This document shows, one piece after another, positions 1 through 64,000 of a stretch of 64,000 bases of DNA. A program made the position numbers and the translations under genes. The notes beneath the pieces are model-generated. The model saw nothing but the letters and a program-made list of their open reading frames with translations. It had not been told where the DNA came from and did not search any database. The first letter of the stretch is position 1, and each line of letters opens with the position of its first letter. The stretch comes from Alphaproteobacteria bacterium (GTDB lineage Bacteria; Pseudomonadota; Alphaproteobacteria; GM7ARS4; G965262615): assembly GCA_965262615.1 (NCBI GenBank), contig OZ253545.1, positions 1,478,259 through 1,542,258 on the forward strand, in the 5' to 3' direction.

Positions 1-116
1 CTGTCGCTCGCGGCGCGCGCCCAGCGCATGGAATCTGCCGTAATCACCAGCCGCACCACTTTCATGGGAAAGGCTTCGGCAAAACTATCCACCACATAAA
101 TGCCGTTACGCTTCAT
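1..116 (-). CDS. fhcD: Formylmethanofuran:H4MPT formyltransferase (Fhc subunit D), 5' end; runs off the window
   Basis: ATG at 116 gives MKRNGIYVVDSFAEAFPMKVVRLVITADSMRWARAAS, the typical Ftr/FhcD N-terminus (D-[TS]-FAEAF); follows fhcBA. Confidence 0.85.
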   Translation of the reverse strand, partial: MKRNGIYVVDSFAEAFPMKVVRLVITADSMRWARAASD

Positions 117-342
117 GATGCCTTAAACCACTTGTTGGTGATGTCATGACGCACTGCCCCACCCAACTCACCAACTGCTTGCCCAGTGTGGACGACATGG
201 AAAACACCAGAACCGACACCCCCACCATGCTGTCGCTCGCGGCGCGCGCCCAGCGCATAGAATCTGCCGTGACCAACCGCACCACCTTCATGGGAAAGGC
301 TTCGGCAAAACTATCCACCACATAAATGCCGTTACGCTTCAT
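106..342 (-). pseudogene. Internally deleted duplicate of the fhcD 5' region (open 78-aa mini-ORF)
   Basis: 230-350 repeats 1-124; continues VSVLVF..VGQCVMTSPT, which lies further downstream in FhcD, so a block is deleted in frame; ATG overlaps the fhcA stop. Confidence 0.75.
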
Positions 343-1976
343 GATGCCTTCGCAAAACCACTGCCTTCTAAGCCGCAAAAAACCTCATCCCCCACCATCG
401 CTTCGTCATAGGAACTGCCCAAATGATGGCGATAATAGGCATCAATGTCTTTCATATCCTGACGATCCACCGCAAAAGACGCATAGTGAGTTGCCCCCGC
501 CACACTGTCCACCACCTTGCCATCCCTGACCACCAACTGTCCTTTTTTGAAAACATAGCGCGGCGAGGCAAACATCTGCTCAAAATCGCCTTCCTTGCGA
601 TACACGGCAACATCCGCCTGTGCCGTCACGCCCAAGTGTCCCAAATGGGACAAGCCCAAAATACGAGCAGGCCCCGCGCGCGTCATGATGGCAATCTCAT
701 ACAAGCTGTATTCGCGCTGCAATGACGGCAGCACCGATGCTTTGACCGCCGCGGGCGATAGTGTCTGCATGACATCGGCGCGAAAGGAGCGATCCATCAA
801 CAAGCGCATCAAATGAGGATAGCAGGTAAAGGGCGCACCGTTGGGATGGTCGGTGGTGAGAAACACCCGCCATGGGTCATCCACCAACAAAAACAACTCA
901 AGACCAATCAGCCACTGCAGTGCGTTCACAAAATGACGATCCCGATAGCGAAATGGCACAGCACCGCACCCTCCCTGACACTCAATATCCATGCAAAACG
1001 ATTTCTTCGGCGAGGCAATGGAGCGCGCCCCATGCTGATGCATGATATCCGCCGATATGGTGACCGTCTGTCCAAACATAATCTGCCCCACATCAATGGT
1101 GATGTTTTTATTGGCATTGACGGCTTCGGCAATGGGTGCGGCGGCGGATGAAAAATTTCTGTCTCCTTCATCACCGTATGAATGAAACTGCACATGGGTG
1201 AGATGAAGGGGCAATCCCGAGACGGCATCAATGGTTTTAAGGGTGCTTGCCACATTGCCGGGGATTCCCAAATTACACCCGTGCAAATGCAACGGATGCG
1301 GCACGCCCAATTCATGAACGGCGCGCGTGAGAGTCAAAAGCACATCGCGCGGCGTGATGTCATAATGGTGATTTTTCTCATCCAAGTCCAAACTGCGCTG
1401 ATTGAACTTGAAGGCATTGATGCCCCCCGGATTGACCACCTTGATGGCAAGAGCTTTAGATGACTGCAAAATAAAGGCGACATAATTATTGATTTCTTGC
1501 TGCGAAGCTTTACGGCTGATGAGGCGCAACAGGAAGTCATCATTTCCCATGACGGCGTAGCATCCCTTGTCCAAAAGGGGGACATCATCCAGCTCGCAAT
1601 GAGTCTGGCGGGCATTGACGGGAATCATGGCGGGCTCAAAGGCGGCGGTGAATCCCATTTCCGCATAGCGATAGCCAGTGGCAAAGCTGGTCATGGTGGC
1701 TTCGCCACTGCCCAAGCGAAAGGAGGGGGAACGGTCATGACAATCCCCACTGTGAAGTTCGGGCAGCAACATGCGAGCAATGTTCAGCTTGCCGCCCGCA
1801 ATATGACTGTGAATATCAATGCCGCCCGCCATGATTATATGGTCGGTCACATCAATTTCTTGGTCACACGCGGTGTCATCAACAATGACCCCGTCCGCCA
1901 TCACCACATCCGCCACCTCACCATTGCGCTGATGGGCGGGGTCGTAAATCGTTCCACCTTTGAGTTTGATTCTCAT
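339..1976 (-). CDS. fhcA: Formyltransferase/hydrolase complex subunit A (FwdA-like amidohydrolase)
   Basis: 545 aa; IDIHSHIAGG, IKVVNPGG, HPLHLHGCNLG, HLTHVQFHSYG, TTDHPNG motifs. Confidence 0.95.
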   Translation of the reverse strand: MRIKLKGGTIYDPAHQRNGEVADVVMADGVIVDDTACDQEIDVTDHIIMAGGIDIHSHIAGGKLNIARMLLPELHSGDCHDRSPSFRLGSGEATMTSFATGYRYAEMGFTAAFEPAMIPVNARQTHCELDDVPLLDKGCYAVMGNDDFLLRLISRKASQQEINNYVAFILQSSKALAIKVVNPGGINAFKFNQRSLDLDEKNHHYDITPRDVLLTLTRAVHELGVPHPLHLHGCNLGIPGNVASTLKTIDAVSGLPLHLTHVQFHSYGDEGDRNFSSAAAPIAEAVNANKNITIDVGQIMFGQTVTISADIMHQHGARSIASPKKSFCMDIECQGGCGAVPFRYRDRHFVNALQWLIGLELFLLVDDPWRVFLTTDHPNGAPFTCYPHLMRLLMDRSFRADVMQTLSPAAVKASVLPSLQREYSLYEIAIMTRAGPARILGLSHLGHLGVTAQADVAVYRKEGDFEQMFASPRYVFKKGQLVVRDGKVVDSVAGATHYASFAVDRQDMKDIDAYYRHHLGSSYDEAMVGDEVFCGLEGSGFAKAS

Positions 1977-3175
1977 GGCATCGCCTGCCGCAATTGGCGA
2001 CAGATTTGCGCCACCGAAGGCACAGAGGATGAACGCATCGCCTTGAGATGAAGAGAGCTCGCGCCATCGCCGCGCATCACAATGCCCGAGCCCGTCACGC
2101 CTGATGTGGCACAGGGCAAATAAACATTTGTTGTGGCATCACACGCCATGCCCTCTCTGCCAAGCACAATGGATGCCACACCGCTCTTTTGTGGCGGCAC
2201 ATGAGTTTCATCCCACTCATCCACCCACACAAGAACATCCACCGCCCCATCGGCAAGCAGAGAATCGGTATCATAAAGGTGAGGTTCATGGCGAATGGTG
2301 CGTCCGCCGTAGGAGACACGCGACGGATAGCCGCTCTGCCATGTGGTCACCTGCACCGCTCCCGCGCCATTGCCGCCACCGCCCAAAGGCAGACAGATGG
2401 CACGCTGCGTCAAATTCAAACGATCCACCCATGATGCCACAAACTCAAAAGCCATTTCGCCGTCCATCAGTGAGATGCCCCCACCCACCCATATAAAAGT
2501 CGCATAGGAAGAGTGCTTGAGAACACGCGTGAACTCACCCACGATTGTGTCCTTGCCAAAAACAGAGGCAAGGCGCGGCGGAATGGGTTGTTCTTCATAG
2601 TGCATGCGCCATAAGGTCAGAGCATCCATCAATTGCTCCCTCGTCACCGACCACGAATGGGAATAATCACCAAGCCCCTCACCCAACAAGAGAATGTCAC
2701 GCTGAGAGACAAAAGAATGAGACGAATTCAAACACATCTCATTGAGGCGAGGCGGAATGGCATCAGTTCCATTGGGTGCAATGACAACAATCACATCGGA
2801 GCGATTGCGACACTCATGAATCGTGCCTCCATAATAACCCCGACTTTGCAACACTCTGGCATTCACCATGACCCCTTCGGAGTGATCCATGATGCCGCCC
2901 GTCAGTTCCGCCAGTGCGGTGATTCCTTTGATGCCGGCGACATCGGTCGCCAAGCCCGCAAACAACGGGGCATGGGATTGCGCCAACAAATGAGCGGCAT
3001 GGGTCACCGCCTCATCCCATGACACCACCTTGCCCTTGATGCGTGGCTCGCTCGTGCCATGATGAGCAAACCCACGCGCCGCCCACGAACACACCGAATC
3101 GGCAACGCTCCCTTCATCATCAACAGGCAAACCACCGCAGCCCAAAGAGCAAAATGGACAATTCACTTCAGTCAT
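1973..3175 (-). CDS. fhcB: Formyltransferase/hydrolase complex subunit B (FwdB-like)
   Basis: N-terminal CPFCSLGC, PLFAGLATDV, TWQSGYP; directly upstream of fhcA. Confidence 0.88.
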   Translation of the reverse strand: MTEVNCPFCSLGCGGLPVDDEGSVADSVCSWAARGFAHHGTSEPRIKGKVVSWDEAVTHAAHLLAQSHAPLFAGLATDVAGIKGITALAELTGGIMDHSEGVMVNARVLQSRGYYGGTIHECRNRSDVIVVIAPNGTDAIPPRLNEMCLNSSHSFVSQRDILLLGEGLGDYSHSWSVTREQLMDALTLWRMHYEEQPIPPRLASVFGKDTIVGEFTRVLKHSSYATFIWVGGGISLMDGEMAFEFVASWVDRLNLTQRAICLPLGGGGNGAGAVQVTTWQSGYPSRVSYGGRTIRHEPHLYDTDSLLADGAVDVLVWVDEWDETHVPPQKSGVASIVLGREGMACDATTNVYLPCATSGVTGSGIVMRGDGASSLHLKAMRSSSVPSVAQICRQLRQAMP

Positions 3176-3550
3176 TTATGACTCATACTTGATGTAGGCA
3201 AAACGAGCATCGGACGGCGTTCCCTCAAGACTTCCCTCGCCATCGGGATGCCAGCCGATGACCTCTTCAATTTTTTGGGCAAGGGCAAAATCCTTTTCGG
3301 TGATGCCCTTAGCACTGTGGCTTTTCAGCCGCACCTCCACCCACGCGTAGGATGCGGTGATGTCTGGATGATGCCACGCCGCCTCCGCCAGATGTCCCAC
3401 CGTGGTGATGACCATCAGCGTCCCCTTCCAACTGTGAGTCTTGTAGGTGCGGCGCAACCACCCGTCCTCATAGCGCCAGTGAGGCAATTGTGCCAAACGA
3501 GTCGCAATCGCCTCATCCGTGATGACTGTTTCCTTATTCATCATGACCAT
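3176..3550 (-). CDS. Pterin-4-alpha-carbinolamine dehydratase family protein
   Basis: AEAAWHHPDI and SHSAKGITEKDFALA motifs; common in H4MPT clusters. Confidence 0.88.
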   Translation of the reverse strand: MVMMNKETVITDEAIATRLAQLPHWRYEDGWLRRTYKTHSWKGTLMVITTVGHLAEAAWHHPDITASYAWVEVRLKSHSAKGITEKDFALAQKIEEVIGWHPDGEGSLEGTPSDARFAYIKYES

Positions 3551-3600
3551 CTCCTTTGTTATTCTTTACCATAAAACACAGCTTCGCTATAGAACATCTT

Positions 3601-4584
3601 ATGCCACTGTCTCACAAGAATAAAGCCCCTCAAAGTGCCCCTCAAAGCATATGTGTTCATGCGCCGTGTCGGTTGCACTTTGGCTTTTTGTCGTGGGGGG
3701 AAAAGAGTCGTCACTTTGGCAGTTTGGGCATGACGCTGGCACAGTCGTGCATTCGCGTGACCGCGCGCCGTCACACCCATGATGATCTTGATGATGACAT
3801 CGCCGCTGTGGTTGCCCTCTATCAGCAACACATGCGCGTCCCTTCCCTTCACATGCGCTGCCAGCATGACAATGTGGTTCATCAGGGCTTGGGCAGTGGT
3901 ACGCAATGGCATTTGGCGGTGGGCATGGCGTGTGCCATCATGGCGGGTGAGAAAACATCACCTCGCCACATCATGTTGCTGGCAAACAGAGGCAAGCGTT
4001 CAGGCATTGGCTTGGCTGCCTTTGAGGGTGGCGGTGTCTTGCTGGATGGCGGCGTTCATCCCGCTCGCCCCAACCCACCGCCGCTGTTGTGTCGTCACGA
4101 TTTTCCTGATGAGTGGCGGGTGTTGCTCATTCAAGATGACCATCACACGGGAATCTTCGGCACAGAGGAAAAAAGTGCCTTTGACAACCTGTCCGCCAGC
4201 ACGCCACATCAATCGGCAAATTTGTGTAAAGTCACCATGCTGGAGACTCTGCCCGCATTGCTGGAGCGTGATTTCATCACCTTTAGTCGCGGGGTGCGTC
4301 TGTTGCAAACAGCCATGATTGATGCCTTTGCCTCCTCACAAGGCGGCAGCTATCGCTCGCCAGAAGTGGCAAAAGCATTGACATGGCTCGCGAAAAACGG
4401 TGTTGTCGGATTGGGACAAAGCTCCTGGGGCCCCAGTGGCTTTGCCCTGTTCGCTGACGAAAAAAAGGCTCAAGACATGAAAAAACAATTGCAAAAAAAT
4501 CACCCCACCCTTATGATGCGCGTGGTGCGCGGGCAAAACCACGGTGCAACCATCACAACCGAAGATCATAATTACGGAGAATAA
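3601..4584 (+). CDS. mptG: Beta-ribofuranosylaminobenzene 5'-phosphate synthase (GHMP family)
   Basis: APCRLHFGF, HQGLGSGTQ, RGKRSGIG, GQSSWGP motifs; ATG 3601 chosen as start. Confidence 0.9.
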   Translation: MPLSHKNKAPQSAPQSICVHAPCRLHFGFLSWGEKSRHFGSLGMTLAQSCIRVTARRHTHDDLDDDIAAVVALYQQHMRVPSLHMRCQHDNVVHQGLGSGTQWHLAVGMACAIMAGEKTSPRHIMLLANRGKRSGIGLAAFEGGGVLLDGGVHPARPNPPPLLCRHDFPDEWRVLLIQDDHHTGIFGTEEKSAFDNLSASTPHQSANLCKVTMLETLPALLERDFITFSRGVRLLQTAMIDAFASSQGGSYRSPEVAKALTWLAKNGVVGLGQSSWGPSGFALFADEKKAQDMKKQLQKNHPTLMMRVVRGQNHGATITTEDHNYGE

Positions 4585-4586
4585 TC

Positions 4587-5480
4587 ATGACTAAAAAAAT
4601 TCTGCACATGGTGAGCCCAACAGCCTATGCCAGTCCTTTTGATGTCAACATGGCGTATGATGCGGGCTTTGATGCGGTGATGGCTTATGGGCATGTGAGC
4701 GATGCCGCTGCGGTGGGTGCCATCACGCAAGATATCATTTTTTCTCGCTCGGTGAAGGACGCTCGCAACATGGGGCTGTTTATTGGCGGCAAGGATGTGG
4801 TGCTGGCATTGGACATGCTGGAAGCCTCCCAAAAAGCCATGGTGCCGCCGTTTGAAATATCGGTCTTTCCCGACCCCGCCGGATCATTCACAACGGCGGC
4901 GGCGATGGTGGCATGCAGTGAGAAAATTCTCAAAGATGAATTCAAGTGTGATTTCTCAAATCTTGCGGTGAGTATCTATGGCGGCAAGGGCATTGTGGGC
5001 GGCGTTGCCGCCATTTTGTGTGCTCAAGCAGGAGCGCGCGTCACCATCATCGGCTATGACGGCAAAGAGTCGGTGGCGGAAAAAGCCGCCATCTACAAAG
5101 AACGCTTTGGCGTTGAGGTGATGCCCGCCGATGGCAGCTCCGATGACAAAAACACCGCACTCCTCACCAATGCCGATGTCATTTTTTGTGCGGCACGAGC
5201 AGGCACACAAGTTCTCAGCAAGGAGCAAATGAAACACGCTCAATCCATGAAAGTCGCCGCCGATGCCAATGCCGTCCCCCCCGCAGGCATTGAGGGCGTT
5301 GACTTCAATGACAACAAAAAACCACTCTTGAACGGCTTTGCCCTTGGCCCTCTGTCTTTTGGCGATATAAAAATCAAAACCCAGCGCGCCATGCTGCAAG
5401 AAATGAGTCAGAGCGAGAAACCTCTTTATCTCAATTTTGATGCGGCGGCGCGCACCGCACGCGCCATTGTGGGTGTCTGA
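4587..5480 (+). CDS. mtdB: NAD(P)-dependent methylene-H4MPT dehydrogenase
   Basis: ILHM..SPFDVNMAYDAG, QDIIFSR, DPAGSFTT, DANAVPPAGIEG. Confidence 0.92.
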   Translation: MTKKILHMVSPTAYASPFDVNMAYDAGFDAVMAYGHVSDAAAVGAITQDIIFSRSVKDARNMGLFIGGKDVVLALDMLEASQKAMVPPFEISVFPDPAGSFTTAAAMVACSEKILKDEFKCDFSNLAVSIYGGKGIVGGVAAILCAQAGARVTIIGYDGKESVAEKAAIYKERFGVEVMPADGSSDDKNTALLTNADVIFCAARAGTQVLSKEQMKHAQSMKVAADANAVPPAGIEGVDFNDNKKPLLNGFALGPLSFGDIKIKTQRAMLQEMSQSEKPLYLNFDAAARTARAIVGV

Positions 5481-6573
5481 GTGCGTCATTGTCATCGCCG
5501 CCAGTGGCAGAATGATTGCCGAAGCCTGTCATCAATCCGGCATTGCCTCGTGGGTCATTGAACGCTATCCCAGTGCCGACACCGCCCAATTTGCCGAACG
5601 CACCGCTTGTCCCTCACAATGGAATCATCACACCCTGCGCGACTGTCTGCATCAGTGGGACCCTCGCCAAGCCATGCCCATCGTCTATGGCAGTCCTCTG
5701 GATGACGATGACCAGCTGAGCGACCTCATCGGCAAGCGTCTCACTCACGGAACACAACCCGAGAACCTGCACAGCTTACACCATCCGCAAAAGTTTTTTT
5801 CCTTGCTGGCACAGCATAGAATTCCCCATCCGCCCGTCAGTTTCACAAAGCCTCATGAAAGCGGATGGCTCATCAAGGATATGCGCCGCAGTGGCGGAGA
5901 GGGAATTCAGCACGACACACCCGCCATGACAGCAACATCCGCCAGTCAATACTATCAAAAACGCGTGAGCGGTGAAGCCTATGGATTTTCGTTCATCGCT
6001 CACACCGATGGCATACACCCCATCGGCTACAATCGCATCATCACCCACGATGTGTCACCGTTCCCCATGCGTCTGCGCGCATTGGAAGAGATTGCCTCGT
6101 CCACACTGCCCTTGCACACGCGCCAAACCATAGAACACTGGGCGACATGTCTCTCGCAAGACCAACAATGGCGAGGCATCTGCACGATGGATGTCATGAT
6201 TCACAATGATGTGGCACTCTTGTTGGAGGTCAATGCCCGTCCTGGACACAATCTGGATATTCATGGGACGCGCGCCCCTCTCATGCGGTGGCATCGTGAG
6301 GCAAGTGAAAATCGTCCTTTTGTGCCGTCACCATTGTCTCCTCCATCATCTCGGCGCGCCATGATCATCCTCTATGCCGACAACACCCACACCATCACGC
6401 GCCCTTATGACATGGCGTTTGTGAAAGACCAGCCCCTCGTGCCATCGGTGATGGCGCGCGGCGAGCCTCTCTGCACCATTCACGCGGCGCATCCATCCAA
6501 ACCCTATGAGAAAGCATTAGGATACCTTGACCTCATGATGAAAAAACTTCACGATGAACCTCTGATGCCATGA
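5473..6573 (+). CDS. ATP-grasp protein OrfY of the H4MPT cluster
   Basis: WLIK..SGG.GI, YYQKRVSG, LLEVNARP; lies between mtdB and mch; GTG start inferred. Confidence 0.8.
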   Translation: MSECVIVIAASGRMIAEACHQSGIASWVIERYPSADTAQFAERTACPSQWNHHTLRDCLHQWDPRQAMPIVYGSPLDDDDQLSDLIGKRLTHGTQPENLHSLHHPQKFFSLLAQHRIPHPPVSFTKPHESGWLIKDMRRSGGEGIQHDTPAMTATSASQYYQKRVSGEAYGFSFIAHTDGIHPIGYNRIITHDVSPFPMRLRALEEIASSTLPLHTRQTIEHWATCLSQDQQWRGICTMDVMIHNDVALLLEVNARPGHNLDIHGTRAPLMRWHREASENRPFVPSPLSPPSSRRAMIILYADNTHTITRPYDMAFVKDQPLVPSVMARGEPLCTIHAAHPSKPYEKALGYLDLMMKKLHDEPLMP

Positions 6574-7523
6574 GCACCCAACGCCCCCTCCCCAATGTCT
6601 GTGATGCCGTTCGCCCTTTGGTGAATGACCTCGCACAGCGCGCCGATGAATACGGCGTGTTGGTCAGTAAGGGCGCGAATGGATGCACCATCATTGATTG
6701 CGGCATTGAGTGTCACGGCAGCATGCGAACGGGGTTGCGCGTGGCAGAAATTTGCATGGGCGGCTTGGGACACATCACCCACACCGCCTCGCAACAAGGC
6801 TTGGGACTTCATGTGACGGCATCTCATGCCGTCATTGCCTGTTTGGGCTCGCAGTATGCGGGATGGAATCTCAGCACCAATGGCTATTATGCTCTCGCAT
6901 CAGGACCCGCGCGCGCTGTGGCACAACGAGAAGAGCTGTTTCAAGATATTGACTATCAAGCCAGCTCCACCGATGGCACACTGGTGCTGGAAGTCTCCAA
7001 GCCGCCGCCCCCAGAACTGGTCAGCAAAGCCGCCAATGATTGCAACATCAAACCCGAGCAATTAACCTTCATTCTCACGCCCACCACCAGCATTGTGGGC
7101 ACGGTGCAAATCGTGGCGCGCGTGCTGGAAGTGGCACTGCATAAAGCTCATACAGTGAAATTTGATGTGAAGCAAATTATTGATGGTGCGGCGTACGCGC
7201 CTCTGCCGCCGCCCGTTCCCGATACCATCGCCGCCATGGGACGCGCCAATGATGCCATCATCTACGGCGGCATCGCCCATCTCTTTGTGGACAGCTCCGA
7301 TAAAGATGCCAAAAATCTCGCCCGAGTCATGCCCAGCAAAAATTCACGCCATTACGGCAAGCCATTTGCTCGTATATTTAAACGATTCAAAGGAGATTTC
7401 TACGCCATTGATGGCTCCCTGTTTAGCCCTGCCCGTGTGATTGTCACCAGTCTCAAAAGTGGCAACAGCTTTGAAGCGGGGAGAGTCAATAACAAAATTC
7501 TTGCCAGAAGTTTTGGCTACTGA
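6570..7523 (+). CDS. mch: Methenyl-H4MPT cyclohydrolase
   Basis: ICMGGLG, ACLGSQYAGW, SGPARA, QIVARVLEVALHK, DFYAIDGSLFSPA. Confidence 0.96.
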   Translation: MSTQRPLPNVCDAVRPLVNDLAQRADEYGVLVSKGANGCTIIDCGIECHGSMRTGLRVAEICMGGLGHITHTASQQGLGLHVTASHAVIACLGSQYAGWNLSTNGYYALASGPARAVAQREELFQDIDYQASSTDGTLVLEVSKPPPPELVSKAANDCNIKPEQLTFILTPTTSIVGTVQIVARVLEVALHKAHTVKFDVKQIIDGAAYAPLPPPVPDTIAAMGRANDAIIYGGIAHLFVDSSDKDAKNLARVMPSKNSRHYGKPFARIFKRFKGDFYAIDGSLFSPARVIVTSLKSGNSFEAGRVNNKILARSFGY

Positions 7524-8394
7524 ACCCCTCATTCTCAGCGACCGCCCCGATTCATGCGCCGTGCAATTGCAACGAGCCCTGCACAGTGCCATTCCCATCA
7601 TTCCCCCCATCATTCCATATGACCGCCTTGCCCTGACTCATCACGGCATTGAATTAGACGACACACCCATTCAGCCCGCCTTTGTGTTGGCGCGCTTTAT
7701 TGCCAAAGGCTCACTGGAAGCTATCACTCACAAGCTGTCCCTGCTTCATGCTCTCAAGGCGCGCGGCGTTCCCGTCATCAATGACCCCACCGCCATTGAA
7801 GCCACCGTGGACAAAGGAATGTGTGCGTCATTGCTGCACCATCATCGTATTCCCACCCCGCCTCACATCACCACACACAGTTATGAGCGGGCGCGGGCGT
7901 TTGTCCAAGAACAAAATCATCGCTGTATTCTCAAGCCTCTGCTGGGGGCGCGAGGCGAGGATATGCGTCTCATTGACCATGAAGATGACCTTCCGCCCCA
8001 TGACATGGGCGATGTTTTTCATCTGCAACGATTCATTCCATCCAGAACCGACGATACCCGCTGCCGTGATTGGCGCGTCTTTGTGATTGACGGCAAGGCA
8101 GTCGCCTGCATTGAACGAGAAAATGACGGCTGGCGCGCCAACATCTCGCTGGGAGGAGAGGCGCGCGCCTGCCGTCATGAAGCCGTTGAATCACTGGCAC
8201 AAAAAGCTCTTGCCTGCACATCGGCTTTTTATGGCGGAGTGGATATCATCGTGCCGCATGATGACCCCCATCACCCACTGGTGCTGGAGATCAATTCCAT
8301 TCCCGCCTGGCGAGGCATTCACGATGCCACCGACATTGCCATTCCATCCCTTTTGGCTCATGCCATTGTCACCTCTGCCCATGCGTCACACTAA
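7513..8394 (+). CDS. RimK-family ATP-grasp ligase (Orf5 of C1 cluster)
   Basis: GSLEAIT..L..LHAL, ILKPLLGARG, DWRVFV, LEINSIPAWRG; start uncertain. Confidence 0.82.
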   Translation: MATEPLILSDRPDSCAVQLQRALHSAIPIIPPIIPYDRLALTHHGIELDDTPIQPAFVLARFIAKGSLEAITHKLSLLHALKARGVPVINDPTAIEATVDKGMCASLLHHHRIPTPPHITTHSYERARAFVQEQNHRCILKPLLGARGEDMRLIDHEDDLPPHDMGDVFHLQRFIPSRTDDTRCRDWRVFVIDGKAVACIERENDGWRANISLGGEARACRHEAVESLAQKALACTSAFYGGVDIIVPHDDPHHPLVLEINSIPAWRGIHDATDIAIPSLLAHAIVTSAHASH

Positions 8395-9259
8395 AGACAC
8401 CCTGATTAATTTCTACATCAATGCTTGCTGCACCGAACTGGAGAGCCTCAAGCCCAGCAATGTGCACATCTACAGAGATGGACACGACATGGGACTGCGT
8501 GATTTTGTGCGCGCCGCCGAATGCACCGCCCCTGTGTTGCTCAATGATGAGCTCTCCTGCGGCATCCGCATGGTGCAAGCGGCACAAGCCGTCAAAGATC
8601 AATTGGGACACAATGTCAATATTGGCATCATTTTGCTCTGTGCTCCGTTGCTGCATGTGGCGTTGCATCATGATTCTTCCGCCGTGCGTTCGGCTCTTGC
8701 CGATTATCTGCGCACCGATGATGACGGCGAATGCCATGCCATCATGCGGGCGATTGCCATTGCCGCCCCATCAGGATTAGGACGCGCCGCACAGCATGAT
8801 GTGCGCGAGCCACCTCAAGTTCCGTTGCGAGAAGTCATGGCATCCGCCGCCCACTACGATTTAATCGCTCATCAATACGCTCATGATTTTGCCGATGTGT
8901 TTGACGGCGCACATTTTCTCCATGAACAAAAACGGCTCGGCATCTCCCTCACCGAAGCCACTTTGCGCAACTACCTGCGCTTTTTGGCAACCCACATGGA
9001 CAGTCACATCGTGCGCCAGCACGGCATTCAGGTGGCACACGATGTGCAAAACAAAGCAAAACAATTTCAGCGTGACATGAATCACGACTCCCTGCACCAA
9101 TGGGATCATGAGCTCAAGGAACGCCATATCAATGCCGGCACCTCCGCCGATATGACGGTCGCCAGTCAATTGTTGTATGATATCATTCACGGTGTTGCTC
9201 GCGAGCCTCATTATGATTATTGGATAAAACCTTTACACGCCAAGAAAAAAAGACTATAA
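8381..9259 (+). CDS. CitG-like triphosphoribosyl-dephospho-CoA synthase family protein (Orf7)
   Basis: ACCTELESLKPSNVH, NVNIGIILLCAPL, DSHIVRQHG, INAGTSADMTVAS. Confidence 0.85.
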   Translation: MRHTKDTLINFYINACCTELESLKPSNVHIYRDGHDMGLRDFVRAAECTAPVLLNDELSCGIRMVQAAQAVKDQLGHNVNIGIILLCAPLLHVALHHDSSAVRSALADYLRTDDDGECHAIMRAIAIAAPSGLGRAAQHDVREPPQVPLREVMASAAHYDLIAHQYAHDFADVFDGAHFLHEQKRLGISLTEATLRNYLRFLATHMDSHIVRQHGIQVAHDVQNKAKQFQRDMNHDSLHQWDHELKERHINAGTSADMTVASQLLYDIIHGVAREPHYDYWIKPLHAKKKRL

Positions 9260-9334
9260 TGATGACTTCAATCATCAGACACTCACCCTTTGCGATGGCA
9301 GTTTTGGAGGTGTGTCTATTTTCAGGAGAGAGAA

Positions 9335-9844
9335 ATGGCAAAAATCAGCAAGATGCTTGTCGGGGAAGCCCTCGTGGGAGATGGCAATGAAGTCGCACAT
9401 ATTGACTTGATTATCGGCCCTCGCGGCAGCCCAGCCGAAGATGTGTTCGCCCAAGCTTTGGTCAATCAAAAGGAAGGTGTCAACGGTCTTCTCGCCGTTG
9501 TCGCGCCCAACCTCATGACAAAGCCCGCAACGGTGATGTTTAACAAAGTGACCATCAAAAATGCCACCCAAGCGGTGCAAATGTTTGGTCCTGCTCAAGC
9601 CGCTGTGGCAAAAGCCGTCATGGATTGTGTCGAAGAAGGAACCATTCCCGACAAAGAAGCCGAAGACTTGTTCGTCAGTGTCGGTGTCTTTATCCATTGG
9701 GAAGCCAGTGACGACAAGAAAATCCAAGACTTCAACTATGAAGCGACCAAACTCGCTATTGAGCGCGCCGTCAGCGGTGAGCCCAAAGTCAAAGAAGTCT
9801 TGTCCGAACGCGGTGGTGTTGCACATCCTTTCGCTGCAAACTGA
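9335..9844 (+). CDS. fae: Formaldehyde-activating enzyme
   Basis: [39 protein letters not shown]; SD GGAGAG upstream. Confidence 0.97.
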
Positions 9845-9865
9845 AATCCATCTCATTGATGGAAT

Positions 9866-9904
9866 AAAAGGCGGAAGAGAGCATCCATCTCTTCCGCCTT
9901 TTTT
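9866..9904 (+). terminator. Intrinsic terminator (possibly bidirectional) after fae
   Basis: Perfect inverted repeat AAAAGGCGGAAGAGA / TCTCTTCCGCCTTTT, 7-nt loop, T run. Confidence 0.9.
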
Positions 9905-9922
9905 GTGCCCTGAGACACACCC

Positions 9923-10450
9923 ATGAACACACAAACTGCACTGCCTCTCAATATCGCTGTCCTCACCATCTCCGATAGCCGCAACGCCGACACCGACACA
10001 TCAGGACAGTATCTCAAAAAAGCCGCCACACAATGCGGACACAAAATTCTCCATCACGCCATCATCCCCGATGATGAAGAAAAAATCCGCAAGGAATTTC
10101 AGCAATGCATTGACAATGACTCCATTGACATCGTCATCTCCACCGGCGGCACTGGTGTCACCGCCCGAGATGTCACCGTTGAGGCTTTGCGGGGCTGTCT
10201 TGATAAAGAAATTGAAGGCTTTGGCGAGATTTTTCGTGCCATCAGTTATGAAAAAATCGGCACATCGGCGTTGCAATCTCGTGCTCTGGCGGGCGTTGCC
10301 AATGGCACTTATCTGTTTGCTCTGCCTGGGTCGCCCTCTGCCTGCCGTGACGCATGGTGTGACATTCTCCAGCACCAACTCTCCATCAGCACCAAGCCGT
10401 GCAATCTTGCCGAGCTCATCCCACGCCTCAAACAAAGTCCCCCCTCATGA
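9923..10450 (+). CDS. moaB: Molybdenum cofactor biosynthesis protein B
   Basis: IAVLTISDSR, TGGTGVTARDVT, FALPGSPSAC, PCNLAELIPRL. Confidence 0.93.
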   Translation: MNTQTALPLNIAVLTISDSRNADTDTSGQYLKKAATQCGHKILHHAIIPDDEEKIRKEFQQCIDNDSIDIVISTGGTGVTARDVTVEALRGCLDKEIEGFGEIFRAISYEKIGTSALQSRALAGVANGTYLFALPGSPSACRDAWCDILQHQLSISTKPCNLAELIPRLKQSPPS

Positions 10451-11697
10451 CGGCTCATGATTCCCTCGCACACTTTGCCCTGATTATTCTTGTGGCATTG
10501 GCTTGTGGCGCGCTGCTCACCCGCCTCAAACAGCCCGCCATCTTGGGATACATGCTGGCGGGCTTGCTCCTGGGACCTGCCGGCTTCACCGTGATTGCCG
10601 ACCGCGAACAAATCGCCTTTCTTGCCGAATTGGGAATCATGACCTTGCTCTTTACCATCGGCACTGAACTGCCCGTCACGGTGGTGCGGCGCGTGTGGCG
10701 TCCTGCTTTGACCACCTGCCTGTTGCAAACCGTTGTCGCCGGACTGTGCATCCTCCCCATCGCCACCATCTTTGCCTGGCAATGGCAGGTGGGACTCTTA
10801 TGGACATTCATCCTCGCCCTCTCCAGCACCGCGGTGGTGATGAAAACCCTCATTTCCCTCAATATTATTGAATCGCCGCCCGGCAAGCTCATCAGCGGCA
10901 TTCTCATTGGGCAGGATATTTTGTTCATTCCCATGATGACCATCATCGCCGCTGTCGCCGTCCATGATATCAACATCACCACCGCCTTTCATGTGGTGAT
11001 GTCGCTGGCATTGCTGGTGGGCATCATTTTTCTGCTGGGACGGCGCGCCTCCATCAAACTGCCACTGTATTTTATCAAGGATCAAGAATTGCTCATCCTG
11101 CGGGCTGTGTTTTTGTGTTTTGGCTCGGCGGCACTGGCAAGCGTCATTGGACTATCCCCGGCTTATGGCGCATTTCTCTCGGGACTCATTCTTGCCCATA
11201 GCTCCGAGAGAGACGCATTGCTGGAAGTCATTCGTCCTGTCAGCAACCTGCTCATGATGATGTTCTTTATCTCCATCGGCATGCTGATTGATATTAATTT
11301 CATCCTCTCTCACATGGGGACTGTCTTTGCGGTGCTGCTGGCGATTTTGGTTGTGAAAACGCTCGCCACCATTGCCATCGCTCGCTTTGCTGGCGAGCCT
11401 CTGCCTCATGCCATCATTGCGGGAGTGCTGCTGGCACAAATCGGTGAGTTCTCATTTCTGCTGGCACAACAAGGGCTGATGCTCAACCTCATTGGTGCGG
11501 CGGCGTATAATCTCATCATTGCGGTCACGGTTCTTTCATTGATTGTGACCCCTTTGTGGATTCATATTGCTCGCCGTGTGTTTCGCTTTGCCATGCGGGC
11601 ACAATCATGGCAGGAATTGCTGCACAAATCCTTTGGCGATTATCAGGAAAAATTAAACGCCATCATTGCTCAGCTGCAAAAAAAGCCGCCATCATGA
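10447..11697 (+). CDS. Cation:proton antiporter, CPA2/Kef family (no C-terminal KTN domain)
   Basis: QPAILGYMLAGLLLGP, ALSSTAVV, LAQIGEFSF; many TM segments. Confidence 0.88.
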   Translation: MTAHDSLAHFALIILVALACGALLTRLKQPAILGYMLAGLLLGPAGFTVIADREQIAFLAELGIMTLLFTIGTELPVTVVRRVWRPALTTCLLQTVVAGLCILPIATIFAWQWQVGLLWTFILALSSTAVVMKTLISLNIIESPPGKLISGILIGQDILFIPMMTIIAAVAVHDINITTAFHVVMSLALLVGIIFLLGRRASIKLPLYFIKDQELLILRAVFLCFGSAALASVIGLSPAYGAFLSGLILAHSSERDALLEVIRPVSNLLMMMFFISIGMLIDINFILSHMGTVFAVLLAILVVKTLATIAIARFAGEPLPHAIIAGVLLAQIGEFSFLLAQQGLMLNLIGAAAYNLIIAVTVLSLIVTPLWIHIARRVFRFAMRAQSWQELLHKSFGDYQEKLNAIIAQLQKKPPS

Positions 11698-12290
11698 AGA
11701 TTATCGCTGGCGTTGATGAATCGGGCAGGGGGCCATTGGCAGGACCCGTTGTGGCGGCGGCGGTCATTCTCTCCAACAAAACGCCGCCTCTCCCTTTGCG
11801 TGATTCAAAAAAATGCTCCCCACAAAAACGCCAGATTCTCTATCAGTGGCTGATTCATCGTAGTGGCGCGCAAGCCTATGCCATTCGAGCTGCCTCATCG
11901 CGCCATATCGATCATCGCAACATTCGCCAAGCCACGCTGAATGCCATGACCAAATGTGTCTTGGCATTATCCTTGAAGCCGCACTGCGTCCTCATTGACG
12001 GCATTGATACCCTGCCTCTGCCCTATGACAATCGTGCCATCATCGGCGGCGATGACAGCGAACCCGCCATCGCCGCCGCCTCCATTATTGCCAAAGTCAT
12101 GCGCGATCGCATCATGAGACGCCTTGCACGACGCTATTATCGCTATGGTTGGAAGAAAAATAAAGGATACAGCACTCCCCACCATAAAGAAGCTCTGCAA
12201 CTCTATGGCGCAACGCCTCATCATCGCATGACCTTCAAACCACTGCGCCAATTATCTCTTGAGCAGAGGCAATCGCAACACCACAGCTAA
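11694..12290 (+). CDS. rnhB: Ribonuclease HII
   Basis: AGVDESGRGPLAGPVVAAA, DSKK, IAAASIIAKV.RD. Confidence 0.95.
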   Translation: MKIIAGVDESGRGPLAGPVVAAAVILSNKTPPLPLRDSKKCSPQKRQILYQWLIHRSGAQAYAIRAASSRHIDHRNIRQATLNAMTKCVLALSLKPHCVLIDGIDTLPLPYDNRAIIGGDDSEPAIAAASIIAKVMRDRIMRRLARRYYRYGWKKNKGYSTPHHKEALQLYGATPHHRMTFKPLRQLSLEQRQSQHHS

Positions 12291-13613
12291 GCCGCCCCAT
12301 TCGCTGTCATCCAGCGTGATTTCGCCCTCATAGAGTTGCACGGCTTCGCGCACAATGGACAATCCCAAGCCACTGCCCGGGGTCATTTCATCCAATCTCT
12401 TGCCTCTGGCAAAGACCTCCTCGCGCCGTTCCTTTTGCAATCCCACGCCATCATCTTCAATCACAATGTGCATCTGTTTGGCAGACAACATGCGCGCCTC
12501 AAAGCGCACCCGACTCTTTGCCCATTTACAGGCATTCTCCAACAAGTTTCCTAAAATCTCCTCAAGGTCGCCTCGCTCACCGTGAAACTGCAAATCCTGC
12601 GGGCGAATATCCACCTCTATTTTTTTATCGTGATAGATTTTACTCACCACATTGCACAATCCATCCACCACGGTGCGCACGGATGTCCCCTCGCCCGATG
12701 TCTTGCGCCGCGCCACCATGCGCGCTCGCGCCAAATGATGCTCCACATAGCGTGTCATCAAAGTGCCATTGCGCTCCATGGCCCGCGCCAATTGTCTCGC
12801 CGCATCGGCTGGATTCTTTTTGTTGGCTAAAAACTGACGCGCCTCGCCCATCAAAACAGCCAGCGGCGTTCGCAGTGCATGAGCCAAATTGCCCACATGG
12901 TGACGGGCATGATCCACCAAATCACGATTATGATCCAGCAGGGCGTTAATCTCATCGGCAAGGGGTTGAACTTCAGTGGGAAATTGTCCTTGCAAATGGG
13001 TCCGCTTGCCTTCACGAATCAGTGATAAGTCTCTGCCGATAGAACGCAACGGACGCAAGCCATAACGAACCTGCATAAAAATGCCAACCGCAAGAAACAC
13101 CGCCAGTAACACAATGGACAAAAATAAAATCACATTAAAACGGCGAATGTTGCGCTCCAATTCTTGTGACGCTCCTGTGAGAATAAAACGCACCCCCGCA
13201 TCCAATTCCGACAAGAACACATCGTGACTCACATAGCGCAACGATTGGTCATCAAGCACAAGATTGCCCTTACTGCCGAAATCATCGGCGTTGTAGGCGA
13301 GATTTTTATCCCACAAAGAGCGTGACCGCAGCAACACCTCGCCCTCGTTGTTTTCAATCTGCCAGTACCATCCGGAGTAGGGCTCTTGAAATCTCTTGTC
13401 ACTGGGCGTTCCCTGCAATTCCAGTCTCCCGCCGCGAGTGATGGTCGCCCCTGCCAGTAGACCATCCAAATGCACCAACAGCTGATTATCAAACGATTGC
13501 TGCACCGCCTCACGAAACGACTGGGATAACAAAAATCCGCCCCCAGACACCACCACCACCAACAATAACACCCAGCTGATGGTCAGACGAAAAGCCAGCG
13601 AATCAATGCGCAT
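12252..13613 (-). CDS. Sensor histidine kinase (FeuQ/PhoQ-like)
   Basis: Two TM segments, H-box LAHALRTPL, NLLENACKW, EDDGVG, GSGLGL. Confidence 0.92.
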   Translation of the reverse strand: MRIDSLAFRLTISWVLLLVVVVSGGGFLLSQSFREAVQQSFDNQLLVHLDGLLAGATITRGGRLELQGTPSDKRFQEPYSGWYWQIENNEGEVLLRSRSLWDKNLAYNADDFGSKGNLVLDDQSLRYVSHDVFLSELDAGVRFILTGASQELERNIRRFNVILFLSIVLLAVFLAVGIFMQVRYGLRPLRSIGRDLSLIREGKRTHLQGQFPTEVQPLADEINALLDHNRDLVDHARHHVGNLAHALRTPLAVLMGEARQFLANKKNPADAARQLARAMERNGTLMTRYVEHHLARARMVARRKTSGEGTSVRTVVDGLCNVVSKIYHDKKIEVDIRPQDLQFHGERGDLEEILGNLLENACKWAKSRVRFEARMLSAKQMHIVIEDDGVGLQKERREEVFARGKRLDEMTPGSGLGLSIVREAVQLYEGEITLDDSEWGGLAVVLRLPLLKR

Positions 13614-14274
13614 CACTGCCAGCAACAAATCGGTAGCCAAGACCCCGTTCGGTCTTAATCACATCATCACCCAATTTGCGCCGCAAACGACCGATAAAAA
13701 CCTCAATGGTATTGGAATCAAGATCAAAATTCTGATCATATATGTGTTCGGTCAATTCCGTCCGAGACACGATTTTGTCATAGTGATGCATGAAATAGGC
13801 GAGAATTTTATATTCCTGAGCGGTTAAATCCACCGCACTGCCCTTCAGAGTGACGCGCGCACTACGGGTATCCAGCAGGATGTCGCCGTAACTGATGGTG
13901 GGAGACGCAATGCCCGATGAGCGTCTAATCAATGCCTTGAGGCGCGCCACCAGTTCTTCTAATTCAAATGGTTTGGCAAGATAGTCATCCGCCCCTGCAT
14001 CAAATCCTTCCACTTTTTCGCGCCAGCTGTCTCGTGCGGTCAAAACCAAGACGGGCATGGTGTGTCCGTCATTGCGCCATTTTTTCAAAACGGACAATCC
14101 ATCCATCATGGGCAATCCCAAATCCAAGACGATGGCATCATAGGGTTCGCTCTCCCCCAGATAGTGTCCCTCCTCGCCATCGCCGCAGTGGTCTACCACA
14201 TACCCCGCCGCCGTCAAACCGCTTTTCAATTGAGACGCAAGGGACTGGTCATCTTCCACCACTAAAATACGCAT
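13603..14274 (-). CDS. OmpR-family response regulator (FeuP/PhoP-like)
   Basis: MRILVVEDD, LDLGLP, GADDYLAKPF, winged helix with RGLGY. Confidence 0.94.
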   Translation of the reverse strand: MRILVVEDDQSLASQLKSGLTAAGYVVDHCGDGEEGHYLGESEPYDAIVLDLGLPMMDGLSVLKKWRNDGHTMPVLVLTARDSWREKVEGFDAGADDYLAKPFELEELVARLKALIRRSSGIASPTISYGDILLDTRSARVTLKGSAVDLTAQEYKILAYFMHHYDKIVSRTELTEHIYDQNFDLDSNTIEVFIGRLRRKLGDDVIKTERGLGYRFVAGSDAH

Positions 14275-14290
14275 CACTGCCTTCCCATCG

Positions 14291-14602
14291 TTATTTTGAC
14301 CCCACCTGCAAAACCGATGCCGTTCCTGCATCCACATGAACATCCATGAGTCTGCCATCATTGTGCAAGATGCGCATGTGATAGATCCATCCGTGCAATC
14401 CATCCCGACTGTTTTCAAGGCGCACCGCCATGACTCTGCCTTGAAACTGTCGCCCGACCGTTTTCAAAATTTCATCAAGCGGCAAGATGCTACCATCCCG
14501 CACCGCCTGCAAGGCAGCATCCTGATGCACATCGTCATCAGCATGAGATGGCGTGAGCATCGTCATGACGGCAAAAATCATCCATGGAATCATCATCTTC
14601 AT
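14291..14602 (-). CDS. PepSY-domain periplasmic protein
   Basis: Signal peptide, ALQAVRDGSILPL, VDAGTASVL; typical partner upstream of this two-component system. Confidence 0.8.
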   Translation of the reverse strand: MKMMIPWMIFAVMTMLTPSHADDDVHQDAALQAVRDGSILPLDEILKTVGRQFQGRVMAVRLENSRDGLHGWIYHMRILHNDGRLMDVHVDAGTASVLQVGSK

Positions 14603-14604
14603 GG

Positions 14605-15657
14605 CTATGATATATGACTATTCCAGTGATTGAGCAAGCGTCTCATCAGAGATGAAAACGGAAATTGTTCCTGCTGTTGTGGCAACATCCAAACGGCATG
14701 ATGCGGCTCTTGGCAATTGCGTCCTTCCATGATGCGCGCCTCCAACGAAAAATGCGTAAACACATGCTGCACCGTTCCCGCAATCAGCCGCCAGTCATGA
14801 GCGGGTGGTGCATGGGCTTGCCATTGGCTCGGCGAGATGGATGTCCATTGGGTGTCGCGCCACGGTGTGGACGGCAGCAGCATCGTGCCCGCCAGCAATC
14901 CTGTGTCTTTGCGCCGTTCCAATAAAATCGCCCCCTCGTCATTGCGACACACAAAAAACAAGCCATACAAATGAGGGCGCGCTCGCTTGGTGGGCAAAAC
15001 GGGATAATGAGACTGCTCTCCTCTGTCATAAGCACGACAGATTGTGCACAAAGGACAGCAATCACACAGTGGCATGTGTGGCTTGCAGATGGTTGCACCG
15101 AAATCCATCATTGCTTGCACATAGGCGGCACACTCATTGTGAGGTGTCAGACGCGCCACCATTCGGTAAAGCCAGCGATCCTGCAAGGGTGTGACGCGAT
15201 CATGAGCAAACAGGCGCGTCACCACACGGCGCACATTGCCATCCACCACCACCGCCCGCCGATTGAACGCAATCGCCATAATCGCCGCCGCCGTGTAGCG
15301 ACCAATCCCCGGCAGTGCCAGCCATTCTTTTTCGCAACAAGGAAATCTGCCGTTGCGTTCATGGACAATGATGCGCGCCGTCTCGTGCAAACGATGCGCC
15401 CTGCCGTAATATCCCAAGCCCTGCCACAACAACAGCATGTCGTCGCGTGATGCCGCCGCCAACGCCTGCACCGTGGGAAAGGCGACAATAAAGCGTCTGA
15501 AGTAGGGAATCACCACCGTGACCGTGGTCTGTTGCAGCATCACCTCACTGAGCCACACATGATAAACAGTGCGGCGACTCTCCCGCCACGGCAGAATCCG
15601 AGAATTCCTTCCATACCATCGCAAAATTGCCGATTGGATATATTCCACTGATGCCAT
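14605..15657 (-). CDS. mutY: A/G-specific adenine glycosylase
   Basis: VWLSEVMLQQT, WQGLGYY, LPGIGRYTA, VVDGNV, Fe-S CX6CX2CX5C. Confidence 0.95.
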   Translation of the reverse strand: MASVEYIQSAILRWYGRNSRILPWRESRRTVYHVWLSEVMLQQTTVTVVIPYFRRFIVAFPTVQALAAASRDDMLLLWQGLGYYGRAHRLHETARIIVHERNGRFPCCEKEWLALPGIGRYTAAAIMAIAFNRRAVVVDGNVRRVVTRLFAHDRVTPLQDRWLYRMVARLTPHNECAAYVQAMMDFGATICKPHMPLCDCCPLCTICRAYDRGEQSHYPVLPTKRARPHLYGLFFVCRNDEGAILLERRKDTGLLAGTMLLPSTPWRDTQWTSISPSQWQAHAPPAHDWRLIAGTVQHVFTHFSLEARIMEGRNCQEPHHAVWMLPQQQEQFPFSSLMRRLLNHWNSHIS

Positions 15658-15704
15658 AAACAACCATAGCATATTTTGTGGCAACCGTGTTATGATGCGT
15701 CATC

Positions 15705-16028
15705 ATGGAAGCAAAAAATCGTCCCGTATCGCGTAGCTTTGCCGAAGCTCTGCCATCTCTGCGACCACTGGCACAAAGACCAGCATCACCAAAAGCGCGC
15801 AGCGAAAAGATCAAAAACAATTGGCAAGACATCATGCAAGAAGACATGACCAAAACCATGCAGTGTCATGGTATCATCATCAGACGCAAACAATACATCC
15901 TGCAGGTGAGCTCGCCCGACATTCATCCACTCATGATGCGCCATCACAGTCCCGCAATAGTCAAGAAAATAAATGACTTCTTTGGCGAGACGATGATTGA
16001 TGGTATAAAGCTCATCACGCTTGATTAA
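15705..16028 (+). CDS. DUF721/DciA family protein
   Basis: W.DIM, IVKKINDFFG; conserved mutY-DUF721-dsbA-smc context. Confidence 0.7.
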   Translation: MEAKNRPVSRSFAEALPSLRPLAQRPASPKARSEKIKNNWQDIMQEDMTKTMQCHGIIIRRKQYILQVSSPDIHPLMMRHHSPAIVKKINDFFGETMIDGIKLITLD

Positions 16029-16049
16029 TTACATCATTCTTCTTATGAT
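16021..16049 (+). promoter_or_regulatory. Sigma70-like promoter for probable leaderless dsbA-smc transcript
   Basis: TTGATT-17 nt-TATGAT, 6 nt before ATG 16056; no SD. Confidence 0.55.
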
Positions 16050-16055
16050 AGTCTT

Positions 16056-16676
16056 ATGACTTCTTTTGTTCTTTCAATTTTTTCTGTTCTGTTCCTGACT
16101 CTTGGCGGGTCGCTGCCTGTGTGGGGCGAAATCGCCGACACTTTGGATGCCATGCAGGAAAAAGCATTGGGCAGCAGCGATGCTCCGGTGACGGTCATTG
16201 AGTATGCCTCTTTGACTTGTCCTCATTGTGGTCATTTTCACAATGGCATTTTGCCGGAGCTCAAAAAGGAATTCGTTGATTCGGGAAAGGTTCGTTTTAT
16301 CTATCGCGATTTTCCTTTGGATCATTTTGCGTTGCGGGCGGCGATGCTGGCTCGCTGTAACAGTCATCGTGACTATTTTGCCTTTTTGGATGTTCTCTAC
16401 AAAGATCAGCAACGCTGGATTACGGCTCAAGATCCGTTGGTGGCATTGTTGCGTCTGGCGCGTCTGGCGGGCATCAATGGCGAGGATTTCAAACAGTGCG
16501 TGGGCAATAAAGGATTGGAAGATGCCATTTTGCAACAACGCCTGCAGGCGGCAAAAAAATATCGCCTGCAAGCCACACCGTCCTTCATCATCAATGAAGA
16601 GCTCTATACGGGCGAGCTCACCTTTGACGGCATCAAAAGTGCCATAGAAGAACAGCTGCCAACAGCCGATGGCTAA
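16056..16676 (+). CDS. DsbA-family thioredoxin-like oxidoreductase
   Basis: Signal peptide, EYASLTCPHC, RDFPLD, ATPSF. Confidence 0.9.
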   Translation: MTSFVLSIFSVLFLTLGGSLPVWGEIADTLDAMQEKALGSSDAPVTVIEYASLTCPHCGHFHNGILPELKKEFVDSGKVRFIYRDFPLDHFALRAAMLARCNSHRDYFAFLDVLYKDQQRWITAQDPLVALLRLARLAGINGEDFKQCVGNKGLEDAILQQRLQAAKKYRLQATPSFIINEELYTGELTFDGIKSAIEEQLPTADG

Positions 16677-19600
16677 TTCGGTTCGTCTTCTTAAAATCGG
16701 CATCAGCGGTTTTAAGACTTTTCCCGACTCTGTTGAAATTCCATTGGCGCAAGGTCTCACCGCGATCATCGGACCCAACGGCTGTGGCAAAACCAATCTG
16801 TTTGATGCTCTGCGCTTCGTCATGGGCGAGAGCGCGCCCAAAGCCCTGCGGTGCCATGACATGGATGAAACCATCTTTGCCGGCAATGAGGATAAAGCAC
16901 GCCGTAACATTGCCGAGGTCACACTGTGGCTGCATGTCTCCAATCCAGAAGACTTGCCCTTTCCCGTGAGTGACAACACCCTTGAGATTTCTCGCCGCAT
17001 TGAACGGGGTGTGGGGTCGCAATGGCGCATCAATGGACGAGAAGTGCGGGCGCGTGATGTCACATTGCTGCTGGGAGATATGGCAACGGGCGCGCGCTCC
17101 AGCATGATTATGGCACAAAACACCATCCATCGCTTTATTGAATCGCCTCCTCTGCAAAGACGCAGCTTCTTGGAAGAAGCCGCGGGCATGAGCGGACTCT
17201 ATGCACGGCGCGATGAAGCCACACGCAAACTCACCAGTGCCACCACCCAGATGGAGCGCATCACAGACCTGCTGCACGAACTCAAAAGCCAGCAGCGCAA
17301 ACTCAAAAAAGATGCCGCACTCGCGCAAACCTATATTGCGCTGAAAAAACGCGTCAAAGCCATTGAACACGCACTGCTCATTTATGAGCAAACAATGCGC
17401 CATCAGCAAAAAACGCAAACCCAACAAGCCCTTGAAGAAAACCGACACCAATTGCAACAAAAGGAAGCCTTGCTTGTCATCGCAGAGGGACGGTGGCAAC
17501 GCCTGCAAAAAATGAACAAACCGCTGCAACAAAAAATGGAACACAACGATGCCCAACGGCAACAGCTCAAAAGTGAGTTCGGTAGCCTCAATGTGGCACA
17601 GCATCACCGTCACAATCACCTCGCCATGACGCAAAAACGATTGCAAGAACTGGAAAAAGACCGCACCACCACCCAAAGTGAACTCACGCGCGCATCCCAA
17701 CACATTGAGGAATATCAAAGAGAATCATCCCCAGACACAAAAGCAATCAAAGACCAGTTGCAAAATCAATTGCAAGAAAAAAACCGTCTGTGGCAAGAGA
17801 GTCAAAAACGCGTTGCGGAGGCACAGCGTCTCTATGAGCAAGACAAACAACGGCACATTCAACACCAAGAGGCACAAAAAGAAGCCCAGCGACTCCAAGC
17901 AGACCTCACACACGACGAGCAGCAGCTCGCCGCTCTGCCACCCACAGCCGAGCACGATGTGGATGAAGTCAAAAAGCAACTGGCGGGGTGGCGGGAAAAA
18001 ATAGAAGAGACACGCCTTCTTGACGATGACTGGCAACAAAAAGAACGCACCGCTGAGACGGAAGCTCAACGGCTCAATCAAAAATTGTCTCAATTTCAAT
18101 CTTTATCGGCGGACTCCATGATTCATCATGTGAGCGTCACGCCCGATTACGAACACGCTCTGGCGGCGGCACTGGGCTACGATTTGGATGCGTCCCACAA
18201 AGGACAAAAAGACCAAGCCTCATGGCATGAGCTACCGCCATTACATGGACGCATCACTCTTGCCGATGTCCCGCCACTCAGCGACTATGTGACCGCGCCC
18301 GCCTCATTGCAAAGACGCTTGCAACAGGTGGGCGTGTGCAACTCGCAAAAAGAGGGACACAAACTTTGGCGTCAATTGACCATCGGACAAAGACTCGTCT
18401 CCAAAGATGGCTATTTGTGGCGATGGGATGGATTTGTCGCCCCGCCCGCCGCCAACACCGAACAGCTGCATATTCTGCAGCGGCAGAAACATCATGAACA
18501 GATGCAAAGTGACCATGACGCTCTGTGTCACACCATTCAAGACATCAAAAAACAGCGCAAAACCCTCAGCGAACAACGCCAGCAATACATGGACGAAGAA
18601 CGGCAGTGCCAAAAACACTATGAGACCATCTATGAGCAATCGGTTCAAATGCAAAAAACCATTGAGCGGCGCGCTGAATTGAATCAGCGCATTGCATCGG
18701 TGAAGGAGAAAATTGCCGCCAATCAAAAAATCGCCCGCACCGCGCAAGAACAAACTCGTCAGCCCATTGATGAAAAACACTTGCGCGAGTGGCAAGACCA
18801 AGACAAACAAAGCGGCTTTGAGCGCGACTCCGCACTGCAAGAATGGGCACAGTGGCAAGCATCTCATGAAGCCGCGCAAAAACAGCATCAGGCATGGCAG
18901 CAAACCATCACCCATTGTGAGCAAACGCTCGCTCAGCTGGAACAGCGTCATAAAGAGGCAACCGCTCAACACAATCAGCTGCAACAGGATGAAGAAAAAA
19001 GCAATGCCCGCCTCGCTCAGCTAGAGCCTTTGATTGCCGAGGCGGAGCGAAAATATCACCTATGGCTGCATCAGAAAAAGCGCATGGAGCGGTGGCTCAC
19101 CCTTCATAAAAATCAATTGGAAAATATCAAAAGCGATATGGAGCAATTAAATGTGACGATGGCGCGCCACGAGGAACGATTGGCACAAAGCCAAACTCAT
19201 GACGAGGAAATGCCCACCAATGATGACCAGCCCGCCATCACCATCACCACTGATGATGAGCGTCAGGCTCAATGGCAGGAATGTCAGCGAGGTCGGGCTC
19301 GGTTGGAGCAAATGGAAAATGACGGCGGCATCAATATGCGGGCACAGCATGACATGGCGACACTTCGTGAGCGCACCGACCAATTGAAAAAAGAAGCCAA
19401 AGATGTGGAGCAAGCCATTGGCACTTTTCGCCAAGCGGTGCGTGATATCAATCAGCGGGGACGCAAAAAACTCAAAGACACTTTCACGCAAATCAACAAG
19501 CACTTTGCCACTATTTTTTCTCAATTGTTTGCGGGCGGTCATGCGGCGATGTCTTTTGTGGGTTCGGAAGATCCCCTTGAGGCGGGCATTGATGTGGCGG

Positions 19601-19959
19601 TGCATCTTGCCAAGAGCAAAAGCAAAAGCCTTTCGCTTTTGTCGGGAGGCGAACGCAGCATGACGGCAATGGCTCTTATGTTTGCCATCTTTGCCACCCG
19701 CCCTGCTCCCCTGTGCCTGCTGGATGAGGTGGATGATTCGCTGGACGAGAAAAACATAGAACTATTGTGCAATCTGCTGCGCATCCTCACGCGCGATCAT
19801 GACACCCGCTTTATCATGGTGACCCATCGTCCTCTCACCATGAGCTTTATGGACCGCCTCTATGGTGTCACCATGCGGCATCAGGGCATCTCTCATCTCG
19901 TGGCTCTTGATATCAAACAGGCTCAAGCACTCGCGCAACGCGAAAAGAGCGTGGCATGA
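16669..19959 (+). CDS. smc: Chromosome segregation protein SMC
   Basis: Walker A GPNGCGKTN, coiled coils, hinge WRWDG, LSGGE, LLDEVD. Confidence 0.93.
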   Translation: MANSVRLLKIGISGFKTFPDSVEIPLAQGLTAIIGPNGCGKTNLFDALRFVMGESAPKALRCHDMDETIFAGNEDKARRNIAEVTLWLHVSNPEDLPFPVSDNTLEISRRIERGVGSQWRINGREVRARDVTLLLGDMATGARSSMIMAQNTIHRFIESPPLQRRSFLEEAAGMSGLYARRDEATRKLTSATTQMERITDLLHELKSQQRKLKKDAALAQTYIALKKRVKAIEHALLIYEQTMRHQQKTQTQQALEENRHQLQQKEALLVIAEGRWQRLQKMNKPLQQKMEHNDAQRQQLKSEFGSLNVAQHHRHNHLAMTQKRLQELEKDRTTTQSELTRASQHIEEYQRESSPDTKAIKDQLQNQLQEKNRLWQESQKRVAEAQRLYEQDKQRHIQHQEAQKEAQRLQADLTHDEQQLAALPPTAEHDVDEVKKQLAGWREKIEETRLLDDDWQQKERTAETEAQRLNQKLSQFQSLSADSMIHHVSVTPDYEHALAAALGYDLDASHKGQKDQASWHELPPLHGRITLADVPPLSDYVTAPASLQRRLQQVGVCNSQKEGHKLWRQLTIGQRLVSKDGYLWRWDGFVAPPAANTEQLHILQRQKHHEQMQSDHDALCHTIQDIKKQRKTLSEQRQQYMDEERQCQKHYETIYEQSVQMQKTIERRAELNQRIASVKEKIAANQKIARTAQEQTRQPIDEKHLREWQDQDKQSGFERDSALQEWAQWQASHEAAQKQHQAWQQTITHCEQTLAQLEQRHKEATAQHNQLQQDEEKSNARLAQLEPLIAEAERKYHLWLHQKKRMERWLTLHKNQLENIKSDMEQLNVTMARHEERLAQSQTHDEEMPTNDDQPAITITTDDERQAQWQECQRGRARLEQMENDGGINMRAQHDMATLRERTDQLKKEAKDVEQAIGTFRQAVRDINQRGRKKLKDTFTQINKHFATIFSQLFAGGHAAMSFVGSEDPLEAGIDVAVHLAKSKSKSLSLLSGGERSMTAMALMFAIFATRPAPLCLLDEVDDSLDEKNIELLCNLLRILTRDHDTRFIMVTHRPLTMSFMDRLYGVTMRHQGISHLVALDIKQAQALAQREKSVA

Positions 19960-20225
19960 ATCAACTAAAGCAGCTCAAAAAGGACATTGAAAAGCACAAA
20001 AACGCCAAACGCGCCAAGCCATCCTCGCGCGCGACGCCCGCCTCATTTGCGTTGCGGGCGGGGAGTGATTTTCTCGGCGCGCTCATCACGGGAGGCTTGC
20101 TGGGCTACGCCGCCGATTCCTACTGGATGACAAAACCTTGCCTGATGATTGGAGGATTGTTTCTTGGTTTGCTGTCGGGCGTTCATCTGCTTTTGCAACA
20201 CGCCGAAAAGATAAGCAAAAAATAG
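19956..20225 (+). CDS. atpI: AtpZ/AtpI family protein
   Basis: Two TM segments, LGYAADSYWMTKP; usual first gene of the alphaproteobacterial F0 operon. Confidence 0.8.
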   Translation: MNQLKQLKKDIEKHKNAKRAKPSSRATPASFALRAGSDFLGALITGGLLGYAADSYWMTKPCLMIGGLFLGLLSGVHLLLQHAEKISKK

Positions 20226-20243
20226 CGACTCGTGAAGCATTTG

Positions 20244-20286
20244 ATTATTGACAAACCAATTATTGACAAACCAATTATTGACAAAC
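20244..20286 (+). repeat. 15-bp tandem repeat x3 (ATTATTGACAAACCA), each with a TTGACA box
   Basis: Units at 20244, 20259 and 20274 (last one 13 bp). Confidence 0.95.
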
Positions 20287-20306
20287 GCTTGAAATGCACA
20301 TATTCT
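20278..20306 (+). promoter_or_regulatory. Sigma70 promoter for leaderless coiled-coil gene
   Basis: TTGACA-17 nt-TATTCT, 7 nt before ATG 20314. Confidence 0.7.
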
Positions 20307-20313
20307 AACCACC

Positions 20314-20760
20314 ATGGCTATCCAGACGGAACAAAAACCAACCGAACATCGCAAGGCGAATGGCTTGTATGATGATGTGGTCGCCCTCAAAGCCGATGTG
20401 GTTGCTCTGAAGGTGGATGTTGCCACCATCAAAGAGCAAGGCAAGAATTTTGCCACCAAGGAAGATATCGCCAAGTTGGAGACCAAAATCGCCAAACTGG
20501 AAGCTCAAATCGCCAAACTGGAAGCTCAAATCGCTCAGGCGAGAGCTGAAAATAATGAAAATAACGCCAAACTGGAAACTAAAATCGCCAAACTGGAGAC
20601 TCAAATCGCTGAGGTGCGAGCTGAAAATAATGAAAACATCGCCGAACTGCGAGCTGAAATCGCCCAGGTGAGAAATGATTTTTTGTATGCTGTCAATCGC
20701 GCGGCGGCGGGAGTGATTGTGTCCCTTGTGGGCATTCTGGTGACACTCATTTTGAAGTGA
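20314..20760 (+). CDS. DUF1640/CCDC90-like membrane-anchored coiled-coil protein
   Basis: FATKEDI motif, heptads IAKLE(A/T)(Q/K), C-terminal TM segment. Confidence 0.75.
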   Translation: MAIQTEQKPTEHRKANGLYDDVVALKADVVALKVDVATIKEQGKNFATKEDIAKLETKIAKLEAQIAKLEAQIAQARAENNENNAKLETKIAKLETQIAEVRAENNENIAELRAEIAQVRNDFLYAVNRAAAGVIVSLVGILVTLILK

Positions 20761-20807
20761 CGAAAACCCTAGCCTCTTGGTGAGGCGAAATTATCGCCGC
20801 GCGCGAC

Positions 20808-21674
20808 TTATTCAAGCCATTTCTTGTGTGCTTCATAATGCCCCTGTTCAGCAGCTTTCTGATACCATTGCAGTGCTTCATCCTTGTCTCGTGGCTCGCA
20901 CATTCTTCCATAATTGTATTGGGCATCGGCAAGCCCTTGTTGGGCAGCCAACTGAAACAACCGTTCCGCGTTTCGATAATTTTTTTTCACGCCGTTTCCA
21001 TGTTCATAAGCCAATCCAAGTTCGTTTTGTGCTTCGGCATCACCTTGTTCAGCCGCTTCGTAAAGCTCCTTTATTTTTTCACTTGATAAGTTTTTTTTGT
21101 CACCTCGTGACTCGTTCGTATCTATTTGAGGCACATGTAACATTTTATCTTGCTCCTTTCTCTTATCAAGTTCATCTTGGGCTTTAAGATGCTCCTGTTC
21201 ATCAGCCGCTTCATACCAGAACTTACTTTTTTCCATATCTCGTGATACACCTTCGCCCCTGGCATACATACGACCAACCAGATATTGAGCATCAGCGTGA
21301 CCGTTTATAGCTGCTTTTTCAAGCCAAGTAAAAGCTTCTTTGCTACTTTTCCCCTCATAGATATACATCCTGCCAAGATTGTATTGGGCATGAGAATCAC
21401 CTTGCTCGGCAGCTTTTCTGTAATACCGTTTTGCAGTTTCAAAATTCTTTCGCACCCCCCTTCCATTGGCATACATCCAACCGATACTACATAGGGCAGG
21501 GATATTATTTTGTTCAGCGGCTTTTTGAAACCACCCCGCCGCTTTGTAATAATTTCTTTGCTTAAAATATCTCTCACCAAACTCAAATTGCGCTTGGGCA
21601 TTGCCTTGTTCTGCGGCTTTTTTTGTTTCATCAAAAGTCATATTCCACAACGCCATCCCGCTAACACGATACAC
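20808..21674 (-). CDS. Sel1-like repeat protein
   Basis: Repeated AQYNLG.MY..G.GV..D...A..WY.KAAEQG units; visibly more AT-rich than flanks. Confidence 0.92.
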   Translation of the reverse strand: MYRVSGMALWNMTFDETKKAAEQGNAQAQFEFGERYFKQRNYYKAAGWFQKAAEQNNIPALCSIGWMYANGRGVRKNFETAKRYYRKAAEQGDSHAQYNLGRMYIYEGKSSKEAFTWLEKAAINGHADAQYLVGRMYARGEGVSRDMEKSKFWYEAADEQEHLKAQDELDKRKEQDKMLHVPQIDTNESRGDKKNLSSEKIKELYEAAEQGDAEAQNELGLAYEHGNGVKKNYRNAERLFQLAAQQGLADAQYNYGRMCEPRDKDEALQWYQKAAEQGHYEAHKKWLE

Positions 21675-21757
21675 AATTTACGGACTTTTTTCAATCTTTA
21701 ACAACACCGTATAAGAACTCTTGAGTTTTGCTGGCAAACATGCCAAAAGAATTAACG

Positions 21758-22483
21758 ATGGCGAGTCCCTTCAAACAGTTTGAAATCGTTTCTCTCACGC
21801 CCGCCGTGGAGGTGGCGGGAGCGTCATTGAGCTTTACCAATTCCGCTCTTGCCATGATTGCCAGTGCCGCGATTTCATCCATCTTCATGGGGCTGGGAAT
21901 GCGCCGCCGCGCTCTTGTGCCCGGGTATTGGCAAATGATGGTGGAATCGTGCCATCGCTTCGTTGCCAACATGGTGCGAGACAATGCCGGCGAGGGCTCG
22001 GAGAAATTCGTGCCCTTCGTTCTCTCCATCTTTCTTTTTATTTTATGCGGCAATCTGCTCGGATTGCTGCCCAGCAGTTTCACCTTCACCAGTCATATTG
22101 CCGTGACATTTGCCATGGCAGCCATTGCCTTTGTTGGCGTCACCCTTGTGGGATTTTACTATCATGGCATTGGTTTTTTGCGTCTGTTTGTGCCGCAGGG
22201 CGTGCCTTTATTGATGCTGCCCCTTATGGTGGTGATTGAAATAATTTCCTACTTGTCGCGTCCGGTGAGTTTATCGGTGCGTCTGTTTGCCAACATGATG
22301 GCGGGTCATGTCATGCTCAAAATCTTTGTGGGCTTTGTCGCCGCCATGGGAGTGTGGGGCGTTCTGCCGTTTGGCATCTCGGTGGCACTCAATCTGTTTG
22401 AGTTATTTGTGGCATTTTTGCAAGCCTATGTGTTTGCCATCCTATGCTCCATTTATCTTCATGATGCCTTGCATTTACACTAA
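21758..22483 (+). CDS. atpB: ATP synthase F0 subunit a
   Basis: SLSFTNS, RPVSLSVRLFANMMAGH, LQAYVF. Confidence 0.97.
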   Translation: MASPFKQFEIVSLTPAVEVAGASLSFTNSALAMIASAAISSIFMGLGMRRRALVPGYWQMMVESCHRFVANMVRDNAGEGSEKFVPFVLSIFLFILCGNLLGLLPSSFTFTSHIAVTFAMAAIAFVGVTLVGFYYHGIGFLRLFVPQGVPLLMLPLMVVIEIISYLSRPVSLSVRLFANMMAGHVMLKIFVGFVAAMGVWGVLPFGISVALNLFELFVAFLQAYVFAILCSIYLHDALHLH

Positions 22484-22511
22484 ACCCATCAAACAATGAA
22501 AGGAGGGGACT

Positions 22512-22736
22512 ATGGATGTTGAAGCAGCTCGTTTGATAGGCGCCGGTTTGGCGATTGTCAGTCTTGGCGGCGTGGGAATTGCCATCGGCAATATTTTCGC
22601 TGCGCTGATTGAGGGGATGTCACGCAATCCTGAGTCCGCCAAGGATACTTTTCCGCGCGCACTGCTGGGCTTTGCCCTCGTGGAAGCGGTGGCATTGTAT
22701 GCTTTGCTGGTCTCGTTTCTGATTCTCTTCGGATAA
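22512..22736 (+). CDS. atpE: ATP synthase F0 subunit c
   Basis: 74 aa, RNP loop, GFALVEA. Confidence 0.97.
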   Translation: MDVEAARLIGAGLAIVSLGGVGIAIGNIFAALIEGMSRNPESAKDTFPRALLGFALVEAVALYALLVSFLILFG

Positions 22737-22739
22737 ATC

Positions 22740-23234
22740 ATGCCGCAGCTGGATCTTCTCACCTATCCCGGTCAATTGTTTTGGCTGGGAGTGACCTTCA
22801 CCTTGTTTTACTATGTGATGGCGCATCTCATCGTGCCAAAAATTGACCATGTGTTGCAGACCCGTGCGGCTCATATCAATCATCACATCAAACAGGCAGA
22901 GGAACTGCAAAAAAAAGCCGAACGGTTGCAAAAACAGCAAGACGACATGCTGGGGCAAGCTCACGACAAAGCCCATGCCATCTTGCAAGAACAAGCCGCC
23001 GCATGGAACGCCAAAGAAGAAGAACACAAACAGCAACGCCAGCAAGAACTCAAACAGCAATTGGAACAAAGCCAGCGAACCATTGCGGCAAGTCATCAAG
23101 AGGCAATGGCACGGCTGGAACAGGTGAGCCTGCCGCTTCTTAAATCCATGCTGCACCACAGCGCGCATCTGGCTGTGGCGGATGACCATTTACAAAAAGC
23201 CATTGCCGAAAGCGTCAGCACATGGAAAACATGA
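22740..23234 (+). CDS. ATP synthase F0 subunit b'
   Basis: MPQLD..TYPGQLFWL, then coiled coil. Confidence 0.9.
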   Translation: MPQLDLLTYPGQLFWLGVTFTLFYYVMAHLIVPKIDHVLQTRAAHINHHIKQAEELQKKAERLQKQQDDMLGQAHDKAHAILQEQAAAWNAKEEEHKQQRQQELKQQLEQSQRTIAASHQEAMARLEQVSLPLLKSMLHHSAHLAVADDHLQKAIAESVSTWKT

Positions 23235-23749
23235 CCGCATCCTTTTATTTGAGCCTATTGATGAGCGACAGTTTTTGGGCGACCATGGCGTTTGTTGTCG
23301 CCATTGGGTTGGTGCTGAGACCCCTTGTGCGCGTCATCCGTTCGGCTTTGCACAACAACATTGTTGCCATCAGCCAATCCATCAAGAATGCCGAACAATT
23401 GCACAAACAAGCCCGCACTCTTCATCAGGAACTGCAAAAGAAAATGCCGCAAGTGGAGAAAGAAGCACGGCAAATTGTCACCGATGCTGAGCAGCTCGCC
23501 GCCACGCGCAGCGCACAACAGGAGGAAAAAATAAATCAAGACAATCTGCGTCATAGGCAGGACATGGCGACTCGTCTCACACGCATGGAAAACGATGCCC
23601 TTGCCGATATTCGCCGCGCCATGATTGCCATCACCCACCGTGCCGCGCGAAATCTTATTCAAGAAAAACTCACCCCACAGCAGGATGAGAAAAACAACGA
23701 CCGCATCATCGCCAACCTTACAAACAACCTCAAAACAAAAATTTCATGA
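23222..23749 (+). CDS. atpF: ATP synthase F0 subunit b
   Basis: FW..AF TM segment followed by coiled coil; operon position. Confidence 0.85.
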   Translation: MENMTASFYLSLLMSDSFWATMAFVVAIGLVLRPLVRVIRSALHNNIVAISQSIKNAEQLHKQARTLHQELQKKMPQVEKEARQIVTDAEQLAATRSAQQEEKINQDNLRHRQDMATRLTRMENDALADIRRAMIAITHRAARNLIQEKLTPQQDEKNNDRIIANLTNNLKTKIS

Positions 23750-24690
23750 TGAGTGAAGTGACAACAAAAAAAAGCTTTGCCATTCGTCATGGCAAAAAAG
23801 TGTATGAAGGCTACAATGATGAGCGTAAAGTTCAAAATAGGAAGCAAAAGGTCAAGCAGCGTCTTGGGTATGAGCATTTTACCAAAGATTTTGCAAAAAA
23901 TAATAACCCTCTGCCAGCAGATTATGAAAATAAAATAATTTGCGGTGACTCCCTAGAAGTTCTGCAAAAATTGCCAGACAATTGCGTGGATGTCATCATC
24001 ACATCGCCGCCCTATAATTTTGGCTTGTCTTATGAGACCAATGACGATACCAACAGCTGGCAAGACTATTACGACCAGCTGTTTGCCATTTTCAAAGAGT
24101 GCATTCGTGTTTTGACCTATGGCGGACGCGTGATTGTCAATGTGCAGCCGTTGTTTTCCGATTATATTCCGAGCCATCACCTCATCAGTCAGTTTTTCTT
24201 TGAGCAAGGACTCATCTGGAAGGGTGAGATTTTGTGGGAGAAAAATAATTACAATTGCAAATATACCGCATGGGGCAGTTGGCGCAGTCCGTCCAGTCCG
24301 TATCTCAAATACACATGGGAATTTGTTGAGATTTTCTGCAAGGGCAATTTGAAAAAAACAGGCGATGCCGACAACATTGACATCACCGATACGGAATTCA
24401 AAGAGTGGGTCAATGCCAAGTGGTCAATCGCGCCCGAGCATCACATGAAAAAATACAATCACCCCGCCATGTTTCCTCGCGGTTTGGTGGAGCGTCTGTT
24501 GAAATTGTTCTCCTACCAAAATGATGTCATCCTTGACCCCTTCAACGGCGCCGGCACCACCACCGTAGTAGCAAATTGTTTCAACAGACGCTATCTCGGA
24601 ATTGATGTGTCACAAAACTACTGCGACACGGCAAAACGGCGAATTGACGAACAACAACTCCAACTTTGTAATATTGTCTATAATTCCTGA
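23746..24690 (+). CDS. Beta-class N4-C/N6-A DNA methyltransferase (orphan)
   Basis: IICGDS, TSPPY catalytic motif, HPAMFP, ILDPFNGAGTT SAM-binding motif. Confidence 0.92.
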   Translation: MMSEVTTKKSFAIRHGKKVYEGYNDERKVQNRKQKVKQRLGYEHFTKDFAKNNNPLPADYENKIICGDSLEVLQKLPDNCVDVIITSPPYNFGLSYETNDDTNSWQDYYDQLFAIFKECIRVLTYGGRVIVNVQPLFSDYIPSHHLISQFFFEQGLIWKGEILWEKNNYNCKYTAWGSWRSPSSPYLKYTWEFVEIFCKGNLKKTGDADNIDITDTEFKEWVNAKWSIAPEHHMKKYNHPAMFPRGLVERLLKLFSYQNDVILDPFNGAGTTTVVANCFNRRYLGIDVSQNYCDTAKRRIDEQQLQLCNIVYNS

Positions 24691-24705
24691 TGCGTTTTTT
24701 GGTGA

Positions 24706-24909
24706 GTGAGCGTGAGTTGTTCCGAAGCTTTTCTGAATATGCCGTATTGGTCGGGCGTTTTGTTTGACCTCATCATGATTTTAGGTTCGTTTATAATCGG
24801 CTTGCAAAATGGTCATCTTGCACCACGCGATGCGATACCTGTGATGGCGTTCCAATTGGTCGTCTTTTGGTCTGTTATGTTTGGTCTGATTGTCATCTTG
24901 TACTGTTGA
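24706..24909 (+). CDS. Possible small two-TM hypothetical protein
   Basis: 67-aa ORF with two hydrophobic stretches filling the gap; no recognisable family. Confidence 0.3.
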   Translation: MSVSCSEAFLNMPYWSGVLFDLIMILGSFIIGLQNGHLAPRDAIPVMAFQLVVFWSVMFGLIVILYC

Positions 24910-24942
24910 AAGCAAAAATCCCCCACATGACGCTATGGCGTT

Positions 24943-25764
24943 TTACTGAGCATCATAACTAATCACATCGTTCATGTCATAGAGTCCGGCGTTTTGTGAG
25001 ACCGCCCAGACGGCGGCATCCACCGCGCCTTGCGCAAACACCTCTCGGGTGTGGGATTCATAGGCAACCTCAATCACCTCACCCATGCCATGAAAGGACA
25101 ATCGGTGCACACATTTGAATGATGACCCCCCGCGCGAAACGCTAAAGCCAATGCTCCCCTTGGGACGCGTTCCTTCACGATTAATCAGATACTGCGGTTT
25201 TTCATCGCCTCGCCCCTCAGCGACACACTGTCCCAATCGCCAAGCGATGCCGGACGGTGCATCCTGCTTGTGATGGTGATGCACCTCTAAAATCTCGGCA
25301 TCATACTCAGCTCCCAATGAGCGCGCCGCACTGCGCGCCAACTCACACAAAAGATGAGCCCCCCGACTCATATTGGGCGCGCACACAATGGCAACACGCT
25401 CAGAAGCCTCGCGCATCGCCTCCCGAGCCGCCTCGTCAATGCCGGTAGAGCCAATCACCAACGCCGTTCCGGTGTCTGCGGCACACTCGCTGTGCAAGGA
25501 AGCCGTCTCGCCGGAGGTAAAATCAATGACCACATGGGAATGTTTGAAAAAATCTTCAATGTCATCGGCGAGCAAAACACCACGAGATTCCCGACCGCAC
25601 AACACACCGGCATCCACTCCCATGGATGGATGCCCCTGCCGCTCATAGGCTCGCACCAACTGCACGCCCTGCTCTTGCTGCTCGCGTCTGATCAATTCCG
25701 ACACCACCATGCGTCCCATGTTGCCCGCAGCACCCGCAACACCTATGTGAATTTGATTGTCCAT
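24943..25764 (-). CDS. dapB: 4-hydroxy-tetrahydrodipicolinate reductase
   Basis: GAAGNMG, VIDFT, APNMS.G, EVHHHHKQDAPSG, FAQGAV. Confidence 0.88.
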   Translation of the reverse strand: MDNQIHIGVAGAAGNMGRMVVSELIRREQQEQGVQLVRAYERQGHPSMGVDAGVLCGRESRGVLLADDIEDFFKHSHVVIDFTSGETASLHSECAADTGTALVIGSTGIDEAAREAMREASERVAIVCAPNMSRGAHLLCELARSAARSLGAEYDAEILEVHHHHKQDAPSGIAWRLGQCVAEGRGDEKPQYLINREGTRPKGSIGFSVSRGGSSFKCVHRLSFHGMGEVIEVAYESHTREVFAQGAVDAAVWAVSQNAGLYDMNDVISYDAQ

Positions 25765-25896
25765 GACCACTCCGTCCTCAAAGAGATGACACCAAAGCGT
25801 TATTGCTATCACATGACACCCAATCAATGCAATATACATGATATATGTCACAAATTGGAATGATTAATGACAAAAAAGAGGCGAAAATATGTGCCG

Positions 25897-27030
25897 TTAC
25901 GAAAACATCTCTTTGATTTTGTTGAAAAAGCCACTGGATTGCGGTTGATTCTCCCGCTCTTGTGCCAGCTCCTCAAAGCGCGTCAGTAATTCTTTCTGCT
26001 CCTGAGACAAGTTGGACGGTGTCTCCACGAAGATTTCCACAAACATGTCATCGCGCCGTCCGCCACCGTTAATGTGCGGCATTCCCTTTTTGGCAATGCG
26101 AAGGCGATGTCCCGACTGCGTGCCCGCTTTGACCTTGATGGTCAAAAGAGAGCCATCAATGGTGGGAACATCAATCTCACCGCCCAAAGCCGCGGTGGTG
26201 AGAGAAATGGGCATATAACAAATCAATGAATCGCCGTCACGGTGAAAAATCACATGGTCTTTTTGCTGCACCACCACATACAAATCACCCGCCTCGCCAC
26301 CATTGAATCCCGCCTCACCTTGTCCCCGCAGTCGCAAGCGGGTGTCATCAGAAACCCCTGCGGGAATTTTAATATGACGAGTCACCCGTCCCATCACTCT
26401 CCCCTGCCCCGAACAGTGAGAACATAAATCCCTCAGCACCTCACCACTGCCGCCACACGCCGAACAGCTGGTTTGCATGGCAATCAGTCCTCGCTGAATG
26501 GTTCTAAACCCCCGCCCGCCGCAATCGGGACAGTTCACCCGTTGCCCGCCATCACTGCCGCCCGTGCCATGACAGTGCTCACACGGTGCGGGGGCTTCAA
26601 AGCGAATGGATGTCTCTTTTCCCGCCAGCATTTCCTCCAGCGTCAGTTCAATGCGATAGCGCAAATCGCCGCCTCGCCGCCGCCGATTGTGATGCTGCCC
26701 TCTGGACGCACCACGAAAGCCGCCCATGTCAAACACACTCTCAAAAATATCGGCAAATCCACCGCCGCCAAAGTCAAATCCGCCGGCAAAACCGCCGCCG
26801 TCGCCGCCGCGCAATCCATCCGAGCCGTACATATCGTACATCTGCCGTTTTTCGCGATCCCGCAAAACCTCGTAGGCTTCGTTGATTTCTTTGAATCGCT
26901 TCTCCGCCGATGCATCGCCCTGATTGCGATCGGGATGATATTTCTTTGCCAAATTGCGAAAAGCGGCGCGAATATCCGTGTCACTCGCCTCTCGTTTGAC
27001 TCCTAACACATCGTAATAGTCTTTCGCCAT
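25897..27030 (-). CDS. dnaJ: Chaperone DnaJ
   Basis: J domain HPD, G/F region, four CxxCxGxG. Confidence 0.98.
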   Translation of the reverse strand: MAKDYYDVLGVKREASDTDIRAAFRNLAKKYHPDRNQGDASAEKRFKEINEAYEVLRDREKRQMYDMYGSDGLRGGDGGGFAGGFDFGGGGFADIFESVFDMGGFRGASRGQHHNRRRRGGDLRYRIELTLEEMLAGKETSIRFEAPAPCEHCHGTGGSDGGQRVNCPDCGGRGFRTIQRGLIAMQTSCSACGGSGEVLRDLCSHCSGQGRVMGRVTRHIKIPAGVSDDTRLRLRGQGEAGFNGGEAGDLYVVVQQKDHVIFHRDGDSLICYMPISLTTAALGGEIDVPTIDGSLLTIKVKAGTQSGHRLRIAKKGMPHINGGGRRDDMFVEIFVETPSNLSQEQKELLTRFEELAQERENQPQSSGFFNKIKEMFS

Positions 27031-27035
27031 GGAGG

Positions 27036-28967
27036 TCACGCGGCGGCATCTTCGGAGTCATCATCCTTTTTCTTGCCCTTCTTTTCTTTCGGGACTTCCT
27101 GCACATCCACCACTTCGGCTTCTGTGGTCTGTGGATCATGAGCCGATTCTTTTTCTTGTTGTGCCTGATAGACAGCCTCGCCCAGCTTCAGAGCCGATTG
27201 CGCCAAACCCGCAACCGCTTTGTTCAAAGCCTCCACATCATCGGTTTTCTCCTTCACGAGAAAGCGTAAAGTCTCCATATGACTTTCAATAGCGGTCTTA
27301 TCCGCCGCCTCCAAGCGATCGCCATATTCCTTGAGATTGCGCTCACTCTCATGAAGCAAAGCCTCACCCTTGTTGTTCAATTCAATGATCTCTCGGCGTT
27401 TCTTGTCATCGCCCGCATGCTGCTCGGCTTCTTTGACCATGCGCTCAATATCCTGCTCACTCAAACCTCCCGACGGCTGAATGCGAATGGATTGCTCCTT
27501 GCCAGTCGCCTTGTCTTTGGCATTGACGCTGGTGATGCCATTGGCATCAATATCAAATGTGACCTCAATCTGAGGCATGCCGCGCGGCGCAGACGGAATC
27601 CCCACCAAGTCAAATTGTCCCAATAATTTGTTGTCAGAAGCAATTTCGCGCTCCCCTTGAAAGACGCGCACCGTCACCGCCGCCTGATTATCCTCAGCGG
27701 TGGAGAAAACCTGACTCTTCTTGCTGGGAATGGTGGTGTTGCGCTCAATCAATTTGGTAAACACGCCCCCCAATGTCTCAATGCCCAGCGACAGTGGCGT
27801 GACATCCAACAATAAGACATCCTTCACATCACCCGCCAGTACGCCGCCCTGAATCGCCGCCCCCATCGCCACCACCTCATCGGGATTGACTCCTTGATGG
27901 GGATCGCGTCCAAAAAATTCTTTGACTTTCTCCACAATCTTCGGCATGCGAGTCATGCCGCCCACCAAGACCACATCCTTCACCTCACCGGCCGACAAGC
28001 CAGCATCCTGCAACGCCTTCTTGCACGGCTCAATGGTGCGCTCAATCAAATCCGACACCAACGCTTCCAATTTGGCACGGGTCATCCGCACATTGAGATG
28101 CTTGGGTCCGTCATTATCGGCGGTGATAAAGGGCAGATTGACCTCCGTCTGCGGCAAAGAGGACAACTCAATCTTTGCTTTTTCCGCCGCCTCCTTGAGG
28201 CGTTGCAGTGCCAATTTATCTTTGCGCAAATCAATGCCCTGATCTTTACGAAATTCTTCGGCGAGATAGTCAATGATTTTTTTGTCAAAATCTTCGCCAC
28301 CCAAAAATGTGTCTCCATTGGTGGATTTCACCTCAAAGACACCATCGCCAATTTCCAAAATAGAGACATCAAAAGTCCCACCACCCAAGTCATAGACGGC
28401 AATCATGCCCTGATCGCGCTTATCCAGACCATACGCCAATGCCGCGGCGGTGGGCTCATTGATGATGCGCAGCACTTCTAATCCGGCGATGCGTCCCGCA
28501 TCCTTGGTTGCCTGACGCTGAGCATCATTGAAATAGGCGGGAACGGTGATGACCGCCTGCGTCACATCTTCACCCAGACGCTGCGTTGCATATTCTTTCA
28601 ATTTTCCTAAAATAAAACCACTGATTTCGCTGGGTGAATACGCCCGCTCCGCCATCTTCACCCATGCATCACCATTGTCTCCCTCGACAATCTCGTAAGG
28701 CACCATATCCTTATCTTGGGCCACGACAGGGTCGTCCATGCGCCGTCCCATCAAACGCTTGATGGCAAACAATGTGTTTTCGGGATTGGTCACAGCCTGC
28801 CGCTTGGCAACCTGACCCACCAGACGCTCATCATCCTTGCCCAACGCCACCATAGAGGGCGTGGTGCGTCCGCCTTCACTGTTTTCAATCACACGCGCCT
28901 CGCTGCCTTCCATCACAGCCACGCACGAATTGGTCGTTCCCAAATCAATACCAATCACTTTGGTCAT
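27036..28967 (-). CDS. dnaK: Chaperone DnaK
   Basis: [26 protein letters not shown]. Confidence 0.99.
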
Positions 28968-29093
28968 TGTATCTCTCCTTTGCTCAAACCCCGCAAAAGC
29001 GGCAGTCCGGTTACGCTGTTAAAGCCGTATGGCGATTCCTCGCACAGAAACAATTCCTCCCATCAAGCAAATTGAACCGTGAGATTGCTCATC

Positions 29094-29122
29094 ATATAAG
29101 GCACTGGCATCAATTGTGCAAG
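29094..29122 (-). promoter_or_regulatory. RpoH (sigma32)-type promoter for dnaK
   Basis: Minus strand CTTGCA-N16-CTTATAT, matching the alphaproteobacterial CTTG..CYTATNT consensus. Confidence 0.6.
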
Positions 29123-29124
29123 CC

Positions 29125-29685
29125 TCATTGTTTTGCCTTTTTAGTCTTCGTTGCTTTAACAGGTGCGCCGGCACTCACCACCACCATCGCCGCTCGCAGC
29201 AGTCGGTCATGCATCCGATACCCCTTACGCAAAACGCGAACAATGCCACCCTCAGCAATCTCGCCATGAGGCTCGCGCTGCACCGCCTCATGCTCCTGAT
29301 AGGAAAACCCATCACCCACTTGAGGCACCACTTCCTCAATGCCAAAATTTTTCAAAACCTCCAGCAACTCACGCTTGCTGGCATGAATTCCTGTGGTCAC
29401 GCTTTTGAGCAGTGCCGCCGTGCTCTTCTTGCTTCCCTCCAGAGAATCGAGTGCCATATCCATATGATCCGCAACGCCCAAAAACGCCTGTGCCAACTGT
29501 GCCGCACCAAACCGGCGTTGCTCCGCCATATCTTTTTCATGGCGTTTGCGCATGTTTTCCATATCCGCCAGCGCGCGCATCAGCTTATCTTTCAGCTCAT
29601 CGGCTGATTCCTCCTGACTCTCGCTTGAATCAATCTCTGCTGGCTCTTGGTTTTGCTCGGGATTTTGAGGTTCTTTTTGCGTCAT
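29125..29685 (-). CDS. grpE: Nucleotide exchange factor GrpE
   Basis: RALADMENMRKR, HEAV, KGYRMHDRLLRAAMVVVS. Confidence 0.95.
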   Translation of the reverse strand: MTQKEPQNPEQNQEPAEIDSSESQEESADELKDKLMRALADMENMRKRHEKDMAEQRRFGAAQLAQAFLGVADHMDMALDSLEGSKKSTAALLKSVTTGIHASKRELLEVLKNFGIEEVVPQVGDGFSYQEHEAVQREPHGEIAEGGIVRVLRKGYRMHDRLLRAAMVVVSAGAPVKATKTKKAKQ

Positions 29686-29701
29686 GATGGCAGTCTCCTT
29701 G

Positions 29702-30802
29702 CTATTGTTCCTGGGCAATGATGCGTCTGAGCAAATCGGCGGTGTAATCCACCATGGGAATGATCTGACCATAATTCATCCGAGCAGGACCCACAACACC
29801 AATTGCCCCCACCACAGTCTCATCCTGATCGCGAAACGGCGCAACCACCATAGAACAGCCCGCATGGCGAAACACCGGACTCTCTGCACCAATAAACAAA
29901 CGCACCCCTTCGGCTTTTTGTGTCATCTCCACCAAGTCCAACAGCTGGCATCCTGATTCTAAATCGGCAAAAAGTGATTTAATCCGATCCAAGTCCTCCA
30001 GTGCGTGCATATCCTCCATCAGTTGAGAATATCCGCGCACAATCAAATAATCTTTGCTTTGTCCGCTCCAAGTGGCAAGTCCCGCCTCCACCACGCGACA
30101 CGATGCCTCATCCAACGCCGCCTTGTGGTCGCGAATTTCCTGCTGAATGGACAAACGCATATCCTTCAGTGTGTGCCCACACAGGCGATCATTGAGATAA
30201 TTGGCGGCACGGCGCAGGTCAGACTGCGTCAATGATTTCGAAAGCGAAATGAGACGATTTTCCGTCTCTCCATGATCTCCCACAATCACCGCCAGAGCCT
30301 TTCCCTCATCCAAAGGAACAAATTCAATGTGCTTGATGGGCAAGTCTCGCCGTGGTGCCATCACCACCCCCGTGCAGTGGGACATCATGGACAACACATC
30401 GGATGCTTGTTCCAAAATAGAGGCAATGCCTTCGTCCGCCTCCGCCATGTTTGATTCAATCAGGGCGCGCATGTTCTCATCCGCCGATTTCACCTCCAAC
30501 AATCCCTCCACAAACAATCGCAAACCAGCATCCGTTGGCAGCCGTCCCGATGAACTGTGCGGTGCATACAACAAGCCCATCCGCTGCAAATAGGACATCA
30601 CATGACGCACAGTCGCCGACGACAGACGACTGTCAAGACGCATCACCACATTGTCCGAACTCAATGGAGAACCCGTCTGCAAAAAATAATCCACCACAAT
30701 GGAAAATATGGAACGCGAACGCGAGTCCAGTAGCCCCAGCACATCACCCGACTGCAAAGATGCCAGTCCCATCTCCGTTTTGGAATCCCGTCTCATATCC
30801 AT
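29702..30802 (-). CDS. hrcA: Heat-inducible repressor HrcA
   Basis: LSSATVR, PHSSSGRLPT..GLR.FV, GVVGPARMNY. Confidence 0.95.
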   Translation of the reverse strand: MDMRRDSKTEMGLASLQSGDVLGLLDSRSRSIFSIVVDYFLQTGSPLSSDNVVMRLDSRLSSATVRHVMSYLQRMGLLYAPHSSSGRLPTDAGLRLFVEGLLEVKSADENMRALIESNMAEADEGIASILEQASDVLSMMSHCTGVVMAPRRDLPIKHIEFVPLDEGKALAVIVGDHGETENRLISLSKSLTQSDLRRAANYLNDRLCGHTLKDMRLSIQQEIRDHKAALDEASCRVVEAGLATWSGQSKDYLIVRGYSQLMEDMHALEDLDRIKSLFADLESGCQLLDLVEMTQKAEGVRLFIGAESPVFRHAGCSMVVAPFRDQDETVVGAIGVVGPARMNYGQIIPMVDYTADLLRRIIAQEQ

Positions 30803-30859
30803 TGTTAATCACTCCTGCACTGATATAGTACATAGCATAATGGGGAGGTCAAAAACATC

Positions 30860-31462
30860 ATGTATTTCAATATAGGACAACGCCTTGTTCTTGCAACACA
30901 CAATCAAGGCAAGGTGAGGGAAATCGGAGCGATGCTGCGTCCCCATCGCCTCACCGTGATTGATGCTTCAAGCGCGTCTGTGCCCGAACCCATAGAAGAT
31001 GGTGACAGTTTTGAAGCCAATGCCTTGCTGAAATCTCGCCATGCGGCACGGCTGAGCGGCTTGCCCGCCCTTGCCGATGATTCCGGACTTGCCGTCACGG
31101 CTCTGGACGGTGCACCCGGTATCTATTCGGCACGCTACGGCGGACCAGGACAGCCCTTCAGCAAAGCCATTGAACGAGTGCTCGCCGAACTCTCAGACCA
31201 CACCGACCGAAGCGCGCGCTTTATCTCGGTGCTTGCCCTCACTTATGAAAGTGGCGGCAGAGAATACAGTCACTGCTTTGGTGGCTCGGTGCTGGGAAGC
31301 ATCACCCACCAGCCCATCGGCGAACACGGATTTGGCTATGACCCCATCTTTATCCCTCAGCACCACCAACTGAGCTTTGCCCAAATGCCGCAAGAAACCA
31401 AAAACACCATCTCGCATCGCGCCCGCTCGTTCCAATTGTTTCGCCATGCCATGTTGCCGTGA
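30860..31462 (+). CDS. rdgB: dITP/XTP pyrophosphatase
   Basis: ATHNQGK, ADDSGL, APGIYSARY, FGYDPIF, SHR. Confidence 0.95.
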   Translation: MYFNIGQRLVLATHNQGKVREIGAMLRPHRLTVIDASSASVPEPIEDGDSFEANALLKSRHAARLSGLPALADDSGLAVTALDGAPGIYSARYGGPGQPFSKAIERVLAELSDHTDRSARFISVLALTYESGGREYSHCFGGSVLGSITHQPIGEHGFGYDPIFIPQHHQLSFAQMPQETKNTISHRARSFQLFRHAMLP

Positions 31463-31730
31463 ATCACAATCCTCGCCTCTGGCACTTTATGTCCATTTTC
31501 CCTACTGCCATCACAAAAGTGGCGGCAAGGAATACAGTCACTGCTTTGGTGGCTCGGTGCTGGGAAGCATTGCCCTCCAGCCCATCGGCGAACACGGATT
31601 TGGCTATGACCCCATCTTTATTCCTCAGCACCACCAACTGAGCTTTGCCCAAATGCCGCAAGAAACCAAAAACACCATCTCGCATCGCGCCCGCTCGTTC
31701 CAATTGTTTCGCCATGCCATGTTGCCGTGA
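31446..31730 (+). CDS. Chimeric HemW-N/RdgB-C mini-ORF 1 (94 aa)
   Basis: MPCCRES..YCHH fused in frame to KSGG..FGYDP..SHR..MLP. Confidence 0.5.
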   Translation: MPCCRESQSSPLALYVHFPYCHHKSGGKEYSHCFGGSVLGSIALQPIGEHGFGYDPIFIPQHHQLSFAQMPQETKNTISHRARSFQLFRHAMLP

Positions 31731-31998
31731 ATCACAATCCTCGCCTCTGGCACTTTATGTCCATTTTCCCTACTGCCATCACAAAAGTGGCGGCAAGCAA
31801 TACAGTCACTGCTTTGGTGGCTCGGTGCTGGGAAGCATCACCCACCATCCCATCGGCGAACACGGATTTGGCTATGACCCCATCTTTATTCCTCAGCACC
31901 ACCGACTGAGCTTTGCCCAAATGCCGCAAGAAACCAAAAACACCATCTCTCATCGTGCCCGCTCGTTCCAATTGTTTCGCCATGCCATGTTGCCGTGA
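31714..31998 (+). CDS. Chimeric HemW-N/RdgB-C mini-ORF 2
   Basis: Same structure as mini-ORF 1, variant residues. Confidence 0.5.
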   Translation: MPCCRESQSSPLALYVHFPYCHHKSGGKQYSHCFGGSVLGSITHHPIGEHGFGYDPIFIPQHHRLSFAQMPQETKNTISHRARSFQLFRHAMLP

Positions 31999-32266
31999 AT
32001 CACAATCTGACCCTCTGGCACTTTATGTGCATTTTCCCTACTGCCATCACAAAAGTGGCGGCAAGCAATACAGTCACTGCTTTGGTGGCTCGGTGCTGGG
32101 AAACATTGCCCACCAGCCCATCGGCGAACACGGATTTGGCTATGACCCCATCTTTATTCCTCAGCACCACCGACTGAGCTTTGCCCAAATGCCGCAAGAA
32201 ACCAAAAACACCATCTCCCATCGTGCCCGCTCGTTCCAATTGTTTCGCCATGCCATGTTGCCGTGA
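31982..32266 (+). CDS. Chimeric HemW-N/RdgB-C mini-ORF 3
   Basis: Same structure as mini-ORF 1, variant residues. Confidence 0.5.
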   Translation: MPCCRESQSDPLALYVHFPYCHHKSGGKQYSHCFGGSVLGNIAHQPIGEHGFGYDPIFIPQHHRLSFAQMPQETKNTISHRARSFQLFRHAMLP

Positions 32267-33419
32267 ATCACAATCCTCGCCTCTGGCACTTTATGTGCAT
32301 TTTCCCTACTGCCATCACATCTGTCCCTATTGCCATCTTCATAAAAGTCTCAATCACGCCATTGATGAAAAACGCGTTCTATCTGCCTATGAGGCACAAT
32401 TATCATATCTGGCGGCACATGTGCCACTGCGTCCTGTCACCAGTGTTTTTTTCGGCGGCGGTACGCCTTCATTGATGTCCCACCACATGTGTGCTCGCTT
32501 GCTGGAACGCATCAGTCATTATTGCGGTATTCATGATGATGCCGAAATCACATGTGAGTTTCATCCATCCCATCATGAGCAATTGGCGAGTTTCAAAGCG
32601 GCTGGTATCAACCGAATTTCCATCGCCGCCGAAGCTTTCACTGACAAAGGACTGCAAACGCTTGGTCGTCCCTACGACACGACCGCCATCATCACCATGC
32701 TGCAAAAAGCCCAACGCCTCTATGACCATGTCTCGTGTGACTTCATCCATAGCCGTCCTCATCAAACGCTTGCCCAGTGGCAAGAGGAACTGCACGCCAT
32801 CATTGCCCTTGGGTGTGACCATCTCTCTCTTTACGAGCTCACGCTGGATGGCGGCAGTGTGTTTGGCAAACAACACGCTCAAGGCATTCTGAAGACTCAC
32901 GATGAAAGCAAGGCGCGTCAGTTTTATGACGAAACCCACAAAATCATGACATCCGCGGGGTATCATCAGTATGAGATTTCCAATTATGCGCGTGACCATC
33001 ACGAAAGCCGTCATAATCTTTCCTATTGGCGTTACGAGCCGTCCATTGCCATTGGCGCGAGTGGTGCGGGACGCATGGACACCTCAGACGGCGCGCGCAT
33101 TGCTTTGCGCGCCATCTGTCACGCCGCCACATGGCTTGAGGCGGTGGAGCAAGGAGACAGTGGCTACGATGAATGGCACACGCTCTGTGCCACAGAAATG
33201 GCTCGGGAGATTTTTCTCACCCAGCTGCGCCTGAGCGTGGGTCTGTCATTGACACGCCTTCATGAGCTCACGGGCGGCGGTCTTGACCAGTGGTGCGATA
33301 TGAGTGCCCTCCAACGCCTGCAACACGGCGGATGGCTCACATGCACTCCAACACATTTGCGCCTCACCCATGATGGACGCGCTGTGTTTAATGAAGTGCT
33401 GGCACAGCTACTCCTCTGA
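32250..33419 (+). CDS. hemW: Radical SAM heme chaperone HemW (HemN-like)
   Basis: LYVHFPYCHHICPYC, FFGGGTPS, HLSLYELT, YEISNYA, HNLSYW. Confidence 0.88.
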   Translation: MPCCRESQSSPLALYVHFPYCHHICPYCHLHKSLNHAIDEKRVLSAYEAQLSYLAAHVPLRPVTSVFFGGGTPSLMSHHMCARLLERISHYCGIHDDAEITCEFHPSHHEQLASFKAAGINRISIAAEAFTDKGLQTLGRPYDTTAIITMLQKAQRLYDHVSCDFIHSRPHQTLAQWQEELHAIIALGCDHLSLYELTLDGGSVFGKQHAQGILKTHDESKARQFYDETHKIMTSAGYHQYEISNYARDHHESRHNLSYWRYEPSIAIGASGAGRMDTSDGARIALRAICHAATWLEAVEQGDSGYDEWHTLCATEMAREIFLTQLRLSVGLSLTRLHELTGGGLDQWCDMSALQRLQHGGWLTCTPTHLRLTHDGRAVFNEVLAQLLL

Positions 33420-34673
33420 GGAGCCGCGTGTTCCTTGATAAATCAGTTCCCGCTTGGGCTGTTCAATGATGCGGGGGCCTTTTCTTGTCATTTCATAAAT
33501 AGCCAGAGCTCGTTCAACAAATCCCTTGTCGTTAAGACGAAAAAATCCATTCACTCCCTTATAGCCGCGCGGCAGTGTCAGACGCTCCACCGTGATGTCC
33601 CCCGTGCGTGACAGATTGAGAACCAAAGACAACGCATCATACACAATGGAAGCAATGCGGGTGGGCGATTGCTCAAAGGTCTCGCGAAAGCGTCTTTGAA
33701 AATTGCGGCGCGGTGTAATCAGGGTTGAGACAAACCATCCGCCGCGCAAAGATGGATCGCCAAACAATGTTTCATCCTCCCAGATGCTCGTTCCCAAAAA
33801 CAACACATCAGGCGGTGAGGCTTGAGAAAACGCCAAAAAAGCGGTGGCTGACAATAAATCCTGCCCCCCCATCGGCAGCAACACCGCATCAAAAGGCAGG
33901 GCAATCTGTCGCCGCAAGTCCTGAATAACGGGAACATCCTCTTTGGATTTCACATCCAGCTGCAAACGCTCCCGCCACTGTTCAAACAGGATATCCCTTT
34001 TATCAAAAGAGGCAAACTCATTGATTTGATCAAACACGCGATTGATGCGTCCCTTATAAAACAAGCGGCGCGTGACCAAAACATCATTTTCTTTGGCAAA
34101 AATGTCCAGCACCGCTTCCGCGAGACGCGCGTATTCATCGTCCGATGCCAAAATGGCGAATCGCCGCGCCCCCTGTTCAAACGCGTAACGCACGATGCGC
34201 GCCGCATCCTCATAGGGATCATAGCCCATCATGAAAATATTGCTGGCGGCATAATTGAAATTAGAACTCAGTGCCAGCACCGGGATGCCCTCACGAATGG
34301 CATCATCGTAGATTGCCGCCACTTCTTCCGAAAACAAGGGCCCGATGATGACATCCGCGCCCTGTGCAACAGCATCCCCGAATGCCTCCTGTGCCTTAGA
34401 GGCATAGCCCTCCGTGTCATAGGGCTGCAGACGAATATAATCCGCGCCGTAATCAAATAATGCCAGCTCCGCGGCGGCGCGCAGATTATCACCCAAAGCC
34501 TTCCACTCCCCCGACAAAGGCAGAAGCAGTGCGATGGTGACGGTATCCTCCTTATTGGCTGGCGCAACGGCATCATCATTTTGCGCGTGTGCCATGCCGC
34601 TCGCCATGAGCAGAGTCAGCAGAACAGTCAGCAGAACCGTCAGCAGAACCGTCAATTGTGTCAGTTTTTTCAT
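33408..34673 (-). CDS. Penicillin-binding protein activator (LpoA/LppC-like periplasmic-binding fold)
   Basis: IALLLPLSG, AAELALFD, IIGPLFS, GVNGFFR..G.VERALAI; divergent from rsmI. Confidence 0.85.
   Translation of the reverse strand: MKKLTQLTVLLTVLLTVLLTLLMASGMAHAQNDDAVAPANKEDTVTIALLLPLSGEWKALGDNLRAAAELALFDYGADYIRLQPYDTEGYASKAQEAFGDAVAQGADVIIGPLFSEEVAAIYDDAIREGIPVLALSSNFNYAASNIFMMGYDPYEDAARIVRYAFEQGARRFAILASDDEYARLAEAVLDIFAKENDVLVTRRLFYKGRINRVFDQINEFASFDKRDILFEQWRERLQLDVKSKEDVPVIQDLRRQIALPFDAVLLPMGGQDLLSATAFLAFSQASPPDVLFLGTSIWEDETLFGDPSLRGGWFVSTLITPRRNFQRRFRETFEQSPTRIASIVYDALSLVLNLSRTGDITVERLTLPRGYKGVNGFFRLNDKGFVERALAIYEMTRKGPRIIEQPKRELIYQGTRGSSEE
34615..34654. repeat. 12-bp tandem repeat x3 (VLLT) in signal peptide
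   Basis: GTCAGCAGAAC(A/C) at 34615, 34627, 34639. Confidence 0.9.
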
Positions 34674-34712
34674 TTCCTTTGCCGCAACCCAAAATTATGA
34701 TAAAGAGCCATC

Positions 34713-35441
34713 ATGATGACAACTCCCATCATAAAGCAGGCGTCCGTGGAACTCAACGCTGGATTGTATGTTGTGGCGACTCCCATTGGTCATAGCGAAG
34801 ATATTACTCTGCGCGCCTTGAATGTTTTGACTCATGCCTCGGTGATTGCCTGTGAAGACACGCGCCACACCAAACGCTTGCTGTCCATTCATGGCATCAC
34901 GACTCCTTGCACGATTTATCATCAGCACAATGCCTCGCGAGTGACCAAAAATCTGCTGGAACGCATGAGCCAGGGCGATGCCATTGCCTTGGTGAGTGAT
35001 GCCGGCATGCCCACAATTTCAGACCCTGGCAGATGTCTGATTGATGCCTGTCACGAAGCGGGCATTGGCTGCACGGTGATTCCGGGGGCGAGTGCCATCA
35101 CGACGGCTCTGGCTGCCAGTGGCTTGGCGGCGGATGTGTTTTATTTTGCCGGTTTTGCGCCGCGCAAACAAGGAGCACGAAAACAATGGCTGACTCGTCT
35201 GTCGCACTATGATGGCGCGCTGGTGCTGTTTGAATCCCCCCATCGCCTGCTTGCCTGCCTTGCCGATTGCGCGACAATTTTTCCCACCCGCCAAGCAGCG
35301 GTCGGACGAGAAATGACAAAAAAACACGAAGAAATCAAACGAGGACTGCTCTCAGATCTTCACGCCCAGTACCAAAATTATGAACGCATTCGCGGCGAAT
35401 GCACAATTGTAATTAGTGGCAAGGAGCACGGCGGTGCATAA
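34713..35441 (+). CDS. rsmI: 16S rRNA (C1402) 2'-O-methyltransferase
   Basis: LYVVATPIG, CEDTR, VSDAGMPTISDPG, FESPHRL, REMTK. Confidence 0.95.
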   Translation: MMTTPIIKQASVELNAGLYVVATPIGHSEDITLRALNVLTHASVIACEDTRHTKRLLSIHGITTPCTIYHQHNASRVTKNLLERMSQGDAIALVSDAGMPTISDPGRCLIDACHEAGIGCTVIPGASAITTALAASGLAADVFYFAGFAPRKQGARKQWLTRLSHYDGALVLFESPHRLLACLADCATIFPTRQAAVGREMTKKHEEIKRGLLSDLHAQYQNYERIRGECTIVISGKEHGGA

Positions 35442-35787
35442 AAAAACGCGCGCTCGTCTGAGAGGTCTTTGGGGTGAGTATTACGCCATGTTGTATTTGT
35501 TCCTGCGTGGCTATCGCATTGTGCATCACAATTGGCGATGCCCTTTGGGTGAGATTGATATCATCGCTCGGCGCGGCAGCCATCTGGCGATGATTGAGGT
35601 GAAACATCATGAGTTCTACGATGATGCCGCGCCTGCGGTGTCAACTCGCCAGCAGTCGCGCATTGTGCGGGCGGCGGGCATGTATCTGACATCTCATCGC
35701 CGCATCACCAATGACACCATTTCATTTGATGCCATTGTCTTGCACGGATGGTGGCGACTGCATCACATACCCAACGCATGGCAATAA
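35434..35787 (+). CDS. yraN: YraN family protein
   Basis: GEIDIIA, IEVK, FDAI, HIPNAW; follows rsmI. Confidence 0.9.
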   Translation: MHKKTRARLRGLWGEYYAMLYLFLRGYRIVHHNWRCPLGEIDIIARRGSHLAMIEVKHHEFYDDAAPAVSTRQQSRIVRAAGMYLTSHRRITNDTISFDAIVLHGWWRLHHIPNAWQ

Positions 35788-35974
35788 AAACGACAACAAA
35801 AACAACTTTGCGTCATCATTCGCGCATTGTGCGGGCGGCGGGCATGTATCTGGCATCTCATGCTCGCGCCACCAATGACACCATTTCATTTGATGCCATT
35901 GTCTTGCACGGCTGGTGGCGACTGCATCATGTCCCCAACGCATGGCAATAAAAACGGCAATAAAAAACAACTTT
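35647..35974 (+). repeat. 164-bp tandem duplication of the yraN 3' end; second copy forms mini-ORF 35778-35951
   Basis: TCGCGCATTGTGCGG at 35656 and 35820; diverged copies. Confidence 0.92.
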
Positions 35975-36017
35975 AAGTCATAAAAACTCTTGACAAAGAA
36001 ACGGGTCATCTTATGTA

Positions 36018-36209
36018 TTGCCAGTGCATCATGACCATGACATCAGCGATTCGCTCTGTGCTTTGGCACAGTATTTTTATGCCGCCTCAGAACAGCAGGA
36101 ATCATTGCTTTTGGACGACAAAGCCTTGGCATCGCTGTCTTATCTGTTGTGCCAGTTGGCTCTGCAGGCGGTGGATTTGGAGGAAGTTCATGACCAGTGC
36201 ATCCATTGA
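36018..36209 (+). CDS. Small hypothetical protein, possibly phage-derived
   Basis: 63-aa helical ORF overlapping the start of the Mor-like gene; TTGACA at 35990 upstream. Confidence 0.4.
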   Translation: MPVHHDHDISDSLCALAQYFYAASEQQESLLLDDKALASLSYLLCQLALQAVDLEEVHDQCIH

Positions 36210-36546
36210 GCATCTTCATCAACAAATCAAAAATCGCCTGCCTCCCGTTCTGGAAGAGATTGCCGAGATTGCGGGCGTTGAGGTTGCCCTCAATCTTGCC
36301 CTTCAAGGTGGCGGACGGCGACTGCGTGTGCCGCGCGAAGCCACTGGCAGTCGCCTTGCCTCATGGGTGGGAAGCGATGCCGCGACGCGCATCGCTCAAC
36401 ACATGAGCTACATGTATTTTGAAATTCCGCAAGCCAAATCGGCGTGTGCCTTGTGGATGCGTCATCAAGGCAAGAGTGTTGAAGACATCGCCTACAGTCT
36501 CAAATCCACTCGGCGTTCCGTGCAAAATTGGCTCAATGGCACATGA
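36190..36546 (+). CDS. Mor/C-like transcriptional activator of Mu-like phages
   Basis: LP.VLEEIAEIAG...AL.L....GG..L.VP and C-terminal HTH GKSVEDIAYSL..TRRSV; SD GGAGG. Confidence 0.8.
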   Translation: MTSASIEHLHQQIKNRLPPVLEEIAEIAGVEVALNLALQGGGRRLRVPREATGSRLASWVGSDAATRIAQHMSYMYFEIPQAKSACALWMRHQGKSVEDIAYSLKSTRRSVQNWLNGT

Positions 36547-36598
36547 CGGCGTTATCTTTCACCTCGCGCATCTCTCACTTTCAGCCTATATCAGCCTC

Positions 36599-36904
36599 AT
36601 GACCGACCCCATCACCATTGATATCAATCTGCTTGTTCTCTTGTGGGAGGTGACTCTTGCCGTCATAACGGCGGTTGCCTTTTTGGGCATGTGGCTGTTT
36701 CGCCGTCAATTATCACAGACTCAGGTCATCAATCAGGTTGAAAAGCGCGTGGTGTGCATGGAAGAGCGTCTGAATAATGTTCCCACCAAGGCGGCTGTGG
36801 CGCGCATCGCAGGCGATGTGCGCGCGCTGTCGCAGCTGCTGCAGCGCATTGAGCGTTGCATTGAGCGCATTGATCACGCCGTGAAAGACTCTCAATCGTC
36901 ATGA
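36599..36904 (+). CDS. DUF2730-like (Mu gp25-like) membrane protein
   Basis: N-terminal TM, RV..MEERL..VPT, coiled coil; position before terminase genes. Confidence 0.7.
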   Translation: MTDPITIDINLLVLLWEVTLAVITAVAFLGMWLFRRQLSQTQVINQVEKRVVCMEERLNNVPTKAAVARIAGDVRALSQLLQRIERCIERIDHAVKDSQSS

Positions 36905-37143
36905 CACAGCGTCCGCCTCTTGCCGAACACATTGAACAATTGATTTTTGATTATAGCCGTCATCCCGATGAGCCGATGACCAGCGCCGATTTGCATCAGC
37001 TGGCGCGAGCGGCAAAAGAATTGGCAACGGCGCGCCACATTCATGAAAAGCAGCCTCCCGATTCGGCATCCAAAAAAAGCAAAGGGCTCTCCAAAAAAAC
37101 CCTGCAGCTGATAGAGCATGACATTCTCGGCATCAAACGATGA
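36901..37143 (+). CDS. Shortened Mu gp27/DUF3486-like small terminase
   Basis: C-terminal KGLS..T...I...ILGI; only 80 aa; overlaps TerL start. Confidence 0.65.
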   Translation: MTQRPPLAEHIEQLIFDYSRHPDEPMTSADLHQLARAAKELATARHIHEKQPPDSASKKSKGLSKKTLQLIEHDILGIKR

Positions 37144-38563
37144 GGCGGCGCAGCGTCCTGCTCTGGCGTTGATTTCGGCTCACGCGCGGCAGGCGTATTT
37201 TCTGCCGTATCAGGAGATGTGGCTGCGAGATTCTTCTCGTCTGAAAATATGGGTGAAATCTCGGCGTATTGGCGCGACCTATGTGCAAGCCTATGAAGAT
37301 GTCGCCGATGCCGCCAGTGGACGCGGCATGGATGTGTGGTTTTCCTCCGCCGATGAATCCGCCGCCAAAGAGTATATTCGCTATTGCATTCACTGGGCGG
37401 AATTGCTCAATCTCGCCGCGCAAGATTTAGGAGAAATTGCCCTTGATGCCGACAATGGCGTCAAGGCACAGGCACTGTCGTTTGCCAATGGTCATCGCAT
37501 TCATGGCATCAGCAGCAATCCGCGCGCCTTTCGCTCCAAGGGAGGCAAGTTGGTTTTGGATGAGTTTGCCTTTCATCAAGATGCTCGCGCCATGTGGAAG
37601 GCTGCCGCCCCCATCGTGACTTGGGGATATCCGGTGCGTTTGATTTCCAGCTGTAACGGCAAGCATTCATTGCATCAGCAACTGAGTGAACAAGCCGACC
37701 ACAGCGATAGCCCATGGAGTCTTCACAAGACCACCATTCGTCAAGCGGTGGATCAGGGTTTGGCGGATCGCATCAAGGCGCGCCCACTCAAGCATCATGA
37801 GCGTGATGCCTTCATTGAGGAGTGTCGCGCCATTGCTGGCAATGAAGATGCCTTTCGCGAAGAGTATTTGTGTGAAGCCAGTGATTCCAAAAAAGATTTT
37901 CTGGAATGGCAGGATATCATGGCGTGTGAGCACGCCCTTGCGGGGCGTGAGGACGGTTATCAAGGAGGCATCTGTTACGGCGGCATGGATATTGGTCTGC
38001 GTCACGATCGCACGGTGATTTGGATTGTGGAACAGTGCGGTGATGTCTTTTGGACGCGAGAGGTGGTGGCGTTGCATGATTGCTCATTTGCCCAGCAGGA
38101 TGCCACACTGCACCGTCTGATGAGCCACTATCGTGTGGGACGCTTGGCGATGGATCGCACCGGCATCGGGGAGCGCAGTGTGGAGCAGTGTCAGCAACGC
38201 TATGGTCAACACTGTGTGGAGGGGGTTCATTTCACTCTTGCCAGCAAGAAAGAGATGGCGATGAGTCTCAGAAATGCCTTCATGATGCGTCAGGTGCGTA
38301 TTCCCGAAGATGAAACCATTCGCAAAGATCACCACACCATTCGCAAGACAGTCACCGCTGCGGGACATGTCCGCTTTGATGCGCGGCGCACCCAAGACGG
38401 GCATGGTGACTATTTTTGGGCTCACGCCCTTGCTTTTTATGCCGCAGGCATGGGGCAGCATCGGTATGATTATGTCAATCACCGTGCCTCACCTCTTTTT
38501 CACCGTGAATCACGGGATGCACACGCTGTGTCACCGTATTCTCGTCACACAACCATCTGGTAA
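37118..38563 (+). CDS. Mu gp28-like large terminase
   Basis: FLPYQ..W, KSRRIG, LVLDEFAFH (Walker B), nuclease GMDIG, DRTGIG, HGDYFWA. Confidence 0.92.
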   Translation: MTFSASNDEAAQRPALALISAHARQAYFLPYQEMWLRDSSRLKIWVKSRRIGATYVQAYEDVADAASGRGMDVWFSSADESAAKEYIRYCIHWAELLNLAAQDLGEIALDADNGVKAQALSFANGHRIHGISSNPRAFRSKGGKLVLDEFAFHQDARAMWKAAAPIVTWGYPVRLISSCNGKHSLHQQLSEQADHSDSPWSLHKTTIRQAVDQGLADRIKARPLKHHERDAFIEECRAIAGNEDAFREEYLCEASDSKKDFLEWQDIMACEHALAGREDGYQGGICYGGMDIGLRHDRTVIWIVEQCGDVFWTREVVALHDCSFAQQDATLHRLMSHYRVGRLAMDRTGIGERSVEQCQQRYGQHCVEGVHFTLASKKEMAMSLRNAFMMRQVRIPEDETIRKDHHTIRKTVTAAGHVRFDARRTQDGHGDYFWAHALAFYAAGMGQHRYDYVNHRASPLFHRESRDAHAVSPYSRHTTIW

Positions 38564-38580
38564 TCATAGGAGAATTGTTC

Positions 38581-39819
38581 ATGTCTATTATTGACCCTCG
38601 CCATCTGTTGGAGCCTCAGGCTCATACCGAAGAGAATCACAGTTTTTTGGCTCGCAAGAATGGCATTGACCCCTCAGTGGGTCTGACACCGACCCGCCTT
38701 GCGCGCCTGTTGCGAGATGCGGAAAACGGTCAGTGGGATGACTATCTCGCACTGGCGGAACGCATGGAGGAAAAAGACGCTCAATATTTGGCGGTTCTGG
38801 GAGTGCGCAAGCGTCAGGTGAGTCAAAAGCACCTGCGCGTTGCCCCCGCCGATGACAGCCATGATGCCATGCAGGATGCCGAGCTGGTGCGCCAGTTCAT
38901 CAATCGCATGACCATTGAAGACGAACTCTTTGACATGCTGGATGCGGTGGGCAAGGGCTATTCGGTCACCGAGATTTTGTGGGAGACCAGTGAGCGGCAG
39001 TGGATGCCCACCGCTCTGAAATGGATGGACCCGCGTCTATTCGTCTTCAAAAATCACCGTTTAGAGCTGGGCAATCATCAAGAGTCTGAGGCTTTGCGTC
39101 CGTTTCAATTCATCACTTTGTCGTTGCGAGCGAAATCTGGCTTGCCGTCGCGCGGCGGCTTGGCTCGTCCGATGGCATGGATTTATCTTTTCAAGAATTT
39201 TTCCATTCGCGGCTGGCTGGAATTTGCGGAAATTTATGGACAACCCCTGCGCTTGGGACGCTATCACAACGGCGCGAGCGAGGAGGAAAAACGCACCCTG
39301 CTGCGAGCGGTGGCGGGAATCAGCCGTGATGCCGCCGCCATCATTCCCGAAAGCATGTCCATTGAATTTGCCTCTGCCAATGCGCGCGGCAGTGGGGAGC
39401 TGTATGAAAATCTTGCCTCCTACATGGACAGACAAATCTCCAAGCTGGTTCTGGGTCAAACCAGCACCATAGATGCCATCAGTGGCGGTCATGCGGTGGG
39501 ACGGGAACACGAAAAAGTGCGCCAAGACATCATGCGCGCCGATGCCAGACAGCTGGAAGCCACCCTCAATCAACAATTGATTCGTCCGCTCGTGATGCTC
39601 AATCACGGTGCGCGCGCCAGCTATCCGCGGCTGATCATTGAGGATGACACCAACGAGCGTCCCAATTGGGATGTGCTGAGCAAAGCATTAGAGCGTCTTG
39701 TGCCACTGGGCTTGCAGGTATCGGAACAAGAGGTGCGCTCCATGTTGGGTCTGTCCCGCCCCAAAGAAGGGGATGCGCTGCTGGGTGAGTCTCACGACAA
39801 GCCCGCGCCCACCCGTTGA
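38581..39819 (+). CDS. Mu gp29-like portal protein (DUF935)
   Basis: GLTP.RLA..LR.AE.G, MEEKD, DAVGKGYSVTEI, FAEIYGQP.R.G.Y, ISKLVLGQT; SD AGGAGA. Confidence 0.92.
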   Translation: MSIIDPRHLLEPQAHTEENHSFLARKNGIDPSVGLTPTRLARLLRDAENGQWDDYLALAERMEEKDAQYLAVLGVRKRQVSQKHLRVAPADDSHDAMQDAELVRQFINRMTIEDELFDMLDAVGKGYSVTEILWETSERQWMPTALKWMDPRLFVFKNHRLELGNHQESEALRPFQFITLSLRAKSGLPSRGGLARPMAWIYLFKNFSIRGWLEFAEIYGQPLRLGRYHNGASEEEKRTLLRAVAGISRDAAAIIPESMSIEFASANARGSGELYENLASYMDRQISKLVLGQTSTIDAISGGHAVGREHEKVRQDIMRADARQLEATLNQQLIRPLVMLNHGARASYPRLIIEDDTNERPNWDVLSKALERLVPLGLQVSEQEVRSMLGLSRPKEGDALLGESHDKPAPTR

Positions 39820-40892
39820 TCGCGATGAATCCACACATTCATGAGCAATCCCACGCCCACAAAGAGCGTGATCATGCTGGAGCCGCCATAGGATAAAAAC
39901 GGCAACGGTGCCCCCACCACAGGCAGCAAGCCACTCACCATGCCGATGTTGACCACCACATAGGTGGTGATGGCTGTCGTCACCCCCAGCGAGATGACCA
40001 CTCCAAAATGATGACGACACGCAAAGGCGATGTAAAATCCCGATGCCATCACAATCGTGTAAAGCAGCAGCAAAAAGATCGCGCCGCTAAATCCCATCTC
40101 TTCGGCGTACATGGTAAAGATAAAGTCGGTTTGTTTCTCCGGCAGAAAATCCAAGTGACTTTGAGGTCCTTGCAAAAACCCCCGTCCCCAAAATCCGCCC
40201 GAGCCCAAAGCGATTTTAGATTGAATGGCATGATACCCCGCGCCCAAAGGGTCTTGTTCGGGGTCAAGAAATGCCAGCAGGCGGCGTTTTTGATAGTCAT
40301 GCAAATAGCTCCAAGCAAATGGCGCAGACAGCAAAGCCAAAAAGCTCATCAGCATGAACTTGAACGATGACACCCCCGCCATATAAATGGTGACAATGCC
40401 AATAATCACCAGCAAGATCGCCGTTCCCAAGTCGGGCTGAATGGCGATGAGAGCGGCGGGGATAAAAATCAATGCAAGGGGAATCACAAAGGAGCTCCAT
40501 GACATGCGCGTCTGACGAGAACGGTCATGAAAAAAGCGCGCCAGCAACAAGACGAGACTGACTTTTAATAATTCGGAAGGTTGCAATCGCAGGACATCAA
40601 AATCCAGCCACCGCCGTGCCCCCATGCCGGTGTCCCCAAACAAAAAAACAGCCAGCAGCAGCAAGAGGGTCACCCCATACAATGGATACGCCCACCCATG
40701 CCATTGATTGATGGGGCGACTGGCAATGAGCATCATGATGCCAAGCCCCAACACCAACCGAACGGCGTGGGTCAGTGCCCACGGCTGCCACGCGCCTCCT
40801 GCGGCGGAGTAGAGCATAGCGACACCAATCAGGGAGAGCATCGTCACCGCCAGCAACAATGGCAGATGATGATTTTTGATTAAGGTCATCAT
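39792..40892 (-). CDS. rodA: Rod shape-determining SEDS protein
   Basis: GARRW, QPSE, QPDLGT, FLPEKQTDFIF, LPFLSYGGSS. Confidence 0.96.
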   Translation of the reverse strand: MMTLIKNHHLPLLLAVTMLSLIGVAMLYSAAGGAWQPWALTHAVRLVLGLGIMMLIASRPINQWHGWAYPLYGVTLLLLLAVFLFGDTGMGARRWLDFDVLRLQPSELLKVSLVLLLARFFHDRSRQTRMSWSSFVIPLALIFIPAALIAIQPDLGTAILLVIIGIVTIYMAGVSSFKFMLMSFLALLSAPFAWSYLHDYQKRRLLAFLDPEQDPLGAGYHAIQSKIALGSGGFWGRGFLQGPQSHLDFLPEKQTDFIFTMYAEEMGFSGAIFLLLLYTIVMASGFYIAFACRHHFGVVISLGVTTAITTYVVVNIGMVSGLLPVVGAPLPFLSYGGSSMITLFVGVGLLMNVWIHRDQRVGAGLS

Positions 40893-42688
40893 GCGGCGTT
40901 CCTGTCAGGCAGCCATCGCTGTGCCCATAGCAAGATGTCTCTGGCGATGGGAGCAGCCACCGCCGCGCCTCCCCCACCATGCTCCACCAACACCGATACC
41001 GCATAGCGAGGACGGCGCAATGGTGCGTATCCCACAAACACCGCATGATCGCGCAAGTGCCACGGCAATTGGCGATTGGACAACGAGCCCAGAGTGCGTT
41101 CATGACTCAAAAATTGCCGCACCTGTGATGTTCCGGTTTTGCCCGCCATTTCCAATCGGTCAATGGCGATGCGAGCGGCGTAGGCTGTGCCTTTGTCATC
41201 ATTGACGGCAGCCACCATGCCTTGCTGAATGGGCTTGAGGATGTAGTCACCAATGGGTGTGGTGTGAGGTTTGGTGCGCGGCTCATTTTGCAACAGAGAT
41301 GGATTGAGGAACGCATCTCCCGTGGCAAGAGCAGAAGCCATGACCGCCAGTTGCAAGGCATTGCAGCTGACCCATCCCTGTCCGATGCCATTGACATAGC
41401 TGTTGCCCTGATGCCATCGCTCACCAAATCGCCGCTGCTTCCACGCACTGTCGGGAATAAATCCCGCCTTTTGCGGAGCAAGGGGCAAATCGTATGATTG
41501 ACCCAGCCCCAGACGCAGTGCCATTTTTTTGACGGCATCAATGCTGACTTTTTCCATCAAGCGATAAAAATAGACATCACACGATTGAGCAATGGCTTGC
41601 GCCAGAGCCAGTTCGCCGTGTCCTTCTTCTCGCCAGCAGTGAAATCGTCTGCCGCCTGCTTCAATGAATCCTTCGCAATTGACGGTTTCAAAGTCGTTGG
41701 CGACGCCCTCCTCCAAAGCGGCGAGTGCCACCACCAATTTGAAAACCGATCCCGGCGCATACAATCCGGCAATGGCTTTATTGACCAGAGGAGCTTTTTC
41801 GTCATCGGTGAGCTTCTGCCAGTAATCACTGTCCAGTTCTTGACTGAGTCTTTGGGGGTCATACCCCGGACGCGACACCATCGCCTTGACGGATCCATCT
41901 CGGCAATCCATCAAGACGGCTGCGCCACTCTCATCGCCAAAACGGCGCGCCGCCAATGATTGCACCCGCTGATCCAGCGTCAGATGAACATGGTGTCCCG
42001 CCACCGCAGCTTGACGATTAAGATCGCGAATGGGCTTGCCATAAGCATTGACCTCCAACTGCAAGAGACCGGGTGTGCCGCGCAAATAGGTGTCAAAATG
42101 CGACTCCATGCCATCTCGTCCCACAGCGGCTTGAATGCGTTGCCGCTCATGCACCCATTCTTGCTCTTTGTCCGCCTCTCCCATGTATCCCACCACATGA
42201 CAATTCTCCTCACCAAAAGGATACAAACGCTGTTCGGCAATCACCACCCGCATTCCCTCCAATTGGTCATGATGAGCCTCCAGTCGCGCCACATCATCCC
42301 AACTGAGATTGACCAGCACCTCAATGGGAGCAAAGGCTGGATTGGTCGCGATGCGTTCGATGACCTCTCGGCGGCGTTGTTCAGACAACGGAATGATGCG
42401 CGCCACCGCCCGCAAACTGGCTTCAGCATCACTGGTCTCTTCGGCAATCAGCGTCAATTGATACACGCGCCGATTGAGGGCAAGAGGCAATCCCTGTCCG
42501 TCAAAAATCATGCCGCGCTGGGGAATCACAGGACGAAAAGAAATGCGGTTGCTGCTGGCAAGAGAATCGTAATGATGCGCATCTAAAATCTGCAATTGAA
42601 ACAATCGCCCCGCCAGCAGCATCATGACACCCCCCTGTGCCGCCGCCACCAACAAGGCTCGCCGTCTAATATTTGTACCGCCGCTCAT
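40889..42688 (-). CDS. mrdA: Penicillin-binding protein 2
   Basis: PGSVFK, SCD, KTGT motifs. Confidence 0.96.
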   Translation of the reverse strand: MSGGTNIRRRALLVAAAQGGVMMLLAGRLFQLQILDAHHYDSLASSNRISFRPVIPQRGMIFDGQGLPLALNRRVYQLTLIAEETSDAEASLRAVARIIPLSEQRRREVIERIATNPAFAPIEVLVNLSWDDVARLEAHHDQLEGMRVVIAEQRLYPFGEENCHVVGYMGEADKEQEWVHERQRIQAAVGRDGMESHFDTYLRGTPGLLQLEVNAYGKPIRDLNRQAAVAGHHVHLTLDQRVQSLAARRFGDESGAAVLMDCRDGSVKAMVSRPGYDPQRLSQELDSDYWQKLTDDEKAPLVNKAIAGLYAPGSVFKLVVALAALEEGVANDFETVNCEGFIEAGGRRFHCWREEGHGELALAQAIAQSCDVYFYRLMEKVSIDAVKKMALRLGLGQSYDLPLAPQKAGFIPDSAWKQRRFGERWHQGNSYVNGIGQGWVSCNALQLAVMASALATGDAFLNPSLLQNEPRTKPHTTPIGDYILKPIQQGMVAAVNDDKGTAYAARIAIDRLEMAGKTGTSQVRQFLSHERTLGSLSNRQLPWHLRDHAVFVGYAPLRRPRYAVSVLVEHGGGGAAVAAPIARDILLWAQRWLPDRNAA

Positions 42689-43109
42689 CTTTTTTCTCCG
42701 CAACAATCATCATGACAGAAAAGAAAATCAAGGCATACATTGATGACCGCCACAGCATGACAAACGCGCCGTATCCCATCAATGAGAGTGCCGTCACCAA
42801 CCCAAGCAACGCCAGCACAAACGCCAGCACCCTAGCGATCATTCCCGCACGAGCCAATGGCGAGCGCGCCATCATCATCATCCATGCAAACATCACGCCG
42901 TGTGAGCCAAACGGCGCCCCCGTCCATACATCACTCATAAGCCCCGCGCCAAAGGCAAACAACACATGAAAGGGCACATGGCAACTCAACCAAAAAAACG
43001 CGCTGCTGGGAACAAAAGCCAGACTCTGCCGCAATGATGCCTCACCATAGGGCGCATGAGACACAAACAACGCCACCATCAACCACAGACCGGCACGCAT
43101 ATAATTCAT
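42666..43109 (-). CDS. mreD: Rod shape-determining protein MreD (divergent)
   Basis: Hydrophobic, GLMSDVWTGAPFG; between mreC and mrdA. Confidence 0.7.
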   Translation of the reverse strand: MNYMRAGLWLMVALFVSHAPYGEASLRQSLAFVPSSAFFWLSCHVPFHVLFAFGAGLMSDVWTGAPFGSHGVMFAWMMMMARSPLARAGMIARVLAFVLALLGLVTALSLMGYGAFVMLWRSSMYALIFFSVMMIVAEKKDERRYKY

Positions 43110-43933
43110 GGCTTTGTCTCCTGAGACATTGTTTGCACGAATGCATAGCGCGCCTTGTGAGGTTGTGCCACCATGCGGACGCGAAACAATCGCTCACCAT
43201 CTTCTTGGGATGCCAATTGGAGCGTTCCCACCGCCACCCCTGCGGGAAACACACCGCCTCTGCCGGAGGTCACAATATAATCACCCTCTTCGAGTGCCTC
43301 ATCTTCACTGCGTTCCACAAAATTGAGCCATGGCTCGGACGAATTGTCTCCTGTCAAAATGGCATGAATGTTTGAGGACAGCATCTTGACCGGCACGCGG
43401 GCACTGATATCGGTGATGAGCAAAAATTGCGTCACGGCATCCCCGACGGCAACGGCATATCCCATCATGCCGTGATGATCTCGCACCATGCTGTGATGCC
43501 TCACGCCATTGTCTCGTCCCGCCGCCAACAAGAGACTGCGAGTGAACACCGAGCCGCCATCACTGATGACCCGTGCCAGCACCCACTCCTCTTCTTGGTG
43601 GTTGTCATTAACAAAAGGCATCATGGCTCGCAATTGCTCATTTTCCGCCTGCAAGACAAGGGCTTTGGTTTGCCACTGATACAGCCTCTGATTTTCTTCC
43701 ATGAGGGATTGTCGTTGCCACACCAATTCCTCATGGCGACGCATGAGGTCAGAGGCGTGATGAATTGTGTCCGCCCACCAAACAAACGGCTGATAGAGCC
43801 ACGCCGTCATGTCTCTGGGAGCCGTGACCTGTCGCTGTGCCGGCTCAGGAACAATGAACGGTGACACAAAAAGCACAATGACCAACACCCACCGCCAGCG
43901 TCCACCTATGGTGAAGAAAGAAGAGCGCATCAA
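43106..43933 (-). CDS. mreC: Rod shape-determining protein MreC
   Basis: EN..LR, ARVISD, VTSGRGGVFPAGVAVG. Confidence 0.9.
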   Translation of the reverse strand: MMRSSFFTIGGRWRWVLVIVLFVSPFIVPEPAQRQVTAPRDMTAWLYQPFVWWADTIHHASDLMRRHEELVWQRQSLMEENQRLYQWQTKALVLQAENEQLRAMMPFVNDNHQEEEWVLARVISDGGSVFTRSLLLAAGRDNGVRHHSMVRDHHGMMGYAVAVGDAVTQFLLITDISARVPVKMLSSNIHAILTGDNSSEPWLNFVERSEDEALEEGDYIVTSGRGGVFPAGVAVGTLQLASQEDGERLFRVRMVAQPHKARYAFVQTMSQETKP

Positions 43934-45018
43934 TGATTTCTAATGAGCATGGTGCGCATAAACTGAGGACTCTCCAAACAGAGCCCGCCTCCTTTGACCA
44001 CCGACAACAACGGCTCATCGGCAATGGTGACATTGACTCGCGTTTTTTCATGCAAAAAGCGATCCAATCCATGCAACAATGCACCGCCCCCCGTGATGAC
44101 CATGCCTTGGTCAATAATGTCAGCAGACAATTCAGGCGATGTCGCCTCCAAAGCATGGCGCAAGGCATTGATAATATCAGTGAGCGGAGCTTGCAAGGCT
44201 TCGGCGCATTCACTGCGCTTGATGGTCATTTCTTGGGGAATGCCCGAAATGACATCCCTGCCTCTGATTTTGTCGGTGATATCCTCGTGTGCACTTTTGG
44301 GCATCACGGCGCTGGCAATGGACAGCTTAATGCGCTCGGCGGTGCTGTCGCCAATGAGCAACTGATGCTTTTCACGGGCATAATGAGCAATGGCTTCATC
44401 AAAGACATCGCCGCCCACTCTGACCGAACACGAATAAGCAATGCCATTGAGGGCAATGATGGCAACCTCGGTTGTTCCGCCGCCAATATCCACCACCATA
44501 GATCCTCGTGCCTCGCCGATGGGCAATCCCACGCCGATGGCGGCGGCAACGGGCTCTTCAATCATCAACACTTTGCGCGCCCCCGACACCGCCACAGACT
44601 CCTCAATGGCACGACGCTCCACAGGCGTAGAACCCGATGGCACACACACAATCACACGGGGACTCAAAAAATTTGAGCCACTGGAAGCCTTCGTGACGAA
44701 AAATTGAATCATCTCCTCGGCAACGCGAAAATCGGCAATGACACCATCCCGCAACGGACGCACCGCCCGCACATTCTCAGGCGTGCGCCCCAGCATGGCT
44801 TTGGCTTCCCTGCCCACCGCCAGCACCCGCTTGATTCCCCGATCTTCCTCCAATGCCACCACCGATGGCTCGTTCAAAACCACCCCGCGTCCCTTCACAT
44901 AAATCAGCGTGTTGGCAGTGCCCAGGTCAATCGCCATGTCCGGCGACAACTTGTCCATCAGGCGTGACCAAAAAGACTGCCCGTCCTCACTCACAAAAAA
45001 ATCAGATAGCGGCGACAT
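43930..45018 (-). CDS. mreB: Rod shape-determining protein MreB
   Basis: AIDLGTANT, VDIGGGTTE, TGGGALL; start inferred. Confidence 0.96.
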   Translation of the reverse strand: MSPLSDFFVSEDGQSFWSRLMDKLSPDMAIDLGTANTLIYVKGRGVVLNEPSVVALEEDRGIKRVLAVGREAKAMLGRTPENVRAVRPLRDGVIADFRVAEEMIQFFVTKASSGSNFLSPRVIVCVPSGSTPVERRAIEESVAVSGARKVLMIEEPVAAAIGVGLPIGEARGSMVVDIGGGTTEVAIIALNGIAYSCSVRVGGDVFDEAIAHYAREKHQLLIGDSTAERIKLSIASAVMPKSAHEDITDKIRGRDVISGIPQEMTIKRSECAEALQAPLTDIINALRHALEATSPELSADIIDQGMVITGGGALLHGLDRFLHEKTRVNVTIADEPLLSVVKGGGLCLESPQFMRTMLIRNH

Positions 45019-46567
45019 GAACCGATTCCGATGAATCTGCGCGCGAAGGAACATGATACAAACGAGCCAATGCCTGCACATAAGCGCGCACCGATGCCAA
45101 TAATGTGTCGGCATCCGTGCCGTGTCCGTTGGCGCGCCGATTGCCATCTTTCAGCTGAACCACCACTTCGGCTTGAGCATCTCGTCCGCGCGTCACCGCC
45201 TTGACCTGATACAATTCCAGCTGTGCCGTTTTGCCACACGCTTTCTCGCAACACGAAAACAAAGATTCAACCACTCCATCGGCTTCCAGTGATGCCGTCT
45301 TGAGCTCGCCCGCCAGCGACACGGTCACCGCCACACGATAGCGTCCCTGCTGCAACGCCACCACCTCATCCAGTGACACCACATGCCATGCAATCTGACG
45401 GCGCGTCATCTCGTCATCCACAAGGGCGATGATGTCTTCCTCAAACACAATTTTTTTGTGGTCTGCCAAATTTTTGAAACGCGAGAAGGCATCATCCAAT
45501 TGGTCGTCATTGAGCTCCTCGTAGCCCAAATCCTTCAGCTTGGAGCGAAAGGCGTGGCGTCCCGAATGTTTGCCCAGCACCAATTGGGATTCGCTCAATC
45601 CCACCGATTCAGGCGTCATAATCTCGTAGGTCTCACTGTGCTTGAGCATGCCGTCTTGATGAATGCCCGCCTCATGAGCAAAGGCGTTCGCTCCCACAAT
45701 GGCTTTGTTGGGCTGAACAGTAAAGCCGGTCACTTGCGAGACAAGACGCGATGCCCGCGTAATCAACGATGTGTCAATGGCGGTATCCCATGCCGTCAGA
45801 TCGCGCCTTGTCTTGAGCAGCATCACCAGCTCCTCAAGAGAGGCATTGCCCGCCCGTTCACCAATGCCATTGATGGTGCATTCCACCTGCCGCGCCCCCG
45901 CCGCAATGGCGGCATAAGAATTGGCAACCGCCAGACCCAAATCATTATGGCAGTGAGCAGAAAAAATCGCCTTGTCACTGTTGCTCACCCGTTCCCGCAG
46001 CATGGCAATCAATGCGCCAAATTCGGCAGGAGTGCTGTAGCCAACGGTGTCGGGAATGTTGATGGTGGTCGCCCCCGCCGCAATGGCGCGCTCCACCGCT
46101 TGACATAAAAAATCATGCTCACTGCGAGAGGCGTCCTCAGGTGACCATTCCACATCATCGGTCTTATGGCGCGCCAGTGTCACACTATCGGTGATGGCAT
46201 CCAAAACGGCATCCCCATCCATCCCCAGCTTGTGCTTCATATGAAGGGCACTGGTGGAAATAAATGTATGAATACGCCCACAACGCGCAGGACGCAGAGC
46301 TTCTGCTGCCCGTTCAATATCTTTACGGGTTGCCCGTGCCAACGCACAAATCACCGACTCTTTAACCTCAGACGCAATCGCCTGCACCGAGGCAAAGTCT
46401 CCTGATGAGGCAATGGGAAAGCCCGCCTCAATGATATCCACCTTCATGGCTTCCAGCATTTTGGCAACGCGCATTTTCTCATCTTGCGTCATGCTCGCGC
46501 CAGGACACTGCTCACCATCGCGCAAAGTGGTATCAAAGATGCGAATATGATTATCAGGACTGTTCAT
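45002..46567 (-). CDS. leuA: 2-isopropylmalate synthase
   Basis: FDTTLRDGEQ, HCHNDLG, GERAGN, GKHSGR. Confidence 0.97.
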   Translation of the reverse strand: MNSPDNHIRIFDTTLRDGEQCPGASMTQDEKMRVAKMLEAMKVDIIEAGFPIASSGDFASVQAIASEVKESVICALARATRKDIERAAEALRPARCGRIHTFISTSALHMKHKLGMDGDAVLDAITDSVTLARHKTDDVEWSPEDASRSEHDFLCQAVERAIAAGATTINIPDTVGYSTPAEFGALIAMLRERVSNSDKAIFSAHCHNDLGLAVANSYAAIAAGARQVECTINGIGERAGNASLEELVMLLKTRRDLTAWDTAIDTSLITRASRLVSQVTGFTVQPNKAIVGANAFAHEAGIHQDGMLKHSETYEIMTPESVGLSESQLVLGKHSGRHAFRSKLKDLGYEELNDDQLDDAFSRFKNLADHKKIVFEEDIIALVDDEMTRRQIAWHVVSLDEVVALQQGRYRVAVTVSLAGELKTASLEADGVVESLFSCCEKACGKTAQLELYQVKAVTRGRDAQAEVVVQLKDGNRRANGHGTDADTLLASVRAYVQALARLYHVPSRADSSESVHVAAI

Positions 46568-46570
46568 GGT

Positions 46571-48134
<1,564 letters not shown>

Positions 48135-48138
<4 letters not shown>

Positions 48139-49925
48139 ACCAAAATCATGCCCTCCTCTTTGTGGTCGGGCGAGAAAGCCTGTTCATCCTCATCGCTCAA
48201 CAACATTTCGTAATGAGCCGCGCCCGAAGGAATCATGGGAAAACAATTTTCCACCTTATCCACGACAATATCCGCCACCACCAACTGAGGCGATTCAATC
48301 ATTTCATCAATCACGGCATCCAACTCATCAGGAGAGGAAGCACGCAAGCCCTTCGCACCAAAAGATTCTGCCAACTTCACAAAGTCCGGCAAAGAATCGG
48401 TGTAGGATTCCGACAGGCGATTGTCATAGATGAGCTCCTGCCACTGGCGCACCATTCCCATGTACTGATTGTTCATGATAAAAATCTTCACCGGCAAGCG
48501 ATACTGCATGGCGGTGGAGAGTTCCTGAATGTTCATCAAGATGGAAGCCTCTCCCGCCACATCCACCACCAACGATTGTGGATGCGCCAGCTGCACGCCA
48601 ATGGCGGATGGGAATCCGTATCCCATCGTCCCCAATCCGCCCGATGTCATCCAGCGATGAGGCTCATTGAAAGTGAGAAACTGCGCCGCCCACATTTGAT
48701 GCTGTCCCACCTCCGTGGTGATGTAATAATCCCCATGCCTTTTGAGGGCGGCATCAAGACGCTGCAACGCATACTGCGGCTTGATGGTGGTCTTGCTGTT
48801 TTTATAAGAAAGACATCGCCGCGCCCGCCAGCCTTCAATGGTCTTCCACCACGCAGATAAATCCTGACGAGGCGACGATGACTGTCGCCACGCCTCAGTC
48901 AGTGCCTTGACCGCCACCCCCGCATCGGCGCGAATGCCGCAATCCACCAGCACACTCTTGTTGATGGATGACGCGTCAATATCAATGTGAATTTTACGCG
49001 AATTAGGTGAGAAATCTCGCAGTCGCCCGGTGATGCGATCATCAAAGCGCGCCCCAATGGCAATCATGACATCACACTGATGCATCGCCATATTGGCTTC
49101 ATAAGTGCCGTGCATTCCCAGCATACCCAAAAACTGTTGATCCTCGGTGGGATACGCGCCGAGCCCCATCAGCGTCTGAGTGATGGGGAAACCAGTCTCC
49201 TTGACCCATGACCGCAACGCCTCACACGCCTGCCGCCCCGCATTAATCATGCCGCCGCCCACATAAAAAATGGGCTTTTGTGCCTCACCAATCCACCCAA
49301 TGGCTTGGGAGACGGCATCGCCATCAATATCCGATGACACATGATAGCGTTTGGATAACCGCTGGCGGTCATCCTCGCCGGGTGAATTATACTGACATTG
49401 TGCCACCTGCACATCTTTGGGCAAATCCACCACCACAGGACCAGGTCGCCCGGTGCGCGCCACATGAAATGCCTCTCGCATCACGCTTGCCAATTGGGAG
49501 ACATCCTTGACCAAGTAGTTATGCTTGGTGCATGGGCGAGTGATTCCTGTCGTGTCGGCTTCCTGAAAGGCATCATTGCCGATAAACTGAGTCGCCACCT
49601 GACCCGTCAAACACACCACAGGAATGGAATCCATGAAGGCATCGGTGAGTCCCGTCACCGTGTTGGTGGCACCGGGTCCCGAGGTCACCAACACCACGCC
49701 CACATCTCCTGTGGAGCGAGCGTATCCCTCCGCCGCATGCACCGCCCCTTGTTCATGGCGCACCAATATATGACGAAAACCCCAATCCTTGCCAAAAAGA
49801 CAATCATAGAGAGGCAACACCGCTCCCCCAGGATAGCCAAAAATCAAGCGCACCCGTTCCTCGCGCAGAACCTCCAGAATAATCTCTGCTCCCGATAATT
49901 TCTTTGGTTGCGGCTGGCTCATCAT
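48135..49925 (-). CDS. ilvI: Acetolactate synthase large subunit
   Basis: GYPGG, RHEQ, TSGPGATN, GMVRQWQ. Confidence 0.95.
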
Positions 49926-50866
49926 CTCTTTGTCTTACCATGCTCCTGTTCATAAGAAAATAGGGAACGCACAGCACATGAATCCAATTGGACATCAAGC
50001 TGTCTTATGACATGATGACTCTGAGGAAGGCGATGGCGCATCCAAGTCATCTGGCGGCGCGCATACTGTTTGGTGACGCGCCGCCAGCGCGCCACCATCT
50101 CATCCCTGCCGATATCACCCCTGAGATGAGCCATCATCTCTGGCACGCCGTGTGACTTCATGATGGGCAATTGAGCATCGTACCCTTTGCGTTGCAGATT
50201 TTCCACCTCCGCCAGCGCGCCTTGTGTCACCATTCGGTCAATGCGCGACTCAATACGCTGATGCAACGCGTCACGAGGCGGCTGAATAAAAATGACAAAT
50301 GGTCGTCCATTCCGCAAAAAAGAGCGTTTTGCGCCTCGTTGCCACTGCCGCAAAGACTGCTTGGTGGCAAGCCATATCTCCCATGCCCGCGCGATGCGCT
50401 GGCTGTCATGCGGATGCAAACCGGCAGCAGTGACGGGGTCATGCTTATTTAACGCCTGATGCACCGCCACCGCCCCTTTGTGCTCCATATCATGACGAGC
50501 CGCACGGCGATGCTCATCTTTTACTTCGGGCATATCATGAATGCCATAGAGCAAAGTCTGAATGTAGAGCCCACTGCCGCCACACACAATAACGCAGCGT
50601 TCATCATCTAACCGAGCCTCAATGAGCCGTGCGGCATCATGGGCCCATGATGCCGCCGTCACCACATCATTCCCTTGCCGATAACCATACAGATAGTGGG
50701 GCACAGACGCACACGCGTTCTCATTGGGGCGATTGGTGACAATGGCTAAATCTTCATAACACTGCATGGCATCACAATTGACCACCACGCCATCCAGTTG
50801 CTGTGCCATCTGCAATGCCAGTTGTGACTTGCCACTGGCAGTCGCACCAGCGATAACAATCAGCAC
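49922..50866 (-). CDS. miaA: tRNA dimethylallyltransferase
   Basis: GATASGKS, DAMQCY, GGSGLY, YARRQMTW. Confidence 0.94.
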   Translation of the reverse strand: MLIVIAGATASGKSQLALQMAQQLDGVVVNCDAMQCYEDLAIVTNRPNENACASVPHYLYGYRQGNDVVTAASWAHDAARLIEARLDDERCVIVCGGSGLYIQTLLYGIHDMPEVKDEHRRAARHDMEHKGAVAVHQALNKHDPVTAAGLHPHDSQRIARAWEIWLATKQSLRQWQRGAKRSFLRNGRPFVIFIQPPRDALHQRIESRIDRMVTQGALAEVENLQRKGYDAQLPIMKSHGVPEMMAHLRGDIGRDEMVARWRRVTKQYARRQMTWMRHRLPQSHHVIRQLDVQLDSCAVRSLFSYEQEHGKTKR

Positions 50867-50870
50867 GGCA

Positions 50871-52325
50871 TCATGAGGGCGTGACGGGAAGAGTCACAAA
50901 ACGCCTGTCATCGCCCTGGCGCACGAGAAACAACGCCAGCTTATCGTCATCACGAATGATGGCTTGAATATATTCCGCCACCTGTTGCGGAGACAACACA
51001 TCCATCTGTCCCGCTTTCAAAATAATGTCCCCCACGGTGAGTCCTCGCCGTGCCGCCACGCCATTGCTCGCCACATTGACAATCATGACACCGCGCACAT
51101 CATCCGCCAAATTAAAGCGTCTGCGAGTGGCGGCATCAATGGATGCCAATTCCAGCCCCAAGCTGTCAATGCGCAGAGTGTCACCGCCGCCCGGAGTCGG
51201 TGAGCCATCGGCGGCAATGACCTGACTTTCAAATTGCTCCATATCGCCAATATTCACCCTGACTTCCATGCTAGAGCCACTTCGCCAGATAATCACACTG
51301 ACATCATTGCCAATTCCCGTATCGGCAACGGCGCGCTGCAACGCCCGCACATCCGCCACTTCAATTTTATTGTAGCGCAAAATGACATCGCCAATCTCAA
51401 TGCCCGCTTGGGCGGCGGGCTGCCCCGGATAGACATCAGTGATAATCACGCCTTTCTTCACACTCAGCCCTAAACTCTCAGCAATATCCTCACGCAAGCT
51501 CTCAATACGCACCCCCAGCCAGCCTCTTTTGGCAACGCCATATTGACGCAATTGCGCCAGCACCGTCTTTGCCAAATTGGACGGAATGGAAAAACCAATG
51601 CCCACACTGCCACCACTGGGTGAATAAATCGCCGTGTTGATGCCAATCACCTCCCCATCCAAATTAAATAAAGGACCTCCTGAATTGCCTCTGTTGATGG
51701 GGGCATCGGTTTGAATGTAGTCATCATAGGGTCCCGAATTGATGTCGCGCGCCCGAGCCGAAATGATTCCCGCCGTCACCGAGCCTCCCAGACCATAGGG
51801 ATTGCCAATCGCCACCACCCAATCGCCCACGCGCGCACCGCCAGAATCACCCATTTTGACATGAGGCAACGGCTTGTCCGCCTCTATTTTCAGCAATGCC
51901 AAATCCGTCTTGCGATCTCGTCCGATGAGAGTCGCCTGATAGCGAGTCTCATCTTGCAAAATCACCTCAATCTCACTGGCTTGGTCAATCACATGATTAT
52001 TGGTCACCACATAGCCGCGCGCATCAATGATAAAGCCCGAGCCCAGAGAATGTTGCTGAGGCATATTGTCGCCAAAGCGTCGGTTGAATCTGTCAAAAAA
52101 ATCACCAAAGGGCGACCCCGGGGGAAATTGAAAGAAGAAGTCATTGCCACCACCAAAAGGCGATTGCTGCTGTTCTTGCTGTTGTTGCGTGGAAATATTC
52201 ACCACCGCCGGCAACAATTTTTCTGCCAAATCGGCAAAACTATCGGGCGCGCCTCGTCCCCATGCCGATGATACACTCACCGCAATCACAAGACTCATCA
52301 TCCATACAATCTGTTTTGTCATCAT
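50871..52325 (-). CDS. degP: DegP/DegQ periplasmic serine protease
   Basis: TNNHV, DLALL, GNSGGP, two PDZ domains. Confidence 0.93.
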   Translation of the reverse strand: MMTKQIVWMMSLVIAVSVSSAWGRGAPDSFADLAEKLLPAVVNISTQQQQEQQQSPFGGGNDFFFQFPPGSPFGDFFDRFNRRFGDNMPQQHSLGSGFIIDARGYVVTNNHVIDQASEIEVILQDETRYQATLIGRDRKTDLALLKIEADKPLPHVKMGDSGGARVGDWVVAIGNPYGLGGSVTAGIISARARDINSGPYDDYIQTDAPINRGNSGGPLFNLDGEVIGINTAIYSPSGGSVGIGFSIPSNLAKTVLAQLRQYGVAKRGWLGVRIESLREDIAESLGLSVKKGVIITDVYPGQPAAQAGIEIGDVILRYNKIEVADVRALQRAVADTGIGNDVSVIIWRSGSSMEVRVNIGDMEQFESQVIAADGSPTPGGGDTLRIDSLGLELASIDAATRRRFNLADDVRGVMIVNVASNGVAARRGLTVGDIILKAGQMDVLSPQQVAEYIQAIIRDDDKLALFLVRQGDDRRFVTLPVTPS

Positions 52326-52387
52326 GAAAACTCCTTATACCACACGCACATAGCATGCGAAACTATATCCTCTATGAATGAGTCACC

Positions 52388-53263
52388 CTATCGCTTCTGA
52401 TTACCCGTTATATTTTTGAAATAACGGAAAAAATCGCCATCAGGGGTTAAAATCATCATGGTGTTGTCCTCTTTCATGATGGTGCGATAGGCTTCCAGCG
52501 AGCGATAGAAATTATAGAACGAGGGGTCTTTGCCAAACGCTTGTGCGTAAATACGGATGGATTCTCCATCTCCCTCACCGCGCAAGGTGGATGCTTTTTT
52601 GCGCGCCTCGGCAAGAATGATGGTGCGATCACGATTGGCTTCGGCACGAATTTCCGCCGCCAGTTCTTGTCCTTTGGCTCGAAATTCTTTGGCTTCTCGT
52701 TCTCTCTCACTTCGCATTCTCTGATAAATGGCGTTGCTGTTGGCGATGGGCAAGTCGGCACGGCGAATGCGGACATCATGCACCGCAATGCCAAATTCCT
52801 GCGCCTTTTCATTGACTCGGTTGCGAATGTTTTTCATGACGGCAACCCGCTCTTTGGAGAGCATGTCCTGCATGGGCACTTTGCCCACAATGTTACGCAA
52901 AGCACCATTGACCAGTGCATTCAGGCGTTGGGCGGCAATGCGTTCATTGCGCACCGTCTTCAAAAATTGCAGTGGATCCACAATGCGATAGCGGGCAAAG
53001 GTATCCAAAACGATGCGCTTTTTATCGCCCGCAATGACCTCCGCATCAGGGTGATCATAATCCAGCAAGCGTTTATCGTAGAAAACCACCCGCTCCGTAA
53101 ATGGATACTTGCGATACAATCCCGCTTTTTGCGTGACCTGACGAGGCTCGCCAAATTGCAAGACAATGGCTTGTTCTCCCTCATTGACAATGAAAAAAGA
53201 ATCCAGCACCGCCACCAGCGAGCCCACCAAAAACACCAGAATCACTATAGGCATATTGTTCAT
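52388..53263 (-). CDS. hflC: Protease modulator HflC
   Basis: SPFH domain, RMRSERERE, FYRSLEAY. Confidence 0.95.
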   Translation of the reverse strand: MNNMPIVILVFLVGSLVAVLDSFFIVNEGEQAIVLQFGEPRQVTQKAGLYRKYPFTERVVFYDKRLLDYDHPDAEVIAGDKKRIVLDTFARYRIVDPLQFLKTVRNERIAAQRLNALVNGALRNIVGKVPMQDMLSKERVAVMKNIRNRVNEKAQEFGIAVHDVRIRRADLPIANSNAIYQRMRSEREREAKEFRAKGQELAAEIRAEANRDRTIILAEARKKASTLRGEGDGESIRIYAQAFGKDPSFYNFYRSLEAYRTIMKEDNTMMILTPDGDFFRYFKNITGNQKR

Positions 53264-54342
53264 CGTTGTTCCACGCCTTTCTTGAGTTCTGGAATAAACA
53301 TGTAGGGCAGCAATCCACCCCCGCCCCATGCGTCATCCACCACCATTTTTTGTGTGTTTGTCATCACCTCTTCCAATGTCTCAATGTACATACGATAGCG
53401 GGTGACCTCTTTGTCAGACAAGTAGGAATTCAGCACCGAATCAAATCGTGATGCCCGCCCTTGAGCCAGCGACACCACCTCACTCTTGTAGGCTTCGGCT
53501 TCATTGACAAGGCGCGCCGCCTCACCCCGAGCCTTAGGGACGACTTCGTTGCGATAGGCTTCGGCTTGATTGCGCAGCCGCTCTTGGTCGGCTTTGGCAT
53601 TTTGCACATCGTGAAAGGCATCCTTGACCTGTTCGGGCGGATCCACCTGTTTCAATTGCACCTGCACAATCTCCACCCCCGATTGATAGTCATCCAGCAA
53701 TTGTTGCACAATTTGATGGGTCTCTTCCTGCACGGCATCACGCCCTTCGGTGAAGAGGTATTCAATTTTATTTCTGCCCACCACCTCACGCACGACACTT
53801 TCCGCCACGCTTTTGACGGTCTGTGCCGGCGAGCGCATGTTAAAAAGATACAACTGGGCATCCTTAATGCGCCACAACACCGCCACATTCACATCCAGAA
53901 TGTTCTCATCCCCTGTGAGCATGAGACTCTCTTCCAAAATTTGCCGCGATTGCGGACGGTCACGACTCTCCTCGCCGCGATAGCCAATCTCCGTGCGATT
54001 GATTTGCGTCACCTTCGGCTTATAGACGGTCTCCACGGGATAGGGATAATGTAAATGAAGCCCCGGTTCAGTGGTGCGCACCCATTTGCCAAAACGCAAG
54101 ACAATGCCCTCTTCATCAGGATTGACCCTATAAATACCACTGCCAATCCATAGCACCAAAGCCGCCAAAAAAAACAAAATAAAATTGCGCTTTTTGTGAG
54201 GTCCCTCAAAGAACTGTGCGAACAAATCATCGTCATTGCCGCCACGGCGCGAGCCGCCACCGCCACCAGGTGACGAATTCTCGTCCTTGGGCGGAGTGCG
54301 CGTCCCCCACGGGCTGTTTTTATCGTTATCAGACCAATTCAC
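53260..54342 (-). CDS. hflK: Protease modulator HflK
   Basis: MLTGDENI, PP.QV.DAF.DV, VPKARGEA. Confidence 0.95.
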   Translation of the reverse strand: MNWSDNDKNSPWGTRTPPKDENSSPGGGGGSRRGGNDDDLFAQFFEGPHKKRNFILFFLAALVLWIGSGIYRVNPDEEGIVLRFGKWVRTTEPGLHLHYPYPVETVYKPKVTQINRTEIGYRGEESRDRPQSRQILEESLMLTGDENILDVNVAVLWRIKDAQLYLFNMRSPAQTVKSVAESVVREVVGRNKIEYLFTEGRDAVQEETHQIVQQLLDDYQSGVEIVQVQLKQVDPPEQVKDAFHDVQNAKADQERLRNQAEAYRNEVVPKARGEAARLVNEAEAYKSEVVSLAQGRASRFDSVLNSYLSDKEVTRYRMYIETLEEVMTNTQKMVVDDAWGGGGLLPYMFIPELKKGVEQR

Positions 54343-54422
54343 CTATTGCGTCCCCATGTTCTTTGATATAACGCATTGCATAATATCTGCAATAGGGCAA
54401 CCATCATAAAAGCAAACATCAC

Positions 54423-55451
54423 ATGACCGATATCGCCGCCATTCTTCGCTCCGTTCCCCTCAAAGAGGGGGAGTCGTTGGGTGATGACCGCATCGTCTCC
54501 ATCAGCCACCATGACCAGCAACTGCGGGTGACCCTCAATGTGACGGGACTATCCCAACAAGAGCGACAAACACTGCAACACGCCATTGAGCGCGCCCTCA
54601 AAGACAACCACATCACCCACAAGCTGCATCTCATCATGACATCCGAAAGACAAGCCGCCACGGATAGCGGTGCAAGCAGTTCAATGCGTCCCCCCAATGT
54701 GGGTCACATCGTGGCGGTGGCATCCGGCAAGGGGGGCGTGGGAAAATCCACGCTGGCAGTGTCGCTCGCTGTCGCATTGACGCAATTGAACCACACGGTG
54801 GCAATCATGGATGCCGACATTCATGGGCCATCCCTGCCCACCATGCTGGGAGTCGCCGATGCCATGCCGCCACAAAATGAACACGGACTCATCATCCCCC
54901 CCACACCGCACGGAATCGCCATGATGTCGGTGGGACTGCTGCTAGAAAAAGACACCCCCCTCATCTGGCGCAGCCCCATGATCATCAGTGCCATGACAAC
55001 GCTCCTCACAAAAGTCGCCTGGCAACAACGAGATTTTCTCATTGTGGATTTGCCCCCAGGAACGGGAGACGCCTCCCTCACATTGGCACAAAAGGCACAG
55101 CCCGATGGTGTCGTCATTGTCTCCACCCCGCAAGAAGTGGCTTTGCTGGATGCGCGCAAAGCCATCCTCGCCTTTAGACGCTTGTCCATCCCCATTCTTG
55201 GCATCGTGGAGAACATGAGCTTTTTTGAATGTCCCCATTGTGGCGAGCGCACCGCCATCTTCTCCGCCGATGGCGCACAAAAAGAAGCACAAAAACAAAA
55301 CATTCCCCTGCTGGGACAGCTGCCCATCAACTCGCTCATCTGTGATGGAGGCGAGAACGGAATCCCACTCAATATCAATGACCCTCACAGCACACACGCT
55401 CATAACATGAAAGACATCGCCCACAAGCTCATAAAAAACTTGAAAACTTGA
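54423..55451 (+). CDS. mrp: Mrp/ApbC Fe-S cluster carrier ATPase
   Basis: SGKGGVGKST, DLPPGTGD, ENMS.F.CPHC. Confidence 0.94.
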   Translation: MTDIAAILRSVPLKEGESLGDDRIVSISHHDQQLRVTLNVTGLSQQERQTLQHAIERALKDNHITHKLHLIMTSERQAATDSGASSSMRPPNVGHIVAVASGKGGVGKSTLAVSLAVALTQLNHTVAIMDADIHGPSLPTMLGVADAMPPQNEHGLIIPPTPHGIAMMSVGLLLEKDTPLIWRSPMIISAMTTLLTKVAWQQRDFLIVDLPPGTGDASLTLAQKAQPDGVVIVSTPQEVALLDARKAILAFRRLSIPILGIVENMSFFECPHCGERTAIFSADGAQKEAQKQNIPLLGQLPINSLICDGGENGIPLNINDPHSTHAHNMKDIAHKLIKNLKT

Positions 55452-55566
55452 ATTTCCATTCTATCGCACTACATTAAAAATTATCAATCTTATTAGTGGC
55501 ACAGCTCTAGCCATCTACTACAGATTGTGTTACAGTAGATTCTTCATAGTGAGGAGATAACAACCA

Positions 55567-55908
55567 ATGACTTATGTGGTCACAGAATCATGCATCCGCT
55601 GTAAATACATGGATTGCGTGGAGGTTTGTCCTGTAGATTGCTTCTACGAGGGTGAGAACATGCTGGTCATCCATCCCGATGAGTGCATTGACTGCGGGGT
55701 GTGTGAGCCCGAGTGCCCTGTGGAAGCCATCATTCCCGACAACGACCCCCAAGCGGAATCATGGATTGATATGAACCGAGAGTACGCCGAAAAATGGCCC
55801 AACATCACCCGCATGGGAACGCCCCCCGCTGACGCGGACGATTGGAAGGAAGTGAAAGACAAGTTCAAGACTCACTTCTCTCCCAATCCCCCCACCAAAG
55901 ACGAATAG
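55567..55908 (+). CDS. fdxA: 7Fe ferredoxin
   Basis: [38 protein letters not shown]. Confidence 0.96.
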
Positions 55909-55925
55909 AACCAACACTCACGATC

Positions 55926-56453
55926 ATGACGCAAAAAACGAGAAAAAAAACCGCCGAAAAGAGCAATTCTTTTCGCAAGGGTGACTTTGTCGTCTACCCC
56001 ACCCATGGCTTGGGAAAAATCACGGGGCGAGAGGATAAAGTCATCGGCGATGATTCCTGCACCATGCTGGTCATTTTCTTTGAAGAAGAAAAAATGACCA
56101 TGAGCGTCCCCTTAGGGCGCGCCGATGAACTGGGCTTGCGCTGCCTCAGCTCGCGCGATCGCATGCGCCTTGCCATGACCACCCTGCAAGGAACGCCCAA
56201 AGTCAAACGCACCATGTGGAACAGACGGGCACAGGAATATGAGTCTAAAATCAATTCGGGCGACCCCGTCTCCATCGCCGAGGTGGTGCGCGACCTGTTT
56301 CGCAAAGGGGATCAAGCCGAACAATCCTATTCCGAGCGACAGATGTATCAAGCCGCACTGGAGCGGTTGGTGCGGGAATACGCCGCCGTTGAAAGCATTG
56401 ACCAAGAAAATGCCACCAAACGACTGGAAGACTTCCTTGAAAAAGCCGCCTGA
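55926..56453 (+). CDS. carD: CarD family transcription factor
   Basis: VVYPTHG.G, MWNRRAQEY..KINSGD, SYSER. Confidence 0.95.
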   Translation: MTQKTRKKTAEKSNSFRKGDFVVYPTHGLGKITGREDKVIGDDSCTMLVIFFEEEKMTMSVPLGRADELGLRCLSSRDRMRLAMTTLQGTPKVKRTMWNRRAQEYESKINSGDPVSIAEVVRDLFRKGDQAEQSYSERQMYQAALERLVREYAAVESIDQENATKRLEDFLEKAA

Positions 56454-56455
56454 CC

Positions 56456-57133
56456 CTACTTGCGCCAAGGCGCGCTCTTCACATGAGCCGCCCATGCCGA
56501 CTGGTCACGCTCCGAAAAACCGTCTATGTCACCGCCGTCACCAACACCCAGACCGTGATGCAACACAAACTGCGGAATGGCGCGCAATTCACCAGGCGAC
56601 AGCGGCTTTCTGTGATCATCCGACATCAACTGCACCATATCACGAGAGACATTGGCGATGACATCTTTATTGCCATGAATGCGAGCGCGCACCTTTGGTG
56701 AAATGCCATTCTCAAAAGAACGAAACTCAGATGTGCCCACCTTCATGGCATCAATTTTTTGCTCGTGCACATGGCGATACACCTCACGAATGTAACCGGG
56801 ATTCAAATGCTTGACCGAGTGGTTTTTTTTGGCAAGATTCACGGCTTTGCTTCCCGCATCTTTATATTGCTTGCGCACCCCCTTTTGAAAAGCATTGACC
56901 TCACTGCGAGCGCGCAACGCCGTCAGACTCACTTTGCCACTGCCCGTCCGCCGCCACAGACCGCTCACAAAGCGTACCAGCCAGCCGCGCTTGCCCGTGT
57001 AGAGGCGTCCTTTTTGATCCACATTCAGACGCTGATTGGAATCCAAATGGCGAAAACCCGCTTTGGATAAATCAAAGAGCGGCTGCCGCTTGGAGGGACC
57101 CAAAGAATTCAGCGATGGAAAAAATGACGGCAT
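56456..57133 (-). CDS. Orphan protein C, putative secreted effector paralog
   Basis: Aligns by eye with the two upstream ORFs; TAATG coupling. Confidence 0.75.
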   Translation of the reverse strand: MPSFFPSLNSLGPSKRQPLFDLSKAGFRHLDSNQRLNVDQKGRLYTGKRGWLVRFVSGLWRRTGSGKVSLTALRARSEVNAFQKGVRKQYKDAGSKAVNLAKKNHSVKHLNPGYIREVYRHVHEQKIDAMKVGTSEFRSFENGISPKVRARIHGNKDVIANVSRDMVQLMSDDHRKPLSPGELRAIPQFVLHHGLGVGDGGDIDGFSERDQSAWAAHVKSAPWRK

Positions 57134-58644
57134 TATCTCGTTTGGGTTTTTTTGAACGCATTCGTCAATTGACCATACACGGGCCACAAATTATCACCGA
57201 ATAATCTGCGAGGCGCGCCTAAGTCCGCTTCCGATAAATACTTGTCAGAATTGGAACTGCCTTGCATCTCACGAGCCGCCCGCACCGTCAAAGAGAAAAT
57301 TTGATCTCGCTCAGCATTGGTCAAATTCCGCCGCAGATGAACGGTCGCTTTGTGCAACAAGGAATCCATCTCACCGCGCATCTTTTGCTCGTTATTCACC
57401 ATATAGTCATGCATGTATTTCCTCCCTCTTGGATTCATGTCACGGACATCCAGAAATCCCATGCCTTTTTGTGCAAACTGCTCCCCTGACGGCAGATGCT
57501 CTTTCATCAGAGCTTGGTTATTTTCTATATGAGGTTTTAAGTTGGTGGTTTTGTCATTCACACTGGAACGCAAGGCACTGGCGTTCTTGCCGGTCATTGC
57601 CTTGAGGTAGCTGGCATGCTTGCTGTAGGATGATGTCATTGATTCGTCGGGTTTGAATATTTTGCCCATGGCGATGTCATAGGCCAGCACCATGTGAGAC
57701 TCTTTGAGCTCACTCGCCTTGTGAGCATTGCTGTGAATCAAGGTCTCATCGATAATCTCATTGATGAGCGGTTGATTGGCACGCATAATGCCGCGCCAAT
57801 CACCGTAATCACGCTCTAAGGCAGCCATGTTAAAATGCTTTTTGAGAAAAGCTTCCACGCGCGCGTCATTTTGTAAAAACTTGGCGACAAGCTTTCTGTT
57901 GCTCGCCAGAACATGGTCATTGTTCCATGGTGCTTTTTTCAGCATTTGACTCAATTGCTTATTTTGCTTCGGTGTGAGTGTGGGGTCATTCACTTCTTGA
58001 GCGATGCCAGACGGCAGAGATGACTGCACCACATGGCGTGCCACGGCATGAATTTGCTCATCGGTGACGGGGGTAAGATTGTTATTGGACAACAGAGCAA
58101 TTCCTTTTGCCATCTGCTGGCGCGTTTGCTCCTTATTGATTTGCAGATGCTGTTCCACCTCTGAAAAGTTCGCGAGTTCATTGTCGGATGTCTTGGTCTT
58201 CGTGCCTTGAGCGATTGCCCCCTCATAAATCCCTTTGTATTGTACGCCACCGAGATAGTTCTCCAGTTTTTGGTCATTGATTCCTTTGATGGTGGTGCGA
58301 ATAAATGACACCGTCATGGGCTTTGTTTCGTCATGGACTGGCGTGGCACTGACTGATTTGGCTTGATCAATGGCATTGTGTCCGATGTCATTATGCTCGT
58401 TGGCAATGATGGTGTGAAACTGGGTTTTCAAATTGGTGTTGTGCTCATTGATGCGTTGCCAGTTTTGGTTTCCCAACATCCGCCCGATGAATTTTCCCAT
58501 CCGCACCCGCCAGCTGTGTGCGCCAAAAGCGAGTCGTCCATTGGAACTCACATGGATGCTGCTGTGTCCATAGCGAGAGGCACGGCGCGCCACCTCACTG
58601 AAATGCTGCACCGTCTTGATTTGATTGATGTTGTTGATGGGCAT
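57133..58644 (-). CDS. Orphan protein B (503 aa), putative secreted effector paralog
   Basis: Long ORF, N-rich N-terminus MPINNINQ, shared N-terminal domain, no Sec signal or TM. Confidence 0.8.
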   Translation of the reverse strand: MPINNINQIKTVQHFSEVARRASRYGHSSIHVSSNGRLAFGAHSWRVRMGKFIGRMLGNQNWQRINEHNTNLKTQFHTIIANEHNDIGHNAIDQAKSVSATPVHDETKPMTVSFIRTTIKGINDQKLENYLGGVQYKGIYEGAIAQGTKTKTSDNELANFSEVEQHLQINKEQTRQQMAKGIALLSNNNLTPVTDEQIHAVARHVVQSSLPSGIAQEVNDPTLTPKQNKQLSQMLKKAPWNNDHVLASNRKLVAKFLQNDARVEAFLKKHFNMAALERDYGDWRGIMRANQPLINEIIDETLIHSNAHKASELKESHMVLAYDIAMGKIFKPDESMTSSYSKHASYLKAMTGKNASALRSSVNDKTTNLKPHIENNQALMKEHLPSGEQFAQKGMGFLDVRDMNPRGRKYMHDYMVNNEQKMRGEMDSLLHKATVHLRRNLTNAERDQIFSLTVRAAREMQGSSNSDKYLSEADLGAPRRLFGDNLWPVYGQLTNAFKKTQTR

Positions 58645-59357
58645 TATGATGCCTTTTTATCCATACGCAAGCGAAGGTTTGCCCCCAATTGCTGAATATC
58701 TCGCTCTATACCCTTTTCGGCAAAACCCTCACGAGATGAAGTCTGCACGGGAAATTTCATGCCTTTCATGAGGTGGGAGAAGGCATAATCCACATCTTGT
58801 CTGGTGAGCACCCTTTGATCATCGTCACTCACAAAGTGACACGCGCGCTTGAGAGCTCTGTTAATGGCGACCTCATTGGCTTGTAATTGATTTTTAATTT
58901 TTTGCCGCTCTGCACCTGTTTTGCCAAAATGGTTATCGGGATTGTAAATGTTATTAAATCGCTCACTGCCCACCCGATATTGCGATGCCAGTTGTCCATT
59001 GACTTTGGCAAAGGTTTTTTTGATAAAATCCACCGACATGGATGTTTTGCTTTTCTTGCCTTGTTTGACTCGCCCGTATTCAATGGCTTTGTCAGCAATA
59101 TCCTTGCCATGCACATCGGCGATGGAGTCTCTGAATTCTTGAATGGCTTTTTCATTGACCTGTGCCAGCCTATTATTGCGAGTGAATAGCGAGCGCACTT
59201 TATGAAATGCCCGCACCACCATGGGACGCTCCCCCACCTTGAGACTGCCGTCACTGCGAGCGTGAATGTGCGTTTTGTTGCGATCCGAGGCATCAGACAG
59301 CGCATCCGTGATGCGCGTCAACATGGAGGAAGCGGTATCTCCGATGGTATTGTTCAT
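58644..59357 (-). CDS. Orphan protein A (237 aa), putative secreted effector paralog
   Basis: S/T/N-rich N-terminus, shared domain; SD-like AAGGA upstream. Confidence 0.8.
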   Translation of the reverse strand: MNNTIGDTASSMLTRITDALSDASDRNKTHIHARSDGSLKVGERPMVVRAFHKVRSLFTRNNRLAQVNEKAIQEFRDSIADVHGKDIADKAIEYGRVKQGKKSKTSMSVDFIKKTFAKVNGQLASQYRVGSERFNNIYNPDNHFGKTGAERQKIKNQLQANEVAINRALKRACHFVSDDDQRVLTRQDVDYAFSHLMKGMKFPVQTSSREGFAEKGIERDIQQLGANLRLRMDKKAS

Positions 59358-59472
59358 AACATTGCGTCCTTGCTGTGATGAATTGGCGTGATTGTCTTGT
59401 TTGTAACCAAAAGGGAAAAAATGTTGTCTGGCTGGTATTGTTTTTATTGCGGCGGGGTGCTACGACACATCC

Positions 59473-60162
59473 ATGAAATCCCCCACTGATTGGATGGTGC
59501 GTGTCTGTGATGTGAGCAAATCGTTCGGTGGGCGAACGGTTTTGCACGATATCTCGTTTGATGTGCGTCCTGAAACCATGATCGGCATCATTGGTCCCAA
59601 TGGAGCGGGCAAAAGTGTGCTGGTCAGTATTCTGTTGGGACGGCTGCGCGAGGACACCGGTTCGGTGCAGTTTCACAAAAATGCCGCCATTGCTGCCATT
59701 CCGCAGCGTGACCTCACCGACCCTTTCGTTCTGCCGTTGTCGGTCTGTGAATTTCTCAAAATGAGTGGTGCGCGCTGTGATCAATCTCAGCTGGAAGCTG
59801 CCCTCAATCAGGTGGAATTGAGTCGGTCATGTTTGACACAGAATTTTTATTCCCTCTCAGGCGGTGACAAACAAAAAGCCACGCTGGCACGAGCTCTGCT
59901 CATCAAACCATCCTTGCTGGTGCTGGATGAACCCTTCAGCGCAGTGGATTATGGTGCACGCCAAAACATTTACCGATTGCTGAAAAAAATCAATGCCGAA
60001 CAACGCATCACCATCGTTTTGGTGTCACACGATAGCGACAGCATCATTGACATCTGTGATGACATTTTATGCCTCAATAAGACACTCTACAAAGACTGCC
60101 ACATTGTGGAATTCATGAACGGCAAGAGAGTGGAACATCGCAACCATGACGACAATGGCTGA
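59473..60162 (+). CDS. znuC: Zn/Mn ABC transporter ATPase
   Basis: GPNGAGKS, LSGG, LDEP, VSHD, LCLNK. Confidence 0.82.
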   Translation: MKSPTDWMVRVCDVSKSFGGRTVLHDISFDVRPETMIGIIGPNGAGKSVLVSILLGRLREDTGSVQFHKNAAIAAIPQRDLTDPFVLPLSVCEFLKMSGARCDQSQLEAALNQVELSRSCLTQNFYSLSGGDKQKATLARALLIKPSLLVLDEPFSAVDYGARQNIYRLLKKINAEQRITIVLVSHDSDSIIDICDDILCLNKTLYKDCHIVEFMNGKRVEHRNHDDNG

Positions 60163-61048
60163 TTCACACGACAATCACGGTCATGATGCACATGGTCATG
60201 ATGTGCACGATCACGGCTCCGCTGGCATGGAGCATTGGGATCATTTGCATCATGTGTCCGATTCCATTGCGGCTCTTCCCACCGTGAGTTGGCTTGCGGG
60301 CTTGTTGCTGGCATTGCTGGCGGGAGCATTGGGCCCGATGGTGGTGTCGGCGCGCCAATCCATTGCATCGGATATGTTGGCCCATCTGGCTCTGGCGGGT
60401 CTGGCGGTTGGCATTTTTTTTGATGTATCGCCTTTTGCGGCCATCATCGCCACGCTCTTGGTGGGAGCGGTGTTGTTGTGGAGCATGGTGACTCGCTCAC
60501 CGCACGCACCGGATGCCATTTCCATGTTGTTTCTCAGTGGCGGACTGGCGATTGCCCTCATTTTCGTTGATGACCCACACGAATTGGAGGGTTATCTTTT
60601 TGGCAACATTCGCACCATCAGTCACGGTGAGCTTCTCACGATGGCTGGCTTTGCACTTGGGGCGGGCATCCTGCTGGTGCGCTACTGGTATGCCTTGATG
60701 AGCATCGTGCACATTCCCATTTATACCACCTTGCGGGCTGGTCATGCTGATAAAATGCAATTGCTGTTTTTCATTTTGCTGGCACTGACGATTGGCGTTG
60801 GCATCAAGACGGTGGGGGTTCTGCTGGTGGGGGCGTTGCTGGTGCTTCCTGCTCTTGTGAGCCGTCACTTTGTGTCATCGTTTTTGCATTTGACATTTTT
60901 GTCTATGATTATTTCCACAGGCGGCGTTGTGATGGGCTTGCTGATGAGCAGCGTCACCGCCCTGCCGCCCAGCAGTATGATTGTCATGACCCTCATTGCC
61001 ATGCTGCCTCTGTCATGGCTGATGCGGCGTGCCGCAGGAGGGATTTGA
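60146..61048 (+). CDS. znuB: Zn/Mn ABC transporter permease with His-rich N-terminus
   Basis: DMLAHLALAG, YLFGNI, IKTVGVLLV.ALLVLPA. Confidence 0.85.
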   Translation: MTTMADSHDNHGHDAHGHDVHDHGSAGMEHWDHLHHVSDSIAALPTVSWLAGLLLALLAGALGPMVVSARQSIASDMLAHLALAGLAVGIFFDVSPFAAIIATLLVGAVLLWSMVTRSPHAPDAISMLFLSGGLAIALIFVDDPHELEGYLFGNIRTISHGELLTMAGFALGAGILLVRYWYALMSIVHIPIYTTLRAGHADKMQLLFFILLALTIGVGIKTVGVLLVGALLVLPALVSRHFVSSFLHLTFLSMIISTGGVVMGLLMSSVTALPPSSMIVMTLIAMLPLSWLMRRAAGGI

Positions 61049-61102
61049 ACCCCCGACCCCATCATTACGAATGATGTGCTCTACCAACTGAGCTACTACG
61101 GC
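61030..61102 (-). tRNA. tRNA-Thr(CGT), CCA not encoded
   Basis: GCCGTAG/CTGCGGC acceptor, GCTC/GAGC D stem, CATCA-TTCGTAA-TGATG anticodon arm, GGTTCAAATCC T arm. Confidence 0.96.
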
Positions 61103-62517
61103 TTATTCCCCCTTGTCAGAAGAAACTCATGAATGGCATCGCTGGCGAGTCGTCCTTCACGAATCGCCCACACCACCAGCGATTGCCCGCGACGCATATC
61201 GCCACAGGCAAAAATATCAGGCTGAGAGGTTTGAAAAGGCTGGCTGCCATGCTCATCATGAGCCGCAACATTGCCGCGCTCATCCACCGCCAAGGATGCC
61301 TCCGTTACCAATCCATCGTGTGGCGTATGAATAAATCCCATCGCCAATAAGACCAAATCGGCATCAATATCAATGGTGTCATTTTTTTGCTCCCTCATGA
61401 CACCATCGTTCCACTGCAGGCGCGCGGCGCGAATGGCGGACACACTGTTGCTGTCATCGCCGATAAATTCTTTGCTCATGATGCTCCAGTCACGCAGCGC
61501 GCCTTCCTCATGAGAAGTGGAGCTGCGCATCTTCAAAGGCCAATGGGGCCATTCCAATTCTTTGTTTTCTTTCTCAGGCGGGCGCGGCATAATCTCCAGC
61601 TGGGTGACAGACGCTGCCCCCTGCCGATTGGCAGTGCCAATGCAATCAGACCCGGTGTCGCCGCCGCCAATCACCACAACTTTGCGATTTTTGGCATCAA
61701 TAACGGATGCAACGGTGTCACCGGCATTGCGTTTGTTTTGCTGAGTGAGATAATCCATGGCAAAATGAATGTGACTCAAATTCCGCCCCGCAATGGGCAA
61801 GTCACGAGGCACTTCAGAACCACACGCCAGCAACACGGCATCAAACTGACGCAACTGGTCTCGTGAGGTGATGGGATGAGAAGTTTTGAAGGTGACACCC
61901 TCTTGCTCCATCTGTGCCATACGGCGGTCAATATGATGCTTTTCCAATTTAAAATCGGGGATGCCATAGCGCAACAAGCCGCCGATGCGATCACTTTTCT
62001 CAAACACCGTCACCCCATGCCCTCGCCGTGCCAGTTGCTGTGCCGCCGCCAAGCCCGCAGGACCCGATCCCACCACCGCCACCGTGTAGGGCGACCGATG
62101 GGCAGGAGGTTGAGCTGCAATCCAGCCCTCCGCCACGGCACGGTCGGCAATGGCACATTCAATGTCCTTGATGGTGACGGGGGCATCAATCAAATTGAGG
62201 GTGCATGCCTCCTCGCATGGCGCCGGACACACCCTGCCCGTGATTTCAGGAAAATTATTGGTGCGGTGCAACATGACCGCCGCCTTGTGCCAATCACCGC
62301 GATAGACAAGATCATTCCAGTCGGGAATGATGTTATTGACAGGACAGCCCTGATGACAATAGGGAATGCCGCAATCCATGCAGCGCGCGCCCTGCTGCGA
62401 CAAGGTCTCATCGGAAGGCGGAATCATAAACTCACGAAAATGACGAAGACGCGCCGCCACCTCATCATTGGCGTGATTGCGCCGCTCAATCTCCAAAAAT
62501 CCCGTCACCTTACCCAT
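61096..62517 (-). CDS. gltD: Glutamate synthase small subunit
   Basis: [44 protein letters not shown]. Confidence 0.97.
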
Positions 62518-64000
62518 GATGCCGCACCTCACTGTTGTGCATCATGGTGTCGCTTGTCAATGCCCGTTCATAATCAATGGGCGTGATTTTTTGCGCCATC
62601 CCAATGAAGTGATGCCAATCATCCAAAATGGCACGGGCACGCGAGCTGGCGGTGTAATGATAGTGACGCATCACCAAATGATACAACCGCCACGCGTCTC
62701 TCTCAAGAGGATTATGCAACCAATCATCTTTGGTGAGAGATTGATGAGTTTTGTCAAATGGTTCATCGGCGATGGGGGCAAGAGTCACCATCTGGCGATT
62801 GCAATGGTTCAGCAACAGTTCTTCTTCATCAAAAACATAGGCGATGCCGCCGCTCATGCCCGCCGCCATATTGACTCCCACCGAACCCAGCACCACAACG
62901 ATGCCGCCCGTCATATATTCGCAACAATGATCGCCCGCGCCCTCCACCACGGCAATAGCCCCCGAATTGCGGACGGCAAAACGCTCGCCCGCCTGTCCCG
63001 CGGCATAGAGCTCACCCCCCGTAGCCCCATAAAGCACCGTGTTGCCAATGATGCTATGGGCATGGCTTGCTTTGATGATGTGATGAGCATCTTCGGGCGG
63101 TGCAATGACAATGCGTCCACCGCACAAGCCCTTGCCCACATAGTCATTGGCTTCCCCTCGCAGATGAAACGCAATGCCCTGATGCAAAAACGCCCCAAAG
63201 CTCTGCCCCGCCGTTCCTTGAAACGCCACATGAATGGTATCTTCCTTGAGTCCTTGTGCTCCATGACGGCGCGCCACCTCACCCGATAACATCGCTCCCG
63301 TGGAACGGTCCACATTGCCAATATCATAGCTCAGCGAGACCGCTTCCTTGCCGCTCAATGCTGTGCCCGCATCCTTGATGATGGTGCGATCCAACACATC
63401 ATCAATGGGATGCTGCTGGGCGCGCACCGCATGAAGAGCATCGCCCTCGTGTGGCGGCACATGGCACAACAAGCGGTCAAAATTAAGACCTTGCACTTTG
63501 GCATCACGCTTTTGCCAGTCGCTGCGCATGGTGAGAGCATCACTGTGTCCAATCATGTCATCAAGACGGCGATATCCCAATTGCGCCATGATGGCGCGCA
63601 GCTCTTGCGTCACATAATAAAAATAGCGAACGACATGGTCTGGCTTGCCCATAAAACGCTGCCGCAACACGGGGTCTTGCGTGGCAATGCCCACAGGACA
63701 ACTGTTGAGGTGACACTTGCGCATCATCAAACATCCCAAAGCAATCAATGGGGCGGTGGAAAATCCAAATTCGTCTGCGCCCAGCAGTGCGCCAATGGCG
63801 ACATCCCTGCCTGTGCGAAATCCGCCATCCACCTGCACCACAACGCGATCCCGCAAGCGATTGAGCACCAGCGTTTGATGCGTCTCCGCCAGACCCAATT
63901 CCCACGGCAATCCCGCATGCTTAATGGATGTCAGAGGCGATGCCCCCGTGCCGCCCTCATAGCCCGCAATGGTGATATGGTCGGCACGGGCTTTGGCAAC
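62510..64000 (-). CDS. gltB: Glutamate synthase large subunit, 3' part
   Basis: [40 protein letters not shown]. Confidence 0.97.

Follow-up and report, generated by a model that had tools for sequence, protein, structure and literature searches.

A Mu-type regulator and packaging block between yraN and rodA as a possible half of a two-locus, gene transfer agent-like system in a genome-reduced alphaproteobacterium

We analysed a 64-kb window (64,000 nucleotides, to which positions refer unless given as genome positions) of an alphaproteobacterial genome consisting of one contig of 1,542,258 bp (1.54 Mb, 98.3% complete). Along the window, the gene order is yraN, a Mor-like activator, a DUF2730 gene, a small terminase, a large terminase (TerL), a Mu-type portal and rodA. 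The five genes between yraN and rodA, all on the + strand, form locus 1 (genome positions 1,514,448-1,518,077). An earlier note on this DNA had described a block of co-oriented open reading frames (ORFs) free of internal stops, and both points were confirmed; likewise, the genes flanking the block within the 64-kb window include none for head, tail, transposase or repressor. On the left, yraN (35416..35787, +; Pfam UPF0102, 7.1e-21) is co-oriented with the module; its homologues were present in 3/3 genomes of the same taxonomic order, and in G002 it does not adjoin rodA. A tandem copy of the yraN 3' end follows at 35811..35966 (unstranded; period 164 bp, 90% identity to 35647-35802), and 164 bp of this repeat are skipped in one independent contig (run X5). 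On the right, rodA (39792..40892, −; Pfam FTSW_RODA_SPOVE, 1.5e-99), the final gene of a putative mreB-side cell-shape operon, is convergent with the portal, whose 3' end overlaps it by 28 bp (39792-39819), as previously reported.

The ORF beginning at 36013/36018, which had been taken as the start of the block, is a leader. This leader (35967..36189, +) carries a TTGACA at 35991 and a terminator-like hairpin at 36056-36071, both read from the sequence; a promoter scan gave no qualifying sigma-70 site between 35967 and 36189. The Mor/C-family late transcription activator gene most likely starts at 36190, with an ATG after GGAGG (36190..36546, +), and encodes 118 aa matching phrog_836 (3.9e-18), with a Pfam Mor match under the cut-off (2e-4, 21.8 bits). 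By tblastn, this protein matched equivalent-position ORFs in 17 of the 82 relatives' loci (16 of L018-L097, plus L014). The next gene (36599..36904, +) encodes a DUF2730 membrane protein with an N-terminal hydrophobic segment (phrog_736, 2.9e-10; Pfam DUF2730 under the cut-off at 9e-4, 19.7 bits), the family of the Mu gp25 releasin according to PMC9239132. Its most likely start is 36599, and a 2-bp insertion at 36592 in one strain (run X12), upstream of that position, is consistent with it.

The small terminase (36901..37143, +; 80 aa, PHROGs small terminase 9.7e-6) is reduced to its C-terminal half. Indeed, it covers only positions 101-189 of a 205-position profile built on 58 relatives' proteins of 165-265 aa, and its match to Pfam Gp27 (19.5 bits) is under the cut-off. 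The absent part, about 95 residues that in the relatives include a conserved SSID..VSRSALGRH segment, is presumed to be DNA-binding. All the small-terminase variants found in the population (8/8) are 80 aa long, with changes confined to residues 29-60. TerL (37118..38563, +; 481 aa, Terminase_6N 2.9e-8, Terminase_6C 5.7e-17) retains 36 of the 44 columns that are at least 90% conserved across 70 relatives. Its ATPase and nuclease motifs (KSRRxGxT, DE, GxDxG..D, D..G.G and HGD), said earlier to be intact, agree with the consensus of these relatives; one strain carries a 21-bp in-frame deletion at 38479.

The portal (38581..39819, +) has 412 aa from an ATG, or 414 aa from a TTG at 38575, and matches positions 2-336 of the 336 of Portal_Mu (PF06074, 1.2e-96). 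It lacks about 100 C-terminal residues: homology stops at residue ~403, and the residues from there to the stop are partly antisense of rodA. This length of 412-414 aa compares with 431-565 aa in all non-self homologues among the matches listed. Residues 33-403 align with residues 36-412 of the 512 of Mu gp29, which in the mature Mu virion is without its last 124 residues, as stated in PMC11915804. Thus, the truncation would lie roughly close to the site where the Mu protease trims gp29. Among 14 portal variants, 13 have 412 aa (97-100% identity), and the fourteenth has 303 aa and is without the N-terminal part. The description of the cassette as intact was then wrong for two of its five genes, the small terminase and the portal both being truncated.

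Head and tail genes had been predicted to lie elsewhere in the genome, and this prediction held: a module of head and tail genes from the same type of phage lies outside the window, at genome positions 387,031-402,471 (locus 2), the only other phage-like locus of the genome. Locus 2 comprises a Mu-type protease/scaffold (I, PF10123, 6.1e-62), a minor capsid protein, a major head protein (T, PF10124, 3.6e-112), an adaptor, a tail terminator, a tube protein (21/32 conserved columns retained), two tail chaperones, a 313-aa tape measure, a distal tail protein, a hub-like protein, a DUF6950 protein and a J-like fibre. The 145-aa tail terminator matches phrog_209, whose wording is identical to that of the Mu gp37 annotation, and pairwise comparison gave no similarity between the two proteins. 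Between the chaperones and the tape measure lies a 5-kb array of six genes on the opposite strand, which means that the tail-tip genes require a promoter of their own. When 7,608 ORFs of relatives were compared with the genome, the phage-like matches fell at 396-402 kb, at 1514-1518 kb and on one MT-A70 methylase, and the others were scattered single host-type genes (sigma factor, HU, ACP, DnaA, ABC ATPases). In 67 of the relatives' loci, at least 5 kb of sequence follow the portal; the protease is the next gene on the same strand in 65 of them, and the major head protein is present in 59. Here, 411 kb separate the two loci, or 1.11 Mb if the circle is followed in the opposite direction, too far for a single Mu-size headful to carry both. 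No regulatory motif common to both loci was found, and no CtrA box.

Then, we evaluated which phage genes are missing from the genome. The MuA transposase domain DDE_2 (PF02914) had no match in it (control genome G059, 4.4e-54), bearing out the expected absence of MuA, and the profile search for rve integrases gave 0 matches. Neither the virion morphogenesis protein F nor Neck1 was found in the genome by HMM and tblastn searches: the best PF04233 match (E = 0.061) was under the cut-off, with positive controls in G059 and G021. Mu F is present in 63/67 relatives' loci and Neck1 in 56/63. The comparison with the relatives' ORFs turned up no homologue of their lysins, and the HK97-type capsid (PF05065) and portal (PF04860) had 0 matches each, both being detected in a Caulobacter control genome. 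As no replication, integration or transposition module was found and the loci lie too far apart, the element cannot spread itself. A complete and active Mu-like prophage, separated into two loci by an assembly artefact, could be invoked on the general misjoin risk of metagenome-derived single-contig genomes. This explanation is close to refuted: an independent 11,059-bp contig (spanning 33400-42700) crosses both module junctions in the same yraN-module-rodA order, thus providing the synteny proposed as a check and leaving no assembly break there. It is further opposed by the lack of transposase, F and lysin in a genome of this completeness, and by database searches: the next-best portal match in 5.8 billion proteins had 59% identity, with no close full-length portal there, while IMG/VR yielded no close relative of the portal, and JGI metagenome contigs none of either the portal or the major head protein.

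The nearest portal relatives belong to siphoviruses with Mu-like heads, with 47% identity to isolated phages of Alphaproteobacteria hosts (Rhodovulum phage vB_RhkS_P1, Rhodobacter phage RC1, RS1, vB_PeaS-P1 and vB_ThpS-P1) and 56-59% to about 80 prophages, in genomes such as Marivibrio halodurans. Compared with the siphoviruses, TerL has 36-38% identity, the major head protein 42-50%, and the late-gene order is the same. However, the relatives are single contiguous units of ~39 kb and not two loci; they have repressor, MuA/MuB, lysin, gp26, F and Neck1, which are missing here, as well as a full 170-260-aa small terminase, a 510-560-aa portal and a long tape measure, here shortened or missing. 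Mu itself is a myovirus that replicates by transposition and has F and G (the latter annotated as Neck1 type), whereas the system described here would be siphovirus-derived, with F and Neck1 not found. According to PMC11915804 and PMC11445458, the virions of Mu and Pseudomonas phage JBD30 have the portal, a gp36-family adaptor and a single further neck ring; the Mu neck, as described in the former, consists of adaptor and terminator only, the same set as here.

We then compared related strains for signs of selection; of the 15 runs listed as carrying the sequence, none was of RNA. The module differed at 100/2970 nucleotides versus 198/4496 in the flanks in run X7, and at 110/2085 versus 203/3241 in run X12. 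The indels listed in the module are the TerL deletion and the 2-bp insertion mentioned above, and frames are unbroken. The truncated forms of small terminase and portal are kept in the related strains; being common to all variants, they place the divergence after the truncation. At locus 2, the tape-measure variants, down to 77% identity, all have 300-314 aa and a common N-terminus, and the fibre variants at 79-80% identity all have 925-928 aa, with residues 1-460 conserved and a hypervariable C-terminal half whose frame stays open. Codon usage of the loci is inside the host range, and they share the palindrome avoidance of the host. In particular, TCGA is absent from 36013-39819 (0 observed, 8.7 expected), in agreement with the host-like bias noted earlier; genome-wide it occurs 394 times against 3481 expected, and 185/405 equally long windows are likewise free of it.

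An inert relic could account for part of these observations: a Mu-like prophage that lost its ends, was split by rearrangement, is being worn down because its shrinking genome is biased towards deletion, and has no function left. Coherently with this, small terminase and portal are truncated, the portal frame running into rodA antisense to a chance stop; F, Neck1, lysin and the entire early region are gone; and a foreign array occupies the place of the long tape-measure N-terminus. Moreover, the portal was found in 0/3 genomes of the same taxonomic order, which means that the acquisition could be fairly recent. Nevertheless, about 13.8 kb of open frames persist in a 1.54-Mb genome with no recognisable pseudogene fragment, next to deletion-type truncations in three genes. 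Portal proteins differ by at most 3% after truncation while the DNA differs by 2.4-5.8%, module DNA diverges no faster than rodA/mrdA, and the tape-measure and fibre frames remain open at ~20% protein divergence, with in-frame indels only. We consider the relic quite unlikely, and the module appears to be kept by selection, on the basis of divergence totals, protein variants and open frames within one species-level cluster.

To us, the chances are about even that the block represents the regulator and packaging half of a domesticated, non-self-transmissible particle system resembling gene transfer agents (GTAs), one that lies at two loci, lacks a transposase and descends from a siphovirus with a Mu-like head. 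The earlier idea of a Mu-derived packaging machine with head and tail elsewhere thus stood in part: the second locus, the absence of MuA and the synteny favour it, while the truncation of small terminase and portal weakens it. Against a GTA-like reading speak the missing F and Neck1, and also the failure to find a lysin or a shared regulatory motif, the opposite-strand array among the tail genes and the few conserved columns left in the tube protein. If the system is a true GTA, transposition and the lysin would have been lost on domestication, with the remaining genes divided between two loci. Mor could switch on both loci and proheads would assemble; the loss of the small-terminase N-terminal half would leave the truncated protein and TerL to begin packaging without sequence specificity, with heads filled with host DNA by an unspecific headful mechanism. 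The portal may be hard-wired near its protease-trimmed state and the tape measure may have been shortened. Short tails with the strain-variable fibre would then join the heads, and neighbouring cells would receive DNA from the particles or be acted on by them, the fast-diversifying fibre possibly setting which sister strains get DNA.

The same selection evidence would suit a domesticated particle with a role other than gene transfer, such as PBSX-like killing or the production of decoy parts sabotaging infecting Mu-like phages, such as the truncated portal and the small terminase devoid of its DNA-binding part. The hypervariable, receptor-binding half of the fibre suits strain-versus-strain targeting, F (annotated as "DNA pilot") could be dispensable if DNA delivery is not the point, and the avoidance of palindromes across the genome points to strong pressure from phages and restriction. 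On the other hand, the intact TerL, in which every catalytic motif is present, and the conservation of the portal speak for continued DNA packaging, and a pure interference role needs neither the full head/tail set nor a variable fibre. We regard such a role as rather unlikely.

Returning to the GTA-like system, we would put at somewhat below even the chance that it is an independently evolved GTA, derived from a transposable siphovirus with a Mu-like head, in a genome-reduced alphaproteobacterium of sponge/marine metagenomes. Independent origins of GTAs are known in only a few cases. Literature searches found no description of a Mu-derived GTA, as the earlier note had supposed, and the block is a credible candidate for such a new kind of system. 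If true, the same changes (loss of the terminase DNA-binding domain, gene scattering, short tail, host-like composition) would recur in the taming of very different phages, which would make the genomic criteria by which GTAs are recognised more precise. The system would also represent a gene-exchange route within an uncultured symbiont population with a 1.5-Mb genome devoid of transposases, bearing on how genome-reduced symbiont populations recombine. If it is not a GTA, it would still be a clear example of a phage remnant that selection maintains although parts considered essential are gone.

The known systems offer several terms of comparison. BaGTA, VSH-1 and PBSX-type particles were independently domesticated and package host DNA, with experimentally established activity as opposed to genes only here, and their phage ancestry is unrelated to that of our system; some such systems have divided gene sets, a "divided genome" of VSH-1 being cited in PMC11841831. 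The RcGTA-type GTAs (Rhodobacter capsulatus, Caulobacter) similarly consist of a phage-derived head/tail/terminase set lacking replication or integration genes, distributed over more than one locus, with a short tape measure and host-like composition. In contrast, the ancestry is Mu-type here (PF06074, PF10123, PF10124) and HK97-type for capsid and portal in the RcGTA cluster, a Mor/C-type activator is kept here while CtrA boxes were not found, and RcGTA-type particles have known activity, whereas this system is known through its genes. The solved RcGTA tail proteins gave no sequence match here. The nearest homologues of similar length to the tape measure were Rhodobacterales "tape measure" proteins of 215-222 aa, which we take to be the size class of RcGTA clusters.

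The window forms the final 64 kb of a single 1,542,258-bp contig. Between the host genes yraN (35416-35787) and rodA (39792-40892, - strand), five co-oriented ORFs on the + strand encode a Mor-like activator, a DUF2730 protein, a small terminase, a large terminase (TerL), and a portal. In Pfam, TerL matched Terminase_6N (2.9e-8) and Terminase_6C (5.7e-17), and the portal matched the entire Portal_Mu profile (1.2e-96). The other three genes were under the Pfam cut-offs, and PHROGs supported all of them: the Mor-like gene as a late transcriptional activator (3.9e-18), the DUF2730 gene as phrog_736 (2.9e-10), and the small terminase gene (9.7e-6). TerL retains the Walker-A-like KSRRxGxT, the Walker B DE, and the three acidic nuclease motifs of the family; the portal gene overlaps rodA by 28 bp, and TCGA does not occur in the module (8.7 expected). 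The earlier note, which had proposed a Mu-derived gene transfer agent (GTA), largely described these ORFs, family matches, motifs, overlap and TCGA absence correctly, and what it observed stands once two points are corrected.

Most of the long ORF that begins at 36013 is leader. For the Mor-like gene the most likely start is 36190, with GGAGG just upstream, and for the DUF2730 gene it is 36599, which is compatible with the 2 bp that a related strain (run X12) has inserted at 36592. In the leader, between a yraN duplicate and the Mor-like gene, the coding strand has a terminator-like hairpin with a T-run after it (36056-36071); this might control whether transcription of the host rsmI-yraN genes continues into the module. 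The duplicate belongs to a tandem duplication of the last 156 nt of yraN plus the downstream spacer (35647-35802 and 35811-35966; 164-bp period, 90% identity), one copy of which is absent from one related strain's contig.

The earlier note had predicted head and tail genes elsewhere in the genome and no transposase, and both were found to be so. Searching the genome for the Mu major head family returned one intact gene at genome positions 400,051-400,911 (E = 1.8e-112), and the phage genes around it (genome 387,031-402,471) are all on the - strand. They encode a Mu-type protease/scaffold (PF10123, 6.1e-62), a virion structural protein (phrog_1731), the major head protein itself (PF10124, 3.6e-112), a gp36-type adaptor (PF07030, Phage_Mu_Gp36, 7.8e-35), a 145-aa tail terminator (PF23840), a tail tube (PF18906, Phage_tube_2, 1.1e-12), two chaperone-like ORFs (phrog_569, 2.6e-14, and a 77-aa ORF), a 313-aa tape measure (phrog_1716, 3e-20), a distal tail protein (phrog_1302, 2.4e-32), a hub-like protein (phrog_2048, 2.6e-39), DUF6950 (PF22262, 1.1e-21), and a 931-aa J-like fibre (PF13550 and fn3). 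The locus lies between an EipB-like gene and an NDUS4-like gene, families typical of Alphaproteobacteria. Neither a MuA-type DDE_2 transposase (positive control: genome G059) nor an rve-family protein was found in the genome.

In 67 related Mu-like loci with at least 5 kb beyond the portal, the protease comes next in 65 and the major head protein follows in 59, with F in between in 63. Since head and tail genes directly follow the portal in these relatives, the two loci together make up a single late region that has been split between portal and protease. When 7,608 ORFs from 82 relatives' loci were compared with the whole genome, phage-like matches fell only at these two loci and at one MT-A70 methylase; the remaining matches were scattered, single and of ordinary host type (sigma factor, HU, ACP, DnaA, ABC ATPases). 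The methylase, a 186-aa MT-A70-type DNA methyltransferase with a DPPW motif (G000:C1:294059-294619, the genome under study, outside the window), directly follows a 269-aa ORF and is 26-37% identical to early/middle-region ORFs of Mu-like prophages in nine relatives. It may represent a third stray remnant, from this prophage or one like it.

The cassette of the first locus had also been called intact, which holds for the TerL motifs and fails for the small terminase and the portal, both of which are truncated. Against a profile built from 58 relatives' ORFs of 165-265 aa immediately upstream of TerL, the 80-aa small terminase matches only positions 101-189 of 205, and in the alignment it lacks the relatives' conserved N-terminal SSID..VSRSALGRH segment. 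A complex prediction for this protein and TerL (score 0.00) speaks neither for nor against interaction. The homology of the portal to 14 relatives stops at about residue 404; the relatives extend 100-140 residues further, with a linker that varies and then a terminal domain that is conserved, and the frame here enters rodA antisense and then stops. Among the 120 portal homologues listed, a length of 412 aa is confined to the organism's own cluster; the others are 431-565 aa and 48-59% identical. The portal gp29 of the Mu virion is itself without its last 124 residues, which is ascribed to cleavage by protease I (PMC11915804). The portal studied here aligns to residues 36-412 of the 512 of gp29 and therefore lacks nothing that the mature Mu portal shows.

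We then considered whether the module is kept or decaying. All or part of the stretch was present in 14 public runs from seven studies, those with an uncoded organism label being sponge or marine metagenomes. An assembly artefact, in which the order of genes would come from a wrong join, deserves very little credence: one 11,059-bp contig of run X5 spans 33400-42700 with about 2.4% differences and keeps both junctions of the yraN-module-rodA order proposed earlier. The portal was found in none of three same-order genomes, whose RodA is at most 51% identical, too distant for reconstruction of synteny; in one of them, G002, yraN and rodA are 60 kb apart.

Within the species cluster, the module differed at 100/2970 positions in run X7, against 198/4496 in the flanks (lpoA-like, rsmI, yraN, rodA and mrdA), and at 110/2085 against 203/3241 in run X12. 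Neutral DNA should accumulate differences at roughly the pace of synonymous sites, which is several times that of essential genes, and the module does not behave as a neutral stretch. The module indels listed from a comparison of four runs include a 21-bp in-frame deletion near the 3' end of TerL (run X5) and the 2-bp insertion that precedes the inferred DUF2730 start; three further indels were recorded in that comparison. All eight small terminase variants are 80 aa long, with changes confined to the linker (residues 29-60), and 13 of the 14 portal variants (97-100% identical) are 412 aa, the 14th being 303 aa and without the N-terminal part. The truncations are common to all variants, so the divergence postdates them, and despite this the portal proteins differ by at most 3%. 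Taken from divergence totals, protein variants and open frames, the evidence within the cluster points to selection.

The sharpest signal is that of the tail genes. Fibre variants of 925-928 aa are 98, 80, 79 and 80% identical; residues 1-460 are nearly unchanged, while the C-terminal half is about 60% identical with in-frame indels. A diversifying receptor-binding end with an open frame is as seen in tails still meeting cell surfaces, and this pattern is hard to explain in dead DNA. Tape-measure variants are 97, 91, 83, 79, 77 and 78% identical (313, 313, 314, 300, 301 and 301 aa, respectively), with the N-terminus and the C-terminal third conserved and in-frame indels between. The 313-aa protein had been considered a truncated fragment, as its PHROGs match was confined to the final third of long tape measures. 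This reading was dropped: the protein and Rhodobacterales tape measures of 206-231 aa align over their whole lengths, and the six variants share its conserved N-terminus. The protein is better called short, through either N-terminal loss or module exchange. When the tape measure, distal tail, hub-like and fibre proteins were searched by sequence against solved structures, no RcGTA match was found, and there was a weak match only, to a lambda-type tape measure and the T5 pb3 hub.

As judged from its sequence, the most likely nature of the element is that of a particle system with Mu-like ancestry, kept by selection and unable to transmit itself. That the two loci are instead an inert relic is improbable, and several observations count against function. 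Mu F (positive controls: genomes G059 and G021) and the phrog_26 Neck1 protein are nearly universal in relatives (Neck1 in 56 of 63), and neither was found in the genome. Nor was any lysin resembling those of the relatives found; the DUF2730 protein, whose family is that of the Mu gp25 releasin, a lysis accessory protein (PMC9239132), is without its partner lysin. The tube protein keeps only 21/32 conserved columns, a six-gene array separates the tail-tip genes from the head operon, and no motif common to both loci was found: nothing convincing emerged from the regions upstream of mor, DUF2730, protease and tape measure, either as shared promoter motifs or as CtrA boxes. The absence of Neck1 had been taken as fatal, which was dropped; below the portal, the published necks show just two rings, which are gp36 adaptor and terminator in Mu (PMC11915804) and adaptor and stopper in JBD30 (PMC11445458). 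The adaptor plus one further ring found here thus has precedent in both necks, and the missing Neck1 counts against a working particle, not decisively. The 145-aa terminator has no pairwise similarity to Mu gp37.

Among isolated phages, the nearest are siphoviruses of Rhodobacteraceae that have Mu-like heads (vB_RhkS_P1, RC1, RS1, vB_PeaS-P1 and vB_ThpS-P1; portal identity about 47%). Differently from the selected particle system proposed here, vB_RhkS_P1 has a contiguous 38.8-kb genome with repressor, MuA/MuB, lysin, F and Neck1, a 178-aa small terminase, a 517-aa portal and a 643-aa tape measure. No close relatives of the portal were found in IMG/VR or JGI metagenome contigs, nor of the major head protein in JGI metagenome contigs, and an exact look-up of six of the organism's own proteins in a protein-cluster table gave no match. 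Because no MuA-type transposase was found in the genome, the element does not belong to the transposable phages. Neither an HK97-type capsid nor an HK97-type portal was found there, so there is no classical alphaproteobacterial GTA and the element is not an RcGTA-type cluster. As far as genes alone can tell, it would have the testable genomic features of a GTA, and we give a GTA-like nature about an even chance; that selection keeps it for another role appears unlikely. In the openly accessible literature, Dd1 and Desulfovibrio included, no description of a Mu-derived GTA was found (PMC5488378, PMC12724379, PMC7947584).

Codon usage of both loci is within the range of 802 long host ORFs, and both share the very strong genome-wide avoidance of ACGT (72 observed vs 3231 Markov-expected in the whole genome), GGCC (329 vs 8598), TCGA (394 vs 3481), CCGG (1464 vs 5506) and GATC (2399 vs 7856). 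This avoidance suggests several restriction systems, present or past. The host-like composition of both loci fits long residence, although a phage would look no different had it adapted to these restriction systems.

The six-gene array falls outside this codon usage range. It is a 5-kb, not phage-like insertion outside the window, between the tail chaperones and the tape measure (G000:C1:392463-397539; 8463-13539 of the extracted stretch L017), and consists of six paralogues in tandem, each of about 267-308 aa and encoded on the + strand, opposite to the phage genes. Its GC content is 42.7% and its GC3 0.377, unlike the remainder of the genome. Each gene begins with a signal-peptide-like MMMW(M/L)R..VYGTALSFLLVSD, and one copy examined in full has about five 41-aa internal repeats; no convincing family match was found for these genes.

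Length variation was also seen in the host DNA to the left of the module. The LppC/periplasmic-binding-like gene (33408-34673, - strand) has a length-variable N-terminal segment, and its 5' end (34614-34645) carries in-frame deletions of 3, 12, 15 and 24 bp among related strains. Further left, equal-length ORFs recur every 268 bases on both strands (31377-32266), a sign of tandem repetition with a unit of about 268 bp, located within or beside the long ORF 32181-33419 and the ORF 30860-31462.
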